Origin: Zygnema circumcarinatum SAG 698-1b
Lineage: Eukaryota; Plantae; Zygnematophyceae
DNA: 64,000 nucleotides
Assembly: GCA_037447605.1 (NCBI GenBank)
Contig: CM074811.1
Coordinates: 806,001 to 870,000, forward strand
Direction: 5' to 3'
Position 1 is the first letter of the stretch. Each line of letters begins with the position of its first letter. The position numbers and the translations under genes are program-made. A model generated the notes under the pieces. It was not told the origin of the DNA. It was given only the letters and a program-made list of their open reading frames with translations, and made no database searches. Below, in pieces: positions 1 to 64,000 of the stretch.

Positions 1-151
1 TAAAACCATAAGGGCAGCTAGGTATTAGGTCAAATGACGCATTAATTCCGCATACTATGAAGGAGATTTCTAGGGTTCAGGCCTATGCGTTCGGTAACCT
101 TGGCCTCTTTCGAGGTTTAAACGGACTGCGATTACATGTGATCCGTTTCAG

Positions 152-662
152 GTGCGAGTGTCCGGGCATGGAGGATGGTTCTTGCTCCGCCTCTCTCTGC
201 ACGATCCCGTGCTGCCTCTCAACATTGAGGTATGTGGATATGGCTAAAAAAATGTCCAACTTCAAACTTCTTAACTCTATAACTTCTTAACTTCTTCGTC
301 CCAACTCCTTAAGTTCGTTCAAACTTCTTAATGTTCTTGCACTTGACGAGAATGCTCGGTGATGAAGGGCACGTGTTCGAGGCGATGCCCTGACTGACCC
401 CCTTCCTTTCTTTTTAACTTATGAATGTTTTTGTTGGGTAGCGTATTCAGCCTTTACACCATTACACCATTCGGCATATTTAGTGTGGGCCACCCTCTGC
501 TTCTATATTAAAGTTGAAGAGGATGTTTGTTTTTGTGTATTATCTGTGCAGGCACCTTCAGAAGAAGCAGCGAAAAAACTCGGTGAAGGAGTACTGAAGG
601 TGGTGAAGAAGTTTCCGGCTTTGGATATATCTCCTCTTGAAAAGTACCTCGCTATTGCCTGA
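152..662 (+). CDS. Last two exons of an alpha-D-phosphohexomutase (phosphoglucomutase/phosphomannomutase-like) gene; 5' part lies outside the window
   Basis: Exons 152-229 (AG/GT, phase 0) and 552-662 splice to VRVSGHGGWFLLRLSLHDPVLPLNIE|APSEEAAKKLGEGVLKVVKKFPALDISPLEKYLAIA*. GWFLLRLSLHDPVLPLNIE matches the C-terminal domain of plant PGM/PMM-like proteins (Arabidopsis At1g70820 type, from memory). Confidence 0.8.
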
Positions 663-1940
663 CTTTCAAGCATACACGTGTGGAAAACTTGAAGTGGTTC
701 TTCAGATGGTGAGGTGTGGCTGGCATGAGTGCGTGCCGGCCGTAATGTCTTTATTCGAAAGTGGTGAGATAAGTTTCTTACTTTGAAGCGCTAATCTAAA
801 AGGGGTCGGCTAAAACAACAGATGCTCGGATAAGGTTTGGTTCATGCAGAGGTTGCGGGATGTGAGGGAGGGAGGGAGGTGGAGGTGGTTGCGATGAATT
901 TATGCACGTTGTGCAGGATTCGCAGAGGGGTAGAGAGGAGTGAGAGTATTGGCATATTTGCAGGAATAAGGCTAGGGATGTCAGCTGATGTTTTAGAGTA
1001 TAGAGGCCGCGTAAAAGAAGGGCCCAGCCAGCAATGAAGGCCACGGTAGTTGAGAGTCTCCTACAGCTTTGTGCCGTTATTAATTTTCAAAAGAGATGAG
1101 TTTTTTTGGTTGCAAACTGTGGCAAGTGTGCATGGATTACACTACACTCAATGCCACACCCTCCTCTCACTACGCTCCCTTACTCGCATATCCGTGCCAG
1201 CTGAAAATACCTAAAAAAAAGGGAGAGGGAGAAGGAAAGGGGGAGGGGGAGGGGCGGAGAGAGCGAGAGGGGAGGGGAGGGGAGGGGAGGGGAGGGGAGG
1301 GGCGGGAAGAGGGAGAGAGCGGGAGAGCGAGAGATGGAGAAATAAACAAACGATCGAGAGTAAAGGAGAAATAGTGATAGATGTCGAGAGATAAAGTAGA
1401 AAAAACGACAGAGAGACAGGGAAAGCCAGAGGGGAGGGATTTGGCAATTTGTGAGGGGAGAGAACATGGGAGCGAGAAAAGGGAGAGAGGACAGGGCAGA
1501 AAGGTATAAGCTGTGCTTCTAAACCGACAAACTCAGTTTTTGGAGCGCCCCGCCTCGGTTTTCGCAGGTTTGTGCCGTACACCGAGATACGGTTTCCATG
1601 GTAAGAATCTAGAATGAAAGTCTGCTAAATACTGTTCGAATTTCCCGTACATTCTGAATATCGTACCATAAATATCATAAAGTATTTAGGTCGATACGAT
1701 ACGGTACGATATTCAATATCGGAGGCTGAGCTCCAAGCCCCCCACAGCTCCTTCCCTCAGTGGACTTTGGGGGCTTTGAAGGGTTTTTGGGCGGGGAATG
1801 CTCGCTAGGAAGCGATTAAGATGCTATTTTTTTTTCTGTAAACCTCTTTCTTTATTAGAAAGAATAGAAAAAATAAAGGAAAACTTGAAAGGATTAAATT
1901 AAAATTCACTTGAGATAATAGAAGGAAAAAGGCGGCCGCC

Positions 1941-2863
1941 ATGGCTCTCCTTCCCCGCCTCTTCTCGCGCTTTGGGGGGGCGCACGCATGCGCCACGTGG
2001 CACCCCGCATGGCGAATAATGGCGGAATTGGATGCTGTAAGTAGGCGGGAGTGTCTGGGCGGCGGGTGTGGTGGCGAGGGGAGGGAGGCTCTCGCTACGC
2101 CGGGAGAGGCGAGGGAGGGAGTGATGCGTATGGCGGAGGAAGGGAGCATATTGGAGGTCGGGTCTGCGGTCAGAATTAGGGTTGGAGGGAAGGAGAGGGA
2201 GCGGGAGTTGAGGAATGGTGAGAATGTTCGTGGGTGGGGGGAGGCGAGTGGGGGAAGAGGAGGAGGTGGATCCCTTTTGGGGAGACTTGGAAAGCAGGCG
2301 ATGTGGGGTGGAAATTTGGGGAGTGCTTTTGTTTTAGGGCAAGGAGCTTCGCAAGTTAGGGCGGGCAATATTGTTCTGGAAGCAAGGTTTAGTACTGAAG
2401 TCAGAGAGGATGTAGCTGATGCGGCAGTTCAGGGGGGGGTGGAGGAGCAAAAGAGGAGGGAAGGAGGAGGAGGAGGAGGAGGAGGAGGGGAGGATGGAAG
2501 TTCAGAAGAGGTTGGAGAAGGGAGGGAGTCAGATATGGATCCTTGGAGTTCTGTTCAAGGGCGCGAGAAGGGAGAGAGTAGCGATGGCGGGGGGGGGGCG
2601 AGGGAGGGACTGATGAAAGAAGACGCTGAGATTCATGGTTCGGCTCAAACGTCACGATCACTGAGAAAGAAGGGACTTGCGGCGGAGCCTGGAGGTAGCA
2701 CCGACAGTAGCAGGAGAAGAAAGAAGGAGGGGACAGAGACGCTGGAATTGAAGCAGATGGACACAAGAGTGATGGTCGGGCGGCCGGATTTCGGCAAATT
2801 TGCTCCTTTTAATCGGTATGGTTACTAATGTGAAGGCGTTGGTCTCTCTCTCTCTCTCTCTCC

Positions 2864-2897
<34 letters not shown>

Positions 2898-2956
2898 GCT
2901 CGCTTCGCATCCCTTTTTCTCTGCGCCTTGTCTGCTCTCCCGCTCTTTCCGCCGGC

Positions 2957-3003
<47 letters not shown>

Positions 3004-3910
3004 CCTTGAGGCCCTCTCTGTCATCTTCGTCCGCCCCTCCCCCGTGTCTCAGCGACCTGCAGAACCGCGACAAGCTCATCCTGCGCGGCCTCCTCTTCCA
3101 CGGCTTCCACGGCGTCCTCGAGGAGGAGCGCCGCCTCGGACAAAAGTTCCGCGTCGACATCGACGCCGTCGCGGACCTGCGCAGGGCCGGGACCTCCGAC
3201 AACGTGCGGGACACCGTCAGCTACGCCGACATTTACATGTATCCCTCTCCCCCTCCCTCTCGCTCTCTCTCCCTCTCTCCCTCTCTCTCTATCTATCTCT
3301 CTTTGTGCTTCAAGTCCTCTCGGGAAAGCATTAAGGAAGGAGTGATTGCAGAACTATAGAATTTTTCGGGGCGCCTTAGAGACAGATGTAGACTTATGTG
3401 GTTGGACTTTTAATTCTCTTGTTCGCTCTCGTTCGAAACCAAAAACCTTTCCTTTTTTTTTTTTCCCTTCGAGTCGGCTGCCGGCTATCATCCCAATATG
3501 TGCTCTTGCGAGTGCTAAGCAATCAATGTCTATGAAAGAACTCCACCATTTGGACCCTTCAAACCCCATCCCCAATCCCGCAAACTAAACTCTGTTTTCC
3601 GGCCCATTCCTCTCCCTTCAGGTGCGTGAAGGAGGTCCTGGAGGGCCCGCCCTTCCGCCTCCTTGAAGCGGTGGCGGCGGCCATTGCTCGCCGAACCTTC
3701 GAGCGGTTTGTCGCGGTGCGCAGCCTCCGCATCCGCGTGGGGAAGCCCCACGTGGCGGTGCCCGGAGTGGTCGAGTACCTCGGGGTCGACATTGTGCGGC
3801 ACCGCTCCTTCAGGACCACTAATGTTGCTGCTACTCCCAAAGGGCCGGTCGGCAGCAGGGAGGAGGAGGAGGGGGAGGGGGATGCTTGGGACGAGCTTGG
3901 GAGGGAGTGA
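1941..3910 (+). CDS. folB: Dihydroneopterin aldolase with long low-complexity N-terminal extension
   Basis: Exons 1941-2815, 3053-3238 and 3622-3910 join in frame through GT-AG introns (both phase 2), 449 aa. Core DKLILRGLLFHGFHGVLEEERRLGQKFRVD...DTVSYADIY|MCVKEVLEGPPFRLLEAVA...VRSLRIRVGKPHVAVPGVVEYLGVDIVR is a typical FolB. An alternative in-frame ATG lies at 2757. Confidence 0.9.
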
Positions 3911-5464
3911 TGATGGAGGGAGGGAGGGAGGGAGGGAGGAGGGAGGGAGGGAGAGAGGGAGGGAGGGAGGGGAGGGAGGGAGGGAGGAGGAGGAGGGGGA
4001 GGGAGGGAGGGAGGGAGGGGGAGGGAGGGAAGGAGGGGGGGGGTGACTGAGAATGCATGCATGTGCATGGCATTGCAAGGAAGGCGGGCAGAGTGTTGGG
4101 ATCGGCGGTAAGGACGATGGGGGCATGTTTCGCTGAATAGGATTCTTGTTTGCACACTATGCGGTGCATTGGTGCAAACGATGGTATCAAGGTCTTACAC
4201 AATTTTGATGACGGGCAACATTTAAGCAGCATTGGAAATCGCACATGATGACATCTGCATGTGGCATGCATTTCCATGCACATTCGTTGTTATCGATTGA
4301 CAAGACACCCCACCATGCGCAACGGAAGCCCAGAGGACGGATGGAACCACATAGAAAGAACTTGCGAGCGAAAGGACGACCGACTTCCGAACAATGCTTG
4401 GGTCGCTAATTGTAACTTCACTGACTTGGATGATGCTCACATGTGTTCTTGGCTTAGCCCAGTCTTAGTTTCGTGTACATGTCAAAACAACTGTCAGTTC
4501 CAGGCACGACAACAGCTTGCTCCCTCCCTCCCTCCCCTCCTCCCCCAAACCAAATAACCAAGTGACCAAGTGACGGGAAGCCCTGGGAAGGGCTGCGTAG
4601 TTGAGCCTAGGCGTAGCTCTCTCCCTCTCTCTCTATCTTTTCTTTTGTCCTTAGGTCCTTTGCGCCCAGTTCCTCGTGGTTCACCATGCTGACTTGTCCA
4701 TGTACATTTGATGGCATCATCATCGACATCGTGAGATCAATGCCATATCTCTTGCCAGTCCCAATCGCATGTGGACGTGCGACACGATGCGACCCTCCCT
4801 GCGACACTCCGCAACAGTCGCACAGCCCTACAAGTCAGTAGTTACATTCTGTTGGCCAAACTTTGAATTGGTCATTAGTCATACTCATTTAGTAGCCAAA
4901 CCAGCCCTAATATTGGCCCCTCCAATGCCCCACACTTCTCCATTCTTGGCTTTAGTCATGTCCTGCAATTAGCTGTAGAACGAATGACTAATAGTCGATA
5001 GCCAAATAGCCATGTCCCATTCCATTTCCCTTCAGCCATTTCGTCCCTGCCTCCATGGGAGCCATGGCTAACCGACTAAGCCATGGCCATGGCTGGCGGT
5101 TCTGTCCTCCTGCAACCGCTCAGCGCCGGAGGGAGAGAAAAGAAGGCCCCTTTCGTGGGAACATTCTCTCTAAAAGCCCTAAAACTGCTGCTCGCATCCA
5201 CGGCTGCCTAAAGAAGCATCTCCTTTTCAGCTTCCACCGTGTCTTCATCCGAGCAGGCATTTTAATAGCTGAGAGGCTTTGGTCTTGTTCAAATTTTCAA
5301 GTTCAAAATTTTTAAATTCCGAATTTTAATAGCTTTGAGTTCGACATTACTTACATTACTTAATTCAATCTTGTTCTGAACATCGCTACCTCACTCTTGG
5401 TTTTGGTGGAGTACCTGACCAGCCCTATATTACAGATTCTCTCGGTGAAGCTTCTGCTATACAG

Positions 5465-8400
5465 ATGTTGAACGCTTCACTCACTGTTCAATGTTTAGTT
5501 TTCAATCTTTTCCTTTGGAGCGTGCTGCTCTTGTCTGTAACGGCGCATGAGGATCATTCTGACGCTCGTAAGTTTCAAATGCTTACAATTTGCTCTATTT
5601 ATCATGCAAACTGCAAGCATATTTGGTGGCATAAACCAGTTAGGCAAGTCTGACGTTTCTGGAGCAAAATATGGAGCTTCACTGACATAATGTAGCGGAG
5701 TTCGTATTCAGAACTGCTTTACCATGCAGTACACCTCATTGCATGTACTTTCAAAAGTATTCCTTTGCCGAACTCATGAGCAAGCAAGCCGGCTAACATC
5801 CGATGACCAGCTTAAAAATGCCGAATCTGCCAAAAACTTCCTAATTTTCTAAACTAAAGGCTGTTGTTATCAATCTACCTGTGTGAATTGCAGCTACATG
5901 CGATAATGCGGACGTTCCCTCTTCGATTGTTACTCCATATGTGCCCGGCACCATCACCATTGATGGCAATTCAAGCGATTGGGAGACCGTAGATGGAGAA
6001 TCTTTCAAAATGGTGCAAGCCTTTGGACCCCCTGATCTGTACCCTCAGGGCTCCGGCGAAATGGTGATCAAGGTTTGTGAAATGCTATGAAGACTCCGCC
6101 ATCTTGGCTATTCGGCTCGGAGTATGCGGTGCTAAAGCTTGGGGTGTGAACTTTAGATTTGGAGCTGTTTATACGTTCTTAGCTAGTACTCAAAGATTGT
6201 TCCAAATACGGTGCCGCTCTTCACATCTTTTTTCAAACTCCTTGCTTAGCGTAACCTTTTGATTAAGACTGCAAATATTTTCATCTTTTTTCCAGGCTGC
6301 ACATGATGGACGGAATCTCTATGTGCTCCTTCAGGCACCTGGCGCCTTTGTATGGAGTGCCGAGTACGTTCAGTTATGCCATTGAACTTGCGTAGAGGGA
6401 AGGAAGTGATTGTTTCATGACGCTTACAAACTTAAGGCATTACGCTGTCTCTCTCGTCTCTCCTCCCTCTCCCTCCAGTCACTCTCCCCCCGACCAATCT
6501 GTTTGTTACTACCTTCTAGATTGTGAACATTCGTCGGAGTTGTTCTGTTAATCGCATGGTGAGAATGAGCCTGACTCGTAACGGTTAGTCCGATTTTTGG
6601 TTCCCTTGGGGCACAGTATGTGAAGATGTGGTTTCCGATGGATGTGAACCATGCAGGAATGGACATTCCGCGCCATCTGTAGCCCTTATGTTCGGAATTG
6701 GCGACGATGCAACTTTTTATCGGGTGATTTCCTTGCCCAATGCTTTAAAGTAGATGACTGTCTGTTATACTTCCAGACTTATTTTTTCTTTTCTTTTGTT
6801 GCTAGGCCCTCAGATATCTGAACAACATACGCTTTCTTGCTCGGGATAAAACAAATGCTTTGCTGAAGCCACAACACTGCTAGTCAAAAAGACATCCACT
6901 CTCCATTTAGAAGCAGCGTGAGTGGGATTCAGCATTAGATTCATATGTGAATCAGATGTACGAGTAACTTCTAAGTTCGGGAAATTCAAACTTTTTTGGT
7001 CTGATTTTTAGAGGTTTGTGCAGATGGGTGGTTGTGCTGAATGTTCAGAAGATGCCTGCAGAGGCCACGAAGTTGACCTCATACAATTTAAAATACACAC
7101 AGCCATTCCCGGTCGACTATATGGCGGCAATCCTGTGGACAACTTGCAGGGCTCCGGGAAGGACAGGTTTGTTAAACTGTCTTCATTGTAGGCATCTCAT
7201 TCTAGTAGTTCTAGTTTACTTGGCTGTATTCAAGCATTAGCTAATCGCTTCTGCAAGGGAGGGCTGCTGGAGGGTTTGATTGAGCTTGCACTCAGAGTTT
7301 GCGTAGAGGTTGTGATGGATGGACTCATAGGGAATGTGTGGGACGATGCAGCATTGGCCACTTAAATGACATGTTTGCTTGGAACCCACACTGCATCTCT
7401 TTTGACTCTCCGCCTCCATCTTCAGGTGGGTGTAGTGTCTGTTTTTTTTCGGAGTTTTACTGTATTGAAGTGCTTGTGTGCAAATGCGCATGCATAAGGG
7501 TATGTAAACATCTCTTCGGAGAGCATGCTGAAAAACTAGTGTTAGTCGGAAGAAAAATTTGGATGGATACTAGGCTCTCATGTATGACGATGTTGGTGTT
7601 TAACCACTCATTCAACGTGTATCCTAACCTGGTCTTATTTCAGCATAGACCTAAACACTATGTGAGATAATTGATTCAGGCTTCTCTCAAGTGTTTGCCA
7701 CAAAGAAAACCAAACATAGACATGCATACATACACACATGCAATTGCTTTTTTTACGATAAAAGAACTCATGTGCAGGTCTGAATGTCAGCGACCCTCTG
7801 TTGGCTGCTAGCGGAGCGAAAAATGAGTGGAAGGGCTCATGGAGTCACACAAGCATCGCCGGTGAATATGGTGCGGACTTTCCTACTTCACCCAAAAAAG
7901 TTGAAGATTAGATGAAATGCGCGCAGAAAAAACGATGGGAGAGTCAAAAGAACTCTATTTGCATGGATAGATGGTGATGGTCTGAAAATATCTTTTGTTA
8001 AGTTTGAGGTGGTCTGTGTAAGGAGGTGAAGTACTTTGGCATTGGGCTCACTTGGGCTGTTTGTGACTGCTGGAAAGGGAGAGAAATAGAGCCAAACAGA
8101 GAGAAAGGAGAGGCAGAGTGAGGAGTGTATGCAGACAGATAAGAGCGCAGTTAGGAAAACGGGGAAAGGGAGAGTAACCTGCTATGGTGCTATGGTGGTC
8201 GAAGGCAGGTGTTGGTGAACTTCAGAGTACTGAATTGACTTAGTAACGCTAATGTGTGCCTATACACGATGAAAAAGAATGATGTGTCTTTCCTTTTTTG
8301 ACTTTGGCATGCAGGTCTGCTTACTCGTGATGCCCCGTTCAGCCAAGCGGGTGCAAATGGAGACTTCATTTTTGAATTCACTCGTCCCCTGCGAACAGAA

Positions 8401-9120
8401 GATCGCTTCCAGCAGGTGAAACTTGTTTGCCCGACCCCTACCACCGTTTGAGAATTCATAAGCGCTTTAAGCAGAGGCTGGAAGATAAAACGTTTTATTC
8501 TTACTCTTTGTTCTTGTACAATCAAACACCTTAGTGACTAGTTACTGATGTATCAGTACCACTGAACCTACTTTGGTCTATCCATGTCTTAAACGTTAGT
8601 GTCTTAGTTAGCAATGAATTGTAGAGTTCAAGGCAAACTCGTTCACTCATAGCTGCCTCCAAACTGGCTGGCTAAGAACACCCTCACTAAGTATGACGAT
8701 ATGAACAAAAAATCCACTTTTGTCGGACAAAATTCTCCGTAAGAAGGCCAGTGTACTCACTACAGAACGATCATTTTCCCCACATTTCAGGATGCTCAAT
8801 TTTCGGTGGGAAACTCCCAGCGTTTTGGAGCCGCCATTTGGTACCCTGTGGCAGGGCAGCCGTGGTCCCCTGGGCAACATTATGTGCTATCATGTGATTG
8901 GGTATCCCTCGATCTACATGCAGCCCCCATGCCGTACAATGGCTGGGCTTCTGCTAATGAAGCAGGAGGTCTTTCTAACTCCGCCGCGGCAGCCATAGCT
9001 GCATTGGCTCTTCTGATTTCTCTTGCCGCCATTTTTGTCGTCGTCGTGGTTGGGTGGTGGGTGCGAGCTAATGGTAGACAATTCACTTCCATAGATGGCA
9101 TTGAGTTTTCCTCGCGCTAG
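5465..9120 (+). CDS. Signal-peptide, heme-binding DOMON/EB_dh-like (cytochrome c-552/DMSO reductase-like) protein with C-terminal TM helix; At3g62370-like
   Basis: Exons approx 5465-5567, 5894-6072, 6296-6363, 6657-6723, 7024-7167, 7351-7424, 7779-7861, 8317-8415, 8791-9120. Spliced motifs: PGTITIDGNSSDW, AAHDGRNLYVLLQ, PSVALMFGIGDDATFYRMGGC, CRGHEVDL...AIPGRLYGGNPVDN, GHLNDMFAWNPHC, FEFTRPLRTEDRFQQDAQF, AIWYPVAGQPW...CDWVSLD, then a hydrophobic TM segment. Confidence 0.85.
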
Positions 9121-9634
9121 GGATGATGGCTTTGTGTGAGAGTTTATAATATAGCAGCAGCAGAAGAGCGGTAGAGTAGTTGAGTACAGGAATAGGTAGC
9201 AGAGGATGTGAAAACTTCAAAGCCAATTGCGAATATAGACAAAAGGATGCAAGCACGCAGTCTTGGATCCTCAAATTTCGATGTTCATCTGTCGTCATTC
9301 TGCTTGCTCTCAATATAAGCTTACGGCTAAGCCCACACAGATACACTCATCAACAACCAACATTGTCAAATAGGGGTTGCTCAATCTTTTCCGGACACAT
9401 TCAGCCACACTAGCGTACAGCTCATAATCATAAATTTCTTTTGTTTTTTTTTTGAAGCTTTACAGTATACTACAAAGATGTGGTCATGTGTTCAATCAAG
9501 TAGTCAGCTACTCAGGTTTAGTATTCATACAAGAAGAGTTGAACACTAGCAACATTATTTAAAATGTGATTTGGTACACATCAGATATTGCAAAGACCTA
9601 CGCTAAGCTGACCTAAGCTTGTCGTGCAAATTCC

Positions 9635-12600
9635 TTAGTTCGAGGTCCCAGGACGAGTTGAATGCAAGAATTTATCGCTAGACAAAATCTGACCTACACT
9701 TCTAGAGTCGTCCGCTTCGTCCGCTTCAGGAAGTTGCTCAGAAAGCCTCACATCCTGCCAAAAACGATGTACAAGATCCGCATCAGTTTTCGTATTCCAT
9801 CACACTCTGTCTCGAGCATCATATAACCCCTTGGTTTAAGCCTTAAGTGATGTCCTAATGAGCCTGACCCCTTTGCAGCATATGCACATGTCAATGGTCT
9901 ATTTGCTGCATTTTGTACCAATCATAATCCCTCAAGAAAACGTGAATTCCCAAACCACCAAATTGGACACTTCCGATTCCAAAAGCGTTGGAACTCTAAA
10001 TTTCCAGCTCACCGCTTGACTGCAGATGTAGACGCTCTCCTCCTCCCCCTGCTGATGCCTTCCCTCCAAAAGAGTCTGTAGCCGGCCACCCATCAGCGAA
10101 TGACACGCGCGTGAAAAGGAAAGCAAACGAGACAGAGAGAGGGGAGATAGAGAGCACGAGAGAAAGAAAGAGGGTGGGGCAGAAGGGGACAAGACAATTG
10201 GAAGGGGGTCGGGGAGAGGGAGAGGAGAAGGGGGGGAAGGGGTTGATGGAGGGAAGGTGAGGCGGGGGGAGAGAGATGGGGAGGTTGGAGGAGGGCAGGG
10301 TGGAGAGGGCGAAAGCGAGAGAGAGAGAGCGAGCGAGCGCGCAAGAGAGTGAAAGTGCGAGAGAGAGAGAGACCTCTCGCAGCAAGTCTTTTCGGGTGAT
10401 TATGCCGACCACTTTTGGTGGACGAGGAACAACGCAGAGGTGGCGCAGCCCGAGCTGTCGGAACAAAGTGTGGACCTGAGGCAGTCCCGCACACCCAATG
10501 CTTCAACTAACTTTAAAAACATTAAGAAAATCAAAACAAAATCTTTATTTTGTGTGGACGTTTCGCGCATTAGAAAACTTCCATGCCTGCTAATCTTTTC
10601 TCCCCTGACCTCCGGGATCAATCCCTCGTCTACAAACAACGTCGAAGTTGCAAATCAGTGGCTCGCCTCATATGAAATAATATCCCGAATTCACATCTTT
10701 CAGCGAGGCAGAGCGCTCCCTCTCTCTCTCTTCCCCCCCCCCCCCTTCGTCCCCCCCCTTCCCCCCTCGTCCCCTTCCCCCTCCCCTACCACCCTCTCTC
10801 TCTCTCTCTCTCTCTCTCTCACCTTTGCAAGCGACATGTCCTCGTCAACCACATAGGGGCTTGGGCTTATGAAGGGCTTGAGGTCAAGCCACATGGCAAG
10901 CTCAAGGGGCTCCAATTCCACTTCCTCCACACTCAGCCCCTTCGTAGAGACGGGCTTTGCAAAGTCGGAATCGTCATACCTGCGAGAGGTAACTACCACC
11001 CAAAGTATTAGCGGAAGTGTTCAGTTATTACAGGGAGTGTAGTATTGATATTTGCCAGTAGTAGTATAGTCGTAGTCGTGCAGTAGTGGTCGCTCATTAG
11101 TAGTAGTACTAACAATAACAGGAATTAATAGAAGAACTAGTGGTAGTATCTGTTCTTTGTTTCGAGTGGCAGCCAACAACAGTAGTTGTTCCTCGTACTA
11201 GTTCATTGTAATGCCAAATTCATCTCTGATCATTTCCGGATCGCTTTTGAACAGAGCGAGAGAGAAAGAGTAAGAGAGAAAGAGAGCGAGAGAGGGAGAG
11301 AGAAAGAGAGAGAGAGAGAGAGATTCCTCCCTGAAGGTTATTTTCTTTATGCTCTTGGAATGTTTAGGGTTTCATGGGCTGGAGGGTTCACTTGGAGGTG
11401 TTTCGCACGCGGATGGTCTGCGGCTGACGGCGATGTTGGAAGTCAGCGCGGGACCGAAGGAGCACCAAAAGATGGCTGCAAGGCAACCCTAAAACTGAAC
11501 TGTCAGCATAGAAACCCAAAAGACATATAGCCGAAAAACTCATCTTATAAGAAGACTAACAGGCCGCGTTTAAGGCTGCTACAAATCGTGTGCTCAAAAC
11601 CCTAAAAGTTAGCACCACATCTGATTTCCTTCCAACCCATGCCACGCAATGCAGGCAAGTCCAACCCTAGAAAGTTGTGGAGAGTTTTGAACGAGCATAA
11701 AGTAGAGGGCGACATGAAGATGGTTTTCAGAGCGTACCTTCTCAATATGAGACCAATAAACTGCGTTTGCCCATCCGGGAGTTCCTCAATTACCTGTTTC
11801 ACCGGTTCCATGCCGCAGTGTCCGTTACATGGCCGTAAAGCAGAAGCAAAGAAAGGATGGAATGTATGTGTATGAGAGAGGGAGAGAGTGAGCGAGGGAG
11901 AGAGTGAGCGAGGGAGAGATGGAGACAGAGAGGAGAGAGAGGCAGAGAGAGAGAGAGAGCCTACAGGGTAACCGTTGTGGTTAGTCGCCTTCAGGACCTC
12001 CACAATATGGCCCACTCGTTCTATGCGTGAAAATTGCACCACCTGCAATTTCAACAGATTTGTTTTGCAACAACACCAATTTCGAACTAGTCTTTCCGAC
12101 TCTGAAAACAATGTCGCATGTTGCGTAGAAGAAGAGAAATTTCGAGACTTCCAAATTTTAAGTTTGTAAGCGCTTCTAACATTGATCAAGTTTTTAGGGT
12201 TTTTAGGGTCGTAAGTCCTAAGAGCTTGTTCCCCTTTCTCAGGTCTTTGCCACATTTCCATGTGTCCGCCGCGGGGAGCCCTCAACCCTCATTCAATACA
12301 TGCCTTAAAGCCCTCCGCGATCCGAAAACTGCTAAACCCTGAACCATAAAACTCGACCGCAAACGCCATAAAACCCAAAGCCCTACAAACCCAAAGGTAC
12401 CTAACCCTGAAACTGAGCCTAGAACTTACGGCTTTACACCTAAACCTTAAACCCTCAATCTAACTAAACCCTAAATCCTAACCATAAACCCTTCAAACCC
12501 TAAACCCTAAACCCCCTAACATCTCAACCCTAAACCCCACGATGTAAACCGTAAACCCTAAACCCTAAACCCTAAACTATACCCCCTATCCCCCACCCCT

Positions 12601-15600
12601 ACCCCCTACCCTCTACCCCCTAACCCCTACCCCTAAACCCTAAACTTTAAACCCTGCCCCCTGCCCCCTGCCCCTTGCCCCCTGCCCCCTNNNNNNNNNN
12701 TCCCCCCTCCCCTTCCGTACCTTCCTCGCGGCAGCGTCCATGGCCCTGCGGCCCCTTGTGGGCGCGGGGGGGTGCGGGGGGAGGACGGGGAGGCCGCGCA
12801 GCTCGCAGTGGACGTCGTAGAACGCGCCGGTAAGGCCGTCACCCACGGCCTGGAGGGAGGGAGGGAGGGAGGGAGGGAGACGTGGCAGCAGCTCAGTGGC
12901 AGGGTGAACCACGCAAGGAGAGAGGGGCGGGTAGCGGAAGAGCGAGAGAGAGAGAGGGCAGGTGAGGGCAAGAGAGCGTGATGGAGGGGGGGGAGGGAGG
13001 TGGGAGATGAGAGGGAGGGAGAGAGTGAGCGGAGGGGAGCGTGTAGAGGAGATGTGAAAGGGGAGCGAGGTGGAAGGGCGAGAGAGAGAGAGAGAGAGAA
13101 AGAGAGGGGGAGAGAGAGAGAGAGAGAGGACCTTGGAGATGAGCAGCACAAGCATGATGAGCGGCAGCAGGCTGAGGTTGTTGGTGATCTCGACCATGAT
13201 GACGCAGAGGGAGACCGTCATCCGCATGCTGCCGCCGAGGAAGGAGGCGGCGCCCAACAGAGCGTACCTGAACGCATAGCCACCGCCACGCCTTCACAAA
13301 TTAAAGTCACAAAAGAAAAAAAAAAAGAAAAAGAAAAAAAACGATACTTCAAGCGCGCCAAAATGTACTATCTGAATGCCCTACACCGCTACAAGTTCTG
13401 AATACTCAAAAGGGCTACAATCAAACCCTAAAACCCTAAACTCTAAAACCCTACTTTGGTTAGGTCCCAAGACAGCAAGCATCAAAAAATCTCTTCAATT
13501 TCAAAACCCTGAACCCTTCAAGAACCCTAATTCGGAAGCTACCAACCGCCCGCACTCGAATCTTTGTTGATCCCAAAAACAACAACAACAACAACAAGAA
13601 CAACAACAACAATAACAACAACAACAACAACTTGAGCCATGAATCGAAGATGGGTTCCAACAATAGCAGTGCCCAAAAAATCCGGTTTTGGGAGCCCAGT
13701 GTGAACGCACGTGCCCTCGTCGATCTCATCTCGACCGTACATCTTCACCATGAGGATGCCGACAATTCGTCCGTACGTGGCCCCAATCATTATGCCCGGG
13801 ACAAACTGGCCAGCTGGCACTGCTAGGCCGTAGGTGAGAACAGCGAGAGAGTAGAAGATGACCTGCCAAGGGAGGGAGGGAGAGAGGGAGAGAGAGAAGA
13901 AAGAACGAGAAAGGGAGAGAGAGAGACAGAGAGAGAAGAGAGGGAGGGAGAGAGACAGGGGAGAGAGAGAGTGAGATCGAGAGGAAGAGAGAGAAAGGAG
14001 GGAAAAGGGCAAACCACAAAGAATCTGAACAAATTTGAGGGACTGCATGCCTTTTCCTTTCAAAAGCGGAGGCATACCCTATGGCTAGGGTTGATGCGTT
14101 TGTATGAGCTTTCTATATGAGAAGCCCCCCCAAAAACAAAAAAAAAAACATCTATTTTTTTCTAAATAACTTAAGGTTCGAGATTTACGGAAAACCTACA
14201 ACCACTAACAAGCCTCCAGAAACCCTAAACCCTAATCCCTAACCCTAAATCCTGTCCAAAGTTGGGGCAGAGCTCACGAGGAAGGAGAGGAGAGTGTGAG
14301 CGTTGTACTCGTTGATGGTCCGACTGCTGAAAAGATTTCGGATTGCGTCATCCTGCCCGGATCCTCCTCACTTTAGGGTTTAGGGTTTTAGGGATCTGGA
14401 GGGGTTTAAGGGGTTTAAGGATCTTCAGGATTAGGGGATTCGTAGGGTGTCTGGATAGCACTTTAGGGTTGGGAGGAGAATGGTTCGATTTGGAAGGTTC
14501 AGGTTTGAAGGGATTTTCATTTCAGGTGATTCTCTGATTTCAACGAGTAAATTTCTATCAAGTATTATCTATTAAGTTCTTTAGGGTTCAGAGTTTCACC
14601 ATATACTGCATAAAGAAGTGCTGGAAAAAGAACAAGGGGATGGGGAGGGGGGGGGGGAGGGAGAGAGAGATTGTTTTTACCTGGGTGTTAAAAAAGATAG
14701 TGGCGAGATCGTTGTATTCGTTCTCGTTGGCACAACTGAACTGAAAAACCCAACAGAATGGCAGCATGTGAAAAACAAAGATAGCCAGTTTCCATAAAAA
14801 CACAGCCCTTACCATTCGTTTCTGAACGATTTAAGCTGAAGCGAATCTCTACTTATCCACAGACCTTGTCGCACTCATCCTCCAAAGCGAAAAGCGAGTC
14901 CTCCCACTTCCAATCTCTATATTCCCCAAAACTCTCCGCCCCTCGAATCCTTCGCCGATGGAAGAGAACTTCGTCCCATTTCTAGGATTGTATCTTTAGA
15001 ACTAACAAGAATTCAGTTTTTCTCTTGCAATAAGCGTTGATAAAGAAAATAATTTCGACAGCATAATACTAAAAATTATAGTTGCGAACCTAAATCCCAA
15101 TTCAAACCCTAACCCACATCCCCCCCCCCCCGTACATTGACGAAGTTTCCAGTGGTATCGGAGGGCCGCGGACACACGGCGGACGCGTCCGGACAGGCCG
15201 TACAGCGCTGGAGGAGGGGAAGGGCGAAGGAGAGGCACGAGGTCAGCAGGGCCACCGAGCACGCCTCCAGGATCTGCACGGAGGGAGGAAGGGAGGGGAG
15301 GGGAGGNNNNNNNNNNGGAGGGGGATGAGAGGGGAGGGGAGGGGAGGGGAGGGAAGGGGAGGGAGGGAGGGAGGGAGGGAGGCTGTCTGTGAGGCCCTGT
15401 CACTGTCTTCTCCCTCCCTCTCCCTCTCCTTATGGTCTCCCTCCCCTTCTGTAAATCCTCGCCTCTACTTTCCCTCTTCCTCTCTCCGCCCTCCTTGGCG
15501 CCCCCCCTCCGCCCCCCGCCTCTCTCTCTGTCTCTCTCATCAAGCTGAATGGACTATGTGGATCTTGGTTCTGATTTGAGGAGAATGCTGAGTCTCTCCT

Positions 15601-18600
15601 TCCACTAAACATCTTCTGCACCCTATATTTTATCTACGCGAACTTCCCATAACATCCAAAATTCGCTACTGCAATTCGAGGAATGAATCATATAGAACAT
15701 ATAAAATAATAATTTCCGTACCTTCACGTTATCTCCCTTGGGATGCAAGTAATTCCGCCTCCACGAGGACACATAGAGAGTGAGTTGGTTGAACAGAGCA
15801 CCTACTCTTCCCCTCCGCATTCCCTGTCAGTTTCAGTTCTACCCAGTTCTGTTCAATCCCAGCCACATCCTTTATACTTGAATCTGGAGAATTAGCGTTT
15901 CCATTGGACAAAGTCACCTAAGACTTTTCAAGTCTCTAGAGTGGCCAGGTTAACTAGAATTCGACTTTTGGGGCATCTTTGTTTCATGATGTTTTGAGAC
16001 TCCAAGTTTTTGAGACTCTTTTAAGACTGGGGTTTAACTCACCCAAAAGTCCTCCTATTACACCGAGCATAGCCATGGGGAGCAGTTCATATGGGGAATA
16101 GTCATCCTGCCCGCTGCAAAGGTCCTCAGAAAAATAAATAAAATAAACGAATAACACAAGTTAAAGTATACGACACAACCTGATCCCCATGTAACCCTAA
16201 AGCTAACGTAGTGGGGTTCATATCTCACTATTTGAGCCTCTTTTGTTCTGTAGGCTTTTGCGGGCTCTCAACGCATAGAACTCGAACCCTTTGGTGGAAA
16301 AACAGAAAAAAGCGACGGCAAAACGGAAAAAGCCTTTGTAAATATCCCTCGACTGATTCTCAGTCAACTAACTAGTCAATGAAGTAGTCAAAAAACCAAC
16401 CCAATACATCGTTTTCTCCCTTTCCGACATGCACATGATAATAGTCGTGCATCTCTTCGAGTGCAATAAACTCTAGTTTACTTTCTATGCACTACAGTGT
16501 GCAGAGGGCAGATCTTAAAGTTAAAATTAATCGCTAATTTATTATTTCGTATAACCAACATGCAGATGTACGAATTTCTCACCCATGCACATCCCAAATG
16601 ATGAACCCTCCCTCTCCGAAGACGCTGCATCGGTCCCTACTGCACCACCGCATTAGGGCGCGCAGGACAGCTGTCACCACGGCAGAGGTGAAGAACACGC
16701 GCCACATCAGCTGGCTGCGCCACCTGGCGCCCTCCCATTGGCCCAGAAGTGCACGTGGACGGTTCAGGCTTTGGGCACGCATACTAGCAATAGGAAATGA
16801 CTCTCCTTCACATTCCCCAACAAGCTCTCCTGTCCTCTCTATCCACAGGCCTCCTGCTCCTCCCTCCCTACTCTCTCCCTCGCCCACCATCTCTTCCACC
16901 CCTCCGCCCCTCTCCTGTCTCTCCCCTCTCTCCTCCCCTCCGCACCATCGCTGCCACACTCTCCCACACAACCCTTTCGCCTTCCTTCCCTACCCCCTGT
17001 TTCCTGCACCTTCCCGCTCCTCCTCCCTCCCACTCTCTCTCCCTCCCTCTCTCTCTCCCTCCCTCTCTCCCTCCCTCTCTCTCTCCCTCCCTCTCTCCCT
17101 CCTCTCTCTCTCCCTCCCTCTCTCTCTCCCTCCCTCTCTCCCCCCCCTCTCTCCCTCCCTCTCTCTCCCTCCCTCCCTCTCCCTCTCTCTCTCTCCCTCC
17201 CTCTCTCTCTCCCTCCCCCTCTCTCTCCCTCCCTCTNNNNNNNNNNCCCTCCCTCTCTCTCCCTCCCTCTCTTCCTCCCTCTCTCTCTCCCTCCCACCCA
17301 CCAGGAGGTGACCTCCTCGAGGGCGAACAGCACCCCCCCCACAGGTGCTCTGAAGGCTGCAGCAGCACCTGCTGCTGCCCCACATGTCACCTTCCCCCTC
17401 CCCCCCCCAAACTGCAAAGGTCAGGGGATTCTAACGGTTCTATGCTTGCCCATAAGCGTACTGACATTCCCTGCATTCCCTGCTGTGAAAGCTTGGCTCT
17501 GTCCAAAGTTTCTTCAAGAAGAGGGAGAATTCACACGACCCATAAAGGTACTCAACAAGAAAAGACTATGGACCACCCATAGTAGTGCCAAAGAAACCAT
17601 TAGAACTTCTGATAAACAGTCCAACAATCGTCCGGAACACCCATAACTCATAATTCTACGGACTCTTTACCCCACTCCCCCAATTCGCAAGATGCGAAAT
17701 TTCTGAACCCTTCAACGCTCAGCCGAGGGATTGGCCCTACCAAGTCTCTCCGGTCGAGGTCATTTTGGAACATTCGGAGCCATTTCCATGTGAGCCGATG
17801 GTGTGCAGTTCCGCCCTACGGAAAGGCAAAATCTGCGCTTTCGTAGTTAGCTCTAAATTGCAAACCTCTCTATCTCCCTCGCTTCCCTCCTCTCCTTCCC
17901 TTGTCTTTTCTCGCTCCGACTCCTCCTCTATCGTCGCCTCTCGCTTCTCCTTCACTCTCTCTTGCACTCTCTTTTTGAGGGTTACATGTAGACATGGGGT
18001 TCCATTTCACATTTTTTTTCATAAAAAAGAAAAATTCTTACCTGCCCTAAAAGAGAGGCAATACATGCTCCTGTATGGACAAGTGGACCTTCTTTTCCCA
18101 AAGCCAACCCTCCAGCTACAGATCCAATGCTTCCGAAAATCTGAAACCCCATAACGCTGAAGTAAATCATAAAACCAAAGATTTAATACAGAGACCCGTA
18201 TACCAAGGAAAAAGAGGAGATGGGAAGGGGGAGAAGGAAGGATAAAGAGAAGGTTCAGGTGGAAACGGAGAAGAAGTCCACTCTTATTCACTTAGGGAAT
18301 GTACGTATCACAATTTTTCTATGATGTCATTTGGTGTTCACGAAATCCTGCTCTACAAAAATTCAAACATCATAAGAGGCAATGTGTGCAGGTCTCCAGA
18401 ATTGGAAAATATGAGACGACAAATTTAGGGTATATGAGAAGCGCATACCTTACCGATAAGAGTACGGAACAGAAGTATTCCCGGCGTGTCTATGCCTGAA
18501 ATGTAATAGATAAACAAACCGAATTAATCACTATATTCTATTCTCTATCTTCCTCTCTCCCACTCCACTTCTTTTGCTTCCTTGAATTTAGAGATTGCGT

Positions 18601-20193
18601 GTCCGTTACGGAATCCAATTGATAGTTCGAATCCCAAAACTTTTTTTCTTTTCGAGTTGGAATCTTGTAACGCCTCTCCCGACTTCCAAACAGTAAAGCT
18701 GAAGAGTTTCAAGAACTGAGAAATGTCACATATTTAAGGTTACAAATGCTTCTCACCATTGAGGTAACCCTTAATTTCTGGAATTCCGGATCCGGCAGCC
18801 GCAGGAGCAAAATGGGTCACAATATAAGCGGAGGAGTAGACAAGGCTCACGTTGCAGGCCGCATACGTGATGAAGGCGAGAAAGTAAGAGTATCTCATGA
18901 GGAAAAATGTGGCAGCGAATTTGAAGCCCGCACAATATTCCACGGCAATGTTGATGAAGAAAGAGACCAAACCCGTGGCTGCATTATAACGGGACGTGAA
19001 CATTTTCGATAAAAAATGGGGGGGGGGGGCTTCCAAGGCATTGTAAGGCCTAAAACTTGAACAAGGGTGAGCTCTCTACCGACATTTGAAGCCCAGAACA
19101 GTCACAAAATGCCATCCAATGCGTTTCCTCCAAGAAATCTTAAAAGCTCTAACCACAATAACTCCCCCAAAATGGGCACGCAAGACAGCAATGACGAGGG
19201 AGGAGGATTGGGAGGGAGGGGAGGGAGGGAGGGGGAAGGGGAGGAGCGGGGAGAGAGGAGGTGGGAGGAAGGTGGAAGGAGGGAAGGCAGGGAGGGGAGG
19301 TGGAGGGGGAGCGGGGAGAGGGGGAGCGGGGAGAGGGGACGTGGGAGAGGGGGAGGAAAGGGGGAAGCAGGAGGGAGGGAGGGAGGGAGCACCCAGGCCG
19401 AGCAGCAGTGCCAGCAGCCACTTGACAACCGTCTCGCACGTTCGCTCAAAGGGGGTCTGCTCGCTCTGCGCCCGCCATATGTTCAAACCCTAATTTTAAA
19501 ATCTGAAGTCTCTCAAACTCGAATTCTGAAACCTACAACCTCTCAAGCTTTAATTCTGAACACTAAGGCCTTCCAACATTAAACTACAAATCTTGAACCT
19601 CAATAATTATCACACCCTAAACCCTCCAATGCCTGAAATCATGAATCCTGAAGGTCTTAATATTGAGCAAGCATTGGAACCCTCACCCTTGACGGCCATT
19701 AAAACCTGAAACCCAGGAACACCTCAAACCCTAAGCCCCGAACCCTGACGTTTCTCCCTCCCTCCCTCCCACTCCCTCCCTCCCCCCGCCCCCCCTCCCT
19801 ACCTCCATCCCTCCCTCCCTCCCTCCATCCCTCCCTCCCTATCTCCCTCGTTCTCCTTCTCATTCGCACCCTCCCCCCAACCCCCCTTCCTCCCTCCTCC
19901 TTTGCCCCTCCCTCCCCCTCCCTCCCTACCTCCGTCACTTCGTAGTCGAGGCTTTCCAGCTCCTTGCTCGCTGCTTCCGGCTCCGCCCCGTTCTGCCTCT
20001 CCCCGTTCATCCGAGCAGGCCCCTCCGGCTCCCCTTCCTCCGATCGCACGTGTGAGGGCAGTAGCACTGCCACGTCATCGTCCGCCACGTCATCGCTCGC
20101 ACGTGCGGCAGGCGCCCCTGCTAATGAAGCTTCCATAAACCTTCCCGCCTCCAGTTCTCTACCATCCTCCTCCATCCCGCCAAGCTCTCCCAC
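9635..20193 (-). CDS. CLC-d: CLC-family chloride/proton transporter, CLC-d type, with two CBS domains
   Basis: About 21 exons (approx, + coordinates): 19930-20193, 19393-19489, 18757-18978, 18449-18495, 18041-18130, 17741-17816, 17306-17390, 16584-16730, 16040-16117, 15721-15800, 15135-15270, 14682-14790, 14276-14356, 13727-13860, 13132-13267, 12710-12850, 11967-12060, 11715-11810, 10823-10980, 10374-10490, 10012-10074, 9635-9755. Motifs: [132 protein letters not shown]...GIITRKDL. The last two exons and a few boundaries are less certain. Confidence 0.93.
12330..12650. repeat. Degenerate interstitial telomere-like (CCCTAAA/AACCCT)n tract in a CLC intron
   Basis: Many aaaccctaaaccctaaaccc variants, grading into (cccctg)n before the gap at 12691. 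Similar tracts occur at 13425-13530, 14221-14252, 14371-14480 (opposite orientation) and 19580-19750. Confidence 0.75.
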
Positions 20194-20479
20194 TCCGCCC
20201 CTCCTTAAGCCCTCCCCAGCACTTGCACAGCCATGCGCAGATATTAAACCCTAACCCTAAAAAAGTGAAAGCTGGGCAAAGGCGAACTAGCCACGTGGCG
20301 GCGCGGGACAACGGTAAAACTGCCGTACTTTTTGTATGTCACGATACCATCAGCCGTACGATTTCTACATGCATAGATTCACATGAATCACAACGTCATG
20401 ATTGCTATGTTCCGTACGGCGGACCTCCAGCGGTCGCGAAAGTCAACGAACTTGGGGCTTTGAAGCTATGTTTGTTTGG

Positions 20480-20672
20480 CCCATGGTTTTGGAAAATATG
20501 AGCCGAAAATCTTGATTTTGCAAATATAAGGTTCGTGTTACCAATAGGCGGGCGGTATTATGTTAGAGTTCATGTATGATCGTACGTATCGTACCGTACC
20601 ATATCGTACCGTGCCATATCTCCCAATATCGTATCGTATCGTATCGTACCGTATCGCACCATATCGTATCGA
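20480..20672 (+). repeat. Dispersed repeat ending in (CGTAT)n, homologous to 39690-39850 on the opposite strand; probable hAT-type terminal fragment
   Basis: ccatggttttggaaaatatg...gttaccaataggcgggcggtattatgttagagttcatgtat...cgtacgtatcgtacc aligns with the reverse complement of 39690-39850 (roughly 80% by eye). Confidence 0.65.
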
Positions 20673-20754
20673 AGCCAAGAAGAAGAGGGAGAAGAGCGAG
20701 AGCCTCTTACGGCGGGACGTGCGGGGAGATTAGGTGACTTTTGGGTAAGCCCGT

Positions 20755-21395
20755 TGTAGCGTAGTGGAGCTGCGCTCGACGGATCCGCGTCAGTTCAGTT
20801 GTACTTGATATATGCCTCTTCAGAATCACGGATCAGCAGAATCCAGGAGCTGCCAACGGAGGATGCAAGAAGGCAGTACCATGTGTTGGCGGCCCACGGA
20901 ACAGCNNNNNNNNNNCAAGGCGCACTCGGAGCGCCGCAATTTGCCGCCGATAGTTATTAGTTGACCTATCATAAGGCTCCACATAGTCAGCCAGGCCACT
21001 CAGTGGTCAGTTGGCCAATCAGAGACTGGCACTACTAAGACTCAGGATTTACTGTCAGGGATAGATAGATGGGATGTCAGTGATGCTAGTTTGTCTTTTA
21101 GTGCTGGGCTTAGTATTTGTATTTGCTGTGTGGTTTGTTGTCCTGTTCTTCTTTTCTTCCTCTCAAGCTTCAGCAATAGATGCTAGTACGAGAGAGAAAG
21201 AGTTCCACTGCAGAGAGANNNNNNNNNNCCTACGTCTTCCGCTGCGCGTACCTCTGAATCCCCCGGTTCCTGGCTCTATACTGCAGGCAGACCCACAGCC
21301 CCAATCCAACCCTTCATTAGTTTCAGGACAGATGCACTAGTTGCCGTACAGCACCTTCAGCTAGCTCAGCAGTCTCCTCTCAACCCCACTTATCT
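20755..21395 (+). repeat. Gypsy 5' LTR (contains two assembly gaps)
   Basis: Aligns with 29691-30640. The final ~170 bp (cctacgtcttccgctgcg...caaccccacttatcttg) are almost identical between the two copies. Confidence 0.85.
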
Positions 21396-21407
21396 TGGTA
21401 TCAGAGC
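21396..21407 (+). promoter_or_regulatory. Primer-binding site complementary to the 3' end of tRNA-iMet
   Basis: TGGTATCAGAGC immediately after the 5' LTR. Confidence 0.9.
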
Positions 21408-21432
21408 TCAAGGTTTTGCAGATCCACGTACC

Positions 21433-24400
21433 TTGATACGTGAGGCTGCCGATTCTGTGACCCGTGTCACAGCAGCCATGGATGAAGAGCTGCAACAAGA
21501 GGGACAAGCAGATCTTCATGAATTTTCAGATGAAGACTTAGGACATCAAGAGGAGCACACGATACGAAATCCAAGGACGGATTCAGACTCAGAGGAAGAA
21601 GCAGTCAGAGAGAGACTGAAGATGGGCATCACAGAAGACAACCCTTACCCCAGTTTGGCATACCTTGAACAAATTGAGTCAATTGAAGAACTGCAGCGAC
21701 TCCATCTAGGCAGTGATGGCCATAGATTTCGCTGGCGTTATGCACGCAGAAGAATCAGGTTGTCAGCCTGCCCAGTTGCTGTTACGGCTGTAGATGCTGT
21801 AAAGAGAGGAGTTCCTTTCGAACCTGAGATCCTCTCTGCAGCCCACCAGAGCAAGTCCCACGTGACCTCAGTCGACCAGCTACTGCACCAGGGGCCCCTT
21901 CCAGCACAGTAGCAGCACACAGTCCTACAGCAGAACAAGGGATTCCTCAGAAGACACCCTCACCCCCTGCGTTCACAACTTACCCACCCGGCAGCCCCAG
22001 GCGAGCTGCTTCAGGGGCAAGAGCATGCCGATCGCAAGGTCCCACCAGCTTTCGCACCAACCTGCAGAGTAGCACACGTTTCAGATCTGAGGTCCCCAAC
22101 AAGATGGAAGAGATGATGACAAAACTGATAGCCATCATCCCTGAAAAGAGTGAGGTGAGAGATACCACGGGTATCATCACTAGAGGATTCACTGGAAAGC
22201 AAGAAGATGCAGATGTTAGTGTAAAGTAGTTAGGGACTTGTTGTACACTAAGTTGTTGGTACTAAGTTCTAAGGAGGGGTGTGCTCAAAAGTGTCCACAT
22301 TGTACGGAGGGGCGTCTAGGCGACCGTACAAGTCTTTAAGGGGTGTGCGTATAGCGCGCGAGTCTGATTTGGCAAGGCAAGGCATCAGAATGTCGGTGGA
22401 GCCAATCAGTGGTACGATTTGGAAGGCCAAGACCATGGGTGTACGGACATTGGTCGGTGGCGAGGCGCGGCGCGGCGGAGTCAGATGTGACGTGGCGCGA
22501 CGCGACAAATCGAGAAGTGACGAGGCGCGAATCAGCGCGCGGAGCAGAACTGACGAGGTACGGAGTCAGCAATNNNNNNNNNNGCAAGAAGGGAGGAGGG
22601 GTGATGGCAGGTATCCCAGAGATGAACGCAAGAGGATTCACGAGACGAACTTGATGTTCTCAGATTGGGGACCTAATGATGAGTTTGTCGGATGTCTTAG
22701 AGTTGAAAATTCAGCTAAACCTTGGGTGATTGATTCCGGTGCTTCAAGGCACATGTGCGTGGACGACTCACTCTTTGCAGAGAAGGAGACTTTGGAGGGA
22801 ACCAGCTTCGGTCTACTTTCGGCTTAGCGGAGGAAGAATTCACCGATTGGCATAGAGGCCCAGGCAGTGGATTGGAGGAGGTGCTCGGGGAAGCATGAGA
22901 GGGTTGTCCATGTTGTGGCATTGCTCCATACTCGGGACTCACAGTTAATTTCCTCTCTGTTAGTCAGCTGTGTGAGAAGGACTATGGAGTATGGTTTGAG
23001 AAGGGTAGTTGTGAGGTCATTCACAAGGAGACAGGTCAGGTCTTGTGCAAGGGAATTCAGCAAGGTGGGCTTTACTTTCTAGAGTGGAAGGAGGCTCAAG
23101 GGCTGAGCTATCCCGCCAAGGACCCTGTAGAGGAACCCATTCACCATAAGATAGATCAGGACCCGACTGGGAGGGAAGGGGATCTTTAGAGCAAGCATTG
23201 CGGGGCTGAGGGGGCGGGGATTATTTCGCCAGCGACATTTGGAATGCGCCGGGCTAAGGGGTTGAAAGACCCATCACCGAAAGGGTGGACATTAGTGGTG
23301 GTGAGGTATTGTGCATTCGGGGATCACTCGGAGTTAGTGAGCTCGAGGGGAGGCGGGCTCTGGGGCTTGTTGCATCGAGCAAGGATGGAGTTGAAGTGGA
23401 GGGTCCTTTCCAGCCCGGGGTAGTGGAGGCGACCCGAGGTACAAGGTTGCAAGCCCACAAAATGCGGTTCTTTGTTTATGAGGGATTCGTGAGAAAGCGC
23501 CCGAGGTCCGAATGTGGAAGCGACCAAGTGAGGTCGAGGGGGATGATGATGATCTCGGGCCTTTGGATCGAGAGGCGGCTTGTTGGACAAGGGAGCATAC
23601 ATTTAGTTGTGGGACACTAGGGGATTGTAGTGGTCTCATGGAACTAGGGCCCATGGGGAACTAAGTACCAAGAGGGGGATTGTTAGTGTAAAGTAGTTAA
23701 GGACTTGTTGTACACTAAGTTGTTGGTACTAAGTTCTAAGGAGGGGTGTGCTCAAAAGTGTCCACATTGTACGGAGGGGCGTCTAGGCGACCGTACAAGT
23801 CTTTAAGGGGTGTGCGTGATAGCGCTGGGCGAGTCTCTGGATTTCGCGTGCGCAAGGCATCAACGCCGCTGAGCCACCGCTGGTAATGCATTTGGAAGGC
23901 TAAGACTATGGGTGTACGACATCGGGTTTGGCGAGAGGCGCGGCGGAGTCGATGTGACGCGGGCGCTGACGCGGTCAAATCGAAGCGATTTGTGCGCGTA
24001 ATTGGCCAAGGCGGAAAGTGTAACCAATCGGATTTGCGGTACGCGAGCCGCGAATGTTCATTTTGGGAGGACAAAGGGCGACCTGGCCGGTGCCGGTGAA
24101 AGGGAAGGCCTGTACGTTCCAGGTCGGTGGCGCTTGTAGGCTTACGGGGTCCCACATGACGCCAAATGTGGGGAGTCAGATCCTACGGTGGAGGACTCGG
24201 CGGATGGAGATAAAGGGGCGGATCTGGCCGGCTTGTGATGTGCTGGATCCATGCAAGCCTACGAGGATCCAACGGCGCGAGATTAGGATCGGGATAAGGG
24301 TCTTGCAAGGCGTTGCATGTGCGGCCGTGACGTGACAATGTCACTAATGGCGCCATATTGTATTTAAGGCTTAGATTGTTTGGTAGAAGTTAACCTTCTC

Positions 24401-24994
24401 GTGACTTACATTGGGGAGTGAGGCTATCTTGCTTAGGGCCTAGGAGATAGTGGGAAGAGTTCAGCTTGTAGTGGGTGGTTTATTCACGTAGCTTGAGTGA
24501 AGGTGCTTGAAGCTTGGCTCTAGTGTTGTCAAGTTGTATTTCATCTTTATCTTAAGGAGTTTTAGGCTGGTGGCTTTCTCCTTACATTTTCATATTTCCG
24601 CTGAGTTGTTCTCTTGCATTTAGTGTGCTTTGTGTGATTGAGCAATTCATTGAAGATGTCGAGTTCTACCCAAGGTAGAGGAGAAGTGGCAGCCCCACCA
24701 AGAGAGGGCGCTGCAACAACAGCAGAGGCCTGGCTGAGACATCTGGAGGAAAAGGCAGCGCAAGCAGACCTGAAGGATGACTAGTGGATCAAGCTGGCCC
24801 TTGGGGCGCTGGAAGGAGAGGCCGTCAATTGGAAATTGTCCCGAAACTGGCACAAGGCGGCTGTCGTTGGCACCCTGACTAGGGACACATTCAAGCAGGC
24901 TTTCAGACAACGCTGGATTTCAGATCCAATCACTGTGCTAGACCGACTCCGCTACATAGAGTGCTACAGTGATGAGCGGCTGTTTGAATTCACT
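21433..24994 (+). pseudogene. gag: Gypsy gag, split by the nested element at 22214-24721
   Basis: Removing the insertion and one TSD copy restores RGFTGKQEDAE|AWLRHLEEKAAQADLKDD*WIKLALGALEGEAVNW...TFKQAFRQRW, a retrotransposon-gag-like segment. In-frame TAG at 24782. Confidence 0.8.
22214..24721 (+). mobile_element. Non-autonomous Ty1/Copia-type element (gag/protease only, TR-GAG-like) nested in the Gypsy gag
   Basis: LTRs start TGTTAGTGTAAAG at 22214 and 23681, with the first ~135 bp nearly identical. PPT AAGAGGGGGAT at 23670-23680. The 3' LTR ends CAACAACA at 24721. 5-bp TSD GCAGA at 22209-22213 and 24722-24726. Internal WVIDSGASRHM protease and FLSVSQLCEKDYGVWFEKGSC...GGLYFL; no INT/RT/RH in the gap-free stretch 22584-23680. 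Confidence 0.88.
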
Positions 24995-27900
24995 NNNNNN
25001 NNNNGTCAACGGCGCCAGCTCCTCTGGCACTGCTCCACCGGTTACCCCCCCTGTCAGGAGAACTTCCGTCCTCCCTCCTTCCACGGGTCATCCCTTGGGT
25101 TCCATGCTTGAGGAGGATACTGACGATTTCACTGAGGAGGCGCCGACAGCGGCACAGCCAGAGCCGATAGCGCCAGCGACAGAGGACATGCACGTGAATC
25201 CTCCCCATCGCCCTCGGGCGGCCCGTTTCTATCCCCAAGCAGCCGATCGACGACCACCTCCCCCGACAGATGGCCTATCCCTGATTGAACGCATGGTTCA
25301 TCAGCTTATGGGGGACAAGGCTAAGATCGGAATTACCTTGTCACAGTTGATGCAGCTGGTTCCAGGCGCTGCAGCTGTAGTTCGTAAGCTGGCCGACAGT
25401 GCAGAGGCCACTCTGCAGCCGCCCACGGTTCCCATGGCACCTCCTCCGGGTATCCCCTCGCCTGCAGATATACACCACATGGCCACTGCGCCTCTTCCAG
25501 ACCCTGTTCGCTCGCCACGCCAGCCTCCTCGCCAGATTCATGTCCTCCCTCTGATACCAACACCCAACGTGCGCATCATTGTCAATGTATGGCTGAATGG
25601 ACATCCTAGCAAGGCCATGATAGACACTGGAGCTATGCGCACAGTTCTGTCTAAACCAGTGATGAAGGCTGCAGGTGTTAAGTTGGACAAGACACTCAAA
25701 CCCATCCCCAGATATGTTGGGGTTGAGGGTAGTCTGCATGAAGGTTTGGGCAGTGCACAGGTGATCATCAGCCTTGGAGAGATGGGAGCCATAGTGAATG
25801 CGGTCATCACTGCCGCTGAGCATTATTCTATCCTGCTTGGCTCAGATTGGCTCATTGCAATGGGGGCACAAATTGACTTTTCTACGTGTCAGCTGCACTT
25901 ATCTGCTGGAGGGACAGATTGCTCCTTCCCCATCATACTTGAGTCCCTTGCCACCTCCGCCTTCCCCAAACGACACGCCACGGCGCAGGTATCCTACCCA
26001 GAGATCAACATGTATCATGCTGCCGGCAGTCCCCATTCTTCCTATGGTTCTGCCAATTCTGATACTGAGGAAGAGACTCCCACTCCTGCTCCTCCGGGTC
26101 CAGCCCTCTGTGCGCAGACAGAAGACCTTTTGCCGCCGGTGATAGCTGCACCCAGCTTTCCCCCCCACGAGACCATCAGTGATGAAGAGTGGCTGGAGAT
26201 AGAGGGTCAGATGCGATTGGGGCCAGCAGTACTCTCTGACCCAATCAAGCATTCTCAATTGCGACAAGTTCTACGTCGCAATCACCTAGTCTTTGCACGC
26301 CATTCATTGGACATCGGAAAGACCCACTTGATTGAACATCACATCGATACTGGGGATTCCCCTCCAGTGATGACCATGACCCCTTATCGCTTTTCCGCTG
26401 CTCAGCAAGCCGATGTCGAAAGACAAATTGATGAGAATGTTGCTGCCGGATTGATGGAACCCGGAGAAGGTCCCTGGGCCAGTCCGGCTGTTTTGCCACC
26501 AAAGCCAGATGGCACCCTTCGCTTCTGTGGAGACTATCGAAAATTGAACGCCATGACGAAGTGGGATCCATATACGTTGCCAGATGTGGACCTTATCCTC
26601 CATGGCGTTTCTCCTAATGACCAGTGGTTCTCTGCACTGGATATGCAGAAGTCCTTCTGGCAAATCCCTTTGCGGCAGGCGGATCGCTGCAAAACAGGTC
26701 TTCGCACGGCCACACGATTCGTGCAGTGGACAGTGCTTCCCTTTGGGCTCAAGAATTCCAGCCAAACTCACCAGCGCCTGGCCAACCAGGTTTTTGGTCC
26801 CTGTCGCGCCTTTTGCGAACCATACGTGGATGATGCTTCCCTCCACAGCAAGGATTGGTCCTCCCATCTGCAGCACATTGACCAAGTATTGCAACAACTC
26901 ATCAGTGCTCGTTTAAAGATTGCTCCCAAGAAGTGCAAATGGGGCCATCAGGAAATCACTCATCTAGGACATCGTCTCGGCATCGATGGGCCGAAGCCAT
27001 CCCTCGACAAAATTGAGGCGATTGACCTTATGCCAGTACCACAGAACCTCACTCAGCTCAAATCCTTTTTGGGGCTCACCTCATTCTATCGCCGGTACAT
27101 AGAGGGTTATGCCCTTATCGCGCGTCCCCTACACGCCTTAGAAAAGCATGGAGTCGACTATGAATGGAGCAGGGCGCAGGATTTGTCCTTCCATGCGCTC
27201 AAGAGTGCCCTCCTTCAGGCTCCTTGTCTGCATCAATTCGACCCCACCCTGCCCACAATTATTGACGCCGACTGGAGTCAGACGGGCTTTGGGGCAGTGG
27301 CCAGTCAAGCATTCTCTGATGCTGAGCACCCTGTCTGTTATGCTACCAGGGTTTGTTCAGACACTGAGACTAAGAACAGCCCTACTGAAGGTGAGGCTGC
27401 GGCTATTCTCTGGGCACTTGAGAAGTTTAAGCTCTTTACAGCTTACCAGCCCATTGTCATTCAGATTGACCATATGCCACTCACTTGGTTGCACATTATG
27501 GCTACTCTACGTCCCAAGTTTACGTTAGGTGATGAAGTCAGAGGAGTATAATGTCCTCAAGGTCACTCACCGTCCCGGACGGAGTCACGGCAATGCAGAC
27601 GGCCTCAGTCGAAATCCTTCGGCTCCACTTCTCTGTCACGACCCGGGCGTTCCTGAACCCATCCCTCCACCCACCCTTTTGAACCCTGAGCATCTTCCCA
27701 TCGAGCTTTTCATTGCCGATCAAGCTCTGCATGATGTCATCTTTGCGGATGGGCTGATTGATATGCCTGCCACGGCCACCACCCTCCATCGCTGGCAGGA
27801 CTCTGACTTCACCCACGGCCATCCTCACGCGGATCCTTGGGAGCTCCTCATGGATGACGACGGCGACGCTCCCTTCCTTCCTCCCCATTTCCCTAGTGCC

Positions 27901-29177
27901 AATGATGTTCATTCTGACTCCTCTCTCGTGCGTTACGTCATGACTCGGACAATGCCTCCTTTTATCCCGGATACTGAGAGGGCTCGGCTGCTTCGCCGCG
28001 CTCGGAACTTCTCTGTGGATGACGATGGTCAGATTATTTACCTCCCCTCCAGCCTTCCTGTTCCTTTCCCCAACGAGCGCATGGAGATTCTGGATGTCGC
28101 CCACGATGCCCAGCCGGGCGGATTCCACCTTGGCCAGAGGAAGATGGTCGCCATGCTGCAGGAGCGGTATTATTGGCCTGGACTCCATGGCGCTGTGGGC
28201 CGATATGTCGAAACTTGCACAAGTTGTCAACGCGGCAAGCGCTCTGCTCCCCCCGACCGCCAACCCCTAGAGATGGGTGAGATCCCTATACGAGGCGTTG
28301 CAGAAGATTGGAACATTGACACATTTTCTATTCCACAGCTCGGCACCCCATCTGGATACATTAGGGTATTCTTAGCAGTGGATAGATACACCAAATGGGT
28401 GGAAGTTCACGCAACCGAATCCAAGCACTCAGTCCACTCTGCTCGCCTCCTGATAGACATCATTCACCGTCACTCTCTCCCTTACTCTGTTCACTCTGAC
28501 AATGGCTCAGAATACAAGGGGGCGTTTGCCAAGCTCATGCAAGACTTTCGCATCCATCACCGCACCTCTAGCCCCTACTCCCCCTGGCAGAATGGGCTTG
28601 CAGAACGTACCATACAGACCGTCAAAGACGCGTGCGTTCGCGGCTGCGCGGAGCTGGAGGCGGACTGGCGCGAGGTCATTCCCTCCCTGGTCTTCACTTA
28701 CAACACTTCTGTTCACTCCTCCACTGGCTTCTCTCCCTACGAGCTCCTCTATGGACGTAAGCCTCGCATTCCCCTTGACCTCCTTTCTGTGAACCCCTCT
28801 TCCTACGATGATCGCCTCCCCGGTCGGGTAAGCGCCCAGCTTCGACTCCTGACCTCGGCTTCCAAACCCCTAGATTCAAGCGGCCTCCCATCCAGCGAGC
28901 GGCATGCGGGCGTAACTCACCGACTTTGGCGAGCGGCAGCGGCTGCTCTGCCCAATCGGGTCGCGCCCACGTCGGCATTTGGCTGGGAATCTGCATAAAA
29001 CCGACTCAGCGGGCCTTTCCCTGGTTGGGCCCTTTCATTTGTGTCGGTCCGTCCGACATTCCAGGCTGGGCCATCATTTCGGAAGGCCCTGACTCTAGTG
29101 GGAACGCCCGGCGCTGGCGTTCACACTGGATCGACATTAGCGCGCTCCCGTCAGCTGTTCCTCCCAGCGATGGGTGA
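24969..29177 (+). pseudogene. pol: Gypsy pol: aspartic protease, reverse transcriptase, RNase H, integrase with GPY/F motif
   Basis: ORF 24969-27551: MIDTGA, WASPAVLPPKPDGTLRFCGDYRKLN, FSALDMQKSFWQI, LPFGLKNS, YVDD, IDADWSQTGFGAV, EGEAAAILWAL. Frameshift near 27525 into 27529-28998: H-H-C-C zinc finger, WNIDTF, VHSDNGSEY, SPWQNGLAERTIQTVK. A further shift leads to PWLGPF (28926-29177 frame). Confidence 0.93.
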
Positions 29178-29690
29178 CCGTTTCGCGACGAAGCCGCGGT
29201 CTCCTCCATTACCCCCCACCGCCGCGGCGACTCCTTATTGGTCATTTACACTTCCCGCCTTTTGCCGCCGCCAACATTTTAAGCCAGCACATGCGTGCTT
29301 CGATTTGGTTCCTCGGTTCGACCCTGCGGCCTTAACCTAATTCTCATCCTCTTGCTCCTCCCAATTTCTCCACCATGGATCCACCAGCTTTCCCCTCCAC
29401 GTGGGTGCCACCTACCCAGGTCAGCCCATGCAGCGCTTTCGCAGTGCGGTCATACCACTCCTGGCGAAGATATGCGTGGGGCTTCTCCCCGCGACCACCT
29501 CGCCCACCGCGCCTCCGTCCCCCATCATCACCCCAATCTCAGCCACTTCCTCCGCTTCCCTCGGATTCTGTCTCCCCTCCACTTTTCCTCCTCACCCTTG
29601 TCATCCTACTCCGGCCCCACTTCCCTTCTTCTCTCTTCGCTTCATTTAAGCCGCTTGGCATTAAACATTCCCCGGCATGTGCTACGGTCT

Positions 29691-30647
29691 TGGCGTAGTG
29701 GAGCCTGCGCTTCGGCGGATCCTTTGTCCGGTTCAGTTGTACTTGATCGCCTGCCTCTTGAGAATCACGGATCAGCCCGAATCCAGGAGTATAGCGGAGG
29801 ATGCAAGAAAAGCGATTACCATGGTGGCGGCCACGAACCCGACTTACATCATCCAGCAAGGCACTTTTCGGGCGCCCGCCAATCGCGCCGATAGTTATTA
29901 GTTGACCTATCGCCGTCGGCCAATTTTCGGTGGTGGTTAATGTCGAGAGACTGGCACTACTAAGACTCAGGATTCTTGTCCGGAGATAGATAGATGGGAT
30001 GTCCCAGTGATGCTAGTTTATGCTTAGTCTTTGAGCAGTATTTGTATTTCTTTGTGTGGTTTGTTGTCTTGTTCTTCTTTTCTTCCTCTCAAGCTCGACG
30101 GATGCTGGTTAGAGAGAGAAGGTTCGGCTGCAAAGAGGAGAGTCTTCTTCGCGTGTAGACATCCCATTATTGACCAGACAAGCATTTGGATTGAGAAGAC
30201 ACTTATATTGTAATGAGAATCCCCAGCCAATCGCTGGCTGGGGTGAGTTTCAAAGACACACCCTTTTTCTAAGCTGATTCCTATCTTCCCTTTGCTGCCT
30301 CTATGCCAAGCTCCAAACTTGCTGTAGCCTGCCTTCCATTCCTCCCAATGACCAATGATAACTAGGAGCCTAGCAAAGAGAATAGCTGAAGAGAGAACAG
30401 AAGAAGAGAACCCCCAGGGGAGGGCTCTTTGCGTATCGAGTCCGGCCGCCGGCGGGAACATCTTCAGGATCCCTACGTCTTCCGCTGCGCGTACCTCTGA
30501 ATCCCCCGGTTCCTGGCGCTATACTGCAGGCAGACCCACAGCCCCAATCCAACCCTTCATTAGTTTCAGGACAGATGCACTAGTTGCCGTACAGCACCTT
30601 CAGCTAGCTCAGCAGTCTCCTCTCAACCCCACTTATCTTGTGCTACA
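29691..30647 (+). repeat. Gypsy 3' LTR
   Basis: Direct repeat of 20755-21395. The exact termini are ambiguous (see findings). Confidence 0.8.
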
Positions 30648-31173
30648 GAGGTGGAAAATATGATGGGGTCCTACTGTAATACGGATAGTACGGCTAACAC
30701 ACAGTTACCGTACAAAAAGGTGGTTTTGGCAAAATCGGGGCGAATTTCTTGAGGACGCACTCCTTAGGGCGGTAAATACGAGGACCCCCCACTGTACTTA
30801 GCCAATTAAGTCAGCTGGCAAGAAGTACAGCCATGTCGACATAGAGTACGGACAAAACGGGCACAGCACCTTTTAAAAGGACAATTTTTGCTGTCAGTAG
30901 TGCCTTTAGATGCCTATGAGCTAATCGCAGGAAAACACGTGTCGCAAATTGTCCCGCGAACGAATATGTGTACGGATGAGCCATGTGAATATAACGAAGG
31001 CGCCCTCCCTCCCCTCATGCCCCGACCCTCCCCGCCCGTGGACACGAAAGAAATTGACCGATGCTGATTGGTCCACAGCGCGCATTTTTTTGGCCCGCGG
31101 CCTCCTCTTGTGATGTCGGTGCCATAGTGTAATATCGAGACCGCCATCCGTACAAAGCACTACGGTCCCATGG

Positions 31174-31180
31174 TATATAA
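31174..31180 (+). promoter_or_regulatory. TATA box of the LRR gene
   Basis: TATATAA about 50 nt upstream of the first ATG (31227), which has a gccATGG context. Confidence 0.6.
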
Positions 31181-31226
31181 TAACCGTCCCGCGCCAGCGA
31201 GCCTCCGTCCGTCCCTGTGCCAGGCC

Positions 31227-34192
31227 ATGGCGGAGGAAGGCGCCCTCCCTCCCCGCAGGCCCCTCCCTCCCTCCCCTCCCCGCCCTCTCCTCGCCTCTGG
31301 CCGCCCCCGCGTCCCGTCCCCTCCTGTCTCCGGCGGGCGCTTGGCCGCGATGGCGCGCGCGCGGTCTCTCTCTCTCGCGGCGGCGCTCCTCCTCTTTGCC
31401 GCCGCCGCCGCCCCGCGCGAAGCCGCCGCTCAGGCCATGGACCCGCGAGACAGTGAGCCGCCGCGGCCCGCCCGCCCGCCCTCTATGGAAGCAGGGGAGA
31501 GGCGGCCTGCCCGCGGCGGGGCCTCTGTTTGTGCTTTTTGAAGCGGACCGCGGCCTCAATCCAATCCTGCATCTGCTCGCTCTTGGGCGCAGGGACCGCT
31601 CTTCTCGCTCTCAAAGCGGCATTCTACAACGGACAAGATGTCCTCACCTCCTGGAAAGCGAGTAACCGCCTCTGCAGCAAGTGGCGTGGGGTCACATGCG
31701 GCGACTACGGGCTCGTTACTGAGCTGTGAGCCACACTTTGACTGAACAGCGCTTGTGATGTTGGGGGCTCCACGGATTCCATAGCTGCTGAACTGCAGGC
31801 TGAGGAGCGAGGAGCGTTCTGTGGAAAGAATCCTCCGCAGAAAGCGGCTAAAAAGGGCCGCCCCGAGCAGTCCTTCTACTGCCCGCAGCCCTTTCTTCTT
31901 CTGACACTCTCGATGCTAACCTGCATTATGCAGAGATTTAGAATTCTCCGGCGTTTATGGAAGCATTTCACCTTCCATTGGCAACCTTACGAATCTGCAG
32001 TACTTGTAAGTATTTTTCCCCATAAATCTGAAATGAAAGTGATAGAAATGCCAGACAGAGATATGCCAGTGATAGAAATGCTAGTCGTGGCAGCAAGTTT
32101 ATTTAGTGCCTATTTTTTTTTTTTCTGGCAGATACTTGGATAACAATGCCTTAACGGGGTCTATCCCGGATTCTATCGGCAACCTTGCGAATCTAGAAAT
32201 ATTGTGAGTATTTTTCACAATAAATCTGAAATGAAAGTGATACAAATGCCAAACAGCGGAATGCTAGTGATAGAAATGCTAGTCGTGGCAGCATGTTTAT
32301 TCAGTGCGTATTTTTTTTTTTTTTTTCCAGATTCTTGGATTTGAATTACCTAACGGGGTCTATCCCGAATTCTATCGGCAACCTTGTGAATCTGCTCTTC
32401 TTGTAAGTATTTTTCCCCGTAAATCTGAAATGAAAGTGATAGAAATGCCAGACAGAGGAATGCCAGTGACAGAAATGCTAGTTATGGCAGCATGTTTATT
32501 CACTGCCCCTTTTTTTTTTTTTTGGCAGAGATTTGAGTTCGAATTCCCTAACAGGGTCTATCCCGGATTCTATTGGCAACCTTGCGGCTCTGCAAAGATT
32601 GTAAATATTTTTCCCCATAAATCTGAAATGAAAGTGACAGTAATGCCAGACGTGTGAAGGGAAATGACACATTCTCACTTACAGCACACACATGATGAAC
32701 ACAACACACAGTCCCATTGGACCAGTACAAAACACAAACACTTTCTTTATTTCATCAGAGTACTCCTTACACTTCACTTCATCCTCTTTTCTCTCATCCT
32801 CTGTTGCGTTGCTGCTAGGCAAGTCTTCTTTTTCTACTCATTGTCTAAGCTTCCAAAACACACCTTCCTGAATCCTGCATCCATCTTGCGACGCTTCACC
32901 TTACACTTCTCTTCCTCCTCGGACTTTCCCAAAAGCTCTCACACACGCGGTCCCTTTCATACGTACACTCCGTACATCATCCTTACATCTGTCCGTTCAA
33001 CATCCATACTATACATATTCCGTACAAGCTGCAGCATCACAACCCATCACAAGACAGAGGAATGTCAGTGATAGAAATCCTAGTTGTGGCAGCGTCTTTA
33101 TTCAGTACCCTTTTTTTTTATTTTTTGGCAGAATCTTGGAAGAAAATTCCCTAACGGGGCGTATCCCAGATTCTATCGGCAACCTTGTGAATCTGGGGGA
33201 ATTGTAAGTTTTTTTAAAAGTGATAGAAATTCCAAACATAGGAATGCCAGTGATAGAACTACTAGTCGTGGCAGCATGTTTATTCAGTGCCCTTTTTTTT
33301 TCTTTTTGGCAGATGGTTGGATTCTAATTCCCTAACGGGGTCAATTCCGGATTCTTTCGGCAACCTTGAGAGTCTGCATAACTTGTAAGTATTTTTCCCC
33401 ATAAATCTAAAACGAAAGAGATAAAAATGCCAGACAGAAAAATGCCAGTGATAGAAATGCTAGTGGTGGCAGCTTGTTTATTAAGTACCCTTTTTTTTTT
33501 TTTTCTTTTGGCAGAATCTTGGAAAAAAATTCCCTAACGGGGCGTATCCCGGATTCTATCGGCAACCTTACGAATCTGGTAACATTGTAAGTATTTTCCC
33601 CCAGAAATCTGAAAAGAAAGTGATAGAAATGCCAGACAGAGGAATGCCAGTGATAGAGATGCTAGTCGTGGCAGCATGTTTCTTCAGTGCGTATTTTTTC
33701 TTTTTTGGCAGGCTCTTGCGTAATAATTCCCTAACGGGGCCTATCCCGGATTCTATCGGCAACCTTACGTATCTGGCCGACTTGTAAGTATTGAAAAAGC
33801 TGAAAGCCCTTCGCCTTGTATTAGATCTTACTGACGTGCTGAGAATCTTCCAACCAATCACGTCGTAGTGCCAGATACGCGTCAGATTCTTTCCTGCGCC
33901 ACTCCTCCGATCTGTCCGCTGCCGTACCGTTCCTTCGTACTTCCTAGTGTCGGTGCCTGCGAGCGGTGCCTTCCGCCCTCGAGAGGACACGTGTCCCCCC
34001 AACTGCGCGCGGCCCTTGGCGGCATCCCCTCCTCCATGCCATGCCATGCCATGCCATGCCATGCCATGCCGCGCTGCGCAGAGCCCTCCGCCCCCTCGCC
34101 CCTCCATGGTGCCGGGAACCTGCTCATGGGTCGGTTGGCACGTGGCAACTTCGAGCTTCGGTTTGCATTTGAGCAATCACGCGACCGAGTTT

Positions 34193-34228
<36 letters not shown>

Positions 34229-36478
34229 NNNNNNNNNNTTTTTTTTTTTTTTTTTTTTTTTTGGCGCAAAACATCCGCCGAGCTCGTGAAACTTTTTATG
34301 AAGATCGGTCGATGTTAATTCACATGCAGACGCTTTACTAGTTTTGAGGGGCGTCATCCCGTCTTGGGAACTTCGTTAACCTCGTTCCTCGTGAATTCGT
34401 ATAATTTGTATTAGTGTGTATGGCTTTTTTCCTGACATTATAAATGCAGTGACTTATTGCACCTTGAAAAGCAGCAACTTTCGATAATATGTATTTATGA
34501 TTGCGTGGCAAATCTTTGCCGCGTGGTTGTTTCCACCTTTGGTGTTTATATACAAGTAAAATTTTAATCTCGCACTGCCTTTTTGTGCGACTGCGTTTGA
34601 GAATTCGACTATAGAACGTGGAGTTGAATGCCTGATTTACTCCTGTTCGTTTCAGAACCAGTCTTTTTACTTTCGTTGAACTTTCTGTCGTTATGTATGT
34701 CTGCAGGGACCTGAGCAACAACAAACTGGAAGGGAGAGTGTCCGGCTTCATCTCTAAACTCACCCGACTGAATAGCATGTAAGCACCGCTGCATCGATAA
34801 CTCTGTATTCGCAGTTTGAATTTTTGCTCTTGGCCAAGCATTTATACCTCTCGAACTATTACATTTATTTCGCTCTTGCATGAGTTTTAAGGGTATCTCA
34901 TATTTTTGGTCACTTCTGTCACGGGGGGGGGATTTTTTGACGAACTATAGCGCGCACGTTTGCATGCGAGAGATTGGTCTTCGTTGTTGAGATTTTAGGT
35001 TTCAGAGTTTACGGATTAAGACTAGGGTTTAGGGTTTAAGGTTTTAGGTCTAAAAACTCGAGGGGTTGAAGGGCATGTCCGTTGAAGGGTTTAGAAGCCA
35101 TGGGGGTTTAGTGGGTTCAGGGTTAATTTGATTGCAGGTAGAATTGATGAAGGGAAAGGCATAGTGATTCAGGGGTTCAGTGTTTGAAGGCTGAAGGTTG
35201 CGTAGGGTCGTGAAGATGGAGTTAGAGACTTTGCAGACAGCACAAGCGAATGTTTCAGTGGCTGTGACACAAGGAAGATTAGAACGGGTTCTGATGGAAA
35301 GTTCTTCTCTCTCACGCTATGTCTCTAACGCGCCACTCTTAATGTCATCAGGCAGTTAAACAACAACAAGTTGACTGGCTCCATTACTCAAGCGTTCACT
35401 TACTATAATCACCTGGAGATCCAAGACAACTACTTCTCTGGGCCAATCAATATTACAGCGGATGGGCAACCATATTGCGTCGCTACCATGTATGCCAACA
35501 ACTGCATTTATCGCGATATCACAGGATGTGGCGCAGCTCAAGAGCAGAGACCTCCGCAAGAGTGCGCGGCCTTTTGCCAGAGCGGTTCTCCCGAGGGAGC
35601 GTGCGGGGGCAGCGGCACGTGCGGGTACGACACGGCCACGTGCACATGCGACAAGGGATATGCGCTGGCATCGGGCACGTGTGGTGAGTGGCAACTTGCT
35701 GCTTGTTTATACTCGTAAGAAAGGTGAAGAAACGAGTGGCATAGGTTGTGGAGACTATCGCATTGCTATCAACTTTTACACTGTCGTTGCTATTAGAGCA
35801 CACTGAATGCGATCCATTTGAGGCCGCCAATAGAGGAGATTCAATTCTCGACCTTCTAGAAGCACATGGCAAGTCCAATGCTCGACCCAATCCAATCCCG
35901 TGCAAGCTGCAACATATCTCGGCTCCATTTGGAGTAGCTAGATAACCTGCGGGTTTGACTTTTCTGCTTTCCAAAGAGAAACATGCGCAGCTCGAGAAAT
36001 GACACATGAATCTGATTGTCCGTGGAGATGCATATAGCCTGAGATGCACATAGATGATGAAATATGCTGTGAAGTTTTGAAGTAAGTTAATTTTCTTTTT
36101 GAAGGGTTTTCATTCGATCTGCACCTTCCCAGAACGTTAATAAGGACGTGTTTCGATTAGAATTTGTAAGCTATGGAAAAAGTGAGTTCGCCTTGATTAT
36201 CATCGGGAACTCACAGAGTGCCCTGCATTTCTGCAGCTTCACGATCCCCGCCTCTGCGTCCGCCTCCTCCCCGTCCTCTGCCTCCTTCAAAAAGGCCCCC
36301 TCCACGTAAGCCTCCTCCTAGCCGTCGACCCCCTCCTCGAAGCCCCCCTCCACGTAAACCTCTTCCTAGCAGTCGACCTCCTCCTCAACGTCCCCCTCCT
36401 CAGCGTCCCCCTCCACGTAAGCCGCCTCCCAGCCGTCGACCCCCTCCTCGACGTCCCCCTCCGAGCCGTTCTCCTTGA
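31227..36478 (+). CDS. Secreted plant-type LRR protein: signal peptide, LRRNT, ~11 LRRs, Cys-rich/EGF-like module, Arg/Lys/Pro-rich tail (no TM or kinase)
   Basis: Exons: 31227 (or 31350)-31452, 31593-31725, nine 72-nt phase-2 exons (31934-32005, 32132-32203, 32331-32402, 32529-32600, 33132-33203, 33313-33384, 33515-33586, 33712-33783, 34707-34778), 35352-35683 and 36237-36478. All are GT-AG with compatible phases, giving 485 aa from ATG 31350. Motifs: MARARSLSLAAALLLFAAAAA, RTALLALKAAF...LTSW...CSKWRGVTC, LxLxxNSLTGxIPDSIGNLxNL, QRPPQECAAFC...CGGSGTC...CTCDKGY, (R/K/S)PPP repeats. Confidence 0.9.
31934..33790 (+). repeat. Tandem array of eight ~198-bp exon+intron units
   Basis: Unit spacings are 198, 199, 198, 603 (199 plus a 404-bp insertion), 181, 202 and 197 bp. 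Introns share gtaagtatttttccccataaatctgaaatgaaagtgatagaaatgccagacagaggaatgccagtgatagaaatgctagtcgtggcagcatgtttattcagtgc-polyT-ggcag. Confidence 0.95.
32653..33051 (-). mobile_element. 399-bp solo LTR inside LRR-array intron 4
   Basis: Termini TGTGA...TCACA, flanked by AGACG/AGACA (5-bp TSD, one mismatch). Removing it restores the standard 199-bp unit. AATAAA on the minus strand suggests the orientation. Confidence 0.85.
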
Positions 36479-37510
36479 GCCCCTCCTCCCGTTACCGATG
36501 CTGGTACTCTTCACCTTGTCCCTTGACACCTCCTATGGCTTCTGCGTAGTGTTGTCTTACTTCTCATCATTTTGGAATGTTTGGATTCGACTTTGCACAA
36601 TCGTTGGACTTGAAGATGCGTTGCAGTTAATACCTGTTTTGTTATCATTAGGCTATCTGATGGGAAGTCAGCTTTTGCTTTACGAGAGATCCAATATAAT
36701 CCTCTTAACAAGACACTAAGAGTTATCTTATTGCATCAAATTCCTGGAGAGTTCATTTGTTGCATTCAAATAATGGATGCTTTACTTAAAATCTCCGCCA
36801 TTCGTTTCCCCCCTTTCCTTCAAGATTCACCTTTCTTCATCGGCCTGCTCCTGACGGTCTCCTCTGCATGCAGGCGTGCCTTGAAGCGGCGGATCGGGGC
36901 CTGCGCGACGACACAACACCGACCGACCGCGGCCGCAGCGAGTGCACGTACGACATGCGACTTTTGTCGTATGCGAGAGCGGCCCATGGGGCGTGTGACG
37001 CCTCTCCTCCCTCCGCACCTTCAGAGGAGGAGGCGATCAAACTTAGAGTATGACTCTACAGTAGTGCGCGTACCTGCACATGCATGCCATGGGGAGGGAG
37101 TGGACGCACCATGGCAGTGGCATGCACAGGGGATCCATAAAGACACGCTTTGGGGATGGATGGATGGATGGGTGCATGGATGGATGGATAGATGGATGGA
37201 TGGATGGGTGCACTGATGGATGGATGGATGGATGGATGGTGGATGTTTCTCGTTGGCATTGCGGCGTCATGCAGACAGTTGATCGCGGCCTTTGGGCAGC
37301 AGAGCATGATCGCGTTTTAAATGTCGAGATATGTGATAAGTTGACAATTGTGCCAAGGAATGTCATAATTTGCCTTTGGTCAGAATTTGGAACATTTTCA
37401 CATTTATTTTGGTCTCTGGCACTGCAAGTCGATCTGCTCGAAGGAGAATGGGACGGGCGGGATGAGGGCCAGGTTGCTTCCATCTCCCGGTTCCCCTCCC
37501 TTGATTCCTT
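36130..37510 (+). repeat. Segmental duplication copy A (last intron end, Pro-rich last exon and 3' region); copy B at 45084-46430
   Basis: Colinear similarity of roughly 85-90% by eye, from gaacgtt...taaggacg through the exon to ...cttgattccttc. Confidence 0.9.
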
Positions 37511-39487
37511 CTTGACTCTTCTGCTCCCATTAGGCCAACATTTCTATTTCAACCCTAACCCGAACAAATTCAGGGTTTCAAATTCAGCCTCCATGCCCTC
37601 CTCCTTCTCCATGCCTTTCTATCCCCGCCCCCCCACCGGCTCCCGTGTTTTCATGCGCCCCATCCTCCCGTTCCCCGTCAGCAGTCCCACAGAAGGCGCT
37701 ACGCGTGCCCGCTTGGAGAAGGCCGAGGCGGAACAGTTACTCCGTGCTGCGGAACAGCGTTGCCGTTCCGCCGTCGCCGAGATGCATAGAAGCAGTGAGG
37801 AGCCCTCGTTCCATGGCGCGCTGGTCCGTGCCCACCACCCCCCTCTGCCCCCGCGGCGACTCCTGCGCGGCCACCGCTCTGGGCAGCCAATAGGGGGAGT
37901 CAGACCCCTCCGCTCCCCCCCCTCCCCTGCCCTCCCCTCCCCTCCCCTCCCCTCCCCTCCCCTCCTCTTTTTCTGGACATTCCACCCCCCTCGTTTTCTC
38001 CTTTTCACTTTTGACTTCCAACAATGTGCGACAAAAGAAAAGGGGATTTGCATTGGTCTCAAGATGGTGAGGCCATCAAATAAACATGGGCAAGGTCAAC
38101 ATGGGAACCACAAGAAATTGCAAACCGAGAAGAGGAGAGACGAGGAGGGGAGGGCAAGGGAGGGCAGGGGAGGGGAAGGGAGGGNNNNNNNNNNGCGGAT
38201 CGGGGCCTGCGCGACGACACAACACCGACCGACCGCGGCCGCAGCGAGTGCACGTACGACATGCGACTTTTGTCGTATGCGAGAGCGGCCCATGGGGCGT
38301 GTGACGCCTCTCCTCCCTCCGCACCTTCAGAGGAGGAGGCGATCAAACTTAGAGTATGACTCTACAGTAGTGCGCGTACCTGCACATGCATGCCATGGGG
38401 AGGGAGTGGACGCACCATGGCAGTGGCATGCACAGGGGATCCATAAAGACACGCTTTGGGGATGGATGGATGGATGGGTGCATGGATGGATGGATAGATG
38501 GATGGATGGATGGGTGCACTGATGGATGGATGGATGGATGGATGGTGGATGTTTCTCGTTGGCATTGCGGCGTCATGCAGACAGTTGATCGCGGCCTTTG
38601 GGCAGCAGAGCATGATCGCGTTTTAAATGTCGAGATATGTGATAAGTTGACAATTGTGCCAAGGAATGTCATAATTTGCCTTTGGTCAGAATTTGGAACA
38701 TTTTCACATTTATTTTGGTCTCTGGCACTGCAAGTCGATCTGCTCGAAGGAGAATGGGACGGGCGGGATGAGGGCCAGGTTGCTTCCATCTCCCGGTTCC
38801 CCTCCCTTGATTCCTTCTTGACTCTTCTGCTCCCATTAGGCCAACATTTCTATTTCAACCCTAACCCGAACAAATTCAGGGTTTCAAATTCAGCCTCCAT
38901 GCCCTCCTCCTTCTCCATGCCTTTCTATCCCCGCCCCCCCACCGGCTCCCGTGTTTTCATGCGCCCCATCCTCCCGTTCCCCGTCAGCAGTCCCACAGAA
39001 GGCGCTACGCGTGCCCGCTTGGAGAAGGCCGAGGCGGAACAGTTACTCCGTGCTGCGGAACAGCGTTGCCGTTCCGCCGTCGCCGAGATGCATAGAAGCA
39101 GTGAGGAGCCCTCGTTCCATGGCGCGCTGGTCCGTGCCCACCACCCCCCTCTGCCCCCGCGGCGACTCCTGCGCGGCCACCGCTCTGGGCAGCCAATAGG
39201 GGGAGTCAGACCCCTCCGCTCCCCCCCCTCCCCTGCCCTCCCCTCCCCTCCCCTCCCCTCCCCTCCCCTCCTCTTTTTCTGGACATTCCACCCCCCTCGT
39301 TTTCTCCTTTTCACTTTTGACTTCCAACAATGTGCGACAAAAGAAAAGGGGATTTGCATTGGTCTCAAGATGGTGAGGCCATCAAATAAACATGGGCAAG
39401 GTCAACATGGGAACCACAAGAAATTGCAAACCGAGAAGAGGAGAGACGAGGAGGGGAGGGCAAGGGAGGGCAGGGCAGGGGAGGGGA
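36889..39487 (+). repeat. Apparently identical 1306-bp tandem duplication (36889-38184 / 38195-39487) bounded by N gaps; probable assembly artefact
   Basis: The ORF track gives identical translations at an offset of 1306. Both copies end at 10-N gaps in GA-rich tracts. Includes a (GGAT)n microsatellite. Confidence 0.8.
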
Positions 39488-39659
39488 NNNNNNNNNNGGG
39501 GAGGGGAGGAGAGGGCAGGGGAGGGGGGGGGAGCGGAGGGGACGGGAGGGGCGGGAAAGTTTTTTTCCCGAAATATTCAAAACTGGGGGGTTAACCAAAA
39601 CGGGCAGGAAAAATTTTCAAAAGGGGGGTGCGAAAGACAAAACGCGGGGGTGCAGTAGA

Positions 39660-40240
39660 GTTACCCTTGGAGCTCGTGTATCTAAAGAACGATACGATAC
39701 GACACGACACGACACGACACGATACGATACGATACGTTATGATACGTACGGATATACATAAACTCTAACATAATACCGCTCGCTTATTGGTAACTCGGAC
39801 CTTATTTGCAAATCCCAAGATTTTCACCCAATATTTGCCGAAACCATGGCGAAAATATGAAGGGGGGGGGAGGTACTGTAAATATTGCGCCGCCTGCCGT
39901 CCATCCAGTTTGGCGGTGACAGCACGACGGCGTGCACTAAACGACGAAACATATCGCAAATGGAAGGGATGTTGACTAGGGTTGGGGGCACGGTCCCCCT
40001 CCAACCCGTGCCCAGGGGCCCCTTTTTCGTGCCCCGTGACGTGACTGCATTGAGCAATTCAAATCGGCCCCAAAAAGAATATAATATTTTAAAAACGGTA
40101 CGGATGAAGGTACGGAAAGTACAGATGAATGTACTAAACGTACGGATCAAGGTACAAATGTACGGAAAATATGAAAAGTACGGACAGTACTCAACACAAC
40201 TCTCAAAACTGAGGATCCAGCACAGCACAGTTTTTTAGCT
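39660..40240. repeat. Probable 3' subterminal region of the hAT element
   Basis: (CGATA/CGACA)n run at 39690-39745 and clustered GTACGG-like motifs at 40088-40185, downstream of the transposase stop. No unambiguous TIR or TSD found. Confidence 0.5.
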
Positions 40241-40335
40241 TTTAGTTCTCACCTCTCAACTCTCCTTATGCCTCTTCTCACTTGTATTACCCCTCTTATC
40301 TCTTGTCTGCCTCCCACTCCTCACCCTAAGAGAGA

Positions 40336-40402
<67 letters not shown>

Positions 40403-40647
40403 AATTGAAAATGGAAATCGGAAATGTGGAATGTGGAAATCGGTCTTCTATTTTCAACACCCTCCCAAGAGTCTCCCATTACTAACAAAAGCACCACCAA
40501 TACTATGATATGTGGCACCTCTTCGTTGTTATTGCTGCTGCTACTAATGTTATTGTTATTGCTGTAAACCCAAAATCTTTAAGGTCTTTGAAATACTGAA
40601 AGCAAAACAACATAAAAAACCAAGAGAAATCGGTCTTCACAAGTAAT

Positions 40648-42587
40648 CTAATGCTCTAAAAATGCTTCCATATCCCACTGCTCTCGACTAGGACTAATAG
40701 CTACCGCCGATGCTGGAACACTTTCATCTGCATAGTAAGCATCAAAATCAAAATAAACAGATAAATCAATGAATGGTTGGAGATGTTGCTCTTGTAGAGT
40801 GCTAACGTCCTCCTCCATAATGGTTTCATCCAGATCATCGGTAAACGATTCTGCAGGTAACTCCCCTTCAGCCGTCAAATCCCCCACTTGTACCTCCTCT
40901 AAAGTGATGTATCTAGTCAGGCGGCTCTTCCTTTCTTGAGGTGGATTAAGCTCACTCTTCCAAACTGCAAGCATCTCAAGATTATCCACCGTCATTCTGT
41001 TCCTCAAGTTGGTCTTGGTTAGGCCCAAAGTAGAAAAAAGTCGTTCCACATCAACTGAATGGGGAACCAGGGAAAAAATGATCTTGGCTAACTTGTGGAG
41101 TTCAAGAGCCCCGAATATCTTGTCCCAATATTCTCGGACTTCAAAGTGTAAGTTTTCTTCAAACTTCTTGTCTCCATTCACATACCCTGAAAACTCCGTT
41201 CGAAGACGTGCCATCTCTACTCCAGTGAAAATCAACCACCTGTAGCACCACACTACGACAATATTCCAGATGACTTTGGGAGTGAACTCTTTTGATGTAG
41301 CAAATTTCTTGTATTTGGGGTTGAGGAATAAAGCTAGCACAAAAATGGAATCTTTTTCCAAGTATGGACCAGCTCTAACCGAGATTCGTTCAAGCAGATG
41401 TTGACGGACTGAAATTAGGGACCCTGGCAAGTCCAAGTCAATCAATAACTTGTAGAGTCCAAGAAATTCTGCCAACACCGAGTCCCTTTGATGCGTCATA
41501 TCTCTCTAGGCGAACTTGGTGCATCACCTGGCGGTGCGTAAAACTTGGAACAACTACTCGTTCCTTCTGAAGTGCACTGTATCTCCAATAATGTTCTTGA
41601 TTCGCATATCCACACTAGGATTGTTGTCTTTGCCTGCCACCTCCAAGCAATATTTGAATCCTTCCGAGAACTCTTGGACACTCTCACATACGAGTACCAT
41701 AGAATACCAACGTGTCTCACAAAAGGTTGAAAGCCACCTCTTGATGTTTGCCAATTTCATCCATTTCTTCAGAGTTGAACTCCAAAAGTGAGACATGCTG
41801 AAGAAATTAACTATCGTCTGGTTGGCCTTGAACACTTCCTTGACTGAAGACAAACTTGCTATATCCCTAGTCAAGCTATTAAAAGTGTGAAGAATGCAAT
41901 TGATAGAGACTACACCAGGATTCTCTTCCAAAAATCTCCCCCTAAGATATGTCATAACAGTAGGATTATCTGTGACAATAGCACGAACTGACTTTGAAAC
42001 TGATAGTCCGACTTTAGCCATGACTTTTGATAAAAGGGTCAAAAGATTGTCCGCTGTTGGCCTATTTGTCAGGTGCTCGATACTTAGGATAAGACCCCTA
42101 CCTTCCCCTGTTAAAGCCATAAATCCAAAAATTTGATTGCCAGAGACATCGGTCCAACCATCCAATGCTAAAGTAACATTTGTAATCTGGGATATCGTCT
42201 CTATTGTCTTTGACCAAGTATCACCATAGGCCCTAGGAAGAATGGTGTTTGTCAGTGTGCTCCGAGAAGGTAATGTGTATGCAGGGTTTAACTGTTCAAG
42301 AAAATCTTTGAAATGCGAGTTTTCTACCACTCGAAAGGGTAAACCAGAGCTGATGCAGCTATTGAGAAGTCGCATATGGAGACCATCCAATGTGTCTTTA
42401 CTCATCGGTTGTGGGTAGTAGTCAGTCAAATGATGTGATCCACCTGAATTTACATCCGGGACTTCAGAGCGGCTGCGTTTTGGTAGGATTTTGAGTTGAC
42501 TTTGATTCCCAAGTAGACGTGAACGGGCTAACCTAAGTGCCCTAACGTCCTTCATTTGGCCATTTGGATTGGCTTTTCTCATCAATC
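40648..42587 (-). pseudogene. hAT-superfamily transposase (DUF659-type catalytic region plus C-terminal dimerisation domain), disrupted and 5'-truncated at a gap
   Basis: LPFRVVEN..F...LNPAYTLPSRSTL, VTLALDGWTD, AIVTDN, INCILHTFN, CETRWYS, LFLNPKY, SLVPHSVDVERLFSTLG...LRNRMTVDNLEML. Three in-frame stops or compensating frameshifts at 41500-41556. Confidence 0.88.
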
Positions 42588-42597
42588 NNNNNNNNNN

Positions 42598-44753
42598 CGC
42601 GCTCCACCGCACTCCACCACGCCGCGCTCCTCCATGATGCTGGCGGCGCTCCACGACTCTTGGAGCTCGCCCCATCCAGCGCCGGAAAACTCACTCGGGG
42701 CCCGCCATGGCCAGGGGAGGAGTGTCCGTACAGCTTACCCCTTCCCTCAATGCGTCGGCTTTCTAGAATTCCGTATCCACGCGCGCGCCTCTCCAGCGCC
42801 ACGTCCGAATGTCCACGTGTCGCATGCCTCTCGGGAAGACTGTACGGTCTTCCGCCAAAGCAATAAGCAACATGTGACAGCGCAGCCTATCGCTGTGTGC
42901 CACGTGTCCAACCTAGACCCCTCCAGTTCAGAGTATCAGAACAGGACCTAGCGCCCTGTTCCCATTACAACTAGATCACCTAAGGACGACCGACACTACT
43001 GAGGATCGTACGGTGTACTTTCTAGGCTTATATCCCTATCGTACACTACATTCCCCCTCTCGATCCTAGTCGTGGAAAAGTCCTACGCCAAGGAGAATAC
43101 TATTCCTCCAAACGGTCTCCCCATTCGTACCTTTTGTCATCATGTCCGCTGCCTGATCTTTCGTCCCCACAAATCCGACGGCCACAAGTCCATCTCGAAC
43201 CTGTTGTCGTACATAATGATACTGTAGTCGAATGTGCTTAGATCTTTTGTGGAAAACTGGATTCTGGACCAACGCAATTGATGATTGGTTGTTAGTAAGA
43301 ATCTTTACCGGGATTTGGGGTCGCTGGCACTCAGCGAAGAAGTTATGGAGCCTCCTTGCACGCGTGACAGGCAACGATGTACTCGGCCTCTGTACTAGAC
43401 AGCGCCACCGTCGCCTGCAAACTGGAACTCCAAGTAACCGCTCCTCCTGCATTGATGAAAGCATATCCCAATGTCGATTTTGATGTATCGATGTCGCCAC
43501 CCCAATCCGAATCGGTATAGCCGTACACTCGCGTCTCAACGCCACTGGTAAAATTAATGCCGAACTTCGTTGTTCCCTTCACATAACGGAAAATCCGTTT
43601 CACGGCTTCCCAATGGGCCGTACCTGGATTCTGCATGTACTTGGAAACTGTACTGACTGCTTTAGCCAGGTCTGGTCGAGTTCCAACCTGAAGGTACATC
43701 AAGCTCCCAATAGCTGACTTGTACGGAACTCGGTCCATCTGCTTCTTCTCTGCCTCCGTCTGAGGTGACATGTTATGGGAAAGATGTACGGATGGGTCCA
43801 TGGGACTGGTAACCGGGTGACAGTCCTGCATGCTGAATTTGAGAAGCACGTCCTTTGCATACTTTTCGTGACAAAGAAACAAGTTGCCTTCATGCCCCTT
43901 CTTCAACTGAATACCCAGTAAGTACTCTGCCTCTCCCAAGTCACTCATCTGAAAGTTAGTTTTCAACAGCTCCTTGAGGTTCTAAATGCTCCTCAAAGAA
44001 GGACTAACGATGATAAGGTCGTCGACATAAATCCCTATATACATTACTTCTGCTCCTTCACCTTTTTTGTAAACTGAGGCGTCGGTTTCAAACCGAGTGA
44101 AGCCATTCTCTGTAAAAAGGGTGTCGATCTTGTCATACCAGATTCGGGGAGCCTGTTTCAGCCCATACAGACTTTTCACAAGCCTGCATACTAAGTGCTC
44201 TTGGCCCTCCTTCACAGTTCCTTCCGCCTGGTCCATGAAAATTTCCTCGTCCAAGCTACCATATAAGAATGCAGTCTTGATATCCAATTGGTGCACATGC
44301 ATGCTTTCAGCCGCTGCAATGGATATGAGGGATCTGAGGGAGCTGAATTTCACTACCGGGGCAAACGTTTTAGTGTAGTTGTAACGAACCTGCCTACAGC
44401 AGGGTTCGAACTCAGGACCTCCCGGTATTCACCTAAGTGCTTTACCATTAAAAAGCAACCGCGGATGTAAGTACTCGGCCATACAACCCATGTATAGCGT
44501 TTCGCTACAGTAGTCTAGCTCATACTGCTGGCTAAATCCCTTTGCTACCAATCTCGCCTTATATCTATCAATGCTCCCATCTGATTTCCTCTTTACTTTA
44601 AATATCCATTTGCATCCCATCGCCTTCCTCCCCTTTGGCAGCTCCTCCAGCCACCAAGTCTGGTTTTCCTCAAGACTACCTAGCTCACTTTTAATGGCTA
44701 CTTCCCATTTCTCAGCATCTACCCCCTCTAAAGCTTCTGAGAGGGTTTGAGAT
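42598..44753 (-). mobile_element. 3' half of a degenerate Ty1/Copia retrotransposon (RT, RNase H, PPT, 3' LTR)
   Basis: GCKWIFKVKRKSDGSIDRYKARLVAKGFSQ, TFAPVVK, HQLDIKTAFLYG, KSLYGLKQAPR, IYVDDL, YTDSDWGGD, STEAEY, NPVFHKRSKHI, QAADMMTKG. In-frame stop at ~43982 and a frameshift at ~43400. PPT GAGAGGGGGAA precedes the LTR, which starts TGTAGTGTA at 43050 and runs into the gap at 42597. Confidence 0.92.
44380..44509 (-). mobile_element. 130-bp solo-LTR/TRIM-like insertion containing a tRNA-like sequence (Helenus-like)
   Basis: Interrupts the Copia RT at ...LDY|NYTKTFAP. Termini TGTAACGAA...TTCGCTACA, perfect 5-bp TSD GTAGT (44375-44379, 44510-44514). The minus strand carries A-box-like TAATGGTAAAGC and B-box GAGTTCGAACCC. 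Confidence 0.85.
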
Positions 44754-45045
44754 TGTCACGGCTGAAATCTAACTCCTTCAGCCTGTGCGGAAACAGCACC
44801 CAGCCTGCACGCAGCGCCTGAATCAAGAAAGGAGGGAGAGAAGAGAGGGAAGCCCTCGGCAGAGGTGCAACTGAATGCTGGTACGTTGGTTGGTTGGCGC
44901 CAGCCAACCTCGCCCCTATATGCTTCCCCCGTTGAACCTCCTACCAGCATGGAGGATTGGAAGCAGGCCTGTCCAGTGGCAGACTGCCACGTGTCCATCC
45001 CTGACCTGAATGGGTCAGAGGAGTGCAACGTACGAACGCTCGCCG
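44754..45045. mobile_element. Possible LTR fragment truncating the Copia element
   Basis: Copia coding similarity stops abruptly at TGTCACGG, a typical LTR terminus. No second terminus or TSD found. Confidence 0.35.
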
Positions 45046-45189
45046 CGTTCCGCGGGCGCGCGCCGCGACGCGGCGCGCGGCGCGGAACGTTTATAAGGAC
45101 GTTTTTTTATTAGAATTTGAAAGCTATGAAAGAAGTGAGTTCGCCTTAATTATGAACAGGAACTCACACAGTGCCCTGCATTCCTACAG

Positions 45190-45449
45190 CTTCACGATCC
45201 CCTCCTCCGCGTCCTCGGCCCCCTTTGAAAAGACCCCCTCCATGTAAGCCTCCTCCCAGCCGTCGACCCCCTCCTCTACGTCCCCCTCCACATAAACCAC
45301 CTCCTAGCAGTCGACCCCCTCCTCGAAGCCCCCCTCCACGTAAACCTCTTCCTAGCAGTCGACCTCCTCCTCAGCGTCCCCCTCCACGTAAGCCGCCTCC
45401 CAGCCGTCGACCCCCTCCTCGACGTCCCCCTCCGAGCCGTTCTCCTTGA
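45190..45449 (+). pseudogene. Orphan intact copy of the LRR gene's Pro-rich terminal exon (possible alternative last exon)
   Basis: Acceptor ttcctacag in the same phase 1, with an open frame ASRSPPPRPRPPLKRPPPC...RRPPPSRSP*. No upstream LRR exons are present between 39.5 and 45.1 kb. Confidence 0.75.
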
Positions 45450-46621
45450 GCCCCTCCTCCCGTTACCGATGCTGGTACTCTTCACCTTGTCCCTTGACAC
45501 CTCCTATGGCTTCTGCGTAGTGTTGTCTTACTTCTCATCATTTTGGAATGTTTGGATTCGACTCTGCACAATTGTTGGACTTGAAGATGCGTTGCAGTCA
45601 ATACTTGATTTGTTATCATTAGGCTATCAGATGGGAAGCCAGCTTTTGCTTTACGAGAGATCCGTTATAATCCTCTTCACAAGACACTAAGAGTTATCTT
45701 ATTGCATCAAATTCCTAGAGAGGTCATTTGTTGCATTCAAATTACGGATGCTTTTCATGCTGTACTTCAAATCTCCGCCATTCGTTTCCCCCCTTTCCTT
45801 CAAGATTCACCTTTCTTCATCGGCCTGCTCCTGACGGTCTCCTCTGCATGCAGGCGTGCCTTGAAGCGGCGGATCGGGGCCTGCGCGACGACACAACACC
45901 GACCAACCGCGGCCGCAGCGAGTGCACGTAAGACATGCGACTTTTGTCGTATGCGAGAGCGGCCCATGGGGCGCGTGACGCCTCTCCTCCCTCCTTCGCA
46001 CCTTCAGAGGAGGAGACGGCGGTCAAACTTAGTATGGCTCTACAATAGTGCGCGTATCTGCACATGCATGGCATGATGAGGGAGTGGACGCACCATGGTA
46101 ATGCCAATGCACAGGGGATGCATAAGGACACGCTTGGGGGATGGATGGATGGTTCGTTGTCGGCTTTAGTTTCTAGTTAGCATTGCGGCGTCATGCAGAC
46201 AGTCGATCGCGGCCTTTGGTTGGGCGGCAGATCATGATCGCGTTTCAAACATTGAGATATGTGATAAGTTGGAAATTGTGCTGAGGAATGTTATGAGCTG
46301 CATTTGGTCAGAAGTTGGAACATTTTCATCTTCGTTTTGGTGTCTGGCACTGTCTCAAAGGAGAATGGGACGGGTGGGATTAGGGCAAGGGCGCATCCGT
46401 CTCCCGGTCCGCCTTCCTTGATTCCTTCCTTCCTAAGTACATCCTTTGTGTCATTCGTAAATGTTACAAACTATGGTACAACATGCAAAAACTTTCAGGA
46501 AGTCCAGTTGACTTCCTTTACTTTCTTACTGCGACTCTAGCCTGGGAAAGAGAGAGGAGAGAGGGAGAGGGAGGGGGGGAGGGAGGAAGGGAGGGGGGAG
46601 AGAGAGAGAGAGGGAGAGAGA

Positions 46622-46681
<60 letters not shown>

Positions 46682-46817
46682 AGAGTCTACCACTAACCAC
46701 TAACCACATCAGGCGTCATTTCTCGATCGAAGCTACATGTGAACAAATCATTGGTTGCCAAAGAATAGGAAAGCAAAAACGAATTCAAAGTTCTAATCCT
46801 GAACCTTCTCACTTCCT

Positions 46818-49800
46818 TCAGTAGCTCGACTTGACGATTCCCTTCATTTTCGAGTACCAATCGTACCTACACATTCTCGTGTCCTCATCCCACCACCAAA
46901 TGTATCTCCTTTTAAATCTTTTAATCTTTAAATCCTTCCCTTTAATCCAATTATTATGCAACGTAGCGCACCCCATACTCAAACACCGACTAATTCCGTA
47001 ATTCCATAACCTAAAAACCCTTCCGTTCGGATGCAACTGCCGGCTCATAAAAACCACTCGCAACCCGTTCCATGCGCACTCCTCGTCCCCAACCAAATTT
47101 TCCTGATTTTCGCCACATAGAACCTTGTAAAAACTGGGCTGCTCCGATTGCCCCTCCCTCTTCGCCGCGTGTTCAATTATAGCTTCAAAAGCTTTAATCA
47201 CTAAAGGCTCCGATCTCGCAAAATAAAAACCCGAATTGATGGTTCCAAATGGAGTAGGAAAACCCCTTCCATTAGCGGGAATTGAAGCATTGGGTTCATC
47301 ACATTGTACGGGAAATGTGTGCGGGCCCAACTCATACATTTCTTGAATGGGGTCTCGAAACCACGCGATGTCCACATCGGACCAAAAGACATTGTACCCC
47401 AATTTCAGAATTTTGAGCACCGCGCGAGACTTCAATTTCGTCATACTCCGAAAACAATTCGACCCAAATATGCATTTCGCCTCCTTCACATTCTTCAAAT
47501 CCCTCTTAGAAAGAAGTTGGACTTCCGGAAACGTTTCTAAGTAGACAGGTAGCCCCTGAGCTGCCGCAAATCTGTACAAATCTTCATCGAGAGCGGCAAT
47601 AAGAGGGTCCCTTATATGAAGTCGTCGGAGAGTACAAACAAAATTCATTAACATATCGGCATATCCTCCCGAAACCGCTACAAGGATTACGATTTTTCTC
47701 TCATCCGCCATTACAGGGAGAAGCTGCTCTAAGGCAAACCCCCGGTCGGGCGAAGAAGCGAAGTTTACGGCTGCTGCAGTGAGTAAGGGTTTCGGAGCCA
47801 CCATATTACATAACCAGTTTTTCCGCTCTTTTGAGGATTCTGACTCTGTAGGTAAAGTCCCATTTCTCTCTTCTGAGGGGTCCGTTGCATCTTCTGCTTC
47901 AAGAGAGGTGTTGTCAGGGATGCATGGACAGATGGCTTGCCTGAGGCAGACAGTTATGTTTTCTGCATGCCAACAAAATGGGGGAGGGAGGGAAGGGAGG
48001 GGAAGGAGAGGGAGGGGTGGGGGTGGGGGGGGGGGGAAAGGATTTTTTAGCATTATGGATATGTGGATTTGCACTTTATAAGGTAGATTTTGGGTTGTGT
48101 AGGTCGTGTAGTTGGTCCTACAGCATTAGCGACCAAGAGTTAACAGGATACAAAACTACGCCGCAATCATTAAGAAATCTGTCGTTTTTTTAAATTAATT
48201 TGACGCAGTGTAGACGGAGGACAGAGTGAAGGCAGAAAGACTTGGAAATTGTCGGGGAAGATTGGCTACCCCAGGGGGGGGTGGGAAGAGAGAGAGAGAA
48301 AAAGAGAGGGAGAGAGAGAGTGAGAGAGTGAGGGAGAGAGAGGGAGGGAAGGACATGGCCTCCAAACCTTTTCCATTCTTGCAAGGGGTCGCCATCCATG
48401 GCTTCCGAGAGGGGCACCTGCCCTCCAAGCTTTCCTTCTCATGTGCCTCCATTGCAAGCTGCCTCCCCCTCCTCCTCCTCGCCGCCTTCACCTGCCAAAG
48501 TTCCCTTCTCCCACTTAACACTAGCCCCTCCCTTCCCCCTCCCTCCCTCCCTCCCTCCAAAAGCCCCGACTTCCTCCTCCGCAGGGCAGCACATGTAACC
48601 GCAGTTCCGCCATCCACAACAGCTCGCGCGCTCGAAACGAGCGTCGCATGTGCGAGCCAGCTGTCTAACCGGCCCCGTCCAACGCTAAACGGCGGCATGG
48701 AACCGTTGTACAACAGCGAGCGGTCGTTGCTCCATAGATACGCCCCCGCCCCGCTGGCGGTCTGGAGCCTACCGTAGATCGCCACGTGGCGCCTGAGCAG
48801 GCGGTCCGCCAGCACGTGGTGATCAGAGGGCGGGCGGGCGGCCAGGACACGTGGCAGGTCCCCAAGGAGGAAGCGCGGCCACGTCAGCAGGAAGCCGTCT
48901 GGGTGGGTCTGGAAGGCCCGGTCAACGAGGGCCTTGAGGGCGGTCTCGTTGACCAGGAGGAGGTCGGCGTTGACCAGGAGGGCGAGCTGGGAGGGGGAGG
49001 CGAGGGCGCGCGCAACCACGGAGGGGAGGAGGGGGCGGCCCTCCAATGTGAAGTCCACCTGGGGGAGGGAGGGAGGGAGGGAGGGAGGGAGGGAGGGTTG
49101 AGATTGGAGGGAGGGAGGGAGGGAAGGAGGGAGGAGGGAGGAGGGAGGGAGGGAGGGAGGGAGGGAGGGAGGGAGGGCTGAGATTGGAGGGAGGAGGGAG
49201 GAGGGAAGGAGGGAGGAGGGAGGGAGGAGGGAGGGAGGGAGGGAGGAGGAGGGAGGGAGGGAGGGAGGGAGGGAGGGTTGAGATTGGAAGAAGGGAGGGG
49301 AGGAGGAGGAGGGAGGGAGGGAGGGAGGAGGGAGGAGGAGGGAGGGAGGGTTGAGATTGGAGGGGAGGGAGGGGTAAGATGGGGGGGGAGGGGGGAACGG
49401 AGAGAGGGGGGAGTGAGAAGGGAGGAAGGGGGGGGGGAGGGGTGAGATGAGGGGAAGGGGGAGGGGAGAGAGTGGGGAGTGAGAGGGGAGGAAGGAGGAG
49501 AGGGAGGAGGGAGATGGGGGGGAAGGGAGAGGGCAGAGAGTGGGGAGTGAGACGTGAGGGAGGGAGGGAAGAGGGAGAGTGGAGGGGGGCATTGGGAGTG
49601 TGGAGGAAGGAGGGGTTGTGAGAGTGGGCGGTGGAAGGGGGAAGAGGAGAGAGGGGGGAGGGAAGAGTAGAAGGGAGGAATGGGGGAGTGAATGGGGAGG
49701 AGGGAGGAGGGAGGAGGGAGGGAGGGGTGAGATGGGGGGGAAGGGAAAGGGGAGAGAGGGGGGAGTGAGACGGGAGGGAGGGAGGGAAGAGGGAGAGTGG

Positions 49801-50864
49801 AGGGGGGGATTGGGAGTGTGGAGTAAGGAGGGGTTGTGAGGGTGGTCGGTGGAAACGAGGAGAGGGGGAAGGGTAGAGTACGAGGGAGGGGGGAGTGAGG
49901 AAGGGTGGAGGAGGTATGGGGGAGTGAATGAGGAGGAGGGAGGTGGAAGGGAGAAAGGGGAGCCTCTAACCACTTCCCTATCCTCTAACCCTTCACCCTT
50001 AGCCTCCTCATCCCTAATCTAATCCCCTAGCCCCCTGACCCCTAATCTAATCCCTTAGCCTCCTGACCTCTTATCTAATCCCTTAGCCATCTGAACCCTG
50101 AACCCCGCGCTGACCTGCATCTCCTGCTTGACGGTCCGTGGAAATTCCTGCGCGAGGCGGTGGAAGACGGAGCAGTTCCCGACGAGGTAGACGTGCGGGC
50201 GGGGATGCATGCGGATAAGGCTGCGGATGGAGCGGTGGGGGAGCTCGAGGGAGGGGTCGGAGAGGGAGGAGGAGGAGAGGGAGAGGGAGAGGAAGTGGTT
50301 GGGAGGGGGAGGGAGGATGAAGACGGAGAGAGTGTAGGTGATGGGATCTATGGCTGCTTCGGTTGAGAAACCCGCCTCCTCTCCGAGGCGCTCGAGGTCG
50401 GCCGCAAGGGGGGAGGAGGGGTCAGGAGGGAAGCCATGGCCAGAAGCTTCCGCAGCAGCAGCTTCAGCTTCTCTCCTTTTCCTTTTGTTGGTTGGTAGGG
50501 TTTTGGGGGTCTTGTGGGGTTCAAGCCTTTTCGGGAGCTGGAGAGGGTTCAAGCCGGAGGCAGACGATTTTTGGGTTTTGGAGGGTTCAGTGTCTTCTAG
50601 GGTTTCAAGGAGACCGATGGGTTCCAGGGGGTCTAGGGAGTCTAGGGGATCTGAGGAATCTATCGATTTCAGGGCCTTACCGTGAGGAGAACTTTTACTG
50701 CTTTTTGATAATTTAGGGTTTAGGGTTCTGTCTGCATGGTGGTTGTTGCGGAGGCGGGCGGAGGCGAAATCCCCCGAAAGGATGGCGGCTGTGAGAGAGA
50801 AGAGGACAATGAGGCGGAGACAGAAGGAGGGAGAGGGGAGGGAGGGACGAAGGTACACGCCCAT
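46818..50864 (-). CDS. RAY1: GT77 nucleotide-diphospho-sugar transferase, RAY1-like beta-arabinofuranosyltransferase
   Basis: Exons 50115-50864, ~48370-49058 and 46818-~47960; the exon 2/3 junction is uncertain. Motifs: VDFTLEGRP...VVARA, MPPFSVGRG..DSWL, YADMLMNFVCTLRRL, ALDEDLY...QGLPVY, CIFGSNCFRSMTKLKSRAVLKILKLGYNVFWSDVD (DxD), INSGFYFARS, SEQPSFYKVLCG, HNNWI. These match Arabidopsis RAY1 from memory. Confidence 0.88.
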
Positions 50865-50879
50865 GGCGAGGGGGGGGGG

Positions 50880-51340
50880 GTTGTCAAGGATTAGGGTTTA
50901 AGGGTTGAGGTTTTAGGGTTGGAAGAGGGTTTGTGAGAGGGAATGTAAAGGGTGAGAACAGATTTGAGGGTTTTTGGGGTTTTGTAATTGTTGGAGAATG
51001 TGAGGTTTTTGAAGTTTTCTGTGCATTTATGGATGTTGCTGATTGATTTGAGTTTTCAGGTTTTGAAGTTTGAGATTTGGGGCTTTCAAGATTTGAAATT
51101 TTTGAGGTCCGGGGGTTTTCAGATTTTTCCCGTTAAAGAAGACTTAGGGTTCAGGGCTCCAAAAGGTCAACATTTCAAGAATATCGGGCCGTCAGGACCT
51201 GGGCCGTCCGGTAGTACAATTTTTAGGTTGAGTTTAGGGTTCAGGAGAGGTTGGGGCTTTAATCACTTTAGGGCGTCAGACATTTCAAGTCGTTAGGGTT
51301 TCAGGAAAAGGAAAGGGCTGAGTAAGTTTTAGGGTTTTTG
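50880..51340. repeat. Degenerate TTTAGGG/telo-box-rich tract upstream of RAY1
   Basis: Repeated ttagggtt, tttaggg and ttttgagg variants. Confidence 0.55.
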
Positions 51341-52068
51341 GGGTGGCTACATAGAGGCGGCTGTCAGGGGGCTGGGACGGGGGGGGGGGAGGGCGAGGGT
51401 GGGAGAGGGTGGGAGAGGGAGAGGGAGAGGGAGAGAAAGAGAGTGAGGAGAGGGAGAGAGGAGCCGAAGAGAGCAGGAAATGGCGCCAGGGGGCGACACG
51501 TGGCGCGTTCTCCTGACGATTCCACGAGTGCGAAGCAGGCGAGGGAGGAGGCAGAGGGAGAGGAGAGAGAGGGAGGGACAGAGATATGGAGGGAGAGAGG
51601 AAGGGAGAGGGAGAGAGGGAGAGAAAGGAAGCGAGGGAGAGAGGGAGAGAGAGAGGAAGAGGGAGGAAGAGAGGGAGGAGGAGAGGGAGGGAGCGAGTGG
51701 GAGAGGGACAGCGGGAGCGAGCAGTCGCGACTCGCGAGTAGTTAGGACCGGGGAGTCACGGAAAGGGAACGGAAGCGCCAAAGCGGGGACAAAAGCGACG
51801 CCTGATTGGCGGAGTGTGACACGTGGCGCTACATGAATGGTGGATTAGTAATTTTGACCACGTGGCGATTCCTAAATGGCTCTGCCGGGTTTCATCTGGA
51901 AGCGGCACAAGTCTCTCGGGAGATCCGTCCGTACGGCTTCTGTTGGGTTCAGGGGAATCGATCAGGTTTTCACTTTCCAGTTTTAAAACGTGATTTTCTG
52001 CGAAAGTTGGCGTCGAAATACCAAGCCGTACAGTCGGCTGAGTACCGTACGGGACTTCTTACAAAAAG

Positions 52069-53040
52069 GGTAATGCTAAATTCACACCTTTTTTGTCTGG
52101 ATACAGACCTTTTTTCGCCGGGCAGATTTTAAAATAGACAATAAAGGATAAAAAACGGAAAATACTTTTTTCACACCTTTTTGGAATCGAGGCACCTTTT
52201 TCCGTCGGGCAGACTTTATCCCTGATTTTTTTTTGAGAGAAAAAGATATTGGGCTGCCCGAATCAGCTCGGAGCGGAAGATCCGTCCGCCACGAGATCGT
52301 TCACGGGTGGGCTTCACATGTCCGATGAATCTCCGCCGTCGATTCTGTCGTGGATCGCACCACAGCAGATCACCGTTTGATCTGCAGCCGGGCTCGGTCG
52401 CGAATGGGACGCGCCCACGTGGCCCACACAAGCCGGCTCGCAGGTGCGAGGGCGCGCGTCCCTCGGCCCGAGATCTCCGCAAAATTATGAGCTGGACTGG
52501 CCAGCCAGCGGCTGCTCGCCAGTGTCAACTGGCAGCAATCACCATCTGCCACGTGTCATTTTTTATTACATGGCAAGTTGTGATTGGTCCAAACTCTTAA
52601 TGTATGGTATTTCGCCTTTCCTCGAGGCTGCATCCGTACTATAATTGTACGAACGTACTTTGAGCCGGCTTTGGCGGGACACGTGGCGCTTCCCATTCGC
52701 TGGGACATAGCCAGGCTGCAGATTTAACGGTGATCTGCCATGGTGCGATCTGCTATAGTATCGACGGCTGAGATTCACCGAAAGTGTTAAGGACGGACAC
52801 CTGCAAACGATCTCGTGGCGGACGGATCTTCCGCTCCGAGCGGATTCGGGCAGCTCAATAACTTTTTCTCTCAAAAAATAGAAATCAGGGGTAAAATCTG
52901 CCCGACAGGAAAAGGTGTATCGATTTCCAAAAGGTGTAAAAAAAACATTTTCAGTTTTTAATCCTTTTTGTTTATTTTAAAATCTGCCCGGCGAAAAAAG
53001 GTCTGTATCTAGACAAAAAAGGTGTAAATTTAGCACTACC
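52069..53040. mobile_element. Non-autonomous foldback element with ~370-bp TIRs (Mutator/MULE-like)
   Basis: The left arm ggtaatgctaaattcacaccttttttgtctggatacagaccttttttcgccgggcagattttaaaata... is the reverse complement of the right arm ending ...ggtgtaaatttagcactacc. Similarity continues inward to ~52440 and ~52660. A possible 9-bp TSD CAAAACAAG appears with a 2-nt deletion on the left (CAAAAAG). Confidence 0.85.
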
Positions 53041-53506
53041 CAAAACAAGGGACAAAGAACAACATGAGATTGACTCTCGGTCCAACAACAACAACATGGC
53101 TCTAGAAGCAGCCGTTAAGGTCGCCGATGTGGGCCACATGGCGCGGGGAGAGGGGCTGGAAGCCATCGGACGGTCACCAACAACCGTGGCGCTTCGAAGG
53201 AGCGTGGAGGCGAGGCAACGCTAGAAACCCGTTGTCGGAAGCAACAACAACATGTGCGCATGCGCATGTTCGTCCATGAGTACAATGTTGTTGTGGCTGT
53301 ACGGCACGTCGACCGACGTCGGGGTTCACCATCCGTAACCGCCGTTCGTCACTGTCCGTCGTCGTCGGCAGCCGTACCCAAAAGGCCAGTTGGGCCCAAC
53401 GCCAGCCGGTGTCTGCCACGTAGGATGGAGGCAGTGCCACCGTGGCAGATGACGGCCAATGGGAAGCAAACACTGGCCTAAAAATTTGACGGCAAATATT
53501 CTACAA

Positions 53507-53667
53507 TAGGGGGTGTCAGACTTAAAAAATTTCAGTACGCGTGTTCGTAAGTTTGACATCAGAACGAGTACTCCAGTATTATCGCGATCCTGCTGCGGCG
53601 GAGTACTTTCGTAACCTTTTTTTTCGTAACGCTTTTCGTAAGATTTTGTTAAGTCTGACACCCCCTA
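53507..53667. mobile_element. 161-bp MITE
   Basis: Perfect 19-bp TIR TAGGGGGTGTCAGACTTAA / TTAAGTCTGACACCCCCTA (or a 17-bp TIR with a TA TSD), with four internal TTCGTAA repeats. Confidence 0.85.
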
Positions 53668-54042
53668 ATATTGTTACGCCCTTGGGGGCTTTCCAGGTGG
53701 CCGTTGTGGGTATGTTACCTTTGTTACAACTGAGCTCCTACGACGTACCGCCAATCACTGATCGCCATGGCAGCTAGTATGTCCACGTGGCAGCTTGACA
53801 TTGGCCAGACATTTTTAGGGTTCCTCCCCATAATGAGACTCACCCATGCAGCTATGCAGACATGAGTCCATGCCATGGTGCCATGCCGCCATGGCTGACC
53901 CTAACCCTAATTTCAGAACCGTTTCTCGGACTTCCTCACACATTTGTGTGAAAAAGGAAGGAAACGCATCATGCTGTGATGGGTGAAGTGCTCTTCCTTC
54001 TGAGGATGTAAGGTGGGGAAGCAGCTGTGGAGAGCTGAAGCT

Positions 54043-64000
<9,958 letters not shown>

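Follow-up and report, generated by a model that had tools for sequence, protein, structure and literature searches.

A tandem array of LRR exons and introns in a predicted secreted protein gene of Zygnema circumcarinatum, probably young and diversified at its putative ligand face

The current view is that LRR domains expand through duplication of exons and adapt afterwards at the xxLxLxx face; to our knowledge, the duplications in most LRR genes are too old for their introns to carry signal. In the Cf, Xa21, and PGIP families, the xxLxLxx positions evolve faster than silent sites and the scaffold is conserved. The Zygnematophyceae are the sister lineage of land plants, and the origins of plant cell-surface recognition are actively studied there.

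The introns of rice LRR-kinase genes are in phase 2 and split the first Leu of xxLxLxx, each 72-nt exon encoding one LRR; an origin by exon duplication was proposed for these genes, which also carry positively selected LRR sites (Sun and Wang, 2011, PMC3050792). Here we describe a gene found in a window of 64,000 nt (the whole stretch of DNA analysed, to which all positions refer) from Z. circumcarinatum SAG 698-1b. It shares with rice LRR-kinase group 5 the 24-residue plant LRR, the LRRNT_2 domain, the 72-nt exons, the phase-2 junction, and both evolutionary features, but it has no transmembrane segment or kinase and its host is a streptophyte alga. It probably also differs from plant LRR-kinase genes in that seven adjacent units have introns that still align (85% identity) and silent sites that agree, and this would mean that the duplication has been caught young.

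In brown-algal LRR-ROCO genes, too, the exons are 72 nt long, in phase 2, and encode one LRR apiece. Duplication within the gene and positively selected residues on the concave face are further points in common, and the idea of combinatorial diversity has been put forward for them, with alternative splicing reported (Zambounis et al., 2012, PMC3341825; PMC11378527). Their products are intracellular ROC-COR GTPases of the stramenopile lineage, whereas our model has no such domains. In addition, the ROCO exon register is GxxPxxL...LxLxxNxLx with the junction outside the beta-strand, unlike the junction within the strand found here (xxL/xLxx, the slash marking the splice site), and LRR exons, both stray and inverted, are found within the introns of ROCO genes; searches of both strands of the 64 kb with nhmmer profiles gave no extra LRR exon.

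The Cf, Xa21, and PGIP comparisons concern paralogous or allelic genes, whereas ours concerns repeats inside one gene, with a rate ratio of ~10 that lies at the high end. In protein architecture, our model resembles the LRR-extensins (LRX) and PGIPs, LRR proteins secreted to the cell wall, in its putative signal peptide, its ~10-11 LRRs of plant type, and the Cys-rich region that comes next, and the proline-rich C-terminal tail and the lack of a membrane anchor resemble LRX. The tail, however, is built of PPPR/K-type repeats in which Ser-Pro3-5 motifs are few and Tyr cross-link motifs absent, and the Cys-rich module is EGF-like, with relatives in Zygnematophyceae only. A phmmer search of PDB sequences gave no LRX match for this module, and returned only LRR-kinase ectodomains through the LRR part.

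Gene model and relatives

The array forms the central part of a 13-exon gene (Table 1), whose spliced model has canonical splice sites throughout and a 485-aa open frame. The encoded protein begins with a putative signal peptide and LRRNT_2, continues through 10.5 LRRs, and finishes with a Cys-rich EGF-like cap and then a proline-rich tail. The predicted gene exon 1 encodes a start rich in Arg and, next to it, a hydrophobic stretch of Leu and Ala, which by eye resembles a signal peptide. LRRNT_2 in gene exon 2 matches Pfam PF08263 (E 1.3e-8, 35.4 bits, cut-off 20.7), and the plant-specific repeat LxxLxLxxNxLxGxIPxxIGxLxx follows in ten copies in register, the PDB sequence matches of this part being the MIK2, PEPR1, HAESA, and SERK1 ectodomains. 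The EGF-like module gave a weak Pfam EGF_2 match (E 0.027). The tail of ~80 residues consists of PPPR/K/Q/S repeats with few SPPP or SRPPP and zero Tyr, and the stop codon (36476-36478) comes directly after it. The locus was initially annotated as a receptor, which the model does not bear out: neither a transmembrane segment nor a kinase is encoded in the 485 aa, and kinase similarity is absent from the 64 kb, where P0002 and P0012, homologues that do bear a kinase, matched as tblastn queries at LRRs and cap only.

Table 1. Positions of the exons, the array, and associated features in the window.
Feature	Position	Strand	Remarks
Gene exon 1	31350..31452	+	Start codon and signal-peptide-like N-terminus; GTGAGC donor, phase 1; assigned from sequence, joins gene exon 2 in frame
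Gene exon 2	31593..31725	+	LRR N-terminal cap (LRRNT_2); phase 2 end at first Leu of xxLxLxx
Tandem array	31973..33792	+	7 periods of ~198 nt plus ~40 nt, broken by the intron 4 insertion; TRF, nhmmer, repeat-family search (family D1)
LRR exon 1	31934-32005	+	Only last 30 nt (part of IGNLTNLQYL) inside DNA repeat; TRF array start 31973
LRR exon 2	32132-32203	+	72 nt, phase 2
LRR exon 3	32331-32402	+	72 nt, phase 2
LRR exon 4	32529-32600	+	72 nt, phase 2; donor GTAAAT
Insertion in intron 4	~32669-33041	+	~400 nt, C/A-rich; limits approximate
LRR exon 5	33132-33203	+	ILE-NSLTGRIPD common to LRR exon 7
LRR exon 6	33313-33384	+	Scaffold most diverged of all, 3 private changes
LRR exon 7	33515-33586	+	ILE-NSLTGRIPD common to LRR exon 5
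LRR exon 8	33712-33783	+	Final array unit
Long non-homologous intron	33784..34706	+	(CCATG)7 microsatellite, poly-T run, 10-N assembly gap 34229-34238
Ninth LRR exon	34707-34778	+	72 nt, phase 2, identical junction position; DNA unrelated to array, no match to exon nhmmer profile
Gene exon 12	35352..35683	+	LRR 10, half LRR, Cys-rich cap, EGF-like module
Last exon	36237..36478	+	Basic proline-rich tail (PPPR/K-type repeats), then TGA stop

The gene belongs with, and has its nearest relatives in, a zygnematophycean LRR/Cys-rich EGF-like family (ME000014S01168 and ME000369S06458 of Mesotaenium, CLOM_g4383 of Closterium, and the Logan transcripts P0001 and P0011) that has the same C-terminal module, NYFSGP followed by multiple Cys and CGGxGxC...CxCxxGY, after plant-type LRRs. 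P0001 also ends in a proline-rich tail; P0002 and P0012, in contrast to this gene, continue into a transmembrane segment and a kinase. Alignment with the family runs collinearly from end to end (E ~1e-57 over residues 9-437 for P0011/P0022), with at most 41% identity in the Cys-rich module. The LRRs of these homologues are not homogenised among themselves, a further difference from the present array; the Closterium gene is intronless and therefore offers no intron comparison. Searching 1.84 billion representatives with gene exon 12 gave 20 matches at E <= 1e-3 (best E 4e-8, <=41% identity). Among the ten looked up, four were named, namely two Mesotaenium proteins, one Closterium protein, and one Leptophrys vorax transcriptome ORF, the remainder being one eukprot Trinity ORF and Logan or ENA contigs. 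P0022 as query returned only generic land-plant LRR genes. No close relative or transcript of the array was found in the sequence collections searched, among which the source genome is apparently not included. Comparing the hypervariable (HV) residues unit by unit with P0011 gave 3 matches out of 35 by eye, which is no signal, the two proteins being too distant.

Layout of the array

Eight exons of 72 nt, all in phase 2 with AG acceptors and GT donors, lie on the + strand within 31934-33783 and join in one open frame. Their strands read as first described, namely QY-L-Y-L-DN, EI-L-F-L-DL, LF-L-D-L-SS, QR-L-I-L-EE, GE-L-W-L-DS, HN-L-I-L-EK, VT-L-L-L-RN, and AD-L-D-L-SN, the last being completed by the non-homologous ninth LRR exon. 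The tandem repeat itself was also found by TRF (periods 198/202, scores 955, 749, and 713) and nhmmer, although its extent is seven periods plus ~40 nt instead of the eight ~198-bp units at first proposed. It starts at column 43 of LRR exon 1 (31973-31976) and stops 10 nt into the intron after LRR exon 8 (33792); the first two thirds of LRR exon 1 are outside the DNA repeat. The rate comparisons below cover LRR exons 2-8.

The seven array introns, of 126, 127, 126, 531, 109, 130, and 125 nt from first to seventh, are homologous to each other. They had been called nearly identical; the homology holds, at a degree of only 80-90% identity (mean p-distance 0.151). An intron profile matched all seven (nhmmer, E 1e-11 to 1e-41) and an exon profile all eight LRR exons (E 1e-13 to 5e-22), with nothing else matched in the 64 kb by either. 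Intron 5 has a 17-nt deletion. In intron 4, the homology ends at 32668-32676 and restarts at 33042-33050, the limits of the insertion being approximate because the array intron has an internal 15-nt repeat; blastn found no second copy of the insertion in the window. The intron after LRR exon 8 stands at a p-distance of ~0.53 from the array introns.

The draft assembler might have made or distorted the number and order of these units. Eleven 10-N gaps occur in the window, the array being followed by one at a distance of 445 bp. Immediately beyond the gene, moreover, there are two copies of a 1293-bp block that are 99.85% identical and that both end at a gap, which looks like redundant contigs. 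Nevertheless, no two units are alike (their introns diverge by at least 9.5% and their HV codons are unique), and the exons, once joined, read through in one open frame whose scaffold dN is 0.010, which random mis-joins would not preserve, so that we give hardly any credence to an assembly origin of the array. The gap in the long intron following LRR exon 8 could hide further units.

In nine 72-nt exons, as well as at the end of gene exon 2, the codon for the first Leu of xxLxLxx is split in phase 2. The xxL/xLxx junction is the canonical conserved plant LRR intron position and is inherited. The initial annotation stressed that with this split any skip, duplication, or crossover stays in frame. 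Frame-neutral skipping, gain, or loss of units follows by arithmetic from symmetric 72-nt phase 2-2 exons, whereas the split is not a special device, since rice LRR-kinase genes have the same junction (PMC3050792). Frame-neutral duplication or deletion comes only as a by-product of the inherited phase-2 structure.

Site-class rates

We compared divergence among the units of LRR exons 2-8 by site class, taking as HV codons the five solvent-exposed beta-strand positions x2, x3, x5, x7, and x8, and as semi-variable positions x10, x14, x17, x23, and x24; selection is thus judged from a single sequence with seven short units, and the introns serve as the internal neutral yardstick. The introns gave pi 0.13-0.15 (JC distance 0.14-0.17), and the scaffold third positions gave pi 0.12 (dS 0.171), so that the two are equal (Mann-Whitney p 0.86). 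Scaffold codons have a dN of 0.010 and a dN/dS of 0.06, and the array is therefore translated and constrained. HV codons, in contrast, reach pi 0.66 and dN 1.81, near saturation at all three codon positions (third ~0.65). Their excess over intron divergence is significant (Mann-Whitney p = 5.5e-12), and 0 of 100000 intron-column resamplings reached the HV mean. The expectation that these codons diverge more than the adjacent introns thus held once the units were aligned, with dN above intron divergence.

At the semi-variable positions, codon positions 1-2 gave pi 0.39-0.43 (dN 0.49) and position 3 gave pi 0.057 (dS 0.085). At each of these positions the codons derive in one step from a single ancestral codon, and the third base is retained (e.g., GCG/GTG/ACG/GAG at x23 and AAT/GCT/AGT/TAT at x24). 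By parsimony on the neutral-site tree, the Fitch steps per site were 0.42 for introns, 2.27 for HV codons, 1.20 for semi-variable positions 1-2, and 0.07 for scaffold positions 1-2.

As a rate contrast, it is shown that the putative ligand-face codons were replaced ~5-10 times faster than neutral, and x10, x14, x17, x23, and x24 changed ~3 times faster. Positive diversifying selection on the xxLxLxx codons, as suggested in the initial annotation, is strongly supported by the contrast of HV dN 1.8 with neutral ~0.17 and by the Fitch counts. Two points count against this reading: an omega near 10 over five codons is high, and the saturated HV third positions are more simply explained by an ancient origin of the HV codons.

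The same contrast would arise if silent sites and introns were kept by purifying selection (enhancers, intronic RNA, or codon bias) and the HV codons were old and unconstrained. The 15-nt motif that TRF finds ~3 times in each array intron, the strong poly-pyrimidine tract that each of them also holds, and the frequent need of short exons for enhancers are in keeping with such constraint. On the other hand, equal divergence of introns and scaffold third positions is expected for one neutral clock and would be a coincidence under two constraints; the introns have neither structured RNA nor an Rfam match; and none of the array sequences recurs in the neighbouring LRR exon at 34707-34778, in gene exon 2, or in the introns of these two, despite the same splice architecture. 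We consider this explanation very unlikely. With introns and silent sites taken as neutral, a single gene supplies its own neutral clock, against which the scaffold runs at ~0.06 of neutral and the putative ligand face at 5-10 times neutral.

History of the array and its possible role

Judging from the sequence evidence as a whole, we favor, at a probability of roughly 0.6, a young array inside a predicted secreted LRR protein gene, which would have arisen in one tandem burst and then come under positive selection on its ligand face. A 198-nt segment, running from the last third of one LRR exon across its intron of 126 nt and through two thirds of the exon that follows, would have been amplified in tandem to seven copies, and we infer that unequal crossing-over between adjacent LRR exons in a short burst is the most likely mechanism. 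Each unit would afterwards have gained ~7-8% of neutral change private to itself, while purifying selection held the scaffold codons that determine the fold and the five HV codons were presumably replaced under diversifying selection on the putative ligand face.

An origin of the array by tandem exon-plus-intron duplication had already been proposed, and the seven homologous introns with a matching silent-site distance support it. By contrast, the description of the array as homogenised by ongoing crossover or conversion is not supported. The neutral-site tree is a star, with internal branches of <=0.013 and terminal branches of 0.02-0.086, 38 of the 49 variable intron columns are singletons, and the closest pair of units is still at least 9.5% apart in the introns. 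The star tree and the private variants point to a single burst rather than turnover, as do the one-step semi-variable codons. A GENECONV-style permutation run test for conversion tracts gave a best global p of 0.059 (LRR exon 5 vs 7), all others being >0.17, and gene-conversion mosaics were rejected on this result. Spearman correlations between scaffold and flanking intron-half divergence were not significant at n = 7, and at this number whole-unit ancestry is not separable from block-wise conversion.

The pair formed by LRR exons 5 and 7 had been taken as a two-unit duplication. They do have GRIPD in common, as well as the GTACCC variant of introns 4 and 6 immediately upstream, but the common tract is only ~60-70 nt long (the 3' end of the upstream intron and the 5' half of the exon, 18 polymorphic sites) and the other flanks differ, which speaks against duplication of two units.

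It may be argued that the units are old and that short-tract conversion homogenises the introns and scaffold blocks, selection or a mismatch barrier at the HV patches keeping the HV codons from being overwritten. The saturation of HV codons at all three positions (third pi 0.65) would suit such concerted evolution, as would the 18-site tract of LRR exons 5 and 7, which resembles one conversion event (global p 0.059). The 10.5 LRRs also match the collinear homologues, as if no units had been added; this counts against the burst, because homologues with already ~10 LRRs mean that a gain of 6-7 units needs a short ancestor or matching losses. Conversion, however, should leave shared patches and very similar pairs, whereas we found a star tree, private changes, no pair below 9.5%, and a non-significant run test. 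The array edges fall in a scaffold region and an intron, away from the HV patches, which fits duplication breakpoints and not conversion around protected patches. Moreover, the semi-variable codons lie within the supposedly converted blocks, and yet their non-synonymous changes form one-step stars in which the third base is conserved, so that positive selection after homogenisation would be needed anyway. Concerted evolution therefore seems to us unlikely, though it deserves serious consideration.

As for a programmed diversification cassette, working by combinatorial skipping or repetition of exons or by somatic or germline recombination as in Dscam, lamprey VLR, or brown-algal ROCO genes, one could point to the symmetric phase 2-2 72-nt exons, the near-identical splice signals, and the alternative splicing of LRR exons in Ectocarpus ROCO genes (PMC11378527). 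The same exon symmetry, however, exists in ordinary, constitutively spliced plant LRR-kinase genes (PMC3050792), and the ~7% private divergence per unit opposes frequent recombination among units. Hallmarks of diversification were absent from the window, the rest of the 64 kb containing neither a spare LRR cassette nor another copy of the intron, and intron folds were no better than shuffles (z-scores -0.18, 0.00, -0.25, +0.84, -1.02, and -2.66, i.e., +0.8 to -2.7 with one of six below -2). No Rfam family matched in the array, and a structured or known RNA in the introns was rejected on these grounds. We regard a programmed cassette as scarcely credible.

The broader notion of a working diversification device, in which the seven near-identical introns would let units often be gained, lost, or reshuffled in frame between haplotypes, or exons be skipped in combinations, so that one secreted LRR gene had many binding faces, is likewise highly improbable in our view; if true, it would make the gene a streptophyte counterpart of the brown-algal ROCO proposals, with pathogen or mating-partner recognition as the role. 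Under the preferred reading of one burst followed by selection, the value of the locus is that of a clean example of diversifying selection, not of a new kind, and of a candidate gene, and the known view of the mechanism is unchanged. A fast-evolving predicted secreted LRR protein can reasonably be put forward as a candidate for recognition, whether biotic or of gametes.

An introner or MITE origin of the introns was rejected, as nhmmer found no intron copy outside the array in the window. Exact patterns of the intron core and the exon scaffold had no match in JGI metagenome contigs. Both results speak for the window and those contigs and not for the rest of the source genome. Near the locus, reverse transcriptase is encoded only by the pol of an LTR element of the Ty3/gypsy type, whose best match has <=34% identity, and not by a dedicated diversification system such as a DGR. 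A neighbouring RAY1-like glycosyltransferase is 51% identical to its match in Mesotaenium, 50% to that in Closterium, and 43% to those of land plants.

The LRR exon array and its gene

Cutting 31500-34300 at the conserved GGCAACCTT anchor delimited eight tandem LRR exons, each with an AG acceptor and a GT donor (8/8). The spliced array is a single open frame of 24-residue plant-type LRRs, in agreement with the exon number, length, phase, and strand residues listed in the initial annotation. The array introns 1 to 7 are 126, 127, 126, 531, 109, 130, and 125 nt long, and Tandem Repeats Finder gave periods of 198/202 (scores 955, 749, and 713). In profile searches of the 64-kb window, all seven array introns (E 1e-11 to 1e-41) and all eight array exons (E 1e-13 to 5e-22) were matched, with no match outside the array on either strand; the repeat is far beyond chance. 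While the introns, earlier called nearly identical, are homologous, they share only 80-90% identity (mean p-distance 0.151). The DNA repeat begins at column 43 of LRR exon 1 and stops 10 nt into the intron after LRR exon 8 (seven periods plus about 40 nt), and the introns on either side of the array show no relationship to those within it (p-distance about 0.55). Relative to the other array introns, intron 5 has a 17-nt deletion, and the insertion in intron 4 has no second copy in the window. Within this insertion, the archaeal C/D-box family sR52 gave a sub-threshold match (29.5 bits vs. 50 for gathering, E 0.0037), which is most likely due to chance. The array introns each contain an internal tandem repeat of a 15-nt motif (GAAATGCCAGTGATA-like, 3-3.7 copies).

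Features of the LRR gene and its surroundings (window coordinates)
Feature	Position	Strand	Remarks
Ty3/gypsy LTR retrotransposon	20759-30640	+	
gypsy ORF	24969-27548		protease, RT, RNase H
gypsy ORF	27529-28995		integrase
Exon 1 (predicted)	31350-31452	+	Met, Arg-rich then Leu/Ala-rich stretch; GTGAGC donor joins in frame
LRRNT_2 cap exon	31593-31725	+	Pfam E 1.3e-8, above curated cut-off
LRR exon 1	31934-32005	+	72 nt, phase 2
15-nt repeats	32030-32085		GAAATGCCAGTGATA-like
LRR exon 2	32132-32203	+	72 nt, phase 2
LRR exon 3	32331-32402	+	72 nt, phase 2
15-nt repeats	32427-32482		GAAATGCCAGTGATA-like
LRR exon 4	32529-32600	+	72 nt, phase 2
Intron 4 insertion	about 32669-33041		about 400 nt, C/A-rich
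sR52 match	32753-32804	-	sub-threshold
LRR exon 5	33132-33203	+	72 nt, phase 2
LRR exon 6	33313-33384	+	72 nt, phase 2
15-nt repeats	33420-33465		GAAATGCCAGTGATA-like
LRR exon 7	33515-33586	+	72 nt, phase 2
15-nt repeats	33619-33666		GAAATGCCAGTGATA-like
LRR exon 8	33712-33783	+	72 nt, phase 2
(CCATG)7 microsatellite	34034-34070		
Poly-T run	34195-34262		>60 nt
Ninth LRR exon	34707-34778	+	72 nt, phase 2; no DNA similarity to array
Cap exon (exon 12)	35352-35683	+	332 nt; one and a half LRRs, Cys-rich cap, EGF-like module
Last exon	36237-36478	+	about 80 residues, basic proline-rich repeats, then stop
1293-bp block, two copies	36889-38181, 38195-39487		99.85% identity
Two adjacent ORFs	40651-42675	-	DUF659 (E 3.6e-19), hAT C-terminal dimerisation domain (E 1.4e-6)
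RAY1-like GT77 beta-arabinofuranosyltransferase exon	46821-48074	-	Pfam Nucleotid_trans, E 5e-30
ORF upstream of RAY1-like exon	48198-49973	-	long Ser/Pro/Leu-rich low-complexity stretch

The gene model has canonical splice sites at all 13 exons and an open frame of 485 residues. Its N-terminus looks like a signal peptide, and the LRRNT_2 exon, like the array exons, has its phase-2 end at this position of the LRR. The intron downstream of LRR exon 8 is long, unrelated to the array introns, and contains the microsatellite and the poly-T run, which is broken by a 10-N gap (34229-34238); this homopolymer likely caused the assembly break. The designation as a receptor was not borne out: the model ends in a proline-rich tail and a stop codon, and no kinase was found in the window by tblastn with P0002 and P0012, homologous proteins that extend through a transmembrane segment to a kinase, which argues that the predicted product is a secreted LRR protein rather than a receptor kinase.

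A splice junction within the beta-strand, which had been regarded as special, is the standard plant arrangement. Symmetric 72-nt phase-2 LRR exons are also present in brown-algal ROCO genes and vertebrate gonadotropin receptors (PMC11378527), so that in-frame skipping and the gain or loss of units are generic properties and no evidence of a cassette. Of the cassette reading, it holds that each unit is in frame, but this symmetry is generic, and the array introns showed no significant RNA structure in the fold test and matched no Rfam family. The ROCO exons of Ectocarpus have the register GxxPxxL...LxLxxNxLx and occur as stray LRR exons in introns (PMC3341825), whereas both features are absent from the Zygnema array.

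Rate contrast at the ligand-face codons

By established LRR structure, the hypervariable (HV) positions of xxLxLxx are expected to line the concave face. Divergence was compared across LRR exons 2-8.

Divergence among array units (pi, mean pairwise difference; distances Nei-Gojobori or JC)
Site class	pi	Distance
Intron	0.13-0.15	JC 0.14-0.17
Scaffold, third positions	0.12	dS 0.171
Scaffold, positions 1-2	0.02	dN 0.010
Semi-variable codons (x10, x14, x17, x23, x24), positions 1-2	0.39-0.43	dN 0.49
Semi-variable codons, position 3	0.057	dS 0.085
HV codons (x2, x3, x5, x7, x8), all positions	0.65-0.69	dN 1.81

As the initial annotation had proposed, the HV codons diverge more than the introns (Mann-Whitney p = 5.5e-12, column comparison), and 15 intron columns drawn at random never reached the HV mean in 100000 resamplings; introns and scaffold third positions did not differ (p = 0.86). 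Fitch steps per site, counted on the maximum-likelihood tree of neutral sites, were 0.42 for introns, 0.36 for scaffold third positions, 2.27 for HV codons, 1.20 for semi-variable positions 1-2, and 0.07 for scaffold positions 1-2. By parsimony, the ligand-face codons have thus changed at least 5 times as fast as adjacent neutral DNA, and by corrected distances about 10 times as fast; the claim of diversifying selection on the xxLxLxx codons stands on this contrast.

A decaying pseudogene is excluded because the scaffold changes at 0.06 of the neutral rate, and relaxed constraint at the HV codons cannot lift their rate above neutral. Local hypermutation at these codons is unlikely, since the intron bases abutting them are conserved.

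History of the array

The array had been described as homogenised by ongoing exchange, a view we do not retain. The tree of neutral sites has the shape of a star, with internal branches of at most 0.013 (27-78% support) and terminal branches of 0.02-0.086; 38 of the 49 variable intron columns hold only singleton variants, the closest intron pair differs by 9.5%, and the longest-shared-run permutation test gave a best global p of 0.059 (exons 5 vs. 7). These two exons do have GTACCC at their upstream intron ends and the first exon half in common, but the remaining exon halves and flanking introns differ; this is a single short shared tract and not the two-unit duplication suggested earlier.

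We favor, with a probability of roughly 0.6, a single burst in which a 198-nt exon-intron-exon segment would have been duplicated in tandem, after which the units would have diverged independently under strong diversifying selection. At the semi-variable codons, the variants lie one step away from one ancestral codon and retain its third base, which is direct evidence of non-synonymous change after the last common ancestor of the units. The main rival, that the HV codons are old and the sequence between them was later homogenised by short tracts, would fit the saturated HV third positions and the about ten LRRs already present in collinear homologues; we consider it less likely. The array ends fall within a scaffold block at one edge and an intron at the other, away from the HV patches, which suits the breakpoints of a duplication more than tracts of conversion delimited by mismatched patches. 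The array is a young, clean case of a known process in which LRR exons duplicate and the binding face then changes adaptively, here in a predicted secreted LRR family without prior characterisation from a zygnematophyte-like alga.

Relatives and neighbourhood

No transcript, paralogue, orthologue, or population sample of the LRR gene was found in the collections searched. The homologous proteins P0011 and P0022 are collinear with the gene model over residues 9-437 (E about 1e-57). P0001 likewise aligns collinearly and shares the proline-rich tail. At E <= 1e-3, 1.84 billion representative proteins contained only 20 relatives of the exon-12 module, none of them more than 41% identical; the ten looked up included two from Mesotaenium endlicherianum, one from Closterium sp. 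NIES-68, one Leptophrys vorax transcriptome ORF, and one eukprot Trinity ORF. CLOM_g4383 (P0007), the Closterium relative, is a 556-aa protein with about 17 LRRs and the same Cys-rich cap; its gene lies at 6001-7671 of three NIES-68 contigs (L001, L002, and L003) from two assemblies and is identical on all three. This gene is intronless, and the one-LRR-per-exon structure is therefore not common to the whole algal family. P0004, a 2335-aa protein from an ENA contig, matches the gene model at four offsets 176 residues apart with equal scores. It therefore consists in part of blocks of about 7 LRRs that are nearly identical to one another, and is another example of recent intragenic LRR amplification.

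The window is draft assembly with eleven 10-N gaps. The 1293-bp tandem block, which begins 411 bp past the LRR gene stop codon and contains (GGAT)n runs, has a 10-N gap directly after each copy; it resembles redundant contigs that the scaffolder placed side by side, not a true duplication, and is a warning on local assembly quality. Some 700 bp separate the right end of the gypsy element from the LRR start codon downstream of it. The direct repeats that flank the gypsy ORFs (21229-21397 and 30472-30640) are 99.4% identical and the adjoining stretch 74%, and the left repeat is interrupted by a 10-N gap. The ORF pair carrying DUF659 is a hAT-type transposase that the gap at 42588-42597 may have split. 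The RAY1-like protein shares 75% identity with a Logan contig of run SRR8128907, 51% with Mesotaenium, 50% with Closterium, and about 43% with land plants; together with the exon-12 relatives, these identities place the window in a streptophyte alga allied to Zygnematophyceae. The proximity of a cell-wall arabinosyltransferase to a gene whose product has a proline-rich tail may be a coincidence.
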